Part shown: positions 1 to 64,000 of the stretch, piece after piece | How positions within the stretch are numbered: position 1 is the first letter of the stretch | How the letters are laid out: the number at the start of each line of letters is the position of its first letter | NCBI GenBank assembly: GCA_044892505.1 | Contig: CM097883.1 | Span: 227,726,001-227,790,000, forward strand | Length of the DNA: 64,000 nucleotides | Direction: 5' to 3' | DNA from: Schmidtea nova | Lineage: Eukaryota | Translations under genes and position numbers: made by a program | Notes under the pieces: model-generated | Told to the model about the DNA's origin: nothing | Seen by the model: only the letters and a program-made list of their open reading frames with translations | Databases searched by the model: none

Positions 1-2520
1 TCTTGTTTATAATGTGCCTTAGGAACTTTAGTTCTCGAACCAGTATATGACATTTTTCGGGATTTATGCTCAACCCTGCTAGTCTAACTCGTCCTAGTAT
101 TTCTTTCAGAACCGCATAATGTTGCTCTTTTATCTCTGTGAATACTAAAATGTCATACAAATAAACAACTGTACCTTTCATGTTGCCTAGTACTTTTCCC
201 ATTAATTCCTGAAATGTTCCTAGCCCCGCAGCTATTCCAAATGGCATTCTGTTGAAACAATATTGGCCGGTCGTGGTTGAAAAAGCCGTCTTTTTTGAAT
301 TTTCTTCAATTTCAACCTGATAATATGCATTTCCCAGGTCTATTGACGAAAAATGTTTTGCTCCTTCCAATCTATCCAATATATCAGCTATATTTGGCAT
401 TGTATACGCTTGTCTATTTGTAACTAGATTTAACTGTCTGAAATCTAGACTTAATCTGATGTCTTGTTTATCTTTTTTCCAGACACAAACCAGTGGTGTA
501 TTCCAAGATGAATTGCATTTTCTTATAATTACATTTTCAAATATAATCTGTATTGCCTCCTCAATCTTTGGCTCTAAATGGATTGATTGTCTTCGTGGCT
601 TGATATTTATTGGATTCCCGTGTGTATCTATTATATGTTTTACCAAAGTTGTGCATCCAATGTCCCATTTGTTTGCCATAAAGACATCTTGTTTATTCCT
701 TATAATTTCTGTTAATGCCACCTCGTTCACTTTTAATGCTTCCATTGCTCTGTTAAATCTTTCTGTTTCTGTTATCGGTTTTCCAAACTTTGCTTCGATA
801 TCACACATGTGTTTATCACTCATTTTTTTATCTCTTTCCGAGGCCATTGTATTTGAATTACAAATTGTTTCCACAACTCTATACCTCCAATCACTTCTGG
901 TGTTATGTGGTCAACAGTCGTGAACCTTACCACTTTGCATATTCCCATTATTTCAACATTCATCATTACTTTACCTTTGGTTTCCAATTCGTTATCATTT
1001 GCATATAATAGAACACTTGTCGTTTTCATCAATTCAATATTATTAAATTTTTTGTACTGGTTCAAACTCATGACGTTAACCGTTGCCCCTGAATCAAGTA
1101 AACAATCCATTTCTTCATTTTGGATTATGATTACCACACTAGGTCTACCTTTCATTATGTCATACCTAATAATACTTGATCTCATTTTATCTATTGTCAA
1201 GATGTCCGTACTTATCTGGTCTTCATCTTCACATATCTGAGTCTTATCAAAGTTCTTCTTGAAAAAACTATTAACTTTTTCTACTACTCGTTTGTCCTCC
1301 TCTTCCTGCTTCTTTTCCTTATCCTCTCTATTCTCCCACAAGTCTATTTTTTCTCTTGTTTTGTCCTTGTGGGAGTCTCCGACAGCATTTAAAAAACCGC
1401 CCAACAACGTCCTCTCTTGTCTGGGCCATCTCGTTTGGGGCAAATGAGAACCTCTCTTCATAATCTTCATAACTTTTATTTCTTATGTATGCAACTTGTC
1501 CATTCTGCGTACCATTATAGATCCTTGTTCCATTGTGATTTCTTCTTCCTTTCATTGTTTACATTTCGTAATTTCCTCTTTGTTGTCCGTTATCTCTATT
1601 TGAAATGTTTTGTTTCATCCAATTCAGATTCGTGTAACATTCTTCTGCCATGTGACCTTCTAATCCACATCTTTGACATCTGACTTTGTTACAATCTCTC
1701 CTTACGTGTCCTTCTAATCCACATGCATAGCATGTAACGACTCCTTTTTGTCTATTCGGGCAATCTCTCTGGATTTGTCCTTGTTTTCTACATGCATAAC
1801 ATGTACTAATTCTTTACTGCCTATTTGTATATTCTCTCTACGTATGTCCCTATTGTCCACATTCATAACACTCGATACTTCTTCGTTGTCTATTTGGACA
1901 TTGCCTTTCTACATGGCATTTACCGCGGCAACAAAAGCATTTTATAATATTATTATCTAAAGTTACGTTCTTTCTATATCTTCTGGTTCTATTTTCCGGT
2001 TCGACATATCTATTATTTTTAATGGTGACATCTTTATAGCTTCTTTTTATCTCTCCAGGTATTCTTTTCTTGATATTCTTTTTTATTTCTTCAGTACCTC
2101 CGATTTCATCTGCCCATTCTTTTCATTTTCAGCTTCTTTTCCGCGGAACAATGTACCAATAGCTGTTCTTCTAATTTTACTGCCGCCCACCAGACTCTTT
2201 ATCTTTCCAAAATAAACCTCTGGTTCTTCATTTGTTTGCCTATATTCAAACTCGGCTTTAATATTCTGCGTGATCGTGGTCTTCTTTGTATAGGTTATCC
2301 GAAGTTTTCTCTATAATCTTTTATAGATGGATCAACCTGGAAATATTTTTCTTTGATCTCCTTGTGGATCCAGAGTCCCACCATCATATCTTGTCGAAAA
2401 CCAGTAAGTTTGACAATCTTAAAATATTTCTCACATTGTTGGATGAATATTTCAACATCGCCATCTTTCTTCCGGCGTTAATTTACGCAATAATAGTTCG
2501 ATTGACGTGGTCTCATATTA
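1..2520 (-). mobile_element. Degenerate Ty3/Gypsy LTR retrotransposon fragment (gag - protease - RT), running off the left edge
   Basis: Minus-strand translation gives RT motifs (DFRQLN, SIDLGNAYYQ, TAFSTTTGQYCFNRMPFG, decayed VYLYDILV) at 1-~470, aspartic protease LLDSGATVNVM in ORF 820-1470, and a capsid-like gag segment (VEIFIQQCEKYFKIV) at ~2150-2480. Frameshifts are present. Confidence 0.85.
820..1470 (-). pseudogene. Retroviral-type aspartic protease region of the Gypsy fragment
   Basis: DCLLDSGATVNVMS active-site motif and downstream EVIGGIELW (IxG-type motif). Confidence 0.8.
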
Positions 2521-3830
2521 GATGTTGTTAAAATATCTTCGTTTAAATCAGATTCTGAAAGCATCCAAAAATATTTATTTAATAAATGAAAATTTTTTTC
2601 TCTTTGAGGATATTTAAACAAATGTGAAAACGATCATTTTTATTTAAAATACTTATTTAAAATCTATTTAAAAAATTTTTATTCAAATTTATTATTTTTT
2701 AAAGATAAAAACATTTTAAATTAAATTAAACTATTTTAATGTAACATTATTTTTCTATAAAATTTTACTTAAATTATTATTATATTTTTATAAAATATTT
2801 AATGAAACATTTAAAAATTATTTTAACTATCTCCAAATAATTATTTAATTTTAATTTTAATGCTCGTTAATAATCATGTCTAAATATCCTCACATATACA
2901 AATGCAGAAAAATACATAAATGGATTAAATGACAATGCATTTTGACAAATGTTTGCTTTTAAAACGATTTCTTTGCTCATTTGAACACAATGAACTTGCA
3001 ACTGTAACGAATACACATTATAGCTATTAATCTAGTTGGAAAATTTAATGCTTTTCGGAAAAGTTTTCTATTATTGTAACAGATCTCCAAATAGCCCAAC
3101 TTCTTCATTTTCGAAACCTTAAGAATATTTTCGCTTCAATACTGGACTCAACGACTATAACCAATGGGATTATATAATTCTTAAAACTCCTTCACAATAA
3201 TATCATTGACAGATTTAAAACCTTCCATATACTAAATGATTTATTGTTTATAATTCAAGATTCTTTTAAATTTAAGCTGTAAGAAAGTTTTCTTAGAATG
3301 CTAAGAAGTTATTGTCCTCTGTTGCTGAAAGTTATATACGGTTTCAACTTATGAATATTCAAAGTTCTAGTGCGCTGAAGGAAGATTTTAAATGTATTAC
3401 TGTTAGATTTGGTTCCGAAATTATTCAATAGGAGCAGTTCCCAAATGATAGAAAAAAAACAAATTATATATTGACTATGTTCAGTTCGACTTTCATTGTG
3501 AATCAGGCTTTTCACATATGAATAACGTCAAGGCAAACATTTGGAGCTCATTGAGCAGTGATAAACTACAAAATTGAATGTCATTTGCTGACTTCATATC
3601 AGCCTTATTTTATAAAATTAGCTCAAAAAGGGAAATGAAGCTTTTCGAATTAATAAAATTTTGTAGTGTTTTAACTTTTCTTGATTTTTTGCATAAATGT
3701 AATAACAAATGAACCAATAACATTTATTCAACGACCGAAGAAAAATTGATAAGAACAATTAATACTGGAAGACAAATTATAACAAGAAGTGATTTCGAAG
3801 GTTATTTTTGAATTATGGTATGATGTGTAG

Positions 3831-4044
3831 GGGTTTCGTTCACAATCCCGACAAATCACAATTTTACATATTTCGGTCATTTTCAATTTTCAGTGTAGAA
3901 TATAAAGATGAGTAACAGAAAAATTTAATTTTTGGCAATTATAAATTATACATTTAGGCTGATATTGATGTTTTTTGTCGGAATTGTGATTTGTCGGGAT
4001 TCTGATTGTCGAGATTGTGATTGTCGGGATTGAGAACGGCTACC
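3831..4044. mobile_element. ~214-bp MITE, MULE-like
   Basis: Imperfect TIRs (gggtttcgttcacaatcccgacaaatcacaat versus the reverse complement of attgtgattgtcgggattgagaacggctacc), subterminal AATCCCGACAA repeats, and flanking 9-bp direct repeat gatgtgtag/gatatgtag (1 mismatch). Confidence 0.55.
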
Positions 4045-5591
4045 GATATGTAGACGGCAATAAATGAAGAAGTATTAGTTGATTAAAATTGTTTTAAAAT
4101 TTTGTTGATTTTTTAAAATTGGTAAATATGTTTTTGTGTTGTTTGCTTATATAAATAATATGATCTGATAAATTTTTTGCTAATATTACCAAACGATATT
4201 TTTAAAGGTTTTTCTTAAATATCAAATTGCGGATAGAGATATAAGTATTGCAGTTAAAAAATGTTAAGATAAAAAAATGCAAATTTTGTAATGTATTTCT
4301 TTATTTCTTTATTTGATGAAAATACTTGAGACAAGAACGAGGTTACATGAGACAATGACGAAATAACCCGGGAAAGTTTGTAATAATATTGTAGTTATAT
4401 AATACGCAAATTATTGTTTTTCAAAAGAACTATACACGAAATTAATTAATTATCTGTTGTATGGCTAGTATCTAAATGGTTATGAAAGTGTGTATAAATT
4501 TCATTGGAGGAAATATCATTAATCTCCTCAATTAAGAAATTCATTGATTGATTTCTTCAAATTTATATCCACATAAAAAGAACTTATTGTGTAAAGAAGT
4601 AGATTTTATTACTGGGATTTAATTATAACTTAATTAATAACTTTAATTAATAACAAACTATAATAATATTAATAATAATATTAATAATAATGTTTATTAT
4701 AATATAAGTTTAGGAAATTAGGTAAATACAGTTTTTAATAATTCGGTCTATGAGTACCAGAAATAAATTAATTAAGTGTTTAATACTCATGTAATACCTA
4801 AATTGGTACTAATAAAAAGAGAGGAATATAATAAATATATAAGTTTATTTAATTAGCTCCAATCTTAATATGTTTCCTTTTAATAAATTGATATTATATA
4901 AACATAATATTCATTTGCTAACTGATTGAAGATATTCGGCATCAATTTATTATGTTGAATTAACTATTTAATTAATTCTATACTTATTAGACAAAGTCCT
5001 TACTTTGAACATACAATTATGAAGCGGAAATAGTGAAGTTTCCCTTTATAATATATTCGTTCTTTTCCCTAATAATACTAATATAATATTTAAAATGCGT
5101 TGTTATTAGGGAAAGGTTGTCAATCGCGAGAAGAATTATAATTTGTCACATGACGACTTGTTAACTATTGTTTAATTGTACCAAAATAATATCAGACCTT
5201 TTTTCGACAAAAATAATTATGAGTGAAAACCTATAAAAATTTGCAGGAAATATTTTATTGTATAAACTTAAGACTAGAAACATTTTATCAAATCTTAGAA
5301 TAACAAAGAAAAATAAATAAAATACAATTTATACATATGATAAAACCTCTTAAATTAATCAAAATGTGTTCTATTTATCAACTGTACGATACGTAAAATA
5401 CTAATAAATTATATACAAACTGTTAAATTATGTTCTTGTTTTCTTTGCGCATTTTCAACATGTAAGAATAGATTTTGCTTATTAAGATTTTAAATCGTTT
5501 AAACTATATGCGGAAGGCTGTATAATATGCTACTATGGTGTTTGAATAATAGAGATTTTTAGAATTATGAATTTTTAACTTGTGAAATATA

Positions 5592-6030
5592 ACATGGCAT
5601 CACAACTACCAATATTGAATCTCTCGGATGCAAAATCATCAGCCGTATGGTTTTTTTCTTTTAAAGCTCATGCAAATGCTAATATTTTTGAAGATACCAT
5701 CACACAATAAGAGATTATTGTAAATTTCATCGCAACTTGCAAAATTGCAGCATTATCGAAGATAATGGCAATACTTTCTCCAAAAGCTGTAGATTACTTG
5801 TCAATTGAAGAGATAAGCGAAGAAATTATAAACGATTATGAACTATACGACATTATGCTAATGAATGTCATTATATGTTTTAAAAACAGGGCAAAAACCA
5901 TTGCAGTCATATCACCGTCTTCTATTCTTCTCAGCATATAATGCGTGCTTATTTACGAGACATCTCAGTGATATTAGATAAAGCCAAATTCAAATTATTA
6001 ATGCAAGAGGATACTGGTGTTTCATGAACT
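5592..6030 (+). pseudogene. Highly degenerate Gypsy gag-like fragment
   Basis: MASQLPILNLSDAKSSAVWFFSFKAHANANI resembles the gag N-terminus (LPxF...WFxxFEA) of the element at 61.4 kb. Many stops. Confidence 0.3.
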
Positions 6031-6313
6031 ATAATTTCGACAAACATTTGAGATTTTTTAAATCATAGTAAATTATCAAAATGTAATAAAATTCCTTATT
6101 GAGCTATGATAACACAGCTCTAAAAATCCTTGGAACCCTCTACCTACTGATCAACTGTGAAAGTCGGTATGAAGTTCAATAAGTGCAAATAGTGGAATCA
6201 GATTAACATTTTGAATTACTTGGAAGAGATATCTTAACGACTTGTATTCACCACTCAAACATTGAAGTTATATAACATAATATACCTATGTTATGTGAAT
6301 ATAAATATTCGTA

Positions 6314-7610
6314 CGTGGTGCGCCCAATAAGTAGTGAGACTAAAATAGAAAGACTTAAGATATCAACACAAAACTTTGTATTTAGAACAAGCATGGTAAA
6401 TAGACATCATTTCTCAAAATAATTTCCTTCTGCACTGACACAATTTCCCAAGCGAATAACGAGGTTTTTGAAGGCGTTTTCGAAGAATTCTGGAGGCTTT
6501 TCTCCCAGAAAACTCTCCACGGCTGCTCTCAAATCATGTTTATTGGCAAACACCTGGCCCCGCAGATGCTTCTTAAGATGGTTAAACCGGAAAAATTGGA
6601 GGGAGCCAAATCGGGATTGTATGGTAGATGGGGAAACAAATTGAGCCCGCAACACTCAATTTTGGCCATGGAAACACTGCTGGTGTGGATGGGAGCATTA
6701 TCGTGTAAAAAATAGAGATCACACACTCTGCTCTTGCGTGGTGCCTTTTTTGCTTGCTGCACGATGTTGGAGTAGTAAGAACTATTGATCTTCACGCCAA
6801 ATAATGCCATTGGCGTCCCAAAACACCGTCAGCATGAGAGCCATTCGGTGGCAAGTTGAGGACCGCATTTTCAGTGAGCTGCTTTCTCCTGGCAGTTTCC
6901 ATTCTTGAGACTCTCTTTTAGATTTGGGGACATAAAGGGACAACGGTGTCTCGTCCACAGTGATGATATTATCAATGAAACGGTCTCCAACATTGGTCCT
7001 GATCTGCAGATTCTCCAAGTAGCATTCCAAGCGTCGTTGTCGCATTTCCACCGTTAAGAAGCGTGGCACAAAACGGGAACATAGTTTTCGAATAACACTT
7101 TCAGTGAGGAGAGTATGCACAGTGCCTTTGCTCACATTTAGACGGGTTGTGAGCTCTCTCGTCGTTACTTTTCTCTCGTTTTGCACGATTGTCTGCAACT
7201 TTTGCGTTATTTTTTCATCAATTTCTGAGGGTCTTCTAGATCTTTCTTCGTCCACCACGGAGGTTCTACCTCTCTGAAAGTAATTGAACCAACGATAAAA
7301 TGTTGCTGTGGATGGGCACTGTTGTTGGTAAACAGCTTTCAGTTAAGAAAGAACCTATTCTCTATTTTTTCCTTTCAGAAAGAGAAAGCGAATAACGCTA
7401 CGGTATTGAATGACTAAAATTTATTAAAACAACAATTCTAATTTCCAGAGGCATTTTTCGAATGTTCGCAAAAATATACTTAAACAAATGGAATATTAAA
7501 ACAAAATACATTTTCTTTACCTATATATGTTGAAGTTTAAATATGTCTATATCAATTTTTTTACTATTATTATTTCTATATTAGTCTCACGACTTATTGG
7601 GCGCACCACG
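6314..7610 (-). mobile_element. Full-length mariner (Tc1/mariner, DD34D type) DNA transposon, 1,297 bp, non-functional
   Basis: TIRs cgtggtgcgcccaataagt(a/c)gtgagact at both ends, TA target duplication (6312-6313, 7611-7612), and transposase motifs split over three frames. Confidence 0.95.
6407..7258 (-). pseudogene. Mariner transposase pseudogene
   Basis: HTH (VTTRELTTRLNVSKGTVHTLL), ITVDETP (D1), MLTVFWDANGII, LHDNAPIH (D2), PHLPYNPDLAPSNF (third D replaced by N). At least two frameshifts. Confidence 0.92.
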
Positions 7611-7913
7611 TATATTCTATATCGTGCTCATCATGTAACTGATACACTTAAAGCAATATCAGTTTTAAGTTCCAGGTTTAAATACTCAAGTATTCATACC
7701 CACTTGTATCCAAATAGGCTCATTTACTTAATGCTTTGTAAGTAATTGTGTGAACGTTCTGCTTGAACATATAAATATGACTTTTTGAAAAAGAAAAAGA
7801 GCCTAGTGTAATAAGTTCCCATTGAATTAAAATCTATCAATGAACATTTAAAATTAACATTATTTCATTTAAAATAAAAATCTATTTCTATTTATTTTAA
7901 TATTTTATATAAT

Positions 7914-8766
7914 TTTCGGGGTTGAACAAAAGAAGCTCAAATACAAAAATAAAAAGTACAAAACTTGATGGAAAATTAATAAAAGTATAAACATTTTAAA
8001 AATAAAAATTTAAACCATAAAAATTAATTAAAATTTGGAAAGTTTAAAAATATAGATTTAGCGGGGGAAATTAATAAGGGTGTATGCCGAATCCAAAAAT
8101 GGAAAAATAAAATTAATGAGGAGTCCCCAGAAGAAAAGAAATCAAAAATTAATAAATTAATTAAGAGTAAATTGGCCTATGGGAAACCAAGCCAATGGAG
8201 AACCCTAATAGTGTAGGAAGCCCGGATGAACCGCGAGACAGGTAATTATCCCTGAGAAAATTAATTCCAAAGGAAACCTGAGAAGAGCGATTCGCGGAAG
8301 TGTAATTGATCATTTTATATTTAATAAAAAATTTTGACAGACAGTTTAATCAGATAGTGAAAATTCATCATATTAAATAAGAAAAAAATAAGAGAAAAAT
8401 CCTAAAGTTTGCCAGAGTGGTCGAAAACAAAAGGTGAGCAAACAATTATCAAACGGGAAGACAAAGTTAAACGAGTTGAAAAGAAAAGTTAAACGATTTA
8501 GAAGTTGAATTTATTCTTCACAGCGTACCAGAAAGGGAGATTTTCCTTTGGGAGACTTATCCCTGCGCTCAGTTAGAAAAAGCAGTTTAATATAAGTTAT
8601 TGACAAATTTCTCTACAGAGACTTGTTGTTGTCAGAAATTGTATCAAAAATTATGTTAATTCTAGTTTCGAATAAAATTGTCTGTGTTGGGTTGTTTTCT
8701 TGAATCAGTCTTAAGAACACCAAGAAATCAGATAAACAGTATCGATTAATTAATAAATACCCAACA
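7914..8766 (+). mobile_element. Probable solo LTR (family beginning TGTTGGGGT, ending CCCAACA)
   Basis: Decayed start tttcggggt, end acccaaca, flanking TAAT/TAAT 4-bp duplication. Visibly similar to the LTR starting at 53794(-) and shares ggaaacc-repeat motifs with the LTR at 25.6-26.6 kb. Confidence 0.55.
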
Positions 8767-9252
8767 TAATTAATGTTTTCTTTTATATTTCTCCAAACAA
8801 ATAAACAGAATTTTCACAAAACATTTTTAGTGTAAAAATTGTTTTTTTTATCAATATTCAAGGATAGTTATCTGTAACAATTTCATTTTTAACGATATTT
8901 GTCTTTTTAAGGTTTTTCACTCATTACTTCGTGATAGTATTTTTTTAGCTTAGAATAGACCATTTAGTGAAGGTTGATACTTGATATGGTGACAAATAAT
9001 CTTTTTAATTGAAATTGTTAATAAATACCTTTAAATAAGATTATACCATTTGAGGCTTTTTAAGCTTTTTTCGGCTTCTTTTTGTGAGAGTCAACTTTTT
9101 GATTTAAATTAATAACATCTCAATGAATGGATTCTTTTGTATGATAGCTTAAATCCTTTTAGTGATTTTTTTACACCTGAAATTAATTTTAGACTTAAAC
9201 TATTTATTTTATTAAAATTGAATTTTTCAGGTATTTTTATCAATGGTTTTTC

Positions 9253-10346
9253 AGTAGACAGAAATGTCCACCATGAGTCATACTTAAACAAAGACATATG
9301 ACTCATCGATGATTCATAACAAAGACAACGAGTCACCCTACCCCCGCCCCGATGACTAATTTTCTTTGTTATGACTCATCGATGACTCATTTTAAATTTG
9401 AATTTCCAAAGGTCAAATAAGGTCAAACCTTCAAACAAGGGTATCATTCGAAAAGTATTTGAGAGGTAAGTATGTTGGTCATACCCACGAAGGTGTATGG
9501 TGGGTGCTCAACCTTCAAAGGGTGCAAAACCTTCAAACTTTTTCAAACCTTGTGTGTATTATATCAAACAAAAGGTATTGGAGATGTGCACACAATGGTC
9601 ATACCTTCGAAGGTCTATGGTGGGTGCTCAACCTTCAAAGGATGCAAAACCTTCAAACTTTTTCAAACCTTGTGTGTAATATATCAAACAAAAGCTATTT
9701 GAGATGTGCACACAATGGTCATACTTTCGAAGGTCTATGGTGCGTGCTCAACCTTCAAAGGGTGCAAATCCTACAAACATTTTCAAACCTTGTGTGTATT
9801 ATATCAAACAAAAGGTATTGGAGATGTGCACACAATGGTCATACCTTCGAAGGTCTATGGTGGGTGCTCAACCTTCAAAGGATGCAAAACCTTCAAACTT
9901 TTTCAAACCTTGTGTGTAATATATCAAACAAAAGCTATTTGAGATGTGCACACAATGGTCATACCTTCGAAGGTCTATGGTGCGTGCTCAACCTTCAAAG
10001 GGTGCAAATCCTACAAACATTTTCAAACCTTGTGTGTAATATATCAAACAAAAGGTAATTGAGATGTGCACACAATGGTCATACCTTCGAAGGTCTATAG
10101 TGCGTGGTCAACCTTCAAAGGGTGCAAAACCTTCAAACTTTTTCAAACTTTGTGTGTATTATATCAAACAAAAGGTAATTGAGATGTGCACACAATGGTC
10201 ATACTTTCGAAGGTCTATGGTGGGTTCTCAATCTTCAAGGGGTCAAAAACCTTCAAAGATTTTTAAACATTACAAGTTATATATCAAACAAAAGGTAATT
10301 GAGAGTTGAGTATGATGGTCATATTCATGTGTGTTGTAACACTCCG
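9253..10346 (+). mobile_element. Polinton-type terminal region (left), homologous and inverted to 32610-33473
   Basis: Starts AGTAGACAG, matching the reverse complement of CTGTCTACT ending at 33473. Followed by an ATGA(G/C)TCAT cluster and the same 120-bp repeat family. Runs into an N-gap at gttgtaacactccg. Confidence 0.7.
9475..10314 (+). repeat. Tandem array of seven ~120-bp units
   Basis: Unit starts (a/t)tggtcata at 9475, 9595, 9715, 9835, 9955, 10075, 10195. Several units carry the perfect 12-bp palindrome ACCTTCGAAGGT plus ACCTTCAAA half-sites. Confidence 0.97.
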
Positions 10347-10867
10347 NNNNNNNNNNNNNNNNNNNNNNNNNNNNNNNNNNNNNNNNNNNNNNNNNNNNNN
10401 NNNNNNNNNNNNNNNNNNNNNNNNNNNNNNNNNNNNNNNNNNNNNNNNNNNNNNNNNNNNNNNNNNNNNNNNNNNNNNNNNNNNNNNNNNNNNNNNNNNN
10501 NNNNNNNNNNNNNNNNNNNNNNNNNNNNNNNNNNNNNNNNNNNNNNNNNNNNNNNNNNNNNNNNNNNNNNNNNNNNNNNNNNNNNNNNNNNNNNNNNNNN
10601 NNNNNNNNNNNNNNNNNNNNNNNNNNNNNNNNNNNNNNNNNNNNNNNNNNNNNNNNNNNNNNNNCCAGACGTTGTAGTTCTGTGTGCCCACTCGTTTGTT
10701 TGTTTTTTGTGATAATTTTTGTTCGAGTCGCGTCTGTGTGCGCGTTTTTCCTGGCCATTGTTGGTATTTGGTATCTAGCATTGTCAGCGTCTGTGAGAAT
10801 TTTGATTTTGAAGTTTAGTTTTGGTTGTTTGAATAAGTGAATTAAATTGAACGGTTTGAAATTTTGA

Positions 10868-11294
10868 ATGGAGAAGTTGTGGAATTTATGGATTAACCTA
10901 ATGTCGGTTGTGATTCAATTACGGAAATGTCTATTGGTCGCTCTTCCTGCTACAATTAGGATCGTGGAATATTTTTATGATTGTCGAAACATTGCTTGTC
11001 TCACAGAAGGTATCTCAGTATTCTCATCATCATTATCTCAATTACATTCTCAATTAATGAAACCTTTTCTGTATCGCTGCTTAATGTCATTTTCAATTTA
11101 TGAACTTTCTCGAAATCGTGAATCTAGTAGGAGAATTCCGTATATTGTTGCTGCTGGAGCTGTTATCTCAACTGGAGAATTACTGCGAGTTGACGATTCT
11201 CCCGAAATCCTCTCAAAAGACTATTTGAATGCTGTTTATTTAGTTATGGAAACGAATAAAGATTATTATTTGGCCGTTCAATTGATGATTTTAC

Positions 11295-11299
<5 letters not shown>
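10868..11299 (+). CDS. Hypothetical 143-aa ORF inside the left terminal arm, unknown product
   Basis: Open frame in moderately complex sequence between a gap and an (AAT)n tract. No recognisable motif. Confidence 0.3.

Positions 11300-11345
<46 letters not shown>
11297..11345. repeat. (AAT)n microsatellite; similar tracts at 11772-11825, 43490-43565 and 49987-50055
   Basis: Directly visible. Confidence 0.95.
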
Positions 11346-11766
11346 GTTATAAAAACTTTACACTTAAAAAAAATAATATTAAACTTAAATTACAATAAAT
11401 TATAACATATAAAAAATTTTATAAAAATAACCAAGACAAAAAAAATATTTCATTGGTTAAATATTTAAACGAAGACAATTCAATGCCAAATTCCTTAACA
11501 AAGACAATTCATTGCCAAATTATTTAACAGAGACAAATCATTGCCAAATTACTTAACAAAGACGATTTATTGCCAAATTACTTAACAAAGACAATTTATT
11601 GCCAAAATCCCTAACAAAGACATTGCAATACCCGTGCAGTGTAAGCAACATGCTAACAAAGATATTGCAATACATATGCAAGTTAACAAAGACATTGCAA
11701 AACATATGCAAGTTAACAAAGACATTGCAATGCAGATACTAGTTAACAAATATATACATGCATACA

Positions 11767-11829
<63 letters not shown>

Positions 11830-11834
11830 TAATA

Positions 11835-11924
11835 AATAAGTAACAAAATAAGCCTTTGCTGCAAAAATAATTTTATTAAGTGAGAAAATTATTTTTGCAG
11901 CAAAGGCTTATTTTGTTACTTATT
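11835..11924. repeat. Perfect 40-bp inverted repeat with 10-nt loop
   Basis: aataagtaacaaaataagcctttgctgcaaaaataatttt (11835-11874) and its exact reverse complement (11885-11924). Confidence 0.95.
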
Positions 11925-11971
11925 AATTAATTAATTTATTACTTAATGCTGCTACCAAGGAATCACCATTT

Positions 11972-12002
<31 letters not shown>

Positions 12003-12745
12003 TTCATTTTAAAAACATTCAAGGATTAAAAATTTTTTTTTTAACAAAGACATTGTAATGCCAAAACATCTTAACAAAGACATTGCAATGCAGATACTAG
12101 TTAANNNNNNNNNNNNNNNNNNNNNNNNNNNNNNNNNNNNNNNNNNNNNNNNNNNNNNNNNNNNNNNNNNNNNNNNNNNNNNNNNNNNNNNNNNNNNNNN
12201 NNNNNNNNNNNNNNNNNNNNNNNNNNNNNNNNNNNNNNNNNNNNNNNNNNNNNNNNNNNNNNNNNNNNNNNNNNNNNNNNNNNNNNNNNNNNNNNNNNNN
12301 NNNNNNNNNNNNNNNNNNNNNNNNNNNNNNNNNNNNNNNNNNNNNNNNNNNNNNNNNNNNNNNNNNNNNNNNNNNNNNNNNNNNNNNNNNNNNNNNNNNN
12401 NNNNNNNNNNNNNNNNNNNNNNNNNNNNNNNNNNNNNNNNNNNNNNNNNNNNNNNNNNNNNNNNNNNNNNNNNNNNNNNNNNNGCAATCCATGTGCTATA
12501 TTAACAAAGACATAGCAGTACAGATGCAAGTTAACAAAATCATTGCAAGCCAGAATTACAAAGACATACATTCAATAATAATAGTAATAATAAAAGTAAT
12601 AGTAATAATAATTTAAAAAAAAACATTCAAGGTTTCAAAATTTTTAAAACTATATAAATATCATGCGAAAGATATTTGAGATGTATGTGTGTATTATTTC
12701 AAACCTTCAAGATGTCAAAATTAAATTAATTTAACTACCTCAACG

Positions 12746-12749
<4 letters not shown>

Positions 12750-12821
<72 letters not shown>
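12750..12821. repeat. (TA)n microsatellite; others at ~15080-15118, 17096-17158 and 18560-18594
   Basis: Directly visible. Confidence 0.95.
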
Positions 12822-12825
<4 letters not shown>

Positions 12826-13294
12826 CTTCCTACCCATTTTGACACTGCAATTCATGTGCAATATTAACAAAGACATTGCAATATAGATGCAAGTTAACAA
12901 AGACATGTATTGTTAGCAAGCCAGATTAACAAAGACATTGCAGTTGCAAGCCAAGTTAACAAAGACAAAAAAAATAAAGATTAATAATTAATCACAAAGT
13001 GCATTCTATTAGTCAATGCTAAAAATAAATTAAATGAAAATACTTATATTTTGTACGACATTATATGCATATCACATGATATTCATCAATATTAATACCA
13101 CAAGATTCACACTTATCAATATTTTTAATTTAATTTAATTAATTTATTATTGAAGGATTTGAATAATTTTGAAAGAATGTCGATATCGCATTTCTCAATC
13201 GAAGTCAAAAGTTCATCAAGTATTAAAAATGATTGGATCCAATTGTCCAAAGTAATGAAATTATCTGTAACCTAGTTTAAAATAATTAATTTAA

Positions 13295-13329
<35 letters not shown>

Positions 13330-14557
13330 TTTATAACTAAATTTATTTGTTTCTTTATTCATTTACGTCAAAGTTAGGTAACAATATATTTATTATTTGA
13401 AATATGTTCAAGTATTGAGCTTTTGCACATAAAATCCATAACAGAATTGGTTCTGCTACTAGGGCTCTGCTCGCAATGTTCTGCTACGAAATGTTTTGTC
13501 ACTATGATAAATACATGAAAAGTTATTATACTATTGAGATAATCACACAAATTATTCTTACATTATAGTACAAATATATCAAAAATATATGAAATATACT
13601 TGAAATATTATCACAGTATCATTACATACATGAAATATCATTATACTATTGTGGAAAATATCATCATACTGCAATTACATAGAAAATCACCAAAGTTACA
13701 CACAAAATATGAAAAGTACATAGAATTTCGTTTCATACAAAAACATAATATATATGAAATATTATCAAAAATACATACAAAATACATAGAAATTTATCAC
13801 ACACGTACAAAATATCACCATACTATAGTGAATAAATATACATACAAAATATCAGAAATACAAACATACATAAAATATCATCTTACTATAGTTTGATAAC
13901 ATAGACATACATGAAATAACCACAAAATACAGAAACTTTCAAAGATATATAGATTCATCACACATACAAAATATCACATATAAGAAATATCATTACAGAT
14001 TATCACATGCATGAAATATTATTATTATAGTGCAAATTACATAGAAAGTAGCAAAGATACATGAAATATCATCACAAAATACACACAAAATTATAGGAAA
14101 TTTTCACACACTAGAAATACATACAATCATAATCATAAAAAGAATATTATCACGCCAGTACAAAATTATACACAGAATATTATCTCATTGAACAAAAGCT
14201 TATCATATATATTATTATACTTTTATGTAAACTACAAAAAGAAATACAAATATATACACAAAATATTATCACATTATAGTGCCTAAACATTAGAAATATT
14301 CACAAATTATATATAATATGATCATAAAATATCAAAGATTTACAAAGAAAATACACAAAAGATTATATTATTGTTTGATAACATAAAACTACATTGAATT
14401 ACATAGACAATGATTAAAATACATACAAGTATCATTACATACATGAAATATCATCATACTATAGTGCAATTACATATATATTCATCAAAAATATACAGAA
14501 ATTAATCAAATTCACAACAATATTCATTAAAGAAATATCTACATACTTGTGCAAACA

Positions 14558-15076
14558 ACAAAGAAAAATACAAACATATACACAAAATATTATCACATTA
14601 TAGTGTCTAAACATTAGAAATATTCACAAAATATATGAAATATGATCATAAAATATCAAAGATTCACAAAGAAAATACACAAAAGATTATCATATTATTG
14701 TTTGATAACATAAAACTACATTGAAATACATAGAAAATGATTAAAATACATACAAGTATCATTACATACATGAAATATCATTACACAAAATATTATAACA
14801 TGCATGAAATATCTACATACAAAATATCAAAAGTACATAGAAATAAATCCTATACACAAAGGATATCATTACATATATTAAATATTATCACAAAATACCT
14901 TTACATACATGAAATATCATCATACTTTGTTGCAAATACAGACTAAATATTATCATGCTATTTTGTAAATACACTTAATATTAAAAAGAAATATCATACA
15001 TACACAAAGGATATCATACACATGAAAATCTGTCATGTTAGTCAGTCAAATGCATGACTTATTATCATACTAGTGT

Positions 15077-15122
<46 letters not shown>

Positions 15123-17091
15123 CAAAAAATGTATCATACATACAAAGTATATCAATACAAAGTATCATTACATGCATGAAATATCATCATACTACAGTGC
15201 AATTACATATATAATAATCAAAAATATACAGAAATTAATCAAATTCACAACAATATTCATTAAAGAAATATCTACATACTTGTGCAATTACATAATAAAT
15301 ATACAAAACTATCAAAAATAGATGAAATATCATCACAAATATCAACACATATGAAATATTATCATACATACACAAAAGTAATAAAATCATACTTAGAAAA
15401 TCAATACATACAAAATATCAAAAGTTCATCACACATACAAAATATAATTACATATATCATCATACTATAATTTAACAGTAATAAATGTTTAACTAATGAG
15501 CTTTTGCACATAAAAACCATCACAAAAGATGTTCTGCTACCAATGTTTTGGTCGTAATGTTCTGCTACTAAATGTTCTGATACTGAATAAAATTGATATA
15601 AATGTAACAATGTATTATGAATGAAAATATATCTTACAAACATTACAGAAAATTCTACTTTAAAATGAGGTCGAATGTTTGAAGTGTCATCATACTATAA
15701 TGTAAATACATAAAAAATACTCACAAAGTAACATTAGATACATCAAATATTATCTTACTATAGTTTGATAACATAGAAAAAATATATAGAAATCATCAAA
15801 TTATACATACAAAATATTAAAAATAGATCATATTAAATGTCATTACAAAATACATATATATAATCATCAAAAATATACAGAAATTAATCAAATTCACAAC
15901 AATATTCATTAAAGAAATATCTACATACTAGTGTCATTACATAAAAAATATCAAAAATATATGAAATATCATCACAAATATCAATACATATATGAAATAT
16001 TATCATATATACAAAGGATATAATCACATACAAAACATCAAACGTTCATTACACATACAAAATATAATCACATATATCATAATACTATAATGTAACAGTA
16101 ATAAATGTTCAAATAATGAGCTTTTGCACATAAAAACCATCACAAAAGATGTTCTGCTACCAATGTTCTGATACTAAATGTTTTGCTACTGTATAAAATC
16201 AATGAAAATTATAGGAATAAAAATAAATCTTCCAAACATTACAGTAAATTCTACTTTAAAACAATGTTGAATGCATGAAATGTCATCATACTATAGTGCA
16301 AATACATGAAAATACTCACAAAGTGACATTAGATACTTTAAATATTATCTTACTATAGTTTGATTATAAATATATAAGTATGAAAACCCGTTTTGTTTTT
16401 TACAATAATGTTTAAATTCTTGATGTTTCTGTGATGTCTCATTGTAGTTAACCCGCGCGCGTATTTCCAATAATTATTTCACATCTTTATTGCAGATTAT
16501 CATTTTATTATATTAATTTCATGCTAGCAGTACATTGCGAACAGAACATTTAGTAGCAGAACCTTTTCTGTGATGGTTTTTATTTGCCAAAGCTTATTAC
16601 TCGAACATTTTTTGCAATTTATTCAGCATCATTTGTTCTAATATTTTCACCAATTAATATTTTCTCTAATGTTTTTTTTTAAATATCTATTAGTTTTCCT
16701 CATTTTTATGTAGGATTTACTCTAACAATTTATTGTCACTCGTATAATTTTCATTAAATTTATCCACTAGCAGAACATTTCGAACAGAACCTTTAGTAAC
16801 AGAACATCTTTTGTGATGGTTTTTATGTGCAAAAGCTCATTATTCACACAAATACTAAAATAACAATCATTAGCATATGAGCTTCGATCAATGTAACAGA
16901 TAAATTGTGAAAGCATATTACATTTACTGATACACTTTTAATGACAATTCTTATGTGAATATTTATTGTTTGATGAATTGCTATGTATGTTTGATGAATT
17001 TCAATGCATATTAGATATTTTGTGGTCATTTTCTTGTAATTACACTATAGAAGGATGATATTTAAGGTATTTAATAATACTTTGTGATGAC

Positions 17092-17161
<70 letters not shown>

Positions 17162-18554
17162 ATATGTATTTCTAATGTTTTTGTGATATTTTGTGATAAT
17201 ATTTTGTCTATGTTTGTATTTTTGATAATTTGTACATGAATTTCTATATATTTCGATCTATTTTTAATATTTTGTGTATATTTTGATGATTTCTATATAT
17301 TTTCTCAATGCTATCAAACTATAGTAAGATAATATTTAAAGTATCTAATGTCACTTTGTGAGTATTTTCATGTATTTGCACTATAGTATGATGACATTTC
17401 ATGCATTCAACATTGTTTTAAAGTAGAATTTTCTGTAATGTTTGGAAGATTTATTTTTATTCCTATAATTTTCATTGATTTTATACAGTAGCAAAACATT
17501 TAGTATCAGAACATTGGTAGCAGAACATCTTTTGTGATGGTTTTTATGTGCAAAAGCTCATTATTTGAACATTTATTACTGTTACATTATAGTATGATGA
17601 TATATGTGATTATATTTTGTATGTGTAATGAACGTTTGATGTTTTGTATGTGATTATATCCTTTGTATATATGATAATATTTCATATATGTATTGATATT
17701 TGTGATGATACTTCATATATTTTTGATATTTTTTATGTAATGACACTAGTATGTAGATATTTCTTTAATGAATATTGTTGTGAATTTGATTAATCTCTGT
17801 ATATTTTTGATGATTATATATATGTATTTTGTAATGATATTTAATATGATCTATTTTTAATATTTTGTATGTATAATTTGATGATTTCTATATATTTTTT
17901 CTATGTTATCAAACTATAGTAAGATAATATTTGATGTATCTAATGTTACTTTGTGAGTATGTTTTATGTATTTACATTATAGCATGATGACACATCAAAC
18001 ATTCGACCTCATTTTAAAGTAGAATTTACTGTAATGTTTGTAAGATATATTTTCATTCATAATACATTGTTACATTTTCATCAATTTTATTCAGTATCAG
18101 AACATTTAGTAGCAGAACATTACGACCAAAACATTGGTAGCAGAACATCTTTTGTGATGGTTTTTATGTGCAAAAGCTCATTAGTTAAACATTTATTACT
18201 GTTAAATTATAGTATGATGATATATGTAATTATATTTTGTATGTGTGATGAACTTTTGATATTTTGTATGTATTGATTTTCTAAGTATGATTTTATTTCT
18301 TTTGTGTATGTATGATAATATTTCATATGTGTTGATATTTGTGATGATATTTCATCTATTTGTGATAGTTTTGTATATTTATTATGTAATTGCACAAGTA
18401 TGTAGATATTTCTTTAATGAATATTGTTGTGAATTTGATTAATTTCTGTATATTTTTGATTATTATATATGTAATTGCACTGTAGTATGATGATATTTCA
18501 TGCATGTAATGATACTTTGTATTGATATACTTTGTATGTATGATACATTTTTTG

Positions 18555-18598
<44 letters not shown>

Positions 18599-19197
18599 AC
18601 ACTAGTATGATAATAAGTCATGCATTTGACTGACTAACATGACAGATTTTCATGTGTATGATATCCTTTGTGTATGTATGATATTTCTTTTTAATATTAA
18701 GTGTATTTACAAAATAGCATGATAATATTTAGTCTGTATTTGCAACAAAGTATGATGATATTTCATGTATGTAAAGGTATTTTGTGATAATATTTAATAT
18801 ATGTAATGATATCCTTTGTGTATAGGATTTATTTCTATGTACTTTTGATATTTTGTATGTAGATATTTCATGCATGTTATAATATTTTGTGTAATGATAT
18901 TTCATGTATGTAATGATACTTGTATGTATTTTAATCATTTTCTATGTATTTCAATGTAGTTTTATGTTATCAAACAATAATATGATAATCTTTTGTGTAT
19001 TTTCTTTGTGAATCTTTGATATTTTATGATCATATTTCATATATTTTGTGAATATTTCTAATGTTTAGACACTATAATGTGATAATATTTTGTGTATATG
19101 TTTGTATTTTTCTTTGTAGTTTACATAAAAGTATAATAATATTTCATATATATGATAAGCTTTTGTTCAATGAGATAATATTCTGTGTATAATTTTT
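14558..19197. repeat. Large foldback inverted repeat: arms ~14558-16364 and 17313-~19197, ~950-bp spacer, centre ~16838
   Basis: ORF-track peptides recur nearly identically on opposite strands (14737+/18938-, 15282+/18395-, 15643-/18034+). Inner boundary checked base by base at 16364/17313. Outer right end matches 14162. Related modular sequence extends left to ~13400. Confidence 0.92.
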
Positions 19198-20165
19198 TCG
19201 GTATTATTTTCATTGTCCTCTTTGGGAATTCTCGACATTGCATCGGCATTTGCGTTGGCTTTGCCTGCTCGATATTTAATCTCAAAGTCGTATTCTTGAA
19301 GTGCAATTGACCAGCGGATCAATTTACTAGGCGAATCTCAATGCTTCATTAGCCATTGAAGAGGGTTATGATCAGTGTACACAAAAAATTTTCTCCCCAA
19401 CAAATATTGTCTAAATGTAGCAATCCCATAAACTAACGCTAAAGTCTCTTTTTCAATCGTTGAATAATTTTTTTCATGTGGTCTCAAGGATCTGCTTGCA
19501 TACGCTATCACGTCATCTTTTTCACCGTCCATCTTTTGACCTAGTACAGCACCCAGTGCAACATTACTTGCATCGGTCATCAGTAGGAAAGATTTTGTAA
19601 AATCTGGACATCGCAAAATTGGTGCTGTTATTTATTTTTGATTCAATGCTTCAAAAGCTTCTTGTTGAGTTTTACTCCACACGAATTTATTATTTTTCTT
19701 TAACAATGAGTTTAATGGCTGAGCGATGTGCTAAAAATTCTTTATGAATTTTCTATAATAACTTGCTTATCCAAAAAATTGTCTTGCCTGATCAGGGTTC
19801 AGTGGAATTGGATACGCTTCAACTTTCTGAATATTTTCAGGATTAATTTTTAGGCCTCTTCGTGATATTATATGACCAACATATACCACTTCCGATTTTC
19901 CCCATTCACATTTCGGCGGTTTTATTTTTAATTTTGCACTTTTCAATCATTCGAATACTGTCTCGACATCATTAAGATGCTCGTCAAAGTCATTTGAAAA
20001 TATAATTATGTCATCAATATATACTAAAGCATGTCTAATGCCTCTCAATACGAAATTCATGCCTCTCTGGAATGTTGCCGGGGCTCCAGTTAAACCGAAC
20101 GGCAAGACATTAAATTCGTATAGGCCTTTACCATCCGAAAACGCTATATTATCTGCCGGTTTCAT
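19197..20165 (-). pseudogene. pol: Gypsy reverse transcriptase (C-terminal half) and RNase H
   Basis: [83 protein letters not shown]. Several stops. Confidence 0.95.
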
Positions 20166-20169
20166 TTCT

Positions 20170-22278
20170 CTTAATTGGTCCATCGGATAAGCTGGTAGAG
20201 GTTGAATAAATGAATTTGGTATACATAATCTAGTAAAGGTATCTTGATTACTGTTGTTAAAAAATGGTTTTTTTATGAATTGACATTTTTTTAATGTTTT
20301 AATTCCTTCGGTTTGTTTTCGCTCGTCTGAATATAGTGGTGTCTCTTCATCGGTATTATCATTGTCATTTTTGTCATCATTAGAAGCAGTGGTAATATTA
20401 CTATAGCTTCCCTTTTTCTTTTTCAACATTCGCGTTTTTAAAGTTTCCATTTCTTTATATTGGTGATGTGTAATGAAAATTCTTGCGAGCAATGGTACAC
20501 ATCTAATAACTAGTTTCCAGGACCAACCCGTGATAACATATAATCTATGTGTTGATAACACCTGCGATATTATTACTTTAATCACGATCCCGATCACATA
20601 AATTCCGATTAACCCAGCACAGGCTTGTCCAATAAACAAGAATTTTCCCCATATCTTTTTCATCGTATTGTATGTTGCTCTTTTATAATGATCAGCTGTC
20701 AATAGATAATCATAATTCACTTTCCCAGTTCCACTCGGGAGGATAGTGACTATCATCTCCATAATTACTCTTTCCTTTTTTGATGGAAATAATAAGTTTC
20801 TCCGAGCTTCTTCAATATCATCACTGGAATACAACCCACTTTGAGTCATACTATCTAAGGATGTAAAATTAATCAAATATTCCAATTTTGTCAACTCCAA
20901 CTTTTCTGGAACTTTGACTCCTCTATGATCCGGTAATGAAATCTACGATTCAGGTGTCAAGAGATATAATGGAGCAAGTAGTCTATTACATTGTAATACT
21001 TTGGGCTTCACTTCCTCAACCAATAAAATCCGTGTTACTGGTTCCATGAATCGTAGTTTTCCTTTAAAATTTACTGGCAATTCGTTTGTGCATTGGTCAT
21101 ATTTCATCAATTTAATGGGTACTGCTTTGCATTTATAGTTATACAATGCTTCACCATAATTTCTAGCGAATACTCCATTCTCCGATATTAACATTGGAGC
21201 AACTAAATTTGGATTAGTAATTGCCATCGCCATTCTATTTCGTAAAATTTCTTTATTTAATTTGCAGTCATTCAGTATGATTTCTCTGTACACGCTTTCG
21301 ACCGTATCCTGACCAAAATGGAATAAATAGTCAATTTTATTATTAAAATAGTTTGTTAATTTGATTTCTTCTGAGTAAAACTTGGTTTGAGCTTCTTCAA
21401 CAGTTTTTTTTTATACATATATTCCTTTATAATTTGTCTCGTAAACAGTTTGTCCACATTTGGTATTTGCACCATTTCTTAAAAATCTCATCCCATCATT
21501 TGGAAATATTGCCATTAATACCGTTGGAGTATTTTTCATTCGTATTGGAGTAACTCTAATTGTCGTATTAATCATCGAATATAAGACTACTAAATTTTAT
21601 AAGACTGTGCTTTCTGGTCTCTCTTGAATTTGCTCTCCCGTTATTTCTTTAAACGGTATTCACTTCAAATGTGCCAAATTACACTTTTTCGTATCTACAT
21701 CGTATACTAAAATATATTCACCTGTTTTACAACTGGTTTCTCACATGTTGCAAAATGGATGCGTTTGAAGTTTTCCTGTATCATCATCGAACGATCCATC
21801 AAATTGTCTCAACTCTGTTTCATACTTCTCTATCACAACGACTTTATCAATAACATTTGTATCCACTTTATACGTTTCACCTTCACACTCACCATTTGAT
21901 TTGATTGATCCTTTGACTGTAATTGTTTCGCGAATTTTATGATTTAATTTTGCTTTCAGATTAATTTCCTAATCTACTTTTAATTCTCCTGTTTGAAAAG
22001 CTGCCAAACAGTTTTCGGGAGTTATTTCGATTACTCTTGGAATTGAGTACATTTTGATTAGCGAAGAATGACTCCATTTTCCGCAATAAAATATAAATGT
22101 TGTCCTTTTTGCCGTACATTCTCTCACTTACACGCCTAAATCCTGACTCTTGGTACACATGATAAGTTACTTCACTTGACCATTTTAGATTCCTTGGATA
22201 CGCATCTATACATTCAGCTACACCTACTAATGAATACACTTTTCCCATTTCAGTTTGAGAAAAATCATATGCTACCAT
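20170..22278 (-). pseudogene. env: Envelope glycoprotein, chuvirus-G-like
   Basis: MVAYDxS...VYSLVGVAEC; ECTAKRTTFIFYCGKWSHSS; LRNRMAMAITNP; GEALYNYKCKAVP...CTNELPV...FMEPVTRIL; QSGLYS; TM FLFIGQACAGLIGIYVIGIVIKVII (~20556-20642). I recognise this cysteine/motif spacing as chuvirus-like glycoprotein. Stops and frameshifts present. Confidence 0.75.
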
Positions 22279-22395
22279 TGATGTTGTGGTGTTGATAATT
22301 CCTAATATTATAAAAATAAACATTGTCAACCATGGATATATTATTTTTCCCTTTTTTGATTCATACACCCTTTTTGAATTCTTCGGTTTTAGTAT

Positions 22396-22758
22396 CAAGT
22401 TTTCCCATCCACCATTACATTTAATCCAACTAGTCACATACGTATTTGTCACTTTTGAGGCTTTTTCAATCCACTTTTCTGATTTGTCCGACTCCAAACA
22501 ACCATATGTGCCAATTTTTAGAACAACATAAGCTAGAACTGTTAGCACTACGTCTCTGTTCAAACCATCTTTAATTAACTCCTGAATTACTGTTTCATCA
22601 CAAAATATACTTTCTTTGACGTTACTTTGAAGTATGATTTGGAGTCGCCTTTTCATCTGTCTCGCAAGTTGTTGTATGAATTCATCTTCGCATATATTCT
22701 CTTCGTCTAGTGCATATAGTTCCATTACCAACCCCTTTAAAATCAGTTCTGTTTCCTC
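22396..22758 (-). pseudogene. Bcl-2-family-like domain embedded in the retroelement reading frame
   Basis: BH1-like ELIKDGLNRDVVLTVLAY (cf. ELFRDGVNWGRIVAFF) and BH2-like VTSWIKCNGGWENL (cf. WIQENGGWDTF) at the right spacing, followed by a basic linker and hydrophobic helix PWLTMFIFIILGII. Confidence 0.75.
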
Positions 22759-23162
22759 CGAATCATTTGAGTCTATTTTATCGAACTCGGCTACGTCGTC
22801 TTTTCCAGTTATCTCAAAATCTTTCCGCTTACGGCTGTTACGTTCATCATTACTTTCCGTTTCTAAAAAATTCGATTCGTGTTTTATCCCTTCAATAGAT
22901 ACCGGCTCGTCATTTGTATCTTTAGATTCCTGATGTACTGCATCATTTTCATCAGTCATTATTGTCATCAGTCATACTTCCTATTTGCAATTCATTCAAA
23001 ACTTTATCTTTTGACTCGTAGTTTTCTAACTTAGCTTCGTTTAATTCATTAGATATTTCAGTTTTAATTTCTTTGGACTTTATATCTTCATCTGTATCCC
23101 TTGCAATTCTAGGCCAATGCGAGACGATAGCCTCATTATCAACCATATCATCCGTTTGCTTC

Positions 23163-23377
23163 GTGGCATATACATTATTTATATAATTTGGATTACATCC
23201 ATAGTTAACTAAATATTCGTCATCGTCTAGCTCGATTCCTCTAAATGTTAATATAATATTCCCATCATTACCCATTGTCTCTGCAGACTTTCGTCGTAAT
23301 TTCGATACCATTGCGCTCCAATGCTCTTGAAAGTACTCAACTTTTCCTCCTATGTTTAGAGATATTACTAATGACTT
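23163..23377 (-). pseudogene. Ubiquitin-like domain 2
   Basis: LVISLNIGGKVEYFQEHWSAMVSKLRRKSAETMGNDGNIILTFRGIELDDDEYLVNYGC aligns by eye to ubiquitin ([20 protein letters not shown]). In frame with ORF 24694-23426 across one TAA. Confidence 0.6.
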
Positions 23378-23639
23378 CAGATTACTATCCGATTCTCTGT
23401 AATCATGTCCTAGTTTTCGTATAGTTTATTTTAATCTCGCTTGATAACTCGTCTTCTTATGAATATAAGGTAAAATGCATTCAAACAATTTCTCTTTAGA
23501 CTTTTGACTCATTTGTGAATTCAACATAGATTCAAGACATTTATTAATCTCATCTTTATCTCCAATATACAACATATCTCGCAGATCTTGCAGAGTTTCC
23601 TCCCAACTTTTAAATTCTGAATTTGAAATATTAACAGTA

Positions 23640-23860
23640 TTTATAATTCTAACCTCATTTTTGAATCCCGGGATTAAACCAAAATCGACCAAGTATTTAT
23701 CATCCCTCAGTTGACCCATTTGCGGTTGTATCAGTTCTACACTGCTTCCATTATATTTAGTCATAATAAGTCCTTTCAAGTCTTTTATTTGTCCATAAGC
23801 ATTAATAGAAAATTGAGTTCTCAAATCATTGATGTCTGTGGCTTCGACAAAAATATCATC
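23640..23860 (-). pseudogene. Ubiquitin-like domain 1
   Basis: IFVEATDINDLRTQFSINAYGQIKDLKGLIMTKYNG...LIQPQMGQLRDDKYLVDFGL aligns by eye to ubiquitin (IFVK...TIENVKAKI...[15 protein letters not shown]). Confidence 0.62.
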
Positions 23861-24339
23861 TAAATTGTTTTTGAATCGTAAAGCTCTCCCAAATATTCTC
23901 ATTAGTTTGGCAATTCTGTCATCTCGATGTGCGTTGTAGGACTTAGCACATAGGTTCAATATACTTTTCAATTTTCTTGGACTGAGTGACATTCGGCTTA
24001 GCTCTGTTATCCACTCTTTCAATCTTGGATTGTTTCTTTCCATCCTTGCGAGCCATCCTTCCACTTTCTTTATCAATAACGTAGCCTTTTCATTCAACAA
24101 CTCATCTTTTACTTTATTAGCAAAATTTCCTTTCACTTCTGATACATTTTCATATACCATAAAGAAGTCTGCTTCATCATCCGATTCGAATTTGGACATC
24201 AACTTGTTTAATTTCTGTCTCATTTCCCGAAATTTATTTTCCATTTTTTCTTTGAACTCGTCTTTTTGAGCATAAGCTACATTGGCATTGGACGATTCGT
24301 CTTGAAATCTAATTGATTTCTTTAGGATAGGTCTTCCAA

Positions 24340-25415
24340 ACCTTTCCGAATTTCTTGGGCATGATCGAGCCATGTGGCCATAACTTTTGCATGAATGGCA
24401 TTGAATGTGTCCATTGGCATTCACTTTTTCTCGTTGCGATGAAGGAGATGTGGAGGGTGATCGAGTTCTTGAAAAGCAATTTCTGCTAATATGGCCCATT
24501 TTTCCATATCGATAGCATTTAATGTCAACATTGTTTGGATTGTTTTCCATAAAATTTCTTTTGGGACTAATATTTCTGCCATTTTTGAACCAACATTGAT
24601 TTGAATAATGTCCGACCTTCTTGCAATACTCGCATGCAATATTATTCGATCTCTCGTTGGTCTGATTACTAAAGGTTGCTGCTATTAATTTCAAATTTAT
24701 TACCTAATCTTGGAGAGCTGTTTGGTTGGATTGGTTTCTTTGATTCCCATTGATTCTTTACTGGAGTTATTGATCTTTCTCGTTTATCAACATTGATGGC
24801 AAATACGTCAGACTTTTGGGTGCTTTCTAAATTCAATTCCATCTTCATTGCTTTTCTCACCAATTCGTCAAAATTCGAAAAATCCACGTAACACAATGCC
24901 TTTTTGATTTCAGGATGGGCTCCCGTTATAAACTGATCTTGAAGCAGTTCTTTGACTTGTTTCATCATTTCAACTTGCTCAGGCTTTATTTCGAATACTT
25001 TATCTGCTAAAATAGTTAAATGGTAGGCGAACTCACTTACCGATTCATTTGGATTCTGCACTTGATTGTAAAACTTTTGTTGCATTATTCTTTTGCCATC
25101 TCCTCCCACCAATTTCATCGTCATTGCATCTTTTAATTTGGCCCAATCATTTCCAACTGTCTTTTTATCAACTTGCTGACAAGCTTCTCTCGCAGCTCCC
25201 TTTAGATATAATGGAAATCTTTGTGCCATAATGGCTTCTGACCACCCATATGCTGAAGCGTACATATAATAATCACCCATAAAATCAGCAAATTCTACTG
25301 GGTCTCCTCCATATTGATTCACCGGCAACTTTTGGCAACTTGCGAAATCAATAATCTCGGCATTCTCTTTAGCCATATTGATTATTTTTCGGCTTCTCAA
25401 GTTATACTCGCTCAA
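24340..25415 (-). pseudogene. gag: Gag (capsid-like plus three CCHC zinc knuckles), one frameshift at ~24680
   Basis: YGGDPVEFADF...FPLYLKGAAREA...QNPNESVSEFAYHL...DQFITG; CEYCKKVGHYSNQC, CYRYGKMGHISRNC, CHSCKSYGHMARSC. Confidence 0.92.
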
Positions 25416-25543
25416 CTCTAAATATTAAGTATCGATAATTAATAATTTATACCTTTTTAACGACTTTCCCACAATTTTGCTTTCAAAATTCGCTTTTTAT
25501 TACCTCACTATTCCTTTTTAGCGTTTTCTTTCTCCGACTTTGG

Positions 25544-25561
25544 ATCACGTCGGGCTCACCA
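25544..25561 (-). promoter_or_regulatory. Primer-binding site, tRNA-Trp type
   Basis: TGGTGAGCCCGACGTGAT matches the well-known tRNA-Trp PBS TGGTGACCCCGACGTGAT at 17/18 positions. Lies 6 nt inside the LTR end (cccaata). Confidence 0.85.
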
Positions 25562-25567
25562 AAAATA

Positions 25568-26600
25568 TATTGGGTTTAATTAAAACAGATATTATCGTCG
25601 GTGCCTGACTCCTCGTGTTCAAACAAATCAGTAAGTAATAACACTCCCAATGTATATTTGTTTAGATCGACACAATCTTTTTACAATTCACAGCAATAAT
25701 AATACAACGTCCTAATTATTCGATCGAGCTCCGCCGTGCGATGTGGTGACCTCGTGCGCTCTATAGCAATAATCACTTTGCATATCAGAATCCTCTGGAT
25801 TGATCTCTTTTTCTTTAATAATTTCGCCTTCCTTTGAATCAGCTCCTTTTTAATTTCTTTACTCTTTTTCTCTCGTATTTTCCTATTTCTTCTGACTCTG
25901 CTACCTTTAACCTAATCTCGTTTTCTTCTCCCTAACGATTGTTTTCAATTTAGAGTTTCCTTATATAATAAGATAATCATTTTGATTAATTAGTAATTTG
26001 GCCAAATCGCCTCTGTCTGACAATGCTTTGACAATCATTTTTCTTGAATATCGTCTGAGAGCTTATAGTGATTGATTGCCCTCTTCTGTTACCCTTTCGT
26101 ATTAACCAATTTGTTTACTCCTATTACTCATAATGACAGGATAATGGCTTTTCCGAAATCCGCTTTGTTTACTCTCCTTGTTTGCCGAGCTCGGGTTTTC
26201 TTCATCTCTCGGGTTCTCCATTAGCTCGGGTTTCCCATTCGCTCGGGTTTTCCATTATCCAATTAATTAATTAATTAATGGTTTTTTTTGTTTTTGTGCA
26301 TATGTATGCTTTCCGACCCTTTCTGAACATTTTCTGACCGATTCCTAATCATTATGTTCTTCACCAATAGCTAATCTATACCTGTCCTGTTTTCTACATT
26401 CAATTTCGATAAATTAACCATTTATTCATTTTTCTTAATTTGCACATTTGCATTTCGAATTTCACTGTACCATATCCTAACTCTGTTTCCCTTATAATTT
26501 CCTTGGTTATTCGTTCTGTGCTTGATCACACTTCTCCATATACCTGTTTCATTCAATTTTCATCTAGAATTTCATTTAAAATTTTATTTATAATTTTATT
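25568..26600 (-). mobile_element. 5' LTR of the env-bearing element (outer end truncated or uncertain)
   Basis: Ends cccaata next to the PBS. Contains 4x ggaaaacccgag-type repeats shared with LTR pieces at 8.2, 33.6 and 53.3-53.5 kb. Confidence 0.6.
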
Positions 26601-26850
26601 TAAAATAATTTTGATTTAAAGACCTTAACACATTAATAGCATTTGTTTTCAATGAAGGCAATATTTTCTGATCTTTCATGATAACGTCTTTGGCAGTTTT
26701 CATTCCAAAACTAACTAATCGCTTAAGTATTGGAAGTGCAAATTTACCAATAGTTTTCAGCCAACCTGATCCATACTGTTTACCTACAAAATACGGTAAT
26801 TCGCCACCAGCTTGGCTATTACTGTACAAAGAAACTATATCAGGATTATG
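26596..26850 (-). pseudogene. Polinton/adintovirus small core-like protein, 3'-truncated
   Basis: QAGGELPYFVGKQYGSGWLKTIGKFALPILK matches the conserved QxGG-xLPxF-G...GxG...FRxAxPxLK pattern of Maverick/adintovirus virion proteins. Confidence 0.7.
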
Positions 26851-27860
26851 TATCGCTTTTTCGAAAATGTAGAGTCAAATGAGTTTTTGAATTTTTTGGA
26901 AAGTTTATTAAATTACCTCTATCGTCTCTGATATTAATTTCTATATTGTTTATACAAGACGTTAAAACAGTTCAATACATTGGATTTTCTACTTGTATTT
27001 GAACAACTTCATCCTGTTCATGTTTTTTAATCCATACCGATTTTACCATGGGAACTAATGAATCGCCAACAATTATAGGATTGACTATTATACTGTAAAT
27101 GAACATTTGTTGATGAAGTTTAATTATTTTCGGTTTATTTATTCCTATATTTAAATATCCATTTTGAGCGTATGTTGCTTTCGCTAGTCCTAACGTTTGT
27201 ACGAGGTTTCTGTCAAAAGTAATTTCACTAATATCAGGATTCAAACTGAATATGAAGTAAATATCATCTATCAATTCCAATGATTTAAAGATACTTGCAC
27301 AATTTTGAATCATATATGATTGCATTTCATCCAATTTCGATATGTATAAGTTATCTTTAAATGTATATACAAAATCAGTATCAGCCTTGAACTCCATCTT
27401 GAATCTAATTTTTCAAATCTTTCGCCAACTTTGTTATATTTAGGTAACGGTATCTTGTAGGACTTTCAGAACTCTGTTTCGGTAATCATAATCTTTTTGC
27501 CATTGCCAAAGTATCAAATGTTATTGTGAAGGGATAATGATCACAGGTGAAATAAATAGAATTCTTATCGCTAGACATTTGAGCAATATCATCGGCAGGA
27601 TTAGATATATCAACTTCATTTTGTAGATTGTCAATAACCAAATTATTTTATTTGGAGTGCAAAGTTTTCATTTTGTATCGAATTTCAGCTTTACTATAAA
27701 ATGGAAATGGATTATAGACAAATGTAAAGTCTAATAGAGCGACTTCCCAAATACCGTCTAAATAAATCGGATTTTGTAGATTGACCATGAATTTACTGGC
27801 AGTATTTTCTGGATCTATATCGGGACAACTGTTGCTAGGTAAAACAATATAAAAATTCAT
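26846..27860 (-). pseudogene. Minor capsid protein (penton, single jelly-roll) of Polinton/adintovirus type
   Basis: N-term MNFYIVLPSNSCPDIDPENTASKFMVNLQNPIYLDGIWEVAL; C-term MFIYSIIVNPIIVGDSLVPMV...IEINIRDDRGNLINF...LTLHFRK. Premature stops and one frameshift. Confidence 0.85.
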
Positions 27861-28888
27861 TTTACTAGGTTTTTTGATGATATCCATGATGGTTCTTTAT
27901 ATCCATGCCACTTGACATAGTATTGTTTATCTTTATCAATATTTTTTGAATTCTAAATATTGTCGGCAGGGGAATAACTTGCAATTCTTGTTCAAAGAAT
28001 TTTCCACTGACTATATTGTTATCAGAGTCAGAAATAGTATACATGACAGGATTCTGGACTGTGTTGACATTCGATATTTTAAAAACCTCATCACTCCAAT
28101 TACTATCAAAGTTTTTAATGAATGGCGATTCACTAATTTTACTAATTTGAACATGATCACCAATTTTATATTTTGGTTTCTTTATTTTTATATCACTCAA
28201 GATATTTTCAGTATCAACTACTTCAGCAGGTTTCTTGCCATTTATACCTCGATGAGCAGAATGATTATAACTATGAATCATTTGTGGTAAAACATTAATC
28301 CATGTTTTATTCCTTTGATGCAGAAAATACTTTTTGAGACGATCCCTCAAGGTACGATTAAATCTTTCAACATGGGCTGCTTTGAATTGAGAGAATACCG
28401 AGTAATGATTGATTCCCTTTATGGCTTCCTTGACTTTACTGTTGTAAAATTATTTGCCTAGATAAATAAATATCATTTTATAAAAAATTTATTAGCTTAC
28501 CCAAATCAGTTTGTAAATTATTTGGACGTCCACCTTTGAACATTGTTTTGATTGCGATTTCCATATCATTGGCAGATTTAGATTTTACTGGAACAGCCCG
28601 AGCAAATCGACTGTAAACATCAATACATGTTAAAATATATTTGTATCCCTTGTTAATTTTTGAATAGGGAATCATTTCCATCAAATCTATTTGCCACAAA
28701 TCATTAATTCTATATGTTTTGTATGCTCGTGTCGGAAACCTTTTCAGCATAGGTTTGTTTAGACTGTATGCAAGTTGCCCCGAAAACCAACTTTGAGTTT
28801 GTCTTTTTGAATTCGATACATATTTCCTTAGCTTTTTGACTCCACCAAAACCTGCTTCGTGCTTTGGGTTCGTCCATATCTTCTCCAT
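27857..28888 (-). pseudogene. Polinton c-integrase (rve, DDE) with C-terminal chromodomain, interrupted by a 43-nt intron
   Basis: WQIDL...YKYILTCIDVYSR, LQTDLG|K*FYN, HVERFNRTL, FDSNWSDEVFKI, YYVKWHGY...SWI. Removing 28500-28458 restores the frame. Confidence 0.92.
28458..28500 (-). other. Spliceosomal GT-AG intron (43 nt) in the integrase
   Basis: GTAAGC...tatttatttatcTAG. Splicing joins GAT TTG G to GC AAA (T/G)AA TTT TAC AAC, giving the conserved TDxGxEFxN motif. Confidence 0.8.
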
Positions 28889-28943
28889 TACAGCAAGAAG
28901 ATTTAAAGTTTAAATTAAGATTAGGCAATGATTGACCCATTGT

Positions 28944-29290
28944 TTATGACCTTTTTCCTAATAAACCAGCACCTCTCAATAATGATAATGCTAATGGTAA
29001 CAATGCTGCAATAAACCCTCCTTGTTGTTTATATATTATTTTACGCATTAGTTTTTTATTTTTTGTTTTTACAAGTGAGAAAAAATGCTTCTTGTGTTTG
29101 TTCAAAACTCTTCTATTGGATGCACTTATTGATTTTACCTCTAACAACTTTATTTAAAATCGTTAGTAAATCATCAATAACGTAATTAGGAAACGATTGT
29201 AAAATACTCATTCTTCTAATACTTGGGGCTTTAAGTAATGCATTGAAAAATGGGAAACTACGATGATGTATTTGTTTTGCATTTGGTTTG
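28944..29290 (-). pseudogene. Conserved small basic Polinton/adintovirus protein with C-terminal QQGG-F amphipathic peptide, frameshifted
   Basis: FFNALLKAPSIRRMSIL...VIDDLLTILNKVVRGKI joined by frameshift to RRVLNKHKK...KQQGGFIAALLPLALSLL. Confidence 0.7.
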
Positions 29291-29489
29291 TAAGTATTTT
29301 GAATACGATTATCCTTTATGAATATTATCAATAAATAATTGTTTAGATGGTGTAAAACTAGTTTTCGAAACTGATTTCTTTGTTTTCTTTGGAACTTTTT
29401 TTTCCCCGGTTTCTTCATTTTTCTAGCCTTTATCAATCGCTCAAACTTTACTCGAGATTTCAATAACATTATTGAAAATATACAATTAA

Positions 29490-30113
29490 TCAACTTTGTT
29501 TATAAACCATGGCTCCTTCCTTGTTGAAAATATCTGTTCTAACTCTTAAATCATCACTACATTGTTGTGTGAAATCAAGAAAAAGATATCCATGAGGAGC
29601 TTTTGTAGCATCTTGGAATGCATCAATCAAGAAATTTCGATTAGAAGGGTGTGCTTGTCTTGCAAGAAAGTCAATAACTTTTGCTTCTCTAGGATTTTTA
29701 AAAACAACAAGATATTGAACATTCAAATTCCGGGTTCGATGATTGTCGCCCTGATGAAATAAATTCTGAGTAATAAAAATAACTGTAACACTTTTGAGTC
29801 TAGCGAGTTTTGTAAATAAATTGTTAAAATCCTTTTCTTTATTTGCTTCTTGATACAAATCATCAATAATAATCACATCCCCTTCTCTTAATCTAGATGA
29901 CCAATTTTTATCGAAACCTTTTATGATTGTCATTTTTATTTTACAAAATTGGTCTTGAGTCATTCCATGTTCCTCATCTGCACCCCTATGCCAATAAATT
30001 TTATTAAACTTTGATTTGAATAATTTTGATTGTAATAATTTACAAACAAATAAAGTTTTTCCACTCCCGCTCGGTCCAACAATTCGAAACACTGCATCAT
30101 TTCCTAATTCCAT
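29490..30113 (-). CDS. A32/FtsK-like DNA packaging ATPase (Polinton/adintovirus)
   Basis: Intact 207-aa ORF. Walker A GPSGSGKT, Walker B VIIIDD, IFITQNLF, RTRNLNVQYLVVFKNPR, HGYLFLDF. Confidence 0.93.
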   Translation of the reverse strand: MELGNDAVFRIVGPSGSGKTLFVCKLLQSKLFKSKFNKIYWHRGADEEHGMTQDQFCKIKMTIIKGFDKNWSSRLREGDVIIIDDLYQEANKEKDFNNLFTKLARLKSVTVIFITQNLFHQGDNHRTRNLNVQYLVVFKNPREAKVIDFLARQAHPSNRNFLIDAFQDATKAPHGYLFLDFTQQCSDDLRVRTDIFNKEGAMVYKQS

Positions 30114-30204
30114 ATTTCTTATTTTATTAATTAATTATTATTGTTTATATTTGTTTTAAATAATAATTGTTTTTATTATTGTCATATTTAAAATATTTTC
30201 ATTA

Positions 30205-30666
30205 ATGATTAGCAACATAAATTATAAGGGTAAGACTGATGTATCGCACATGAATTTTCCTAAGGGGAAACCACAACAAATTGTAAATAGAAGTGGTAAA
30301 TATCCGATAATATATTTTAAGACCGGGAGATTTAGAATTATGGGATGCAAGGAATTTATTAGTGATGAAAGGGTTTACGACTTAACAATACAATTGATTA
30401 CTGTAATTGCAGATTGAGGATTTATTTGTGATTTAAATGATTTGGCTAAATTAATAGAATGTGTTTACGAGCCAGAATTATTTCCAGCTTTGAGATATGC
30501 AAAATATAACCCCATGTGTGTTAATATATTTACAAGTGGTAAAGTAGTTATATTAGGTTTAAAAACTAGGGACTATTTAAATATAGTTGATAATATAATT
30601 ATGGATATAAAATCAATTATTGAAGATAAAGCCTTTGTTGATTTCATATTATCGTGTGACTCATGA
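30205..30666 (+). pseudogene. TATA-binding-protein-like gene (two-repeat core, ~153 codons) with one in-frame TGA at 30415-30417
   Basis: Repeat 2 YEPELFPALRY...VNIFTSGKVVILGLK versus TBP YEPELFPGLIYR...LLIFVSGKVVLTGAK. Repeat 1 IIYFKTGRFRIMGCK versus LIFSSGKMVCTGAK. The two track ORFs are in one frame. Confidence 0.8.
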
Positions 30667-30698
30667 TTGCAATAAAGATGCAAAAGAAATGCATGATT

Positions 30699-30804
30699 CT
30701 GATTGGTTCAGTATGTATTTCGATAATAAAGACATGTTATGCATACTCAAATCTGATTGGTTGATTGCGTGTTTCATTTTCTTGCGTGTTCTTTGGTATA
30801 TATA
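30699..30804 (+). promoter_or_regulatory. Pol II-type promoter: two CCAAT boxes and TATA
   Basis: CTGATTGGTT at 30699-30708 and 30753-30762, TATATATA at 30797-30804, ATG at 30839. AATAAA at 30671 just after the TBP-like stop. Confidence 0.5.
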
Positions 30805-30838
30805 CAATGAACATTTTACATTCATTTATTATTGTACA

Positions 30839-31427
30839 ATGTGTCTCAAAGCAACTTTGGTGAAATATGGTAAAGTTTTAAATTTATCATTTATCATTTT
30901 TATAATATTTATTTACAGATAAATTTATGGCCGTACTGTTCGGCAAAATGGAGGAGATGTTTCCAAGCCTGATGTTCAAACTAGTCTACACGGCTCCGGA
31001 GACGCTCCCAATCAAAATCCTTTCAATCACTAGCAAGAAACACGAACACAATGGCCAAACTCTACTCCAGAAGATGAGTCCGAATGTGTTCAAAATACTA
31101 CTGATTCTCCAAATCATTCTCCTTCAGAATGCCCAACTCTCGATGGGCCATATCCTCTCGAATCTGATAAGTCGCAACAATGCGATCAGTCGGAACAATG
31201 CGATCAGTCGCATCATTCGCAAGAATCGCCAGAATCGCCGAATTGCGATGAATGTTATCGTTAAGTCGATATGGACACTGCAGAATAAATGTTTTATGTG
31301 TTTAGTTTCTATGTGTCGTCATTTTTATATATTTTCATTTTTGTTATTATTTAATAAATGTATTTATGTTTTCGTTTTTATTTTATTTTATAGTAAAATA
31401 AAAGTAAATATCAAAGTTTTAAAGTAA
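30839..31427 (+). CDS. Hypothetical accessory gene, possibly spliced (49-nt intron 30870-30918); true frame ambiguous
   Basis: ATG30839...TATG|gtaaag...tttacag|AT puts exon 1 in frame with ORF 30927. An overlapping frame encodes an S/P/Q/E/D-rich peptide with AT-biased codons but has stops. Confidence 0.35.
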
Positions 31428-31779
31428 TGAAGTTTTCTATGCAAATAAGTATTTAAGTTTTAAAGTAAAATAAGATATAATTAAATTTGTAATTATGTTT
31501 TAATGTAAAAGTTTCTGTGATATGTTTTAAATTATTTATATAACTTAAATATGATAAAAACACAATAATTAAAAATGATAAATACATTTATTAAACACAT
31601 ATGCAGACATACAACAAAGGCACACACACATACATGCACGTTACAAAGACATGCATGCATGTACGTTACAAAGAAATGCATATAATGTGCAGTTAGAATG
31701 CATCATTTTGATTGGACAAAGACATTACTCATCACTATAGATACAAAGAGATTTTTAAGATATTGTCACAATTTAAAAA

Positions 31780-32196
31780 ATGCCAGCACGTAAATCAGCT
31801 TATGATATCAGTGAAAAAAGAAAAATCAATAATGAAGTCAAACCGGTTCAAATGTATTACGATTACAAAATATATTTCTTAGTACAAGAAATACCGTTTC
31901 GTTTGTCGTATCCAGTGAAATTAACAAAGTCTTTCTATGACAATTTAGCTGCAAATTTAAGTAATGAAGATGTTGTTGCACTAAATAAAATTTTATTCAA
32001 AATCAATAACAATTTAAGTTGCAAGGAAACTAAATGGATCAACAATCGAAAAACCCGTTTCCATGATGCTTTCCAATCAAACGAATACAAGGATCAAGAA
32101 AATTGGTTTATTACCATAATACTTCAGGGCTATAAAATCGATACAAAGGATGTTATAACTCCAATTTGGAGAATTGACAGTGCGCGATATGCATAA
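31780..32196 (+). CDS. Hypothetical 138-aa protein of the Polinton-like element
   Basis: Clean ATG-to-TAA ORF with protein-like composition, upstream GATTGG box (~31709) and downstream AT-rich 3' region. Confidence 0.6.
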   Translation: MPARKSAYDISEKRKINNEVKPVQMYYDYKIYFLVQEIPFRLSYPVKLTKSFYDNLAANLSNEDVVALNKILFKINNNLSCKETKWINNRKTRFHDAFQSNEYKDQENWFITIILQGYKIDTKDVITPIWRIDSARYA

Positions 32197-32609
32197 ATGT
32201 TATTTTATAAATGTTATTTAATAAATTTTAGTAATTTACATTTAAGTTTTTGATTGCTCTTTTTTTTATAAGGTTTTTATAAAATTTTTATAAGTTATAT
32301 AAGTTANNNNNNNNNNNNNNNNNNNNNNNNNNNNNNNNNNNNNNNNNNNNNNNNNNNNNNNNNNNNNNNNNNNNNNNNNNNNNNNNNNNNNNNNNNNNNN
32401 NNNNNNNNNNNNNNNNNNNNNNNNNNNNNNNNNNNNNNNNNNNNNNNNNNNNNNNNNNNNNNNNNNNNNNNNNNNNNNNNNNNNNNNNNNNNNNNNNNNN
32501 NNNNNNNNNNNNNNNNNNNNNNNNNNNNNNNNNNNNNNNNNNNNNNNNNNNNNNNNNNNNNNNNNNNNNNNNNNNNNNNNNNNNNNNNNNNNNNNNNNNN
32601 NNNNNNNNN

Positions 32610-33473
32610 GCGGGGTGTTACAACGTGCGTGGAATGCATACTGTTATTTGTCTTAAAGAACAATGGAAGAAGAACGCGCGTGAAACGAGTGTTCAATGCG
32701 TACTGTAATTTCTATTATACAACAAAGAAGAAGAACGCGCGTTTCACGTGCGTTCAATGTGTACAGTAATTTGTCTTAAACAAACACACACACGCAAGTT
32801 ATCTGTGTACAAAAATTATTATTAACAGTTATATTTCATTAGTCTTTGTTTCGTTGCATTCACTTTGCAAAGTCTTTGTTAATTTGCACGTGTATTGCAA
32901 TGTCTTTGTTAATATTTGTTTGTGTTGATGAGTCATACTGATGAGTCATGTAGATGAGTCATACCAATGATTCATACTGATGAGTCATGTAGATGAGTCA
33001 TACCATTGAATCATGTCGATGAGTCATTAAGAAAACAATTTAATCCTCAAGGATATGACCATCATACTCACCTTTCAATTACCTTTTGTTTGATGTACAT
33101 ATTATAAGGTTTGAAAAGATTTGAAGGTTTTGGACCTTTTGGAGGTTCAGGACCCTCCATACACTTTCGAAGGTATGACCATCATGTGCACCTTTCAATT
33201 ACCTTTCGGATGATATGTATATTATAAGGATGGAAAAATGTTGAAGGTTTTTGACCCTTTGAAGGTTCAGGACCCTCCATAAACCTTTGAGGGTATGACC
33301 ATTGTATAGATCTCTCCAAGACCTTATCTGACCTTTGGAAATTCAAATTTAAAATTTGAAATGAGTTATCGATGACGTCATAAAATTCAAATTTGAAATT
33401 AGTCATCGATGAGTCATTGATGACGTCATTGTCTTTGTTTAACGATGACTCATGGTGCACACTCCTGTCTACT
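32610..33473 (-). mobile_element. Polinton-type terminal region (right end)
   Basis: Ends CTGTCTACT (AG...CT ends are typical of Polintons). Contains two 120-bp units (33063-33302), a 13-bp array and three 30-bp units homologous to 9253-12970. Confidence 0.75.
32928..33027. promoter_or_regulatory. 13-bp-period array of AP-1-type sites
   Basis: Eight units at 32928, 32941, 32954, 32967, 32980, 32993, 33006 and 33019. Six are perfect ATGAGTCAT and two are variants. Confidence 0.7.
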
Positions 33474-33720
33474 GAGGGTTCCCAGAGAAAAATATTAAGA
33501 CAACACAAATAATAATAAAAAAACAAATAAATCTAATTATTAATTTGGAAACCCAAAGCTATATGGAAAACCCGAGCTCTATGAAAATCCAGAGATCCAT
33601 AAAAATCCCTAGTGGTAAACTTAATTAAAGGATAAATTGAATTACTTTGTGAAGCCGGCGGCTTATAGGATTTAGAGAAAAGCAATAAATAAAATTATTT
33701 TTGACAAAGGCAAAATGGTA
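33474..33720 (+). repeat. LTR-family fragment abutting the Polinton end
   Basis: gagggttcccagag...ggaaaacccgagc motifs resemble 8120-8240 and 26190-26260. Confidence 0.45.
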
Positions 33721-34374
33721 CTAATCGAAATTACTTTTAATTGTTAAATTATTTTCAGGAAATTCTCTGTTTAGTTCCTTATTTAATTATTTGATTCAAA
33801 ATTTTACCAACAGTAAAAAATTATATTATTTTAGCTATAAATTAAAACATTATGCGAAATTACAAAAATAAATTACAAATTCTTATAGATTTTTTAAATA
33901 CGTTTGTACAAATTATCATTTAAAATTATAATCTCAATTTTTACTTAAATTGTAAATGCATTCAAAAACAAATCTGGGAGAAAGAAACAATTCCCAAATC
34001 TCTTTTATGTCACGTGACCTCTGCAATTTTGCAAGTGATATCGATTTAAATGCTAAGTGTTACTAGCCATGAATAAATCATGCGAAAATAATTTTTGTCC
34101 AGTTAATTAAAACATCGAATAAATGGTTTTTTAATTAACTATATGCTACCTAAACGGAAACCAATATAACTGACAAAGGGAAACCTATTGTAGCTGCCAT
34201 CTTTAGGAAACTAAGAGGCTAAATTAAAATTGTATTTATACATTTAACTAGTCGATTAAAAAAAGATAATAAAAATAATAATTATAATAATAATAATAGT
34301 TAAATCAAACTCAGTTTTAAGAGACTGCAATTCCTTCATAGATTTATTTCAATTAAAATTTGATTAATAGACTT

Positions 34375-36830
34375 CTGATTATAGATTTCTAAACCAAATC
34401 ACAGAACCAGGCAGCTACCCATTACCAATTATAAAAGACATAATTATCCGAATAAAGGGCGCAAAATACTTTTCAAAAATAGATCTGCAAAAAGCATATC
34501 ATCAGATCCCAATAAGGAAAGAAGACATAAAAAAGACTGCAATAACAACACCGGTCGGAATGTTTGAATACAACCGAATGCCTTTCGGTCTACGAAACGC
34601 AGCAGCAACTTTCCAGCGATATATGGATCAAACAACGAAAAGCAACAAAAACACAATCGCCTATCTGGACGACATATTAATAACTAGCCCAGACAAAGGA
34701 ACACATTTAAACGACATTAAAAACGTGTTTGAGACATTAAAAAATGCAAAACTAAAAATCAACGCACAAAAATGCGAATTCATAAAAACCGAAATAAACT
34801 TCCTTGGACATACCCTAAACGAAAAAGGAACACAACCAATCGGAAACAAAATAAGCAACATTAAAAATTACAAATTGCCAATTACCACTGGGGAATTGAA
34901 AAGATTCCTGGGAATGGTAAACTTTTACCACTCTTATATTCCAAACTGTAGCAAATTATTGGCACCACTAAATGACATAATAAAATCAAAACGAAATGTC
35001 AAAATAAATTGGACTCAACAGACAACCGAAGCTAAAGAAAGCCTATCACAAGCAACATTACTTGGATATCCAGATCCAGAATTAGAATATCAACTAACAA
35101 CAGACTGTTCAGGTTTCGCAATGGGCGCAAATATTTATCAGGACAATCAATTTGGAAAACAACCAATAGGATTTTTCTCGAAAAAACTAAAGTCACATCA
35201 AATCAGAAATTCGACTTTTGACAGAGAACTCCTAGCAATACATGATGCAATTTAACATTTTCAACACTTATTAGAGGGGCAAACTTTTAAAATATATACT
35301 GACCACAAGCCCCTAATAAATGCAATAGCGATGAAGAATCCATCGCCAAGACAAATTCGACAATTAAATTTTATTTCCCAATTCAATTGCACTATAAATT
35401 ATGCAGCTGGAAAATCTAACGTCGCAGCAGATGCCCTATCTAGAATTGAAAGCGACATAAACTCCTTAGAATTCGAGGAAATAATAGAAATGGAACAAAT
35501 TAAACCTAAACAATCCGAGACAATAAGAAAACGTCCTACAAAACATAGCCTGAAACTTCAGGAATACAACGGAGTATGGTACGACATATCAAATGAAACC
35601 AACAAACGAATATTACTCCCAGAAGACTTCCGAAAAGGATGCATTGAAAAGATACATACAATAAATCACCCGGGAAACAAAACAACATACGAACTAATAC
35701 ATAACAATTATGTATGGCTCAACATGAGAACCGATATAAAGAATTTTGTAAAAAGTTGTCCAAATTGCCAACTAAACAAAACTTCAAAAAAATTCAAAAC
35801 TCAAAAGGTGAATTTCCCAAGCAGTCAAGCTTTTGAGATAATTCACACTGACATTGTAGGACCACTGCCACCAAACGAGGACAACAAATACTTACTGACA
35901 ATTATAGATAGAAAGACTAATTGGTTTGAGGTAATACCAATAAAGGAAATCACTGCTAAAAATATTTTCGAAATGATAGAACTAAACTGGATAGCTCGCT
36001 ACGGCCAACCAAAAACAATTATAACTGATCAAGGCAAACAATTCGAATCGGAAATGTTCAAGGTTCTTTGCAACAAATACAACATTAAAAGAAACCGAAC
36101 AACAGCCTACAACCCACAATCAAACAGAAATATTGAACGGTTTCATCGAACGCTGAAAGAAAGCATTAGAACCAAAGCTAATGATCATAGTTGGTTAAAT
36201 CAATTACCCACAATACTAATTGGTTTAAGAAATTGTCCTAATTCAACTGATAACGAAAGTCCTGCACACAAAGTATTCGGTAAATCAACAAATTTACCAT
36301 CACTGAAAACTAACAGTCAAAACAGAAAAGAAACCGAAATAAACAAATCAATTGAAAACAAACCAAAGAGAATCTTAAAAAAGAGATAAAACTCCGAAAT
36401 GGATAGAAAAGTAGTTTTAACGACAGACTACATCTTGATTAAAAAGCCCTTCACAAAAGGTTTCGAACCAAAATACGAAGGCCCATTCAAACTGTTCGAA
36501 ATTAACAAAAACGTAGCAACAATAATAAAAGACAACGTCAAAACAAGAATTAATCTAAGACAAATAAAACCTTACCACAACAATCAAAACATATGAAACA
36601 ACCCCACAAAAGACAAAGCACCGACACAAACAAAAACACAACCAAACCACAAACACATCACATTCAACCACAAAAACACAATAAAACTTTTCGACAAGGA
36701 CTCAATAATCACACCCCTATACATAAATCGATACAGCGAATGCTTTAAATAAAAACAGAAACACACACAAGCAAAACACATGCACAACATAGCTAATTGT
36801 ACAGTTTTTTTTATTTTTTTGTAAATATGT
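34375..36830 (+). mobile_element. pol: 5'-truncated Gypsy pol: RT - RNase H - integrase
   Basis: IDLQKAYHQIP, MPFGLRNAAATFQR, YLDDILI, TTDCSG, TDHKPL, HPG...CPNCQ (HHCC), HTDIVGP, ITDQGKQFES, ERFHRTLK, KYEGPF. Scattered stops. Confidence 0.95.
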
Positions 36831-36999
36831 AACTTTTNNNNNNNNNNNNNNNNNNNNNNNNNNNNNNNNNNNNNNNNNNNNNNNNNNNNNNNNNNNNNNN
36901 NNNNNNNNNNNNNNNNNNNNNNNNNNNNNNNNNNNNNNNNNNNNNNNNNNNNNNNNNNNNNNNNNNNNNNNNNNNNNNNNNNNNNNNNNNNNNNNNNNN

Positions 37000-38119
37000 A
37001 CATACCCTAACTCTAAGAATTAATTCAAAGAAATACAGCTGGACATTCATAATCGCTGATGTTCAACAATCCATAATAGGAGCTGACTTTCTGGCACACT
37101 ACAACCTCACAGTAGACTGCCGAAATAAAACACTAACCGAAAACACAAGCACAAACAAAGAAACCGTCAAAACCATGGCGACAACCAATTCAAAAATAGA
37201 TATTGGTGTTATCCAAATGGATCCAACAAACAACAAATCAAAACAAAACCTGAATCATGGCCCAGAAATAAACACACTACTGGAGAAAGTCGACAAACTT
37301 ATAACACTAGTAACTTTCGACGAGAAAGCAAACATAAAAAACAACAAACAAATAAATAAACAAATAACAACTAAAAACAGTGAGAACATCGAAAACAAAT
37401 TAAAAGGAATACTAAAAAAGAGACCAAACTCAGAGAACGATGGCAAGATAATACTAACAACCGATTACTTCTAATAAAGAAGCCATACACAAAAGGTTCC
37501 GAAGACGAATACGAAGGCCCATTCAAATTACTCGAAATCAACAAAAACGTGGTCACAATAATAAAAAAACAACAGCAAAATAAGAATAAATATACGCAGA
37601 ACGAAACCATACCACCACAATCCACAACTTTCATGCAACCCCCCATGCAACCCCCGCATGCAACCCCGCATGCAACCCCCCCATGCAACCCTTCACACAA
37701 TGAAACCCAAACAAAGAAAAAGCACATAACATTCAGCAACAAAAACGAAATAACAAAATTTGACAAAAATGCCATTATCACCCCCTACAAAAAACAATAC
37801 AGTGACTGCTTCAAATAATAACACACCATGACACGCAATCAAAAACAGCATGCAATTGTATATTTTTACAACATGCATTGTATATTTTTACATTTTTACC
37901 GTGAGTTGTTAAAGACAGTACATTAACATACAAAACAAATAAAAAACATAAATGGGTATATGTACAAACACGTGTGATTTATTTTTGTAAATATTGCGTC
38001 CTCTGGTTTTAAAGGGGGAAGTTATGTTAATGTTGTATATTTTTATTATTATCTTCATTGTGATTATTATTGTGATCCCTGTTGTAGTGTTTATTAATAA
38101 AGGCGTCCTTGCGGACACA
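37000..38119 (+). mobile_element. Internally deleted sister copy (protease C-end joined to post-integrase tail), PPT and short putative 3' LTR
   Basis: WTFIIADVQQSIIGADFL at ~37030-37100; 37380-37880 repeats 36350-36830; PPT aaagggggaag at 38011-38021; TGTTAA...ACACA at 38025-38119 with AATAAA. Confidence 0.6.
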
Positions 38120-38411
38120 GGAGAAACCCCCCCTTTTTAATGTGGTTTATTGTGGCAATTATGCCTTTAATAATAAAAATAATAATTTAAAAAAATCAAT
38201 AACAGAAAATTGATAAAAAATTTCAAAGATAAATTTAAAAGAATGGTCAAGGACTAAAATGAACAGGAGTGGAATTTAAAAATGAATAAAGAAGATAAAA
38301 CAAAGAAACGACATGCCCATTCTTTTGGTATTGACATTCTATATTGATTGACATTCTATATTGACATTCTATACGTGAGTACTCGTTTTTAACTTTAGTT
38401 GAAATTTTTTT

Positions 38412-40090
38412 TGTTATATTTTGAATAAACTAATTAGTTGAAAGTTTGTTTTTCATTATATATTAGTACATTCACCTATACACGAAAGCACGCAATCACA
38501 CAGATACATAGCAAGCACCCCGAGTGTCCTAACATAAATCGGTGACTCTCTCGGGCTCTTCAGTATCTCTCTCACACAACTCTCATTCATTATCGACACA
38601 AATATTAATAAAAAAGCATTTTACTATAAGTCTATCACACAATAAACGGCCATCCTCGATATAAAAACAAACTTAACAATTTAACCCTCCATAAAAATTT
38701 TTACAGTCTGGTTTGCCTATTCTCAATCACAAATTCTTGTTCATGACTGTTACTGACGCTCCAGAGTCAGATATCATACATACTTATGTATTATTCAACA
38801 TTAATTTACTCCAACTTCTTCCATCCTTCGTCTGATACATCTCTTCTTCTGCCTCGTCTCGTCTTTGCTCATTTCTTCTTTCATAATTTATTGTCTTGAC
38901 TCCACCGACAAAATGAAACCCATGGAGTCACTGATGTTTTTTCCGTCTTTTCTCATTGTAGTATATTTTTCAGGAACATTGCATCTATCTGGGAAAAAAC
39001 ATTGTAGCCATTATAAAATCTTGGCTGTTTTCGGCGTAATCTCTTCTTTCAGATTTGGAATCTTCTTCTTCTATGCACGCTATTCTTTGATATCGACGGG
39101 GAACCTCTTTCCGTAACGAAAAACAATCTAGGAATCCATGTCCCTCCTTACCACATATCAGGTATTTATTTCCCAGTGGACACTCATATCTTTTGTGTCC
39201 CCTTTTGCCACAGCAAAAACAATCACTTACGGTTAATTTTGGAGCCGGTGCTTGTGGTAGTCCTCAACTTTCGTTATAAATCCTTCTTGCTATATTCTTC
39301 ATGAAAATTGTTGGCAGTTTCCTTTTTGAGCCATTTTGGATTCTCACGTTTCTCAAAAATTGTTCTTTTGGGAATTGTTTTCGTCGACCGCGGTTATTTT
39401 CTTCGAATTGTATCGGATGTTCGTCTCTTCTTGGTCTGTGATGACTAAATGGGTCTTCTGGTAGTCTTCTTTGTGATGGTGTAGGTCTGGTATCTTGAGT
39501 ATTCTGTTGAATTCTCATTTGCACTCCCTCAATCACGTTGGCATATGTTCTTTTACCAATTTCTTTAATAAATTCAGTTTTATTGCTTCCATTTTGGTTA
39601 CTCTCAAAAATCTTCGTTTCTTCAATTTTTGTTTCTGGTTTCGTCAATAATATCTCCCTCAATCTCGCATCGCGTGCTTTATTTGCGATGAGATCTTGAA
39701 CAATATCTTCTTCTGATCGTCCTGAATTTATAATTTCAGCTAAAGCTTTTCTTAATCGAATCTCGAAAGCTGCAAAACGTTCACCATCTTGTTCCAGAAC
39801 TGCCAATTCTCTGATTTTATCAGTTATTGACTTCGTAATTGTGAAAGTATTTAAGAACCAAGTTTTGGCTTTCACATCTGTTGCTTCTGTTTCTCTGACG
39901 TTTTCCTACAATTTCTTAGCTTCTGCCACTAATAACACATCGAAGGTGCTTGTCAATCGCTGTCCATTTGTCAACAGCCATGCTTCTATGTCTCTGATCC
40001 ATTCTTCTGCTTCTTTCGATCCTCGTCCATCATATCGTCTGATATTCAGCGTGAGCATTTCTTGGCATGATTTTGGTAGGCATTCCATTA
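38412..40090 (-). mobile_element. gag: gag-only (pol-deleted) Gypsy element with 3' LTR 38412-38678
   Basis: IRRYDGRGSKEAEEWIRDIEAW, QDGERFAAFEIRL, knuckles CFCCGKRGHKRYEC and xLICGKEGHGFLDC; purine tract, then TGTTA...TAACA 267-bp LTR. 5' end cut by a Penelope fragment. Confidence 0.75.
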
Positions 40091-40131
40091 ACGTATTTGT
40101 TTATTTCAAAACTGCATTGACATTCTGAAGG

Positions 40132-40763
40132 AGTGGAAGGAGTGTCAACTGCAGATACAAGAGGTCTACCTTTTAAAGGATTTTTGTGATCTTTAGGTAA
40201 CATAGTCATATTACTAGGTAAAGGCTCACTGCAGTTGCATTTTAAAAGTAAATCTTTGATTTGAAGGTTAATTTGTTTATTTGCAAGTGTTGAAAGTTTC
40301 TTATTGTATAAAATCTGAGTTGATGCAGGTAAGATTATTTTGTTTATCGGTTCATAGTTCGAGAGATGTTCTTCAAATAGAGTATTGTATTGTTCTGTGT
40401 CAAGAGCAATTAGTCGATTTGTTTTATCTGATGGAAGAATTGTGAAGTCTTTGGAATTCTTAATTTTCTTTATGTTTGAAGTGAAAGAATTTTGTGTTGA
40501 GCAATGTTTTTGAAGAAAGATAATTTGTTCTTTGACTAAAGTTTTGACTTTAGTTTCTAAAAAGCTGATTTTTTCTTCAAGTTCAGTCGAAAAGACAGGC
40601 ATATTTGGATATGTTCTACGATTTGGATCCAGAAGATGATTGTGCTTTTCAGCTAAACTTGAAGATTTGGTGGATGAAATTGGTTTTAGATGGTATCCTA
40701 TTTGTCTTCTTAGGCTTATAAGAGAGGCGTTAGTGATGACTTCGGCTTTTTCTAAATCTTTTT
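40132..40763 (-). mobile_element. Inverted duplicate of the Penelope ORF 5' part (copy of ~41272-41911)
   Basis: ORF 40602-40030 is nearly identical to 41420-41910 and lies head-to-head with the main copy. Confidence 0.92.
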
Positions 40764-41825
40764 TCTAAATAGTATATTAGCCGACGCCCATCACCGAGTA
40801 GATCTATCGTTATTTTATAGTCTCAAAATCATCAAAATCAAATCACACTTACATTTTTTAAAAGAATGCAAAAGAAGAAACATCATTCCCGTGAGCCTGA
40901 CTGTTACCAACAAACTGGAATCAACCTATCCATCTTTACAAGCATTGAAGCTTAAGGAAAAACAGGAAAAAGAATGGCTTAAGCTTAGCATATCAGCTTG
41001 TTACAAAAAGCTAAATGAATTTACTAGTTTTACTTGTGCTCCTCTTACTTGTGAAGATAATACTTGTTGCCAGAATTTCTCCAAAAATCTCGACATTCGC
41101 AAGCATAAAAAATTAGAAACGCTACTTTCAACAAATTCAAACAACACTAAAGACACTAACTCACACTCAAATTCAATTCTTCCATTTACAAACAAATCTA
41201 ATCACATTTTTTCAAAAACACAAGAAAACATCCTCGCTCTAGGGACCATCTTTTGTTCCTCCACCTAACCAGAAAGATTTAGAAAAAGCCGAAGTCATCA
41301 CTAACGCCTCTCTTATAAGCCTAAGAAGACAAATAGGATACCATCTAAAACCAATTTCATTCACCAAATCTTCAAGTTTAGCTGAAAAGCACAATCATCT
41401 TCTGGATCCAAATCGTAGAACATATCCAAATATGCCTGTCTTTTCGACTGAACTTGAAGAAAAAATCAGCTTTTTTAGAAACTAAAGTCAAAACTTTAGT
41501 CAAAGAACAAATTATCTTTCTTCAAAAACATTGCTCAACACAAAATTCTTTCACTTCAAACATAAAGAAAATTAAGAATTCCAAAGACTTCACAATTCTT
41601 CATTCAGACAAAACAAATCGACTAATTGCCCTTGACACAGAACAATACAATACTCTATTTGAAGAACATCTCTCGAACTATGAACCGATAAACAAAATAA
41701 TCTTACCTGCATCAACTCAGATTTTATACAATAAGAAACTTTCATCACTTGCAAATAAATAAATTAACCTTCAAATCAAAGATTTACTTTTAAAATGCAA
41801 CTGCAGTGAGCCTTTACCTAGTAAT

Positions 41826-43310
41826 ATGACTATGTTACCTAAAGATCACAAAAGTCCTTTAAAAGGTAGACCTCTTGTATCTGCAGTTGACACTCCTTCC
41901 ACAACACTTTCTAAAGTTCTTTCAGAAATCCTAAAAACACTTTTGCCTTTGGTTCCTTCTCATCTTAAAAACACAACTGAATTCGTCTCCGAAATTACAA
42001 ATACGTCTCTTCCGTTAAACGCAGGACAACAGTACTTCTGGGGATCTCTTGACGTTTCCAATCTTTACGGATCTATTCCTCTTCACGGAGAGAATAATAA
42101 TTTCGACATCGCAGCTTCTTTCTTTGAAACTCATAAAGCCAATACTGACCTCGCTGACTTAACTAAACAAGACTTTATAGAACTTCTAAAATTAGCAATA
42201 AATTCAGATACTGTCATAATTAAAGAAAAACCATTCAAACAAATTCATGGATTAGCCATGGGTAATAACCTTTCTCCCATCTTAGCCATCTTCTACATGA
42301 ACTTTATAGAATCTAAGATCATATCTTTTTTTGGGGACAAAATACTTTTCTGGAAACGATACATCGACGACATCTTCATAGTCTCCACAATCTCTCTCAA
42401 TCAAATCTTATCACACGCAAATTCTACTAACACCAACATACAATTCACTTTTGAAACACCGAACACAGAAGGTAAAATACCGTTTTTAGATACCATGGTA
42501 AGTTTCACAAAAGGCCAAAATACACTAAATGCAAACACCGAGCTATATTCTAAAAGTTTACATAGCGGTCATATCCTCCCATGGAAAAGCCACGTTCCAC
42601 TTCAACGCAAAATCGCATTACTAATAGGAGAAAGAAAAAGAGCCATAAGAAACTGTTCAGACGCAAACAAAATACAAGAAACATTAGAAAACTTCAAAAT
42701 ACGATTCCTCCAAAATGGATACCCTGAAGAATTTGTAAAGAAACACTTCCTTAATGAACCATACCACAATAAACGCAACAATAGGAAACGCCAGAAACAC
42801 AATAACAATAACAAACACACAACATATCTAAGATTACCTTTCCTAAATGACACTACAGCCAACAAAATCACCAACATTTTTAATCAAACAGATTTGCCTA
42901 TCCACATCCGTCCAACGTTCATAACCTCCGCACCGTTAAAATCACATCTCCGAAAGCCACCAATTTCCAACATCTCCAAACATAAATGTCTTTGCTGTTT
43001 CACAACCCGATGCTTTTGCTTTTCCAAAAACATAGTATATAAACTTTCTTGCCAAAAATGTGACGCTACTTACATAGGAGAAACACATAGAACTTTTCGC
43101 ACCCAACTTAATGAACACACTAAAATCAAAACCAGTAATTATTACGAACACTGGGAGAAAGTACATAAAACAACTCCATCTATAGAAGAAACAAAATGCC
43201 AGATTCTACAAGAGGGATTCAAAAATTCATTACAAAGATTAGCTTCCGAGACTTTTTTCATAAAAAAATACAAACCGTCCATCAACATTCAATTCGCACA
43301 AAAAAATTAA
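41826..43310 (+). CDS. Penelope RT-GIY-YIG open segment (494 aa)
   Basis: Uninterrupted RT core and GIY-YIG domain as listed above. Confidence 0.9.
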   Translation: MTMLPKDHKSPLKGRPLVSAVDTPSTTLSKVLSEILKTLLPLVPSHLKNTTEFVSEITNTSLPLNAGQQYFWGSLDVSNLYGSIPLHGENNNFDIAASFFETHKANTDLADLTKQDFIELLKLAINSDTVIIKEKPFKQIHGLAMGNNLSPILAIFYMNFIESKIISFFGDKILFWKRYIDDIFIVSTISLNQILSHANSTNTNIQFTFETPNTEGKIPFLDTMVSFTKGQNTLNANTELYSKSLHSGHILPWKSHVPLQRKIALLIGERKRAIRNCSDANKIQETLENFKIRFLQNGYPEEFVKKHFLNEPYHNKRNNRKRQKHNNNNKHTTYLRLPFLNDTTANKITNIFNQTDLPIHIRPTFITSAPLKSHLRKPPISNISKHKCLCCFTTRCFCFSKNIVYKLSCQKCDATYIGETHRTFRTQLNEHTKIKTSNYYEHWEKVHKTTPSIEETKCQILQEGFKNSLQRLASETFFIKKYKPSINIQFAQKN

Positions 43311-43399
43311 AATAAATTTTTTCATCCAATAAAATCATTATAAAATATTAAAAAAATAATTAAGGCTACTATTTCGGATTAAGTAAATATAACGATAGA

Positions 43400-43441
43400 A
43401 ATACACACTTGATAAAGGCTGTGCCGAAATATTGTGTTATT
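43400..43441 (+). ncRNA. Minimal type I hammerhead ribozyme, U3-A8 variant, in Penelope pLTR
   Basis: atacacac-TTGATAA-a-ggc tgt gcc-GAAA-tatt-gtgttatt. Further copies at 47370-47410(-), 47863-47905(+), 48161-48203(-), 50608-50649(-), 50661-50703(+) and 63374-63416(-). Confidence 0.7.
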
Positions 43442-43487
43442 GTTTATAAAAAAAAATTTTGATCTATAGTCATTATGAGAATTATTG

Positions 43488-43557
<70 letters not shown>

Positions 43558-43757
43558 TAATAATATTATAAACTATGAAAAAATGGAAATTTATTCAAAT
43601 AAAAAAAACGACATCATATTTTATAAAATATTTTTGCAATATATTTTGACAGCTCATCATCAGGCTTTAAACTAATTCAATAAAACAAATTAATCTTATA
43701 CATTTATTAGTGGTTACATAATCACATGTGCACAAAACAATAAATCTTTTATTAACC

Positions 43758-44069
43758 TTAGTGAAATATTTTAAAGATTCTCAAAATACATGTATATATT
43801 GCATTTTGTATGTTAATTTTAGGATATAATAAATTCCGCACGTTCAAAATAATTTTTAAAACCAATAAACAATATTTTGAAATTAAAAATATCAATGTTT
43901 TTATGCATGTCTCATTATTCTTTTCGCTCTTTTTAGTATGTTTTTGAACTTGTGTACAGAGATGATGGACAGTCTTTCCAGGACATGTGGTATTAAATCC
44001 ATTACAACTAAAACGATATACGAGATCAAAGCACAGAACAAATGTCGTCACAGATTTGTTACTGAACAT
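43758..44069 (-). pseudogene. Degenerate GIY-YIG domain of a second Penelope-like family
   Basis: LVYRFSCNGFNTTCPGKTVHHLCTQVQKH resembles the VVYKFxCxxCxxxYIGKTxRHLxTRxxEH consensus. Confidence 0.55.
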
Positions 44070-44230
44070 ATGCAGAACTTTACAAGACTTAGAAATTATT
44101 TTAACATTAATATTTTCAATATTTTTTCAAATTGATTTTCTAAATTCTACAAATAATAATAAAAATAATAACAACAACAATAATAATAAGAAAAGCTTGT
44201 GATTTTTTGTGATACCCAGTGTAAATCCCC

Positions 44231-44274
44231 AATAGCAGACTAGTTTCAAGCTTTTGGCTCTCATCAGTGCTATG
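44231..44274 (-). ncRNA. Canonical minimal type I hammerhead ribozyme
   Basis: AUAGCA-CUGAUGA-GAGC(CAAAA)GCUU-GAAA-C(UA)G-UC-UGCUAU: full core, stem I 6 bp, GUC cleavage triplet. A decayed copy (GAAA to AAAA, no 3' stem I) lies at ~44585-44620. Confidence 0.85.
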
Positions 44275-47200
44275 CAGGAGACGCGAAAATTTCTCTCCGC
44301 CTCAGGTAAGTATAAAACAAAGTCGAAAGATTTTTGTTATAAACTATACCTGGTACACTGGATAAAACATCACTTGAATATGCAACGTCCTACAGATAAT
44401 CTGTAACTTGCAAACATGGCGTATGAATTTCATTTTCGTCTCTGCGCACTAAAAGTGTTCAACAGAAACTGTTTGAAAGCGCACCCGACTGCCTTTGCTT
44501 CATTATTTCAATTACTTTAAATATCTTTTGATGACTTATTTGTTTTTAACAAGAAAAGCTTGTGATTATTTGTGATAACCAGTGTAGTTTTGAGCTTTTG
44601 GCTCTCATCAGTGCTATGCATGAGACACGAATTCTCTAGTCTTCTGGTCGTTATCAAACAAAACAATTTAGAATAGCACAATGTCCAATTGTTGGGCGAT
44701 TAGTATGCTCTCTAATGATGTACGGTCGAAATAATGAGGAAAGGATCAAAGCAAACCATATCATAAAACATGCATTAGAACTGATTTATTTGATGACCCG
44801 AAAAAAATCCAATGCAAGTGATGGTTAACGCAAATATTGCAATTATATTTAACAAAAAGAATACGGCTTTGGTGCTGTTTGCAATTCACCCACAAGCTAT
44901 GACGGCAATTCGAAATCTTGATGTGTGTTTCTTGCGGGGCAAACAAATGCATTTACGTGTATTGAAAACAAATGTCATCCAATTAGCAATGGAGGTGGCC
45001 AATCACGCCAATATCACAATAGCCATCACTCTTTTCTTAACTGAATCAAGTTTTTCGCAGAAGTCGACCATAATGATCTGAAAAACACAGTGGCACACTT
45101 AATCTCCTGACAACAACCCAAATCCCATTGTCCCATAAATCTTTTTATTAATTAAAATTTTATTTTCAATATTATTTTACGTTTTAAATTTTTAATGTTT
45201 TTTTAGAGAGACTGGGAGTGACTAATAATACTAATAATGATTGTAGAAATAATACATTTTTATATGTACTATTTAAACTATGACTAAAAATGACAATGGG
45301 AAAAACTGTAACAACCGCTTATTAACTTCAAAAGCCTTCCAAGAGATGTATCATAACTTAATTAAATAATTATCAAAGTCCTAAGGACAGAAGTCAGAGG
45401 GGGGCGTAATATGAATGCGCTCTTGGCAATATTTTAATTACGTATTAAACAGATTTTTCAAGTTTTGATTTGGTTTGGGAATTATAAAGTGAATTTCTTT
45501 ATAGTGATATGCAATATATTTCATGGATGTTGTCCTTCCTTAAAATTATAACAAATTAATAATTCAATAATTTTCATATTAACTCTTTTATGATTAAAGA
45601 GAAAATTGTTTTGGTGGTTAGGTAGACAATATTTTTGCACAGCCGTTAAATATCGTGTACCTAACAACCAAAAATAATTTGATCTAAAGTCTTAAAGAAG
45701 TTATATGAAAATTATTGAATTAAAAGAGATCAAAAATGAAATCAAAAGAAAATTTCTAATTATTATCACTGGGGGGCAAACTTGTAAAAAGGAGATATTG
45801 ATTGGGAACTTGGTAACATTCCGTGTCGACCTCTGACTGTTTATCGCGTTACTCTCATTCTCTGTCGCTGACGCGATTGTTTCAATTGCCTTTTTGACGC
45901 TCTACTATAATTTAAACTTGTATAAAACAGGGATTGTGATGGAATAGTACTAAATATCAAAAGACCCTTCAATGTCAATTATTACATCAGATTATTTTGA
46001 AGTTGTCAAAAAGGTAGCAACTCTTTTTCTATATAATAAGCAGTAAAATTCTAATTATATATGAATAGACAAAGATCAAATGAATCTTAAACATTAGAAT
46101 GCAAATCCTTTATCCATTATATCAGAGTATTAAACTAGGTGCAACTATCTATTAAATAAGCTCGGGAATAATATTAAACGTGCGTAGCTCTGTTTTAGCT
46201 TATAACCGCAATATATAATGATAAACTTTTTATAATTCGTCATTGTTGCGATAGCCTTTGGTTATATACTAGGGGTACTGGGCATTATTTCAAAAGATGA
46301 ACGTACACATATGTTGACATAAATGCGATTTGACATGTTTCCTACTTTGTTGTAATGACAACAAGCTTCATAACCTTGTATGCCAAATTTTCTGACGTTC
46401 TTGGGCTTCAAAATGTTGAATTTCGATAAGATACACAGAACGTCTGGATAAACTCAAAAACCAAAGGCAGAAAGCGTTGCTCAGATAACAATTTACAATC
46501 GCTGACATATTTTGGGAAAGGAAAACGGGTGTCTCGTCAACTGAACAAAAGACACATGGAAAACCGGAAAGTTATCAGTAAAATGGAACCAGAACAAACA
46601 AATATTAGAATTAACTGAAATAAGATACTGTAGTTACGATATAGTCAAAATCTCGAAATATGTCAAAATTTTATAAAATAAAAATTTCTGAAATGATTAA
46701 AGAGTATGAAAGATGGAATATACAATTTAGGAATTAATATTATTCTAATGAAATTCAGAAGCTTTTCACACGTTCAGNNNNNNNNNNNNNNNNNNNNNNN
46801 NNNNNNNNNNNNNNNNNNNNNNNNNNNNNNNNNNNNNNNNNNNNNNNNNNNNNNNNNNNNNNNNNNNNNNNNNNNNNNNNNNNNNNNNNNNNNNNNNNNN
46901 NNNNNNNNNNNNNNNNNNNNNNNNNNNNNNNNNNNNNNNNNNNNNNNNNNNNNNNNNNNNNNNNNNNNNNNNNNNNNNNNNNNNNNNNNNNNNNNNNNNN
47001 NNNNNNNNNNNNNNNNNNNNNNNNNNNNNNNNNNNNNNNNNNNNNNNNNNNNNNNNNNNNNNNNNNNNNNNNNNNNNNNNNNNNNNNNNNNNNNATTAAT
47101 TTATAAATAACATATATTGTATTATAAGTAATCAATTTTATTATATAGTCAAAGTATTATAAGTATAAATGCTGGCACGCATAATTGTCATTATTATTTA

Positions 47201-47320
47201 ATTGATTAATTCGCCATTTTAAATTTGTTCGAATAAGACAAATTATTACGCGAGCAGCTTTATTTGAATATATTTTAACAACAACAAATCTTTAATTATT
47301 AACAATTATTATTATTATTA

Positions 47321-47980
47321 TTATCAATAATTCTCATAATGACTATAGATCAAAATTTTTTTTATAAACAATAACACAATATTTCGGCACAGCCTTTATC
47401 AAGTGTGTAGTTCTATCGTTATATTTACTTAATCCTAAATAGTAGCCTTAATTATTTTTTTAATTTTTTATAATGATTTTATTGGATTTTATTTTATATA
47501 AACTTTCTTGTCAAAAATGTGACGCTACTTACATAGGAGAAACACATAGAACTTTTCGCACCCGACTTAATGAACATACTAAAATCAAAACCAGTAATTA
47601 TTACGAACACTGGGAAAAAGTACATAAAACAACTCCATCTATAGAAGAAACAAAATGCCAGATCCTACAAGAGGGATTCAAAAATTCATTACAAAGATTA
47701 GCTTCCGAGACTTTTTTCATAAAAAAATACAAACCGTCCATCAACATTCAATTCGCACAAAAAAATTAAAATAAAATAAATTTTTTCATCCAATAAAATC
47801 ATTATAAAAAATTAAAAAAATAATTAAGGCTACTATTTAGGATTAAGTAAATATAACGATAGAAATACACACTTGATAAAGGCTGTGCCGAAATATTGTG
47901 TTATTGTTTATAAAAAAAAATTTTGATCTATAGTCATTATGAGAATTATTGATAATAATAATAAAAAAAGATCAAAGGTG
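47321..47980 (+). mobile_element. Short Penelope copy: inverted pLTR plus 3' GIY-YIG fragment and pLTR
   Basis: 47321-47488 is the reverse complement of the pLTR. 47498-47769 encodes the GIY-YIG C-terminus, identical in type to 43040-43310. Confidence 0.92.
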
Positions 47981-48136
47981 NNNNNNNNNNNNNNNNNNNN
48001 NNNNNNNNNNNNNNNNNNNNNNNNNNNNNNNNNNNNNNNNNNNNNNNNNNNNNNNNNNNNNNNNNNNNNNNNNNNNNNNNNNNNNNNNNNNNNNNNNNNN
48101 NNNNNNNNNNNNNNNNNNNNNNNNNNNNNNNNNNNN

Positions 48137-49983
48137 TAGATCAAATTTTTTTTTATAAACAATAACACAATATTTCGGCACAGCCTTTATCAAGTGTGTA
48201 TTTCTATCGTTATATTTACTTAATCCTAAATAGTAGCCTTAATTATTTTTTTAATATTTTATAATGATTTTATTGGATGAAAAAATTTATTTTAATTTTT
48301 TTGTGCGAATTGAATGTTGATGGACGGTTTGTATTTTTTTATGAAAAAAGTCTCGGAAGCTAATCTTTGTAATGAATTTTTGAATCCCTCTTGTAGAATC
48401 TGGCATTTTGTTTCTTCTATAGATGGAGTTGTTTTATGTACTTTCTCCCAGTGTTCGTAATAATTACTGGTTTTGTTTTTAGTGTGTTCATTAAGTCGGG
48501 TGCGAAAAGTTCTATGTGTTTCTCCTATGTAAGTAGCGTCACATTTTTGACAAGAAAGTTTATATACTATATTTTTGGAAAAGCAAAAGCATCGGGTTGT
48601 GGAACGGCAAAGACATTTATGTTTGGAGATGTTGGAAATTGGTGGCTTTCGGAGTTGTGATTTTAACGGTGCGGAGGTTATGAATGTTGGACGGATGTGG
48701 ATAGGCAAATCTGTTTGATTAAAAATGTTGGTGATTTTGTTGGCTGTAGTGTCATTTAGGAAAGGTAATCTTAGATATGTTGTGTGTTTGTTATTGTTAT
48801 TGTGTTTCTGGCGTTTTCTATTGTTGCGTTTATTGTGGTATGGTTCGTTAAGGAAGTGTTTCTTTACAAAGTCTTCAGGGTATCCATTTTGGAGGAATCG
48901 TATTTTGAAGTTTTCTAATGTTTCTTGTATTTTGTTTGAGTCTGAACAGTTTCTTATGGCTCTTTTTCTTTCTCCTATTAGTAATGCGATTTTGCGTTGA
49001 AGTGGAACGTAGCTTTTCCATGGGAGGATATGACCACTATGTAAACTTTTAGAATATAGCTCGGTGTTTGCATTTAGTGTATTTTGGCCTTTTGTGAAAC
49101 TAACCATGGTATCTAAAAACGGTATTTTACCTTCTGTGTTCGGTGTTTCAAAAGTGAATTGTATGTTGTTGTTAGTAGAATTTGCGTGTGATAGGATTTG
49201 ATTGAGAGGGATTGTGGAGACTATGAAGATGTCGTCGATGTATCGTTTCCAGAAAAGTATTTTGTCCCCAAAAAAAGATATGATCTTAGATTCTATAAAG
49301 TTCATGTAGAAGATGGCTAAGATGGGAGAAAGGTTATTACCCATGGCTAATCCATGAATTTGTTTGAATGGTTTTTCTTTAATTATGACAGTATCTGAAT
49401 TTATTGCTAATTTTAGAAGTTCTATAAAGTCTTGTTTAGTTAAGTCGGCGAGGTCAGTGTTGGCTTTATGAGTTTCAAAGAAAGAAGCTGCGATATCGAA
49501 AATGTTATTCTCTCCGTGAAGAGGAATAGATCCGTAAAGATTGGAAACATCAAGAGATCCCCAGAAGTACTGTTGTCCTGCGTTTAACGGAAGAGACGTA
49601 TTTGTAATTTCGGAGACGAATTCAGTTGTGTTTTTAAGATGAGAAGGAACCAAAGGCAAAAGTGTTTTTAGGATTTCTTAAAGAACTTTAGAAAGTGTTG
49701 TGGAAGGGGTGTCAACTGCGGATACAAGAGGTCTGCCTTTTAAAGGACTTTTGTGGTCTTTAGGTAACATAGTCATATTACTAGGTAAGGGCTCACTACA
49801 GTTGCATTTTAAAAGTAAATCTTTGATTTGAAGGTTGATTTGTTTATTTGCAAGTGTTGACAGTTTCTTATTGTATAAAATCTGAGTCGATGCAGGTAAG
49901 ATTATTTTGTTTATCGGTTCATAGTTCGAGAGATGTTCTTCAAATAGAGTATTGTATTGTTCTGTGTCAAGGGCAATTAGTCG

Positions 49984-49986
<3 letters not shown>
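48137..49986 (-). mobile_element. Penelope copy, 5'-truncated at an (AAT)n tract; 455-aa open RT-GIY-YIG segment
   Basis: Near-identical to the 41.6-43.4 kb copy, with a nonsense change at ~49680. Confidence 0.95.
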
Positions 49987-50052
<66 letters not shown>

Positions 50053-50578
50053 GTTAGGGATATTTAATTAATTAATTTATAAATAACATATATTGTATTA
50101 TAAGTAATCAATTTTATTATATAGTCAAAGTATTATAAGTATAAATGCTGGCACATATAATTGTCATTATTATTTAATTGATTAATTCGCCATTTTAAAT
50201 TTGTTCGAATAAGACAAATTATTACGCGAGCAGCTTTATTTGAATATATTTTAACAACAACNNNNNNNNNNNNNNNNNNNNNNNNNNNNNNNNNNNNNNN
50301 NNNNNNNNNNNNNNNNNNNNNNNNNNNNNNNNNNNNNNNNNNNNNNNNNNNNNNNNNNNNNNNNNNNNNNNNNNNNNNNNNNNNNNNNNNNNNNNNNNNN
50401 NNNNNNNNNNNNNNNNNNNNNNNNNNNNNNNNNNNNNNNNNNNNNNNNNNNNNNNNNNNNNNNNNNNNNNNNNNNNNNNNNNNNNNNNNNNNNNNNNNNN
50501 NNNNNNNNNNNNNNNNNNNNNNNNNNNNNNNNNNNNNNNNNNNNNNNNNNNNNNNNNNNNNNNNNNNNNNNNNNNNNN

Positions 50579-50778
50579 ACTTTAGATCAAAATTTTTTTT
50601 TATAAACAATAACACAATATTTCGGCACAGCCTTTATCAAGTGTGTATTCTCTTTTTCAGAAATACACACTTGATAAAGGCTGTGCCGAAATATTGTGTT
50701 ATTGTTTATAAAAAAAAAATTTTGATCTATAGTCATTATGAGAATTATTGATAATAATTATAAAAAAAGATCAAAGGT
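50579..50778. repeat. Two Penelope pLTR ends in inverted orientation (palindrome, centre ~50655)
   Basis: ...cggcacagcctttatcaagtgtgtattc tctttttca gaaatacacacttgataaaggctgtgccg...; flanked by gaps. Confidence 0.9.
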
Positions 50779-52945
50779 NNNNNNNNNNNNNNNNNNNNNN
50801 NNNNNNNNNNNNNNNNNNNNNNNNNNNNNNNNNNNNNNNNNNNNNNNNNNNNNNNNNNNNNNNNNNNNNNNNNNNNNNNNNNNNNNNNNNNNNNNNNNNN
50901 NNNNNNNNNNNNNNNNNNNNNNNNNNNNNNNNNNNNNNNNNNNNNNNNNNNNNNNNNNNNNNNNNNNNNNNNNNNNNNNNNNNNNNNNNNNNNNNNNNNN
51001 NNNNNNNNNNNNNNNNNNNNNNNNNNNNNNNNNNNNNNNNNNNNNNNNNNNNNNNNNNNNNNNNNNNNNNNNNNNNNNNNNNNNNNNACTATAATAATAA
51101 AATAATAAATTTCGTTAAATTCATTTATTCACAATCACGTATCACTATTTTAACATGACAACGAACCTGATAATGTTACCGTTTTAATAATAAAATATTT
51201 ATTTTATATATTTGGCAATGAAATAAGTGGTGCAAAAAGATTTTAATCTGAGTGAAATGTTTTTTAAATAGGTCAATATTTTACACTTTCCTTCCTCGAG
51301 CAATTTAATAAATGAAAAATAATTAACAACGTCATAATAAATAATTTATTTGGGAAATTTTCATAAACTATTGATCAAATACTGACAATAAAGTTATTCT
51401 CCCCAGATGTTACTGATAAAAATACTTGAAAATATATTAAGTACACTAATTAATATTTTATATGGAATAGATGGAATAAATCAAGAATATTTCAGAGATG
51501 CACTGATTTGTGTACTTTTTATAATGTCTATATGATCCCCCTCCAAGTGGATTTTCCCGAGATTCCCTATGGTGCTACTATAAATTCTGGATTAGTTATA
51601 ACAAAAGTTGCAAAACCTCTTTCAACCCAGGAGGAAAAAGAAACTGTTTTTTGCGGACTCAGTAATGATAGCAAATATTTTTCACAATGTGACAACTGCG
51701 AAATTTTGGTTTAAATAGTAAAATATTTAAAAAGTTTCAAAAATAAAAATGATGTCGTACTAAAAATTTTAACTTATTGCATATTGCAAGCATTTTTATA
51801 AGCAGACCTAATCAATGTTCCATAATCTGTTTTTCCCTAATGAATCAAAGCAATAAATTTTATAACATTTATTTGTTTCGTTATTATTGACATCATTTCT
51901 ATATTTTTTCTATTGAAACTTGCATCCTTCGACTGATATGTTTTTATTTTCACAAATTAAATCATAAAATCCAAAAAAAAAAGTCATAAAATAAAATTTT
52001 TCACAATTCATGCGTACCAAAGGCTTACGTCATAATATTTATTATGCTGTTTCTTTAAAGTTTAATTATTTCAAAGAATTACCATGAAATTCACAGCTTA
52101 ATATTTTTTTTTACTTACAAGTATTTTAGGTCCTGCCAACCACTTTATTCTCAACCCTGCAACGTTTCTAGCAAGTCCTGATTATTGATATTACACAAAT
52201 AGACACTTGATCAGTTTTTATAAGCCTCATGTTTTTTCAATGGTAAAACAGACCAAAATACACGTAGATATAAAATTAATTTCATTAAAATTTCGAATTT
52301 CAATTTTTTAGCTGAATTGTCATCATATATAACAACTTTATGGAATTGTAACGTTCATTAACAATTTGTAACATCAGATCCCAAAATGTATCATTTATTC
52401 AAAAGAAAATTGAGCATTAAAATAATTATTGCGCAATAGATAATTGACTTTGAAAAAACAAAAAAATTTAAGCAAGCATTTAAATTTTTATATCAGTAAA
52501 ACATCTAACCATTAAATTTAGGTACAATTTCGCATAAGTAATTAGGAAGTTTATTATACTACTTATATCACAGTAAATTGCCCATTTGTCAGTAAATCTT
52601 AACAGTTCGATGGGAGTGGATATCAAGTTTTTCGTAGAAATATTACAAAAGCAAAATTAATGCTAATAGAATATTTAATTATCGATGATATTATTCCGGT
52701 TTAGTCTGCATTCGATATCCAATATGAAATTAACTAGTGGTTNNNNNNNNNNNNNNNNNNNNNNNNNNNNNNNNNNNNNNNNNNNNNNNNNNNNNNNNNN
52801 NNNNNNNNNNNNNNNNNNNNNNNNNNNNNNNNNNNNNNNNNNNNNNNNNNNNNNNNNNNNNNNNNNNNNNNNNNNNNNNNNNNNNNNNNNNNNNNNNNNN
52901 NNNNNNNNNNNNNNNNNNNNNNNNNNNNNNNNNNNNNNNNNNNNN

Positions 52946-53794
52946 CGGTTTCTTGTCTGCTAACTAAACCCAACCGAATAACTTTTATTGAATTCCACAA
53001 CTTACAAACGATAAAACAATACAATTTCAAGTTTCTGCAAATTTCTCCACACTCTTTAGACTTCAGTCTACCAAGGATAGATTTTCCTTACTGATACGCT
53101 TTTGATTTGCTAATATTAGATTTATGATAATAGCACTGTCCTCACTAAACAATTGTGTCGTACTCCCGAATAAATTTTTACTTGGACCAAACTGGCGATT
53201 TACTGCCGTTCTGCTATTCTTTTTATTGAAATTTTATTACGTCAACATTTCAATTAAATTTTATAAATTTTATAACTTAATTATTTCGGTCTGCAACTCC
53301 AATAATTAGATTTTAAGCCGGGTTTTTCATTCGTTCGGGCTTTCCATTCTTTCGGATTTTCTACATAACTAATAAATTATTTATTGATTTTTAATTAATT
53401 TTTATTTTTTGAATATATTTTTATAGGGTCCCTCATTGATATCTTATTATCATATTCGTGCTCATTTCCCATTTGCTCTCTCATGCACTTGGGCTTCCTC
53501 TTGACTCGGGTTTTCTACATAACAAATAAATTATTCATTAATTTTTAATTAATTTATATTTACTGAATATCTTTTTCTGGGGTCCCCCATTGATATTTTA
53601 TTATCATATTCGTGCTCATTTCCCCATTCGCCATCCGTAAATAACAATTTCCTCCTTAAATCTTTATTTTTATTTTTTTCAAATTTTTTAACATTAATTA
53701 TCCTTTTTTTTGATTTTGTTTGTTTTTAATTGATTTTCACATAGTTTTTGTGCTTTTTATTTTATTTTATACTTATTTAAGCATGACCCCAACA
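52946..53794 (-). mobile_element. LTR (TGTTGGGGT family) running into a gap
   Basis: Minus strand begins TGTTGGGGTC at 53794. Similar to 7914-8766. Internal ~120-bp duplication at 53380-53640. Confidence 0.6.
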
Positions 53795-54580
53795 ATATAA
53801 ATTGCAGAAACAACATTATTATTAGTTACATACGTGCATATCTTTGCTCAGCTTTCCGTGAGATTTCATATATAGATGATGAGCATTAGTATTTTGATGC
53901 TATCATCCAGAGTTACAAAACAAAATCCTGAAAACCAATTAATTCAAATTTGAAATATTATATAGGTTGTACTGACTGTAAAGTGACACATTTTAATTTA
54001 GAAATAAAATAATTTGAAAAATATTGAAAGTATTATTGTCATAAATTTTGCCACGATTTTTGTAACTCTGTTAAAATTTAGAAAACAAGTTTTTTATGTT
54101 TTTAAACAAAATGTTAAAAGTATTTCAAAATTTTCCAAGTTTTTTTCTACCAAACAATGGTAAAAATATTTAAAACCCATTTCCGGCCAAAAGAAAGGTT
54201 GTTCAGAGATAAATATCTTAGAATTTTATCGTGATTCTAAATTTTTAAAACATTTTTCATAAGACTTTTGGTTCTTGTTGTGAGGGGGTGCGCTCACAGC
54301 GTTTTTGCAAAAAGTGGAAGTTTTTTGACTTTGACATGTTGTAGAACAAAGACTTTGAGGTATAACAAAAGTATGACGCATCTTCTTGTAGACTGACTCA
54401 CGCCTGATCAGATCAATGATTCATCATGACGACTCATAGCTTCACCCATGAGTCATTTCTTTGTGAACCAGTGAGCTCATACCTTACTACTTTTACCAAT
54501 GTCATGCAGAGAATAAAGAAAATTTAATATCATTTTTAGAATATTAACAATCGAAAACGATGAAAAAATCTCAGACTTAA

Positions 54581-54798
54581 CCCTTTGAACCCTAAAGGCC
54601 GGTAAACCGGCCTGCTTTGGCGAGGCATATACCCTAATGGTAAGTTTGAAATTACAATGAACTAAAAATATTTTTCATACTGACAATCGATTTTTGATCG
54701 AAATTGCATTTTAAGTCAAATATTATTTTTTGGTCAAAAATTGCTCAGAAGCTCAGGGATATAGTGCTAATACAATTAACGCCTCAGGGTTCAAAGGG
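54581..54798. mobile_element. piggyBac-family MITE (218 bp)
   Basis: Perfect 13-bp TIRs CCCTTTGAACCCT and TTAA target duplication on both sides. Confidence 0.88.
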
Positions 54799-57700
54799 TT
54801 AAAGAAACTATTCTCATTAGAGACAAGCACCAAAAATTAACTCTAAAAAGGAAGTTTTTGAAATCACCCACCTACTACCATGTTGAAAAAACATTTTTGT
54901 TCTACAAAAAGAGAAAGAAAAGAGTAAAAAAAACAAAAAGTATAGAAAAATAGAAAATTCAATTATTATAAATTTAAAAATTAAGGAATAGAAAACTTAG
55001 TCAATTAAAATTGAATAAATAATTTACTATAGACTCTGCATTGTTATTAAAACAGTAGTTCACCGAAAAATAATATAAAAATTTTTCTTTGTTTAAAAGA
55101 TACAAATGTATGGCTATTGAGATTTGTATTAGTTGTTTTAAATTTATATTGAATACAAATATTAATTCACATGAAATAATTAATTTCAGCTGGTTTCACT
55201 ATAATTTGTCTTCGACAAGAGTTAAAAATTAAGATATAAAATACAAACTAAATTTTTAAATTTTAGAAATGAAAAAAAGTTTTTTTGCTTTAAAATTAAG
55301 ATTATTTTAAAAAGTAGAAAATTTAAATTTGTTCTAAAATTTTAAAGTTTCAGTGTTGTTTTTTTTATTTCAGAAAAATTTAACAATTTATATTAATCAG
55401 GTTTTATACCCTATAAAAAAGAGATAATTCAAGAGAAAGAACCAGCAGTACTCGATGTAGATTCTAGTTATGTTTTGAAAGAAAATGATAAGGATTATTT
55501 AATAATAGAAAATTTTCATTTAATAAAATTTTGCAGTAAAAGTTTATTTAGTTTGTTAATTATTTAATTTTTAATTAATGTTGCTACTAAAAATTATCAT
55601 ATTATTATTATCATTACTATTATTATTACTGTTATTATTATTATTACTGTTATTATTTTTATTAGTAGTTAAAAGTGAAATTAGATAAAAAAAATTCTGT
55701 ACATGTATTTTGTTTTAAAAAAGAACCCAGATTTAATTGATTCATGATAATAAATTCGTCTCCAGTGAATAAAGAGATTCATAATTAATTGTCCAGAAAC
55801 TTTGTTTAAGAATTTTCAATTATAATATAAGTAAATCTTATTTTTTCAGAGAAATAAGTTCCTAAGTGTTGAAAACCGTTCCAAATTGATTTAAAAACTC
55901 CAAAACATTATTTTTATAGACAAATAAATATATTGAATTTCGCTTAGTGTTCTTAAATTCAATGTTTTTATGTCAATTTTGAAAAATTAAATATGTAACT
56001 TTTATTATTACTATAATTATAATTGTAAAAATCGAAAGATCAAATAGGAAGTCAGTTTTCTATGATCTCGATTTACGATAAATGATTTGGAAATGTGTTT
56101 GAGTGCAATGTTGGGTTCGCACGAATATGAATGATCTATATTATATGTTCTATAATATAAATATATCAATTACATTAATGACATACACTCGCTTGCATTT
56201 TGTGATCATAAATACAAGTACATGACGCGAGTATTTACCTCCACATTCCGTCACTTGCAACCAGGTTTACATCCCGATAAGTTTTTATGCGTGAAATTTA
56301 ATGCATATTAAATAAACATATAAGCTATTGACAGCAGAACATAAATCCACTGAAATTAAACATTATCATTACGTTGATTCAAATGAAATGACACAACAAC
56401 ACGTGAGTCAGTATGTGAATAGCGGGCCATACGCGCGCCTTCGCTCATCTATACGCACAACAGCAATTAATCAATTAATACTTTATTTTCTAGAAATTCA
56501 TTTAGTAAATAGAATAAATAATACTTCTATTTTGTGATTCGGTTAGAATTTTATTATAAAATAAGTATTGCTTAGTAATNNNNNNNNNNNNNNNNNNNNN
56601 NNNNNNNNNNNNNNNNNNNNNNNNNNNNNNNNNNNNNNNNNNNNNNNNNNNNNNNNNNNNNNNNNNNNNNNNNNNNNNNNNNNNNNNNNNNNNNNNNNNN
56701 NNNNNNNNNNNNNNNNNNNNNNNNNNNNNNNNNNNNNNNNNNNNNNNNATTGTGCATGCACGCGAACTCCTAAGATACTCAGTTGTACAACAATTATCTG
56801 ACTGAGCATAATAATTAAAACGGCGAACAGTAAAATTATTTATTAAATTACGAGACTACCACAAGCAGATTATAATTGCTTTGCCGTAGACATATCCTGA
56901 AGAGCAAATCATGATAAAACACAAAATTAGAGAAATTAATAGAACAATGCATATACATATTTTTTGAACGATTTGATTATATTTATAATTTATTATTTTA
57001 ATAAAAGAAATTTCAATTATAAAAATAATAATAATAATAAATCACTGATTTCAATTTAAATTAAATGTTTATATAAAAAATACAAATAAAAATTTTGCCA
57101 AGTGCCATTATTTGTGTAAATTTCCTGTAAATTTCTTTCTGTAAACAATGAAATTGAGAGTTCATCTTGTAGACTTCCTCTAATATGAATTTGTTTAGAA
57201 CAGTAACCTTCAATAGTAGCAGAACCCCTCTAGCTGATGTTGACATTTCATTGTACAAAAATATGTCACCAAAATATTTTTTATTTTATAGCAAGGAAAG
57301 TCTTTAGTACAATAAATATATTAAGAATAATTTAAAGAGTTTTGGTCAGCATATTATGGCTGTCCACTATATGGAGTCACTGAAATTCTACTAAATATTT
57401 GTCTAGGACGAAACAACTGTTCTTAATATGCAAATTACAGGGCCAACAATAAACTTATTTAACTTTGATCTCAAGTAAAGATTTAGACTATTGAAATGAA
57501 TAATTTGATCAGATGATATCAGATGAGATATTTTTCTTGTGTTTTCTGCTTTCATATACAATTAAAACATGAAAAATTGAATAAACATCACTTGAATACA
57601 AAATCGAAAGAGTGCTTCAATAAATATTTCGTCAAGTTTTCACCAAGTTTATTCAGGTGATCCATACATTCAGTTTGCGTATAACATCAAAATTTTAAAA

Positions 57701-57883
57701 CTGACTGTTATGAATTCAAATAAAAGTGGATCAATAATTTATTTAAATCATAATTTTGATTCTTACCAAATTTGAATTTCTACTTTTCCTTTTCTTTTGG
57801 TTATTTAAACAAAAATAATTTATCATATATTTGCAATATCATTTAATTATATAATAATAAAACACTATATAGCCCCCTTTGTT

Positions 57884-59000
57884 TTAAGCGGAGCAACCAT
57901 CTTCTCCAATCGTTTCATATGAATTTTCGCTTTTTTCTTTTTGTATTATAGCAGGTTTTACTCGTTGCATATTTACTGTAACTTCTTTTAAGTCTTTGCT
58001 TATTGTTACAGTGTTCCCTTGTATTGACACGACTTTGTACGGCCCACTGTATCTTGGTTTCAAGTGATGCACTTCCGGTGCTTCTAGCCATACTAGTTTC
58101 GTCGATTTCCAATTTCTTGGAACATTGCTTTTATCTGCTTTAGGATATCTTAGATTTGGATTGGTATTCAGTGTATTGTAATTTCGTCGAGCCTCTTCTA
58201 GTGCCTCCCACTCTATTTCGGCAGAAGCTGAGAATATATCTCCTGGTAGCATGGTGCCGCTACCAAATAACATTTGTGCTGGTGATATGTTGGTTGGTGC
58301 GTGTGAAGAGTTTCTCCAACCGAGTAGTACCGTTGGTAAGGCTTTTGTCCATCTGCACATCTGTGCCATGCATCTTAATGACGTCTTCAAAGAACGATGA
58401 AATATTTCAATCAATCCATTTGATTGCGGATGATACGCAGTTGTATGTATGTGTTTTACTCCAAAGATTTTAACTAAATTATTAAAAATATTACTCTCAA
58501 ATTGGGTCCTTTGGTCCGTCATAATATGATTTCGAATTCCATACCTTGCAAACCACGTGTTTGTTATTACTTTTACGATAGTTTCTGCAAATATTGATGT
58601 AACTGGAACTGCTTCCGGCCAACGAGAATATCTATTCATCATAGTTACTAGATAAGTGAATCCTTCCGATGGTGGAAGTAGTCTCACAATATCCACATGC
58701 AGAACTTCAAATCTATTTCCTGTGGGAAAACTCTGTATTTGGGGCTTTAATCGCTTGTAAATTTTATTTGATTGACACTTGACGCAACTGCTGCACCCCT
58801 CTTAAATATTTTTCTTCATTCCAGGCCAACATGCTCTGAGTTTTGTCAGCTGATAAGTTACATTGACCCCAGGATGATGATGTTGATGTACTGTTTGGAA
58901 TACTTCCTTCCTTAGTTCTTTAAATAAAATTGGCCTAGCCGTCCCAGATATTGACATATCGTAAAATATTCCATCTTCTTCTATGACCTCTTTAAACCTT
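57884..59000 (-). pseudogene. Gypsy integrase
   Basis: HHPG...CVKCQ, HVDIV, MTDQRTQFES, EIFHRSLK, PRYSGPY. Confidence 0.9.
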
Positions 59001-59083
59001 TCTATATCTGCCTTCTCAGGAGGTTTTGCTCTGATTCGGTCTTTGTTGAGATCTCCTTGGAATTGAATGGCATTTATCGAAGC

Positions 59084-60178
59084 TCATGATAGACAATCTG
59101 CTACTACGTTATCTTTACCTGCGGTATATTTAATGTTCATATTAAATTCAGATAACAATGAAATTTGACGTTGTTGCCGAGGAGAGGGTTTCTTCATCTC
59201 TAACGCATGAATTAAAGGTTTATGGTCTGTAAATATTGTAAATGATTTTCCTTCTAGCATGTAGGAAAAGTGTTTTACGGCTTCTACTATTGCAAAAAGC
59301 TCTCGATCGAATGCTGAATATCGAACCTGGGTAGGTGATAATTTCTTTAAGAAGAATTCTATTGGTCGTATTTCTCCGTGTTTTGTTTGATGTAACACGG
59401 CTCCAATTGCTAGGTCAGACGCATCCGTTGTCAAAGATATTTCTGCTTTGCTATCCGGTAAAACCAGTGTTTGAATCTGTGCTAATTTTGATTTCACTTT
59501 TTCAAACGCTGTTTTCGCTTCCTCAGAATAGATGATGGTTTCCGATTTCTTTCCGTTTACAAGAGACGATAACGGTGACAATATTTCTGAAGCTTTTTCA
59601 ATAAATTTATGATAAAAGTTTACCATTCCGAGAAATGTTCTTAATTGCGTTACTGTTTTTGGTATCTGCATATTTTGGATTGTTGCTAAACGTCCTGGAA
59701 TAGGTGCCACGCCATTTTCCGATATCATGTGTCCGAGAAATGTAATTTCCCTTTTAAAAAATTGACACTTTTCCATGTTAATTTGAATATTGTTAACATG
59801 CAATTTCTCTAAAACGTTCGTTATATGACTCTCATGTTCTGAATAATTCTGAGAGGCTATTATCACATCATCCACGTAAGCAAAAAATCTATGTAATATG
59901 TCTGATATTAAAGGCATCGGATAAGCATCTGATTTTGTGAGTCTGTTTAATGCCCGGTAGTCTCCACATGACCGAATAGATCCGTCTTTCTTTGTTACAA
60001 TGTGCAACGGCAAAGACCACCCTGAGTCCGATCGTCTGAGTACTCCATCTCTTTCTAACTGTCGGAACTCTTTTTCTGCCGCTTTTCTTCTTTCAGAATT
60101 CAGCTCTCTGACTTTATAAGTAACCGGTGCTGTCGCTATGGTTGGAATGTGATGCTCTGTTTTCCTCATATCGTTCAT
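59084..60178 (-). pseudogene. pol: RT-RNase H with in-frame internal RT deletion
   Basis: GDYRALN...YPMPLISDILHRF|FAYVDDVII: the DLxxxFxQ and MPFG motifs are missing. TTDASD and TDHKPL are present. Confidence 0.9.
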
Positions 60179-62292
60179 TGTTGTTTATCTTGTCACGGAA
60201 TTCGGAAATTTATTCAATAATGCTTTCTCCACACTTATGGGAATGTTGACCGCATTCTCTCCGATAACGTTGACTTTTGAGGTGCCATTTTCATCTGATT
60301 TATTTCTATCAGTTAGCAGTCGATTTCTTTTGCAGTCTACCAATATATCAAAGTGGGCCAATAAATCTGCTCCTAAAATAGGTGTCATCGTTTGAGCAAT
60401 TGTGAAAGTCCACTTGAACTCTCGTTGAAGTGGAATCATGAAAAAGGATAGTGTACGCTGTCCATACACTGATATAATTGACCTATTGGCCGCGACTAAA
60501 CATTAAATTGGTGTCGCACTATTGTTATCTGGTGGAATGATTGACAAACATGAACCTGAATCAATTAAAAAATCAAAGTTTTTATTTGTACCCACTACAT
60601 TAGATTTTATTTTGAAAATACTCATGATTGATGAACCTCCTGAAGTTAGTTTTTCCTCAGGAGGTTCTGCCCGATTCCCTGATTTGATTATTGTGACTTG
60701 TAGGAACATCTAGCTTTAAATTAATTGGCCTTTTTCCGAAATAGTGCATGGTATATGCATATTGATTTAATTTCTTCATTATTCTTTTCCTTATATTGAC
60801 AACCAATAACGCATTTCAGTGCATTGTTTTTAAATTTCTGGTGAAAGTAGCATATTAGTGGTTCTGAATTCCGGCGATCCATATCTAACGTTTTGGTTCG
60901 TTGAATTGTTGTAACCCACATTTCCTTCGACGATATCTCTTCTTTGTTTCGAATGCTGTATATTTCTCGGACATTTATTTCAATTAGCTTGTCTGCGATC
61001 TTGGCTAGCTCATTCACGTCTTGTTGTGGATTTAATGTCAGCATTAGTTGAATTTGCTTTGGTAATATTCTTAAAAGTAATTGCTTGATTAAAAGATCAT
61101 TGTTGGTAGAACCTTCTTGAATTTTATTTAAATCGCTTCTGAGTTTTTTATGTACTCGGATGGCTTTAACGTTCCTAAACTTGGCGCTTTGAAATAGAGC
61201 TCTATCAAATTGCTCTGTTGAGGTGGGTATTGTTTCTCTATTGCAGACTTTAGGTTTCCATATGGCTCTTTATCCGCGAGTATGGATTCTAGTTTCTCTT
61301 CTAAATCGAGTAAGAGGCTGTTAGGTAATGCTGCAATCAACAATAACGCTTTGTTCATTGAAGAAGATTTCCCATTTGCTGCCTCAAATATTGCAAACCA
61401 GAATTTTGGAGATCCATCTCTTCCTAAATAAAACTCTGGTAATTTCGGTTTTCCACTGCGAAAACGTTTTCTAACCGATAATCTTCTGTCTCATTGGTTT
61501 TGATATCCATTTTCCCAATTGTTAGGTTTTCTTCTGACACCATTTTGTTATGAATTCAAATATAAGACGATCAATAATTTATTTAAATCATAATTTTGAT
61601 TCTTACCAAATTTGAATTTCTACTTTTCCTTTTCTTTTGGTTATTTAAACAAAAATAATTTATCATATATTTGCAATATAATTTAATTATATAATAATAA
61701 AACACTACACTGACCTTCGGATGTTTTTATATGATTTAATTTATAAAAGATAATTAAATGTATAAACGTTAGATAATTGAATAAGTTTTGTATTAATAAC
61801 AAATTGAAAGGAATCATAATAACATAATATTTGTTGTCTTTCAATTTGGAACACAAAATTCTTTTAAGTCTTTTCGGTAGGTTTTTGTAAAAGGTAATTT
61901 CAAAAACACTCCATCGGTCAGTTGGCTGCTATCTAATTAGGTAATTAAAGAATTTAATCAGTCATTCTGTTAGATTTCTTTATTTTACATTCTTTGTTGT
62001 CTTAATAGCAAAATGTTTTTAACAATTTTTTTTAATTCGTGTTAATTTGAAGATATTTGGAACTATAGTTTAAAAAGAATGAAAATAAACGAAATTATTT
62101 TTAGGAAGTTTTAACAACATTATTTTTGTTTGTATATTTTTCAATTAAGAATTAATAAAATTTAGACACAATCAAACATATAATTAAACATCTATTATTT
62201 TCACCTTTGATCTTATCTTTTCTATTTAATAAAATTTTATATTTATATGGAGCTTATAATTCAATTTTTTTTGAAAAGTTCACCAATTTTCG

Positions 62293-62331
62293 GCACACAC
62301 TTGAAAAAGGCTGTGCCGAAAATCCGTGCAC
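62293..62331 (+). ncRNA. Diverged hammerhead-like pLTR relic
   Basis: gcacacac-TTGAAAA-aggctgtgcc-GAAA-atcc-gtgcac shares stem II and core with the U3-A8 family. Confidence 0.45.
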
Positions 62332-63289
62332 TTTTTAAAAAAACAATTTAATCTATAGTTTCTTAATAAAAATGATAACCAAGCCTGTTTAAATATAAAC
62401 TGAACAAAGAATTCAGTTTAAATATTTTTCATATGAATATCTTTTTAAAACGTCTTAAAATGACAATGAAAGAATAAGCAGACAAATTTTATTTTTTATT
62501 GCGCTTTTTTGTTGATGAATTTCATATTCTAAATTAGAAAACTTTTTCATTATTCATAATAAATTGTGTTCATGTTGTATTAATAAAAAAAAGGTTTGGC
62601 TGTACCAAATTAATTTTATTGTATGATTAGTACATCATTTATCACTAAAATATAACTGATAAAAAACACTTAATGTTAACTCTACAATTCATAACATTTT
62701 TTATAAAAGTTAAAAACATCTTTTCTTATTCAAAACATTTTCTAAAATAATAAAAAAATAATTTAAAAATTCTAGGAAGCTAATTTTTTATATTGAATGA
62801 TAATTTGTTTTATATAAATAGAAAAGTATTTAATGGCAAAATAATATAATGTCCTAAATTTGATATAATAAGCATTGTGTGATTAATATTTATCAAGTAA
62901 AAAACAAATTAATTTTTATAATAATAGTCAATTAATAAATTGATAGTATACCCAAATATACAAAACACGAATAATTAATTTTATTTTTACTTAAATTGAA
63001 AATAATTCTTAAATAAATAAAAAATTTCTTTTAAAAGTTTATTTCAAATTTCTGGATTTCAAATCACGCTTGGGAGTTTTATTGAAAAGAAAATAAATTT
63101 TATCATTGTTTAAATTAAAATTTCAACAATAAATAATCAAATCTTCAGTTTTGAGCATTTTAGTAGGTATAATTGTAGATAATATTCATTTATTTTGAAT
63201 AAATATGAATTTTAATTTTAAAAGGTTAATTAATAAATGTTGTTATCAAATGTCCTATTATTATTATTATTATTATTATTATCATAATT

Positions 63290-64000
63290 ATCTTTTTTCA
63301 CCTTTGATCTTTTTTTATTATTATTATCAATAATTCTCATAATGACTTTAGATCAAAATTTTTTTTTATAAACAATAACACAATATTTCGGCACAGCCTT
63401 TATCAAGTGTGTATTTCTATCGTTATATTTACTTAATCCTAAATAGTAGCCTTAATTATTTTTTTAATATTTTATAATGATTTTATTGGATGAAAAAATT
63501 TATTTTAATTTTTTTGTGCGAATTGAATGTTGATGGACGGTTTGTATTTTTTTATGAAAAAAGTCTCGGAAGCTAATCTTTGTAATGAATTTTTGAATCC
63601 CTCTTGTAGGATCTGGCATTTTGTTTCTTCTATAGATGGAGTTGTTTTATGTACTTTTTCCCAGTGTTCGTAATAATTACTGGTTTTGATTTTAGTATGT
63701 TCATTAAGTCGGGTGCGAAAAGTTCTATGTGTTTCTCCTATGTAAGTAGCGTCACATTTTTGACAAGAAAGTTTATATACTATATTTTTGGAAAAGCAAA
63801 AGCATCGGGTTGTGGAACGGCAAAGACATTTATGTTTGGAGATGTTGGAAATTGGTGGCTTTCGGAGTTGTGATTTTAACGGTGCGGAGGTTATGAATGT
63901 TGGACGGATGTGGATAGGCAAATCTGTTTGATTAAAAATGTTGGTGATTTTGTTGGCTGTAGTGTCATTTAGGAAAGGTAATCTTAGATATGTTGTGTGT
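63290..64000 (-). mobile_element. Penelope 3' portion running off the right edge
   Basis: GIY-YIG ORF 63921-63505 and pLTR nearly identical to the 48.1-48.8 kb copy. Confidence 0.95.

Follow-up and report, generated by a model that had tools for sequence, protein, structure and literature searches.

A decayed env-before-pol Ty3/gypsy element of Schmidtea nova with a private deletion that joins Env to reverse transcriptase

Introduction

In 2019, the planarian Burro elements were described as carrying an in-frame env gene that sits between gag and pol (PMC6431247). Burro1 to Burro4 and GYPSM1 are giant planarian gypsy elements of more than 30 kb, and the account of them in that report gives a single polyprotein of 4,873 aa that comprises a Gag with three CCHC knuckles, Ubi2/SUMO-like and BCL-2 domains, a mononegavirus-like Env, and protease (PR), reverse transcriptase (RT), RNase H (RH) and integrase (IN), with a dUTPase-like domain between PR and RT and a cargo of MATH, BIR and ankyrin domains (PMC6431247). 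The IAP cargo of Burro1 was reported to protect stem cells (PMC13465017, citing Lee et al. 2026). Elements with the order GAG-ENV-POL and a gB-type Env were reported from nematodes, bryozoans and flatworms, six of them from Schmidtea mediterranea, and according to the main text they do not form one clade, the flatworm group being assigned there to RT clade E and IN clade Y (PMC13524379).

The locus described here lies in a window of 64,000 nucleotides of Schmidtea nova (assembly GCA_044892505.1, contig CM097883.1, positions 227,726,001 to 227,790,000), and all positions below are those of the window. A preliminary description, made from the letters of the window, had noticed that env lies upstream of pol and runs into the middle of RT, and had set this against gag-pol-env as the established order of retroviruses and errantiviruses. 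That order is indeed known, but as a rule for errantiviruses it is incomplete, env between gag and pol having been published (PMC6431247, PMC13524379).

Results

Layout of the element

Positions 19192-26630 of the minus strand hold a decayed Ty3/gypsy LTR element with the order LTR, tRNA-Trp primer site, gag, two ubiquitin-like (Ubl) domains, a Bcl-2-like domain, a class III env, and RT from mid-domain with RNase H; all of its features are on the minus strand. The 5' LTR (25568-26630) is about 1.06 kb long, matches both ends of full-length relatives, starts with TG and ends with TA where the relatives have the closing CA. No second LTR of the element was found within the window. The primer-binding site (25544-25561) is complementary to the 3' end of tRNA-Trp and is the same in relatives; its complement was found inside genes called tRNA-Trp(cca) by ARAGORN. 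Matches to the tRNA-Trp pattern number 2,039 genome-wide, of which 2,036 fall on one strand, and tandem tRNA-Trp genes with a 282-nt period lie on C3 near 128.02-128.07 Mb (L060-L062).

The capsid part of gag (24679-25421; PF03732, E 6e-8) is 79% identical to the frame of the family that we call A, and the frame changes near 24679. It is followed by a nucleocapsid with three CCHC knuckles and then a helical stretch (23860-24679; PF00098 in three stretches, E 2e-9). The first Ubl domain (23640-23860) was recognized by profile search and by Pfam ubiquitin in family B, and the second, weaker one (23165-23371) aligns with the first. The Bcl-2-like domain (22400-22794) is matched by Pfam Bcl-2 at E 0.0013, below the cut-off, and has PDB matches. 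From hydropathy and from its position in families A to C, the hydrophobic segment at 22279-22344 is predicted to be both the tail anchor of the Bcl-2-like domain and the internal signal peptide of Env. The Env ectodomain (20625-22278) is that of a class III (gB/mononegavirus-like) fusion protein, with PF24664 at E 9.5e-26 and 1.8e-26 on two pieces, and in this copy it carries one frame change and six stops. The Env membrane segment (20568-20624) and cytoplasmic tail, assigned by hydropathy, together occupy 20146-20624. Beyond the join at 20145-20146, RT from mid-domain and RNase H (19192-20145; PF00078, PF17917) contain five stops, and the YIDD motif of RT is at 20010-20021.

The element breaks off at 19192, where it meets an AT-rich inverted repeat; relatives continue beyond this point, and neither an integrase nor a 3' LTR of the element was found within the window. 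As the preliminary description had noted, protease and the RT N-terminus are absent from the element and there is no pol between gag and env. Comparison with family A reveals 12 in-frame stops and 3 frame changes in the window copy.

Surroundings of the element

The cut 3' end of the element is abutted by an AT-rich foldback (14547-19128) with arms of 1,286 and 581 nt that are 99% complementary. On the other side, the 5' LTR cuts into a series of ORFs (26633-30134, minus strand) that includes an rve integrase as well as an A32-type ATPase and resembles a decayed Maverick/Polinton element; beside these ORFs lies an intronless fragment of a TATA-binding-protein domain (30421-30663, plus strand; PF00352, E 3e-10). 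Other gypsy-type pol pieces, 28-35% identical to the family, were found at 2-715, 34377-36299 and 57926-60157.

Relatives and family architecture

We aligned 22 copies to the window. Both flanks of the join are present in ten; of the other 12, some have a single flank, some stop short of the join and some come from a farther family. The spacing between Env and RT is 1,245-1,264 nt in all ten, and exactly 1,248 nt in four near-intact copies. In a near-intact relative from family A the stretch that the window copy lacks is in frame with Env and codes for the end of the Env tail, an aspartic protease, a conserved spacer and the RT N-terminus; its single stop-free frame of 3,345 codons runs from gag to past integrase. 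More generally, Gag-Ubl-Ubl-Bcl2-Env-PR-RT-RH-IN is encoded in one stop-free frame of 3,232-3,401 aa (3,345 in family A, 3,232 in B, 3,393 in C and 3,401 in a fourth family), and the domains are arranged in B, C and D as they are in A. Of the pol order PR-RT-RH-IN, the window copy retains only RT-RH. By hand count, 30 of the 150 scored matches to the Bcl-2-like domain sit in stop-free frames of at least 3,200 aa, belonging to families A, B and C. The inspection of full-length relatives that had been proposed earlier thus places Ubl-Ubl-Bcl2 between Gag and Env and the protease behind Env; the single frame and the constant spacing bear out the first of two explanations offered at the time, namely an atypical gag-accessory-env-pol order with a deletion in this copy.

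Paired LTRs of 1.06-1.08 kb, 99.1-99.8% identical, were seen in three of four family-A copies, together with TG...CA ends, the tRNA primer site and a polypurine tract; these copies are set in AT microsatellites. The family-A element measures 14,494 nt from LTR to LTR. A public contig of 2,167 nt (run X1, the RNA origin of which is only a guess) runs gap-free from the Env anchor to RT, and run X7 gave seven diverged reads. In 13 distant public proteins, 38-42% identical in Env, Env and protease are always in one chain, and in nine of them RT is as well; the order was checked by Pfam in the four that were scanned and was the same in all four. The 128-aa spacer between PR and RT, which is conserved and present in nine of these 13 proteins, had no named match in Pfam or PDB profile searches, a dUTPase-like identity being sought. 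One entry, P0011, is a 2,627-aa Env-PR-RT-IN polyprotein labelled in its source as a protein of a Flavobacteriaceae MAG; animal DNA sorted into a bacterial bin is its probable origin.

In families B, C and D the polyprotein is followed, ahead of the 3' LTR, by a second ORF of 430-490 aa (L024:6285-7742, L026:6854-8263, L054:6187-7485, L057:325-1803), in which Pfam recognized an RNase_T (DEDD) exonuclease in two of the four scanned (E 1e-5 and 0.015). Family A has just a short remnant frame at this site.

The accessory and Env domains

Between the subfamily of the window and family A, dN/dS is 0.04-0.29 in the domains and 0.8 in a spacer, and these sequence comparisons show that the domains were under purifying selection in the family's past. 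A profile of both Ubl domains from three families had ubiquitin and ISG15 chains as its top matches, with a best single-stretch E of 5e-5. The first domain (dN/dS 0.29) is matched by Pfam ubiquitin at E 5e-4 in family B, below the Pfam cut-off, and the second (dN/dS 0.07) has no Pfam match of its own in any of the three families. For the Bcl-2-like domain (dN/dS 0.18), all 60 PDB matches listed were Bcl-2/Bcl-xL with the single sequence, and again all 60 listed with the profile, the best at E 7e-4. A fold predicted from the single sequence (pLDDT 42), for which Foldseek returned nothing at E 0.001, was uninformative. The Bcl-2 profile, run against 7,992 candidates, found no public proteins of greater length, which is weak evidence, and the same profile matched four of the 13 distant polyproteins. 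Env is matched by PF24664 at E 6e-88 in family A, and the ectodomain of the window copy has a dN/dS of 0.06. In cells where the element is expressed, the Bcl-2-like domain would act to restrain cell death.

The join between Env and RT

The minus-strand frame at 19950-20942 is stop-free from the Env tail into RT, with 331 codons between two stops, so the preliminary description was right that the tail continues into RT without a stop. In this 331-aa frame Pfam finds Monjiviricetes_fusion (PF24664) at residues 4-204 (E 1.8e-26) and RVT_1 (PF00078) at residues 268-330 (E 1.6e-12). The join had been put at about 20165 and is in fact at 20146/20145, where KPADNI is still Env tail and RT begins with AFSDGKG. 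What is missing, about 1,248 nt or 416 codons in comparison with other copies, is the end of the Env tail, the protease, the PR-RT spacer and the RT N-terminus.

A 32-mer across the junction has one match in the 1.25-Gb genome with up to two mismatches allowed. A genome search with the 1 kb that surrounds the join returned 41 matches, and the window's own copy alone is contiguous, all others splitting at query positions 545-561 or covering one side only; this search scored the best 40 of 1,769 candidates, so that another copy, if rare and with a join that has diverged, could escape it. The deletion is private to the window copy, and there is no sign of function in the join. We hold it very probable that the locus is a dead copy of an env-bearing Ty3/gypsy element of the Gag-Ubl-Ubl-Bcl2-Env-Pol family, with a private 1,248-nt deletion, and that the in-frame join arose by chance.

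An open frame of 331 codons across an in-frame join is what could speak for a selected Env-RT fusion, or for a non-autonomous subfamily that spread with the deletion. However, env and pol share a single frame in the relatives, so that any deletion of 3n bases joins them in frame, and a deletion inside a single frame does so by chance one time in three. The join has no other locus in the genome, six stops lie upstream of it in env and one lies 65 codons downstream, and what it would yield is an RT lacking its N-terminus in an element with no integrase and no 3' LTR. Selection on the fusion, or its spread, is accordingly most improbable.

A repeat collapsed at the join during assembly would be conceivable in a multi-copy family with flanks rich in simple and inverted repeats. 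However, an 80-nt public contig (run X4, record 11) extends over the join by 40 nt in both directions with zero differences, which makes an assembly slip unlikely, even with run X4 possibly coming from the same source as the assembly; and contigs of undeleted copies diverge from the window exactly at 20145/20146. We give an artefact hardly any weight.

The second explanation offered earlier, a rearranged or tandem chimera in which one gag-pol-env element would contribute its env end and a second, lying next to it, the pol, could appeal to the nested and rearranged copies that are common in the family (for example L031) and to the other gypsy-type pol pieces in the window, but it is refuted by the single stop-free frames that run from Gag through Env to integrase, by the lack of an LTR or any foreign DNA at the join, by env followed by pol in ten of ten copies with both flanks, and by identities to the window that co-vary between the env side and the RT side in these ten copies (Spearman 0.96, the copies being related and not independent), which leaves it a negligible chance. 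Nor does the RT fragment belong to another family, its side of the join being 86% identical to the family RT, versus 28-35% for the gypsy-type pol pieces elsewhere in the window.

The deletion probably arose after insertion, through end-joining repair; template switching during reverse transcription is the less likely route, at roughly half the weight. The check for microhomology that had been proposed earlier gave 0-2 nt of exact match at the join, which is not above chance. Looser likeness around the two ends, 5-9 of 14 nt, has a chance of 0.18 and 0.34 in the two nearest copies and is notable only in farther copies (chance 0.005-0.02).

A module behind integrase and a proposed topology of the polyprotein

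In the relatives, integrase is followed in the same frame by a signal-like segment, a beta-rich, sequon-rich domain of 200-330 aa, a membrane segment and a short tail (L016:4653-5795, L024:5232-6050, L026:5230-6438; also L054, L057, L039 and P0014). At least four of the families here retain this module, as do seven of the nine distant polyproteins that reach RT; the window copy has lost it. Tails end in E-S/T-x-V, which we take to be a PDZ-binding pattern, in families B, C and D and in two more; family A does not have this ending. The module matched no Pfam family above cut-off, nothing among PDB sequences better than E 0.013, and none of 3,536 candidates; among 1.84 billion representatives it had six unnamed matches. 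A model of low confidence (pLDDT 44) resembled fibronectin III with Z of 7-8.4, a level that the tool calls common, in a fold search that took in residues 96-191 of the module.

Hydrophobic segments follow the Bcl-2-like domain, the Env ectodomain and integrase, and another lies near the C-terminus. On this basis, the simplest interpretation is that intact members would produce a single polyprotein with four passes through the ER membrane. Gag-Ubl-Ubl-Bcl2 would stay cytosolic; the Bcl-2 tail anchor would double as the Env signal peptide and place Env in the lumen; the Env anchor would bring protease-RT-RNase H-integrase back to the cytosol; and past integrase a second signal would start the export of another type I membrane protein with an anchor of its own. 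The chain would be cut by signal peptidase and by the element's own protease. This topology is favoured because the post-integrase domain is richer in N-glycan sequons (1.8-2.3 per 100 aa) than Gag and Pol (0.4-0.6). It is also supported by the two hydrophobic segments behind integrase in seven of the nine distant proteins reaching RT, by P0014, a free-standing homologue of the module with a signal and anchor of its own, and by the E-S/T-x-V tails. Against it count the poor model of the post-integrase domain and the Env ectodomain, which has no excess of sequons (0.2-0.4 per 100 aa), and the topology fails if a second, weakly hydrophobic stretch after the Env anchor spans the membrane.

We see the arguments as evenly balanced for a four-pass, flavivirus-like polyprotein with two membrane proteins, namely Env, exported by way of the tail anchor on a captured Bcl-2 domain, and a predicted post-integrase type I glycoprotein with fibronectin III-like modules and a PDZ-type tail, possibly the receptor-binding partner of the gB-type fusogen.

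Discussion

An env gene ahead of pol is not confined to flatworms. Sacco and colleagues reportedly described, in 2022, non-canonical endogenous retroviruses of nematodes with env before pol; these belong to another phylum, and they are likened to the present family by description only.

Closer comparisons are found in planarians. Smed_errantivirus_1-6 share with the family the gag-env-pol order, an HSV/gB-type Env and a multi-copy state (1-215 copies in their case), and in Env, the part compared, 77 of the first 100 aligned residues of Smed_errantivirus_2 are identical to family A by eye (PMC13524379). The main text of that report mentions no Bcl or ubiquitin domain, polyprotein or single ORF for these elements and gives no LTR or primer tRNA, whereas the family here has 1.06-kb LTRs and a tRNA-Trp site (PMC13524379). 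With the Burro elements and GYPSM1, as described in PMC6431247, the family shares the single polyprotein with the order Gag-Ubl-BCL2-Env-PR-RT-RH-IN. The conserved 128-aa spacer lies where Burro has its dUTPase-like domain. The family differs from Burro in size (family A: 14.5 kb, polyprotein of 3,345 aa), in having two Ubl domains, and in cargo, no MATH, BIR or ankyrin domain being found in family A (Pfam, both frame pieces, E up to 1). Ankyrins do occur in two of the 13 distant relatives. The Burro section of PMC6431247 makes no mention of a post-integrase membrane module.

The order env before pol is therefore already published, and the join is an ordinary deletion in one copy. Judged by its sequences, the family is a further flatworm GAG-ENV-POL errantivirus, compact and Burro-like, with neither the size nor the cargo of Burro proper. 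From this likeness the host would be placed among the planarian flatworms.

In summary, the Env-RT join carries little weight, since it is a single deletion that affects a dead copy, and the gene order of the element is published. The family offers a small model of the Burro architecture, 14.5 kb as against more than 30 kb, with young copies and near-identical LTRs. It raises the questions of how protease, RT and integrase function downstream of a membrane anchor in the same chain, and whether host cells gain protection from the Bcl-2-like domain, as was reported for the IAP domain of Burro1 (PMC13465017). The predicted second membrane protein behind integrase, seen in the relatives and lost from the window copy, is the only lead that we did not find in print in the literature searched, and supplements or Repbase may already describe the module. 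If real, this second membrane protein would mean that these elements have a two-part entry apparatus.

Follow-up and report, generated by a model that had tools for sequence, protein, structure and literature searches.

Bcl-2 homologues encoded by viruses have been described in large DNA viruses. ASFV A179L, canarypox CNP058, KSHV Bcl-2, ORFV125, and vaccinia A52, B14 and A46 share the fold of the domain described here at 10–20% identity, and BH1 is changed in some of them. They are free-standing genes of large DNA viruses, with a tail anchor of their own or none, whereas the domain described here is part of a polyprotein and its anchor would arise through a predicted signal-peptidase cleavage. 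Among retroelements, the planarian giant Gypsy-like Burro/GYPSM1 elements are the closest described system. Section 7 of PMC6431247 reports that Burro elements carry a BCL2-like motif, a ubiquitin/SUMO-like motif before it, and an env in frame between BCL2 and protease; this domain pair, a BCL2-like domain with an in-frame env, is already published for Burro and is not new. The element described here resembles them in having one ORF with Gag, three CCHC knuckles, ubiquitin/SUMO-like and BCL2-like segments, and env before protease (PMC6431247). The Burro env matches mononegavirus fusion proteins (PMC6431247), and the Env here matches Monjiviricetes_fusion. Burro ORFs are 4,873–5,140 aa long (PMC6431247), whereas the ORFs found here are about 2,990–3,440 aa. 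Burro1–4 in the strict sense have an ORF of ~4,900 aa with BIR, MATH and ankyrin domains and exceed 30 kb; the present element differs from them in these respects, and the three intact ORFs scanned gave no Pfam match to BIR, MATH or ankyrin. It is best described as a compact Burro-like relative, a Ty3/Gypsy element with GAG-ENV-POL order. Burro1 IAP has been reported to protect planarian stem cells (Lee et al. 2026, as cited in PMC13465017).

Errantiviruses with GAG-ENV-POL order and a gB-type Env occur in flatworms, nematodes and bryozoans, and their ectodomains are flanked by a signal peptide and a TM or by two TMs (PMC13524379). Smed_errantivirus_1 and _2 have the gene order and Env type seen here, and 19 consecutive residues of the Env in our window (near 21800–21744) equal the Smed_errantivirus_2 row (PMC13524379). 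The fold, BH1, selection and the helix between BCL2 and env find no mention in section 7 of PMC6431247, and the string 'bcl' is absent from the main text of PMC13524379 and occurs in its supplements only within an unrelated assembly name. In the literature that we found there is no description of the fold, the constraint, the rebuilt groove or the membrane topology of the Bcl-2-like domain; Grohme 2018 and Lee et al. 2026 may say more.

The window, the whole stretch of 64,000 nucleotides from Schmidtea nova that was analysed, holds on its minus strand the remnant of a Ty3/Gypsy element that runs from gag (25421) to RNase H (19191) and houses the Bcl-2-like segment. The order in this copy is capsid, three CCHC knuckles, ubiquitin-like region, acidic spacer, Bcl-2-like segment, Monjiviricetes-type fusion glycoprotein, half RT and RNase H, collinear with an intact GAG-ENV-POL relative. 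Its features are as follows.

25556..26410, minus strand: remnant of the 5' LTR, with 75% matches to the LTR of an intact relative
24678..25421, minus strand: Gag capsid region, ending in a frameshift near 24682 (Retrotrans_gag E 6e-8; 79% identity to an intact relative)
23155..24679, minus strand: three CCHC knuckles, a helical region and ubiquitin-like segment(s), with a stop at 23428 (zf-CCHC E 2e-9)
22774..23154, minus strand: acidic low-complexity spacer with a frameshift near 22964 (dN/dS 0.60 between lineages)
22390..22773, minus strand: Bcl-2-like helical domain, from profile and fold matches
22581-22528, minus strand: BH1-like stretch, in the same frame as the other motifs
22549..22560, minus strand: NWGR position of BH1, here NRDV
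22396..22428, minus strand: BH2-like motif, its GGW invariant in a 12-row alignment
22345..22389, minus strand: basic linker, the predicted cytosolic n-region, differing in length among lineages
22294..22344, minus strand: hydrophobic helix of 17 residues, the predicted internal Env signal sequence and anchor of the upstream product
22279..22293, minus strand: polar c-region of 5 residues, ending at a predicted signal-peptidase site (22279/22278; −3/−1 rule, 13/14 junctions)
20625..22278, minus strand: Env ectodomain, Monjiviricetes_fusion / HSV gB-type (PF24664 in two pieces, E 1e-25 and 2e-26)
20568..20624, minus strand: C-terminal transmembrane helix of Env, followed by a basic amphipathic stretch
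19191..20144, minus strand: second half of RT and RNase H, with stops, truncated at 19191 and joined to Env across a deletion of ~415 aa

The window copy is dead and matters only as a family marker. It carries three net frameshifts (near 24682, 22964 and 22129) and 12 stops, about 415 codons have been deleted with loss of the protease and the first half of RT, and an inverted-repeat element truncates it at 19191. Within the Env ectodomain, the frameshift near 22129 is joined by stops, and the first conserved Cys is gone; 14 Cys are conserved across the Env segment of the family, and the Env of an intact relative matches PF24664 at E 2e-87. The ubiquitin match in an intact relative (E 0.003) is below the cut-off. 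The first-pass annotation had named BH1- and BH2-like motifs, a basic linker and a hydrophobic helix, and all of these are present in one frame on the minus strand. The ORF in which it placed them (22968-21961) is, as a free-standing gene, only a fragment between the frameshifts near 22964 and 22129; it seems to start at the spacer because of the former frameshift, and its equivalent in intact relatives is residues ~840–1120 of a 3,345-aa frame. In SMVAYD, which the annotation gave as the glycoprotein N-terminus directly after the helix, the Ser is the predicted −1 residue, so that Env would begin at Met.

Relatives were sought in the same genome (1.25 Gb), where 150 of 1,553 candidates were scored and all 150 matched. 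A polyprotein frame of ~3,300 aa (3,200–3,400 aa) is open in about 30 of the 150, and the window's own lineage (79–92% identical matches) showed only short frames among the scored relatives. A single ORF in the order Gag-Env-protease-RT-RNase H-integrase was found in all three lineages scanned (3,232–3,393 aa), and additional lineages have ORFs of 2,992–3,442 aa. The family is young, since the two LTRs of one intact relative are 99.8% identical over 1,059 nt. An exhaustive search of a public protein library with a profile of 12 copies returned 13 proteins: six with the domain-helix-Env junction, four free Bcl-2 proteins, and three fragments without Env. At E≤0.001 the domain matched no protein in word-index searches, and metagenome and viral contig scans produced 292 and 20 pattern matches, respectively, none of which was confirmed. 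In the ESM Atlas, Bcl-2-type clusters stood at the top of the list (best score 0.80, recognition 1770), which we take as a lead only. One protein, P0015 (2,099 aa), has in a single chain Gag, a UBL-like segment, the helix and cleavage site, Env and two protease-like stretches; no Bcl-2-like domain was detected in it (three Bcl-2-like profiles score it at −2 to −5.5 bits, and no GGW lies upstream). Because the domain is absent from P0015, it is not needed by every member of the family. P0015 offers a natural control for the role of the domain. Three contig runs cover the element, with no bearing on its splicing or expression.

The window segment matches Pfam Bcl-2 (PF00452) at E 4e-4 with 21.3 bits, below the curated 31.4; copies of a sister lineage exceed the curated cut-off, and all 12 aligned relatives match at E≤1 (best 2.2e-8). 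A profile of the domain finds Bcl-xL in the PDB at E 4.7e-7, and within the BH2 pattern W-x(4)-GGW the residues W, G, G and W are invariant in 12/12 rows. AlphaFold2 predicts a bundle around a central hydrophobic helix 5, with seven helices for the window copy (pLDDT 80.7) and eight for an intact relative (pLDDT 83.7), in which helices 3 and 4 are 7 residues each. The best VIA-align match has Z 13.6 (rmsd 2.9, 129 aligned), and the first 35 rows are all Bcl-2 folds before the first unrelated one at Z 5.4; the second model gave Z 12.0 (rmsd 3.2, 128 aligned), with Bcl-2 folds in the first 33 rows and the first unrelated one at Z 5.6. A Z near 13 is not decisive alone for a helical bundle. Viral Bcl-2s lead the list of viral structural matches. 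The proposed eight-helix Bcl-2-like domain is thus borne out, with eight helices in the intact relative, seven here, and only Bcl-2 folds among the top structural matches. The suggested check by AlphaFold and Foldseek came out in part: every row that Foldseek listed from the PDB belongs to the Bcl-2 family, but none reached E≤0.001 (best 4.2e-3). Taken together, profile matches and models indicate that the segment is a diverged Bcl-2 homologue with a predicted Bcl-2 fold. A resemblance of its linker to that of Bcl-xL is not kept in other lineages and was taken as chance.

In a 31-row tree, 18 element-type rows, of which P0002, P0004 and P0012 show no Env, form one branch with support 93/87, below the starred level, and this branch adjoins the divergent host-type paralogues L041, L043, L044, P0007 and P0010. 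The tree is compatible with one capture of the domain and is no proof of it; the source might have been a divergent host paralogue.

Neutral dN/dS had been named in the first-pass annotation as an outcome that would speak against its proposal, and it was not what we observed. Between the window copy and the nearest intact lineage, the domain has dN/dS 0.19 (bootstrap 0.11–0.32, 123 codons). Six dead sister copies compared with the same intact lineage gave 0.21 for the domain, 0.20 for the UBL region, 0.10 for Env and 0.60 for the spacer, these averages being taken over six related pairs. In deep pairs, the domain ratio was 0.19–0.41 where dS was defined, several ratios being undefined because dS was saturated; its dN was 0.35–0.64 compared with 0.11–0.19 for Env, i.e. 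3–4 times faster. The RH-IN row of L035/L074 was a misalignment (the L074 frame ends earlier) and was left out. All genomic lineages examined retain the domain in frame with its GGW, even at identities as low as 22–37%. The domain is constrained between lineages, more loosely than Env.

The sequence at the canonical NWGR position reads NRDV in the window copy, so that the pro-survival BH1 signature is absent, and the annotation had offered altered BH3 binding or decay as reasons. The Trp is missing in 18/18 element rows and WGR occurs in none of them; the Gly position has Gly in one row and Asp/Glu in 12, and the Arg position has Arg/Lys in 11/18 rows, with Val/Leu in 7/7 of the window's clade. 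Among free Bcl-2 rows, Trp is present in 12/13 and WGR in only 5/13. Decay as the reason for NRDV does not hold up, because a change of this kind is also found in intact young lineages, the Trp is absent throughout the element rows, and dN/dS between lineages is about 0.2; NRDV is, to judge from the alignment, an old lineage-wide state and not damage to the window copy. Altered BH3 binding is plausible. The BH1 Gly and Arg are residues important for gripping BH3 helices, and parapoxvirus ORFV125, which has SPGR, binds Puma about 250-fold more weakly (PMC9027176); a canonical BH3 grip is therefore unlikely in the window's clade. As alignment and model indicate, the groove is remodelled (Trp lost, Gly mostly acidic, Arg lost in the window's clade, helices 3 and 4 short), and the canonical Arg-Asp grip on BH3 helices is therefore probably not used. 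We also considered an NWDR-type BH1 as ancestral and rejected it: a Trp codon is found in 2/11 copies of that lineage, both with stops, and differs from the Arg codon of the other nine by a CpG-type change.

The helix between the domain and Env has the anatomy of a signal peptide. When 12 lineage representatives are aligned on the start of Env, the n-side is basic, the core from about −22 to −6 is hydrophobic, and five polar residues follow. The −3/−1 rule is obeyed at 13/14 junctions, with a small residue at −1 and a small or aliphatic one at −3, and none of 20,000 shuffles of positions −5 to −1 did as well, a test that overstates independence because the 14 junctions are related. Neighbouring registers fit the rule in 0–5 of 14, except +3 (10/14). 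The n-side is net positive in 10/14 junctions, and the c-side is never positive. Helices were called by hydropathy. By this measure, one helix before and one after Env is present in 7/7 genomic ORFs, the helix of P0005 is below the threshold, helix 5 of the domain is a marginal membrane segment in 3/7, and a signal-like helix follows the integrase in 6/6 ORFs reaching that far (marginal in one), with a last helix in three. The stretch after the Env helix is basic and amphipathic and could in principle cross the membrane, and glycosylation sequons showed no separation of lumenal from cytosolic segments. Helix parity would put both Gag and the Bcl-2-like domain on the cytosolic side and Env in the lumen, and would return Pol to the cytosol, where its enzymes have to be. 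In the precursor the helix is internal, and it would become C-terminal only after the predicted cleavage; because of its signal-peptide anatomy, anchoring of the upstream domain after that cleavage is likely. There is a precedent in flavivirus anchor C, a helix that anchors an upstream cytosolic protein and is also the signal sequence of the next glycoprotein, with the viral protease cutting on the cytosolic side (PMC7601889). The two are not homologous, and in anchor C the c-region is poor and cleavage is delayed (PMC7601889), whereas the polar c-region here fits the rule. That one helix has two jobs is, we think, a sound inference.

With a probability of roughly 0.55, we favor the interpretation that a Burro-like Ty3/Gypsy element encodes one Gag-Env-Pol polyprotein with a diverged Bcl-2 homologue as a part of it, that the helix following this homologue is most likely Env's internal signal, and that the predicted cleavage would leave the domain held at the cytosolic side of the ER membrane, where it likely promotes cell survival in a non-canonical way. 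The parts of this interpretation are not equally firm; the membrane topology is highly probable, while a survival role of the domain has about an even chance. The polyprotein would thread the membrane as in flaviviruses, with Gag to Bcl-2-like domain in the cytosol, helix 1 leading in, Env in the lumen, helix 2 leading out, protease-RT-RNase H-integrase in the cytosol, and helix 3 leading in again. Signal peptidase would cut five residues past helix 1, and the upstream product would then be anchored in the membrane with its Bcl-2-like domain on the cytosolic ER face. A second cut, by the element's protease, might free the domain from Gag. A candidate protease word after the UBL aligns in only 5/7 rows, and another proposed word, with 0–2 occurrences per ORF and no shared position, was rejected. 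The domain might dampen cell death. The topology would explain how lumenal Env and cytosolic Pol can come from a single ORF, and a Bcl-2 kept under selection across many retroelement lineages suggests a strategy of host survival that operates in flatworm stem cells. One could go further and propose a flavivirus-style four-pass polyprotein whose Env signal doubles as the anchor of a captured Bcl-2 with a rebuilt groove, the released ER-tethered protein blocking death of host stem cells via a non-canonical partner, e.g. Bok-like proteins. We regard this extended version as speculative and rather unlikely; if it is true, this would be the first functional Bcl-2 known from a reverse-transcribing element and would join the reported Burro IAP as a second survival factor.

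Several alternative scenarios can be envisioned. The helix could be a tail anchor that the captured Bcl-2 gene brought with it and that Env then adopted as its signal sequence, as the first-pass annotation had it. In the window's lineage, it begins ~23 residues past GGW, compared with ~20 in three free Bcl-2 proteins, its n-side is basic, and P0015 could have lost the domain and retained the helix. However, across the 12 lineage representatives the distance from GGW to the site ranges from 45 to 79 residues while that from helix to Env is fixed, the Env family profile covers the helix from position 5, P0015 has the helix without the domain, and a signal peptide or a second TM generally flanks the ectodomain in gB-type errantiviruses (PMC13524379). 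Because the helix travels with Env and occurs in P0015, tail-anchor ancestry is unsupported and we consider it quite improbable; the signal-peptidase-type site and the anchoring topology in the original proposal stand. Most likely, the helix is Env's own entry signal, anchoring whatever lies upstream. A different question is what the anchored domain does. It might be a canonical viral Bcl-2 whose groove sequesters host Bak, Bok or BH3-only helices despite the changed BH1, given that the best structural matches are BH3-binding pro-survival proteins, that Arg/Lys is kept at the Arg position in 11 of the 18 element rows and WGR is found in only five of the 13 free rows, and that ORFV125 still binds BH3, weakly, with SPGR (PMC9027176). 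Against this stand the loss of Trp from all 18 rows, Gly in just one, Asp/Glu in 12, and replacement of Arg by Val/Leu in the whole of the window's clade (7/7), when Gly and Arg are named as important residues (PMC9027176); helices 3 and 4 of only 7 residues in the model also argue against a canonical groove, and we think this function unlikely.

A purely structural role is also conceivable, in which the anchored domain acts like a matrix protein, tethering Gag to membrane rich in Env until protease cleavage, and has no part in cell death. Vaccinia A52, B14 and A46 are viral Bcl-2 folds without an anti-apoptotic role, and they are among the structural matches. The domain shares one chain with Gag and the membrane helix and is placed between the two, evidence for its N-terminal release is weak, and the fold is kept though the canonical groove residues are gone. 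The helix alone would supply a tether, however, P0015 lacks the domain, and the domain changes much faster than either capsid or Env, so that such a role appears doubtful, about as improbable as tail-anchor ancestry. Least probable of all, and in our view very improbable, is a captured gene with no remaining activity that is eroding as a passenger. The window copy is dead, dN/dS among the six dead sister copies is 0.60, one young pair has a ratio of 0.80 (0.23–2.48), and one relative is without the domain. Yet Env shows 0.62 among the same dead copies, and the ratio of ~0.6 therefore reflects decay of the whole element; between lineages, the domain's 0.19–0.41 and its retention in frame with GGW in every genomic lineage examined speak against a passenger. 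We therefore retain the reading of a tethered, non-canonical Bcl-2 homologue.

The host genome contains at least nine Bcl-2-family loci (L036-L044, L047, L061, L064), only two of which have NWGR, and a small divergent host Bcl-2 group is present in several copies. Two of the loci look Bok-like and two Bak-like by their motifs.

Other elements are found elsewhere in the window. Fragments at 26596-32196 include an rve integrase (28481-28909), an A32-like P-loop ATPase (29493-30134) and a TBP-like piece (30418-30663, E 2e-10); by these matches they are Polinton-like remains, and a stretch 84% similar to them lies in L029. An AT-rich element at 14209-19142, whose long inverted repeats are nested (1,286 nt and 581 nt, at 99%), interrupts the retroelement at 19191. 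Further retroelement remains at 34371-36389, 41763-43310, 48292-49677 and 57884-60184 comprise two Ty3/Gypsy pol pieces, one RT, and one RT with a GIY-YIG endonuclease (Penelope-like).

Two observations concern the intact relatives. L035 and L074 are nearly identical in the Bcl-2-like region and RT (dS 0.03–0.05) and differ at dS 0.6 in Gag and Env, a mosaic that suggests recombination between lineages, the switch lying in the linker. L033 (8890-9999), L086, L089, L035 and L103 have a second signal-like helix downstream of the integrase, followed by a segment of 130–330 aa that has no Pfam match and ends in a final TM helix in three; this segment is likely a second surface protein in the same ORF. 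A Y-x-L-R-S word present at the start of the ORF (window ~25405) recurs directly before the post-integrase helix in L033, L086 and L089.

Follow-up and report, generated by a model that had tools for sequence, protein, structure and literature searches.

A doubled unit of predicted four-helix and ubiquitin-like folds in the polyprotein of envelope-bearing Gypsy-type retroelements from Schmidtea nova

The minus strand of the window (the entire 64,000-nucleotide stretch of DNA analyzed here) carries a decayed, dead LTR retroelement of the Gypsy type with an envelope, in which two segments are predicted to be ubiquitin-fold domains, referred to as Ubl1 and Ubl2. Each is preceded by a helical domain (H1 and H2, respectively), and the repeat unit is a four-helix bundle plus a ubiquitin-like (Ubl) domain, both folds being predicted, present twice. 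New are this helix-Ubl unit, the finding that a compact family carries it doubled, the loss of the surface that ubiquitin normally uses for binding, and the purifying selection; the other features were largely anticipated. Because a Ubl has already been reported at the same spot in related flatworm elements, the news lies mainly in the doubled module.

Architecture of the element and its sister copies

Features of the window copy are given below in order of transcription, with the evidence for each in parentheses.

25568..26630, minus strand: 5′ LTR of about 1.06 kb, ends approximate (TG start at 26630; close copies align up to 26601)
25544..25561, minus strand: primer-binding site (18-mer 3′ of the LTR, identical in four sister loci, one change in a fifth)
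24679..25376, minus strand: Gag capsid region, frameshift near 24679 (PF03732, E 5.8e-8; tblastn frame change)
24350..24635, minus strand: nucleocapsid with three CCHC knuckles, the middle one degenerate in the window copy (PF00098, E 2.2e-9, three stretches; translation)
24266..24286, minus strand: candidate protease site N-[VI]-A-[YF] 3′ of the nucleocapsid (kept in 5/5 subfamily representatives)
23861..24106, minus strand: helical domain H1, four helices predicted (model helices 2-76; aligns with H2)
23630..23860, minus strand: Ubl1, predicted beta-grasp without Gly-Gly (PF00240 in a sister copy; PDB profile matches; model strands and helix 84-159)
23390..23610, minus strand: helical domain H2, with a private stop at 23428-23426 (four-helix model of close copy L067)
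23156..23377, minus strand: Ubl2, predicted beta-grasp without Gly-Gly, in the better conserved of the two units (VIA match to ISG15; dN/dS)
22760..23150, minus strand: acidic linker of low conservation, with a frameshift between 23009 and 22941 (28% mean identity across five subfamilies)
22387..22758, minus strand: Bcl-2-like domain (sequence profiles: PF00452, E 0.0013, which falls short of the curated cut-off; PDB profile matches to Bcl-xL/Bcl-2, best E 0.0032)
22278..22345, minus strand: hydrophobic segment between Bcl-2 and Env (present in 5/5 subfamilies; hydropathy peak in 3/3 covering frames)
20400..22277, minus strand: gB/class III-type envelope glycoprotein, disrupted by a frameshift and stops (PF24664 in four pieces, best E 1.8e-26)
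19191..20144, minus strand: C-terminal part of RT and RNase H remnant (PF00078, PF17917)

Compared with an open sister frame, the window copy is frameshifted near 24679, between 23009 and 22941, and near 22127, and it has stops in Env and RT as well. The protease and the start of RT are deleted at about 20140, where the match to the sister frame jumps from residue 1775 to 2190, and the integrase is absent. The TAA that interrupts H2 is seen in only one of 12 close copies and is therefore attributed to decay. The LTR matches the 1059-bp LTR of a sister copy in patches at 75–79%, and a 3′ LTR was not found within the window. The primer-binding site presumably corresponds to the 3′ end of tRNA-Trp, whose complement it resembles.

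In sister copies a single frame encodes Gag, the doubled helix-Ubl unit, the Bcl-2-like domain, a membrane segment, a gB-type Env, and Pol, and whole frames are 3232–3442 aa long. A DNA search of the genome gave 237 candidates, of which all 40 that were scored match (18 at 86–100%, 22 at 72–73%), and protein searches revealed further subfamilies at 35–58% identity; copy and subfamily counts from these searches are lower bounds. Among 20 sister loci, both Ubls lie in one frame in 12, Gag to Bcl-2 in eight, and Gag to RT in three. An LTR pair was recovered for three of the four copies tried, with LTR-to-LTR lengths of 14.5, 16.5, and 17.0 kb. The preliminary description of this DNA had placed the Ubls within Gag, downstream of the nucleocapsid; that position is correct, but the block is part of a Gag-Env-Pol polyprotein rather than of Gag alone.

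Sister subfamilies differ in several further respects. Gag of L074 and L146, which represent two subfamilies, has four CCHC knuckles, not three, and Ubl2 of the same two copies has an insertion of 12–16 residues ahead of its last strand. Two sister subfamilies carry a separate ORF of 483–485 aa 3′ of the polyprotein (L098:1686-3134 and L100:1386-2840, 37% identical to each other) that includes a DEDDh exonuclease of the ISG20-like type (PF00929, E 1.2e-5; PDB ISG20, E 1.3e-6); no long ORF of this type is among those listed for two loci of the L030/L027 subfamily. In four copies (L013:915-2050, minus strand; L094:2-1396; L098:3-1289; L100:3-1151) the frame stays open beyond the integrase: a hydrophobic segment is followed by about 350 residues and, at the C-terminus, by a membrane segment. 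This extension is a putative second membrane protein and has no clear Pfam family.

The window contains other repeats as well. Directly upstream of the LTR, positions 26600-30700 hold pieces of an rve integrase (PF00665, E 2.3e-8), a P-loop ATPase with a weak Pox_A32 match, and other ORFs, which we take to be a likely decayed element of the Polinton/Maverick type; sister copy L019 is flanked by a similar stretch. A large inverted repeat at 14200-19140 (arms 15079-16364 / 17313-18598 at 99%, plus 14547-15127 / 18548-19128) adjoins the element where its 3′ end is truncated. Elsewhere are inverted copies, 98% alike, of a 1.8-kb repeat (41616-43459 / 48143-49986 / 63312-64000), a 120-bp tandem array of about seven copies (9322-10341), and further Gypsy pol remnants (2-715, 34377-36299, and 58235-60157).

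Predicted folds and the doubled unit

The two segments had been aligned with ubiquitin by eye, and their minus-strand positions are confirmed (Ubl1, 23860 to about 23630; Ubl2, 23377 to about 23156). That alignment needed relatives for testing, because the window segments alone give little or no match: neither matched a Pfam family at E ≤ 1, and in BLASTP against host ubiquitin Ubl1 gave no alignment and Ubl2 an E of 0.015 over 17 residues. The Pfam check proposed in the preliminary description thus came out negative for the window's own segments and positive for relatives, since PF00240 was matched by four of 12 rows in an alignment with them (best E 2.6e-5) and PF11976 by three. Sister copy L016 matched PF00240 at E 0.0095 alone and 0.0024 in context, short of the curated Pfam cut-off (18.1 bits vs. 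25.4; 23.5 for database protein P0008). In a PDB profile search, 57 of the 60 matches listed belong to the ubiquitin family, as judged from names or our own reading; both units were matched, each match is weak (best E 0.0011), and the matches include domains of ubiquitin, Rad23, ubiquilin, NEDD8, ISG15, and UHRF1. Against single host ubiquitin, hhalign was likewise weak (20.3% for unit 1, 2.7% for unit 2, and 0.3% for a helical control).

Structure prediction agrees with the reading by eye. An AlphaFold model of L016, whose Ubl1 and Ubl2 are 61 and 73% identical to those of the window, contains a beta-grasp fold in each Ubl (mean pLDDT 80.8); how the four domains are arranged relative to one another is not fixed by the model, whose pTM is 0.46. 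In VIA, Ubl2 aligned to ISG15 over 75 residues (Z 11.5, rmsd 1.7 Å), and all 50 rows listed are, by their titles as read, ubiquitin/SUMO-type domains or proteins tagged with them. Ubl1 was aligned there only in rows spanning both domains (7sbi, 149 residues; 5b83, 146; 7eao, 145). In Foldseek, the same model is matched best by ISG15 and linear di-ubiquitin (E 1.4e-6). An ESM Atlas search, taken as a lead only, reached best scores of 0.78–0.80 with several ubiquitin clusters, and a homodimer prediction for the two-unit block scored 0.00, which gives no verdict.

What had been described as a helical linker between the Ubls is helical, but it is a four-helix domain rather than a linker and has a homologue, H1, ahead of Ubl1. 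H2 modeled from the close copy L067 and folded alone gave four helices at a pLDDT of 89.8. A PDB profile search placed the helical domain in no family; in VIA, HEAT-type solenoids (best Z 9.1) and TFIIS-N domains tie at Z 7–9. Helical domains that act as TFIIS-N (TND)-like readers could, together with the Ubls, dock on chromatin, transcription factors, or the element's own integrase, and TND/LW domains do account for four of the 50 VIA rows listed (Z 7.4–8.1) and for Foldseek ranks 7 and 18, with the LEDGF IBD at rank 40. We regard this reading as very improbable, however: Foldseek gave the helical domain no match at E ≤ 0.001, the HEAT solenoids score as high as the TND rows or higher in VIA, there is no sequence support, and the TND has five helices according to the part of PMC9987994 consulted, vs. 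four in our model.

The two halves of the block resemble each other in sequence, with hhalign aligning the profiles of units 1 and 2 across the last helix and the Ubl (96.9%, E 1.5e-10). Two units are present in all 11 genome frames tested, which come from four subfamily groups. A representative protein search gave eight matches, one of which, the repeat protein P0003, was dropped as spurious; a word-indexed homologue search with full-length proteins found none at E ≤ 0.001 among 1481 candidates. P0001 has two units, P0002 one and part of another, and the Gag-bearing P0004 and P0007 one each, P0005, P0006, and P0008 being too short for a unit count. By eye, P0004 continues into a Bcl-2-like W-x-x-x-x-G-G-W stretch. 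The one-unit relatives show that doubling is not required by all such elements. In a tree of the units, six genome unit-1 rows group apart from the unit-2 rows with support of 93/98, and the doubling therefore likely predates the genome subfamilies sampled; the complete split between units 1 and 2 appears in only 36% of bootstrap trees because of the long, unplaced row P0001_u1.

Binding surface, selection, and candidate roles

When aligned to host ubiquitin (L104), none of the 11 Ubl rows ends in Gly-Gly; the only GG pairs lie within loops, and both Ubls continue in frame into more polyprotein. The view that neither Ubl ends in Gly-Gly and that both are integral, non-conjugatable modules is therefore borne out. 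The equivalent of Lys48 is kept in none of the 11 rows, Ile occurs at position 44 in two, and the patch formed by Leu8, Ile44, His68, and Val70 is not conserved. At the Ile44 position, Ubl1 has Lys in all four sister rows and a gap in the window row, and Ubl2 has Thr or Ile in the four genome rows shown and Arg or Lys in others. Core positions (L43, F45, L50, D52, L56) are kept and surface positions are not; Ubl2 retains instead E-H-W, a basic helix, and L-x-D-D-E-Y.

These losses bear on several proposed functions. ESCRT and proteasome ubiquitin receptors use the Ile44 patch. With neither Gly-Gly nor this patch, processing by deubiquitinases (DUBs) is therefore unlikely and canonical docking to ESCRT or the proteasome is unsupported, which goes against two roles suggested in the preliminary description. 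Cleavage by DUBs would parallel the ubiquitin insertions of pestivirus polyproteins, and the viral fold matches do include BVDV ubiquitin-insertion polyproteins beside giant-virus ubiquitin proteins, yet with both C-termini lacking the diglycine throughout we give this explanation almost no credence. Alternatively, the Ubls could replace a late domain by recruiting ESCRT or other ubiquitin receptors for budding. An Env is present, so envelopment is presumably needed, and ubiquitin fused to retroviral Gag can replace late domains; however, with mostly Lys, Thr, or Arg at the Ile44 position and Leu8, His68, and Val70 lost, this role is quite unlikely, and any part of the Ubls in budding may be of a non-canonical kind. 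A degradation signal that, in the manner of Rad23 or midnolin, routes the precursor or the block to the proteasome or p97 and so tunes protein amounts is decidedly unlikely. Ubls of Rad23, ubiquilin, parkin, Dsk2, and midnolin are among the structural or profile matches, and TIGR00601 (rad23) was matched by two of 12 rows at E 0.014, but the structural matches are tied with SUMO and ISG15 at 8–23% identity and the receptor-binding patch is lost.

Codon comparisons indicate that the doubled unit is under purifying selection. All dN/dS ratios are rough because dS is 0.4–3 on about 75 codons: between the window and L016 they are 0.26 for Ubl1, 0.08 for Ubl2, 0.22 for H1, 0.07 for H2, and 0.05 for the capsid; and in the pairs other than window and L016, 0.15–0.65 for Ubl1, which is under weaker constraint (0.65 and 0.40 in two pairs), and 0.08–0.20 for Ubl2, the pair L074 and L073 giving 0.15 and 0.08, respectively. 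Together with the shared frame of both Ubls in 12 of the 20 sister loci, this bears out the conservation across copies for which the preliminary description had asked.

We tentatively read the doubled unit as a non-conjugatable, host-binding accessory block that acts together with the Bcl-2-like domain. The single frame, the doubling, the lost Gly-Gly and Ile44 patch, and the selection are observed and the folds predicted, and from these we infer the function. The hydrophobic segment after Bcl-2 would serve both as the signal peptide of Env and as a Bcl-2 tail anchor, which would leave the block tethered to the membrane on its cytosolic face. The element's protease may cut the block from Gag at the conserved N-[VI]-A-[YF] site, and the freed block could then engage proteins of the host's ubiquitin system or cell-death pathways by a surface peculiar to the element, for which the E-H-W loop of Ubl2, its basic helix, and the acidic D-D-D-E loop, all conserved, are candidates. 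One raw RNA run was uninformative on expression, with 15 reads, 14 of them only 90–95% alike and none across the Ubl region.

The block could instead stay on Gag and substitute for a matrix protein, coupling the capsid to the Env-bearing membrane through the Bcl-2 tail anchor. All subfamilies seen have it in frame, with the nucleocapsid on one side and the membrane segment on the other, and there is no matrix-like region N-terminal of the capsid, Gag starting about 15–40 residues ahead of the capsid core. On the other hand, H1, H2, and Ubl1 diverge much faster, with 39–45% mean identity across five subfamilies as against 82% for the capsid and 77% for Env; nucleocapsid and block are separated by a conserved candidate protease site; and the number of units differs among relatives. 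We consider a matrix role rather unlikely. Such a link between Gag and the Env-bearing membrane, if real, would account for the envelopment of Gypsy elements that lack a matrix protein. Unlikely, too, is a bolder version, in which the four-helix and Ubl units, Bcl-2, and anchor form a matrix substitute peculiar to GAG-ENV-POL elements. The internal signal peptide of Env would double as the Bcl-2 tail anchor, a captured host cassette would tie the capsid precursor to the Env membrane and blunt cell death, and the unit would represent an undescribed retroelement domain family with a copy number of one to several.

Relation to known systems and a second ubiquitin-bearing element

The elements with the accessory block we favor have close published counterparts. 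In planarian Burro elements a Ubi2/SUMO-like motif is flanked by MATH and BCL-2, Env is in frame, and several apoptosis and ubiquitination domains are present, according to the consulted parts of PMC6431247; work cited in PMC13465017 (consulted in part) reports that an IAP cargo of Burro1 shields stem cells from death by caspases. The apoptosis and ubiquitination domains and the IAP cargo speak for the accessory reading. The Ubls had been called unusual in Gypsy Gag, which applies to Gypsy at large but not to planarian elements, given the Burro motif. As described in those parts of PMC6431247, Burro/GYPSM1 shares with the present elements a Gag with three CCHC knuckles, a Ubl upstream of BCL-2, an Env between gag and pol, and one polyprotein. 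Burro is larger, however, at >30 kb and 4873 aa (about 4900–5100 aa) vs. 14.5–17.0 kb and 3232–3442 aa here, and the text on it mentions one Ubi2/SUMO-like motif and no helical partner, in contrast to the doubled helix-Ubl unit of our elements (PMC6431247, same parts). The MATH, BIR, ankyrin, and dUTPase cargo of Burro had no such Pfam match here in the pieces scanned, which lie outside the protease-RT stretch.

Six GAG-ENV-POL elements of 14.5–18.0 kb with a gB-type Env have been catalogued in Schmidtea mediterranea, and these (Smed_errantivirus_1-6) share gene order, Env type, size, LTRs, and primer-binding site with the present elements (PMC13524379, in the parts consulted). The printed Env stretch of Smed_errantivirus_1 agrees with L146 at about 130 of 156 residues, or about 84%, counted by eye. 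The word "ubiquitin" occurs 0 times in the main text and seven supplementary files of PMC13524379, where the insert between Gag and Env has no annotation in the parts consulted, and 0 times in PMC13238120 and PMC6338049. We found no paper on tandem Ubls in such elements; bioRxiv supplements and Repbase/Dfam, outside our search, may already note the domains. The present work refines a known oddity, namely ubiquitin-like and Bcl-2-like cargo inside the polyprotein of planarian-type envelope retroelements. Structural and binding studies can now start from exact domain borders, and with its 15 kb the compact family is more tractable than the 30-kb Burro.

Among tandem-Ubl proteins, ISG15, FAT10, OASL, and linear di-ubiquitin likewise have two beta-grasp domains, and ISG15 and di-ubiquitin are the top fold matches. 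Their Ubls abut, whereas here an 80-residue helical domain stands ahead of each and the C-termini lack Gly-Gly; the sequences are 8–23% identical. Atg5 has the same order of domain types (Ubl, helix-rich domain, Ubl) and appears at Foldseek ranks 42 and 49 (E 4–5e-5). Capture of Atg5 was considered; the match to the whole model is weak (TM 0.18–0.23, rmsd about 21 Å), an extra homologous helical domain comes first in our elements, and their two halves are a tandem duplication.

A different, high-copy LTR element in the same genome has a BEL/Pao-type Gag (DUF1759, E 2.5e-11) and was seen at L115, L116, and L120-L123 (e.g., L123:1-3216, minus strand; G000:C1:391876527-391879742). It encodes a near-canonical ubiquitin in frame just ahead of Gag, with L-R-L-R-G-G kept in five of the six copies shown, and by analogy with pestivirus insertions it could use host DUBs to make the N-terminus of Gag. 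This ubiquitin-Gag arrangement is arguably more striking than the tandem Ubls themselves. Ahead of the ubiquitin lies an Hsp70 piece (PF00012, E 1.5e-77), along with pieces that by eye resemble glutathione reductase, RNA polymerase, and HECT. Of the 150 PF00240 matches scored in the genome, most sit in long frames, likely of this BEL/Pao-type family.

What the first reader, a model, noticed from the sequence alone, without database searches (positions are those of the whole stretch)
32840..33473. Viral terminus packed with AP-1, CRE and Sox/TCF-type sites
Seen: eight 13-bp-period units (six perfect ATGAGTCAT), two ATGACGTCAT (33372, 33420), more AP-1 sites (33409, 33445) and 30-bp units with AACAAAG. 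The left terminus has four perfect AP-1 sites (9273, 9298, 9371, 9382) and CCCCGCCCC. Established: TGA(G/C)TCA is the Jun/Fos site, TGACGTCA the CREB/ATF site, and (A/T)(A/T)CAAAG an HMG-box site. Inference: a stress- or wound-responsive enhancer could reactivate the element, and dispersed copies could donate such enhancers to host genes.
Basis: partly seen in the sequence, partly recalled or inferred. Interest (0 to 1): 0.7.

Follow-up and report, generated by a model that had tools for sequence, protein, structure and literature searches.

The report
Stress-factor sites at endogenous virus ends
The ends of a broken, integrated Maverick/Polinton-type DNA virus in an animal genome, probably a planarian flatworm, are packed with binding sites for the host's Jun/Fos/ATF stress-signalling factors, which may let the element switch on in wounded cells, though that response has not been shown.

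Summary
Every motif listed is present at the stated coordinates and is far above chance: 8 AP-1 and 2 CRE sites against 0.23 and 0.015 expected, 0 of 2000 shuffles. The region is the end (AG…CT, 33473) of a decayed Polinton/Maverick-type element. Integrase, A32 ATPase and penton genes lie beside it across a scaffold gap, in a probable planarian genome.

The 'left terminus' (9253) is homologous but not shown to be the same insertion: no target-site duplication, 75–82% identity in the 120-bp units, three gaps between. It is better read as a second lineage. Both ends keep six bZIP-type positions, with AP-1↔CRE swaps at two. In the 13-bp array the half-sites are invariant while spacers diverge. 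This favours selected host-bZIP sites, though motif columns are not better conserved than their neighbours in the terminal core (p=0.73).

Most likely it is a host-bZIP/Sox enhancer and possibly an auxiliary replication origin, like adenovirus ITRs and baculovirus hrs. Wound-responsiveness is plausible but untested. Enhancer donation to host genes has no support here. This copy is broken. I found no such description for Polinton ends in three literature searches.

The parts
33320..33473 (-). Terminal core of end B. It begins AGTAGA on the minus strand and has six bZIP-type positions at 21, 45, 57, 68, 93 and 105 bp from the end (AP-1 33445, CRE 33420, AP-1 33409, 1-mismatch 33398, CRE 33372, 1-mismatch 33361). 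AACAAAGAC lies at 35 bp from the end; nuclear-receptor-like AGGTCA half-sites are near 33320-33337.
33049..33302 (-). About 2 copies of a 120-bp subterminal unit, homologous to the 7-copy array of end A (75-82% identity); one TCF-type TTCAAAGG (label recalled)
32927..33030 (.). 13-bp-period AP-1 array, 8 units with a 39-bp higher-order repeat; both half-sites intact in 8 of 8; absent from the assembled part of end A
32841..32913 (-). Three 30-bp units with AACAAAGAC (Sox-type HMG core, label recalled)
32610..32783 (.). 61-bp repeats with ACGCGCGT palindromes, and a 10-bp motif (32615) shared with end A (10333); both contigs break within a few bases of this motif
32307..32609 (.). Scaffold gap separating end B from the viral genes
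9253..9424 (+). Terminal core of homologous end A: six bZIP-type positions at 21, 46, 57, 100, 119 and 130 bp from the end; GC box at 9342 inside an internal inverted repeat; 128 of 139 aligned columns identical to end B
9476..10315 (+). Seven 120-bp units (first six 92-100% identical to each other); 6 TTCAAAGG sites
11468..12967 (+). 29/30-bp units with AACAAAGAC, oriented like those of end B relative to the terminus (interrupted by gap 12105-12483)
29490..30113 (-). A32-type genome-packaging ATPase, open frame
   Evidence: Pfam Pox_A32 E=7.7e-5, 22.7 bits vs cutoff 22.8; 542 relatives, best 84% identical, nearly all listed ones carrying PF04665
27865..28909 (-). rve-type integrase, broken into two frames
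   Evidence: Pfam rve E=2.3e-8 for the 28481-28909 piece; rve_3 E=0.017 for the second piece
26858..27863 (-). Minor capsid (penton) gene, frameshifted between about 27489 and 27412
   Evidence: 484 relatives; tblastn mapping; an intact relative folds like mavirus, Sputnik and adenovirus pentons
26596..26853 (-). Small basic ORF after the penton; possible virion core-type protein (inference)
   Evidence: Atlas look-alikes at 0.92 in viral and eukaryote clusters, one with Preplasmiviricota commonest; recognition score below threshold, so a weak lead
30160..30666 (+). TBP-like gene with one internal stop, divergent from the ATPase
   Evidence: Pfam TBP E=3.4e-12; 44 short relatives; PDB TBP hits
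31780..32196 (+). 138-aa ORF of unknown function pointing towards end B
   Evidence: 0 of 2 candidates significant; Atlas hits all under 0.9; DUF4411 E=2.7e-4, below cutoff

Best explanation
32610-33473 is the terminal repeat of a decayed Polinton/Maverick (adintovirus-like) endogenous DNA virus. Its motifs are selected binding sites for host bZIP dimers (Jun/Fos/ATF/CREB class), paired with a repeated Sox-type HMG site. Proposed working: (1) host bZIP factors, activated through MAPK/JNK signalling in wounded, stressed or differentiating cells, bind the 6 terminal sites and the 8-unit array [sites shown; binding inferred]; (2) the cluster opens chromatin and acts as an orientation-independent enhancer on the element's internal promoters, such as the divergent ATPase/TBP-like promoter about 3.3 kb in, since neither end has a TATAAA box and the nearest genes point towards the end [anatomy shown; activity inferred]; (3) the outermost sites may also assist initiation of protein-primed replication [inferred from position]. 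Ends A and B are most likely from two lineages of the family, joined here by nesting, deletion or scaffolding. This copy is defective and could at most be transcribed or be acted on in trans.
For: Enrichment 0/2000 shuffles, which survives collapsing the array. 14 of 14 perfect cores in the two ends have the symmetric A…T flanks, against 1 of 7 elsewhere in the window. Six bZIP-type positions align between ends A and B; two are AP-1 in A and CRE in B through a single central indel, the change that exchanges one bZIP site class for the other. In the first 39-mer of the array 0 of 9 core columns vary against 4 of 4 spacer columns (p=0.0014), and half-sites are intact in 8 of 8 units. The core is better conserved than the 120-bp units (128/139 vs 190/239, p=0.0012). 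19 of 21 AACAAAGAC in the window lie in the two end regions, all pointing inward. Viral genes. Precedents: ATF and SP1 sites in adenovirus ITRs (PMC2794291); CRE/TRE clusters in baculovirus hr enhancers (PMC13513840). Host biology: fos-1 and jun-1 wound-induced in planarians (PMC5515462); CRE/TRE motifs gain accessibility after injury in Hydra (PMC8049744); some Hydra Mavericks share the early expression cluster of jun/fos/creb (PMC13465017).
Against: Inside the terminal core, motif columns are not significantly better conserved than other columns (33/35 vs 95/104, p=0.73). Only two copies could be compared. The two CREs of end B may descend from one event through an internal duplication (48 bp apart; a 37-bp periodicity at 33345-33417). 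Two positions in each core carry a mismatch. Symmetric flanks and strong self-folding (z=-6.7 for A, -4.1 for the array, -2.0 for B) are also what palindrome-driven amplification would give. End B is on a different contig from the viral genes, and both ends break at the same motif, so the scaffold link is soft. No binding, accessibility or expression data. Planarian motif presence correlates poorly with regulation, and planarian TF motifs are not experimentally verified (PMC10558129). AP-1 also serves differentiation and constitutive enhancers (established knowledge), so 'wound' is not implied by the motif.
Confidence: 0.6

Rival explanations
1. The terminal sites work mainly as an auxiliary replication origin: host bZIP and HMG proteins bend and load the end for the terminal-protein/polymerase complex, as NFI and Oct-1 do in adenovirus, and transcription enhancement is secondary.
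For: The first sites sit at 21-29, 35-43 and 45/46-54 bp from the end in both copies, just inside a conserved first 20 bp. In HAdV-A31 the core origin is at 9-18, NF-I at 25-38 and the putative NF-III site at 46-55 (PMC2794291). The core is the best-conserved part. Baculovirus hrs are both origins and enhancers.
Against: The positional parallel may be coincidence. It does not explain the 8-unit array 450-550 bp in, or the 30-bp units up to 3.7 kb in. No polymerase gene is present here to examine.
Confidence: 0.2
2. The motifs are a neutral by-product: short palindromes copied by slippage and template switching during strand-displacement replication of a hairpin-prone end, and the match to bZIP sites is incidental.
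For: Tandem periods of 13/39, 30, 37, 61 and 120 bp; strong self-folding, including an internal inverted repeat in end A; null result for motif-versus-flank conservation in the core.
Against: Spacers in the array are nearly randomised while cores are fixed. Of 64 odd 7-mer palindrome classes, TGA-N-TCA dominates (5, 2 and 8 copies in core A, core B and the array; the next class has 1, 3, 0). Both the 7-bp and the 8-bp bZIP forms occur at aligned positions. End B folds only weakly (z=-2.0).
Confidence: 0.1
3. The repeats are recognised by element-encoded proteins (integrase, terminal protein, packaging ATPase or an accessory DNA-binding protein), for example as packaging or integration signals.
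For: Strictly oriented subterminal repeats (19 of 21 AACAAAGAC) suit a packaging or end-recognition signal. The element carries its own TBP-like gene and an unassigned 138-aa ORF. Adenovirus packaging repeats near the genome end are a recalled precedent, not tested.
Against: No bZIP or HMG domain was found in the element ORFs scanned (not all short ORFs were scanned and part of the element is missing). The palindromes match host AP-1 and CRE consensus exactly. A similar bZIP + AACAAAG cluster lies outside the element at 54345-54460, which suggests a host grammar. This rival is more credible for the 30-bp and 120-bp units than for the bZIP sites.
Confidence: 0.07
4. The cluster has been co-opted as a wound enhancer for a neighbouring host gene at this locus.
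For: AP-1 motifs are common to regeneration-responsive enhancers (PMC10232395).
Against: Flanks are mariner, Gypsy and Penelope-type debris; no host gene family was recognised among the ORFs scanned (31, 30 and 87 ORFs; short exons could be missed). Planarian Polintons are piRNA targets with repressed chromatin (PMC8532177).
Confidence: 0.03

Closest known systems
Polinton/Maverick (adintovirus) terminal inverted repeats
   Same: End motif AGTAGA resembles the (AGT)2 and (AG)3 motifs of vertebrate Mavericks; TIR length within 46-1447 bp (PMC8097293) for the assembled parts; integrase, ATPase and penton genes adjacent.
   Different: The two ends here are not a matched pair and have no TSD; polymerase, major capsid and protease not found. 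Dense AP-1/CRE content of Polinton ends was not found described.
Adenovirus ITR (core origin, NF-I, NF-III/Oct-1, SP1, ATF sites)
   Same: Related protein-primed linear dsDNA virus; host-factor sites directly inside the terminal origin, including ATF and GC-box sites (PMC2794291).
   Different: HAdV-A31 has a single ATF-type site and uses NF-I/NF-III next to the origin. Here 6 bZIP positions start 21 bp from the end, plus an 8-unit array and Sox-type repeats; the element is integrated.
Baculovirus homologous regions (hrs)
   Same: Tandem-repeat cis-elements of an invertebrate dsDNA virus with clustered CRE/TRE motifs that act as enhancers and origins (PMC13513840; Landais et al. 2006 seen only as a reference there).
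   Different: hrs are internal, dispersed in a circular genome, built on 30-bp IE1-binding palindromes and mostly CRE-like; here the sites are terminal, mostly perfect AP-1, and no viral transactivator is identified.
Regeneration-responsive enhancers with AP-1 motifs (fish, fly) and injury-opened CRE/TRE peaks in Hydra
   Same: Clustered AP-1/CRE motifs combined with a tissue-type factor motif (PMC10232395; PMC8049744).
   Different: Those are host enhancers with functional data; this is a viral repeat with no functional data and no host gene in view.

Membership tests
Polinton/Maverick (adintovirus) | Retroviral-like (rve) integrase | tested here: met
   Pfam rve E=2.3e-8, gene broken into two frames
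Polinton/Maverick (adintovirus) | A32-type packaging ATPase | tested here: met
   Pox_A32 E=7.7e-5 at the cutoff; 542 relatives, nearly all listed ones with PF04665
Polinton/Maverick (adintovirus) | Single jelly-roll minor capsid (penton) | tested here: met
   Intact relative P0166 (44-51% identical to the two window pieces), model pLDDT 93.5: mavirus penton 6g41 E=9e-8; Z=12.9, rmsd 7.0, 236 aligned; Sputnik 3j26_N Z=13.1
Polinton/Maverick (adintovirus) | [quoted passage not shown] | tested here: inconclusive
   No hit in the ORFs scanned, but the gene block ends at about 26,590 against a Burro-like retroelement and three N gaps lie between the ends
Polinton/Maverick (adintovirus) | Double jelly-roll major capsid and maturation protease | tested here: inconclusive
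   Not found in the assembled remnant; same truncation and gaps
Polinton/Maverick (adintovirus) | Terminal repeat with AG…CT end motif | tested here: met
   AGTAGA at 9253 and TCTACT ending at 33473; 5 of 6 bases match (AGT)2 (PMC8097293)
Single intact Polinton insertion (ends A and B as one pair) | Near-identical TIRs and a 5-8 bp target-site duplication | tested here: not met
   120-bp units 75-82% identical between ends, large indels; no 4-8 bp TSD with the ends shifted by up to 2 bp
bZIP (AP-1/CRE) enhancer | Clustered consensus sites above chance | tested here: met
bZIP (AP-1/CRE) enhancer | Sites conserved beyond tandem amplification | tested here: inconclusive
   Positive in the array (p=0.0014) and by aligned positions in two lineages; null inside the core (p=0.73); only two copies
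bZIP (AP-1/CRE) enhancer | Factor binding, open chromatin, site-dependent activity | not testable with these tools
   No ChIP, ATAC or reporter data available
Regeneration/wound-responsive enhancer | Injury-induced accessibility or activity | not testable with these tools
   Only circumstantial literature
TE-derived (co-opted) host enhancer | Linked host target gene | tested here: inconclusive
   No host gene family recognised in the ORFs scanned; short exons and long-range targets not excluded

The most novel reading that the evidence does not exclude
Planarian Polintons are wound-gated endogenous viruses. Host Jun/Fos/ATF dimers sit where adenovirus places NFI and Oct-1, directly inside the terminal origin, so that injury signalling switches on both transcription and protein-primed replication of the element in regenerating tissue, where neoblast-derived cells offer a route to inheritance. 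An element-encoded TBP-like protein would complete a partly self-supplied transcription system. Dispersed ends would form a ready-made family of wound enhancers held down by PIWI.
Probability: 0.18. Interest if true: 0.78.

Novelty: new variant of a known kind. Interest (0 to 1): 0.42.

Why it matters
What triggers expression or replication of animal Polintons/Mavericks is poorly documented in the passages read; the elements are described as characterised mainly in silico (bioRxiv 2023.08.22.554363). A terminal cluster of 14 optimal-looking bZIP sites names a specific host trigger (MAPK/JNK to AP-1/ATF) and a condition (injury) in which to look for element RNA, episomes or particles. That can be tested at once on existing planarian injury ATAC-seq and RNA-seq data. 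The principle itself, bZIP sites in viral terminal or repeat enhancers, is known from adenoviruses and baculoviruses, so the surprise is moderate.

Tried and rejected
(1) Ends A and B as one insertion: no TSD, lineage-type divergence; rejected as unproven. (2) Better conservation of motif than non-motif columns in the core: null, p=0.73. (3) The cluster at 54345-54460 as a third copy of the end: no blastn hit; local alignment scores only slightly above shuffles (0-21 of 300 reach them), explained by shared short motifs; not treated as homologous. (4) Homology of the 61-bp repeats to 10665-10900: 34 of 300 shuffles reach the score; not supported. (5) TCF reading of the 30-bp units: the CCTTTGAW form is not enriched in 32840-33473 (1 observed, 166/2000 shuffles) but is enriched in end A's 120-bp units (6 observed, 0/2000; tandem copies). 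(6) Structured RNA: 0 Rfam matches in the window. (7) Element-encoded DNA-binding partner: ORF 31780-32196 gave no relatives and no Atlas hit at 0.9 or above. (8) PDB sequence searches for the ATPase (best E=0.43) and the penton profile (0 hits) were uninformative; the fold search settled the penton. (9) The sigma-70 scan is irrelevant to a eukaryote and at background. (10) PMC11410931 had no Polinton passage. Paper supplements were not read; TIR sequences in them or in Repbase could bear on novelty.

Full report
OBSERVATION. The 13-bp array at 32927-33030 has 8 units, 6 of them perfect ATGAGTCAT. The two CRE 10-mers (33372, 33420) are the only TGACGTCA in the window. AP-1 sites at 33409 and 33445, minus-strand AACAAAG units, the four left-end AP-1 sites and the GC box at 9342 are as stated. 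Against 2000 dinucleotide shuffles of 32840-33473, AP-1 is 8 vs 0.23, CRE 2 vs 0.015 and AACAAAG 4 vs 0.20, none reached by any shuffle; the looser WWCAAAG is 5 vs 0.75 (2/2000) and is common elsewhere, 109 in 59,409 bp. Collapsing the array to one unit leaves 5 sites in 543 bp against 0.064 expected (region chosen after the fact).

CONTEXT. The window is 30% GC, has ten N gaps and consists of transposon debris. At 19338-25424 lies a Gypsy fragment with gag, zinc knuckle, a Bcl-2-like domain (E=0.0013, below cutoff), a Monjiviricetes-type fusion glycoprotein and RT. This domain set matches the planarian Burro elements (PMC6431247, passages), so the host is probably a planarian; this is inferred, not confirmed. 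At 26596-30113 on the minus strand are an A32-type ATPase, a broken rve integrase and a frameshifted gene whose intact relatives fold like mavirus, Sputnik and adenovirus pentons. A TBP-like gene with one stop runs divergently from the ATPase. No polymerase, major capsid or protease was found. One search covered 19 frames from 26500-32306, where one search listed 44 of 45 aa or more, so the scan was not exhaustive, but no unassigned coding stretch of polymerase size remains in the assembled sequence between the ends.

THE TWO ENDS. End B finishes at 33473 and end A starts at 9253, in inverted orientation, both reading AGTAGACAG inward, close to the (AGT)2 and (AG)3 end motifs of vertebrate Mavericks (PMC8097293, passages). 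The terminal cores are identical at 128 of 139 aligned columns, with several indels. The 120-bp units are 92-100% identical among the first six units of A but 75-82% between A and B. That pattern fits separate amplification in two lineages, not decay of one insertion. There is no 4-8 bp TSD. Three gaps, a large foldback and the Burro-like fragment separate the ends. Both end-bearing contigs stop within a few bases of the same 10-bp motif, which occurs only twice in the window. This extends the homology but also marks an assembly break, so end B is tied to the viral genes only by scaffolding across 32307-32609.

ARE THE SITES SELECTED? For: six bZIP-type positions align in the two cores (offsets 21, 46, 57, 100, 119, 130 in A; 21, 45, 57, 68, 93, 105 in B). 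Two of them are AP-1 in A and CRE in B through one central indel. All 14 perfect cores in the ends have A…T flanks, against 1 of 7 elsewhere. In the array's first 39-mer 0 of 9 core columns vary against 4 of 4 spacer columns (p=0.0014, three monomers), and both half-sites are intact in 8 of 8 units. The core is better conserved than the 120-bp units (p=0.0012). 19 of 21 AACAAAGAC lie in the end regions, all pointing inward. Against: motif columns in the core are not better conserved than the rest (33/35 vs 95/104, p=0.73); two positions per core carry a mismatch; the two CREs may share one origin; the ends fold on themselves (z=-6.7, -2.0 and -4.1 for A, B and the array); n is two copies.

MECHANISM. 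The best reading is a host-bZIP enhancer with a Sox-type partner site (factor-family labels are recalled, from no call). Neither end has TATAAA and the genes nearest end B point towards it, so action at a distance on internal promoters is more likely than a core promoter. The first three sites occupy 21-54 bp from the end, where HAdV-A31 has NF-I (25-38) and a putative NF-III site (46-55) beside the core origin (9-18), with SP1 and ATF sites further in (PMC2794291, passages). An auxiliary-origin role is therefore the main rival and may coexist. Wound coupling is inferred: fos-1 and jun-1 are wound-induced in planarians (PMC5515462, passages); CRE/TRE motifs open after injury in Hydra (PMC8049744, passages); some Hydra Mavericks fall in the jun/fos/creb expression cluster, others peak at 12 h (PMC13465017, passages). 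Planarian Polintons are piRNA-repressed and are desilenced during normal differentiation (PMC8532177, passages), so differentiation is an equally possible trigger; a SOX9/soxP-3-like motif is enriched in epidermal promoters, and motif presence alone predicted regulation poorly (PMC10558129, passages). This copy cannot mobilise by itself, and nothing in the window supports donation to a host gene.

COMPARISON AND NOVELTY. It works like adenovirus ITRs and baculovirus hrs (PMC13513840, passages including the abstract and Table 2); bZIP-regulated elements are common in dsDNA viruses (bioRxiv 2025.07.20.665756, passages). As to membership, it is a Polinton/Maverick-type remnant with three core genes and the end motif met, polymerase, major capsid and protease inconclusive, and the intact TIR pair with TSD not met. 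I found no description of AP-1/CRE-packed Polinton ends: one search returned 5 papers, none containing 'AP-1'; one search listed 20 of 50 papers, none containing 'polinton'; one search listed 7 papers, of which I opened one. The library lacks most subscription papers and Repbase, and supplements were not read. TBP-like genes are already noted in maps of related midsize DNA viruses (PMC8502044 and bioRxiv 697771, passages). Other papers seen as passages: PMC11410931, bioRxiv 2023.08.22.554363, PMC10232395. Landais et al. 2006 was seen only as a reference.

VERDICT. A real and unusually dense feature, correctly spotted, on the end of a defective endogenous Polinton-type virus. It is a new variant of a known kind of viral cis-element. 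The wound trigger is a testable hypothesis, not a result. Interest 0.42.

Noticed in passing
window 30160-30666 (+): TBP-like gene with one internal stop, next to the A32 ATPase; 44 short relatives, mostly about 145-165 aa. Four of the 14 relatives on contigs of 1.5 kb or more share an exact contig length with ATPase relatives (offset controls mean 0.2, max 2; over all 44 lengths 2 of 60 controls also reach 4), hinting that TBP plus ATPase is a conserved gene pair of this clade.
   Followed up: partly
window 54345-54460: A third cluster of AP-1-like sites and AACAAAG motifs outside the element, without detectable homology to the ends; possibly a host enhancer or another repeat using the same grammar.
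   Followed up: partly
window 9407-9424 and 33320-33337: Two AGGTCA-type half-sites 4 bp apart (direct-repeat nuclear-receptor-like element, label recalled) conserved in both ends.
   Followed up: no
window 9298-9390: Internal inverted repeat in end A enclosing the GC box; strong predicted hairpin (z=-6.7); absent in this form from end B.
   Followed up: partly
window 14532-19145: Large foldback with 1.8-kb arms at 98.7% identity, AT-rich, internally repetitive, no Pfam hit in the 5 ORFs scanned.
   Followed up: no
window 19338-26590 (-): Burro-like Gypsy fragment with Bcl-2-like and fusion-glycoprotein regions; the fusion region runs directly into the RT in one frame (19947-20942), suggesting an internal deletion; a primer-binding-site-like sequence near 25545-25565.
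   Followed up: partly
window 10333 and 32615: Both end-bearing contigs stop at the same 10-bp motif, suggesting a hard-to-assemble repeat just inside the ends that may hold more regulatory sequence.
   Followed up: partly
window 40133-50778 and 63189-64000: Several 94-99% identical copies and inverted copies of a Penelope-type element (RT plus GIY-YIG; repeats), indicating recent activity.
   Followed up: no
window 6330-7610: Mariner/Tc1-type transposon remnant (HTH hits) in the left flank.
   Followed up: no
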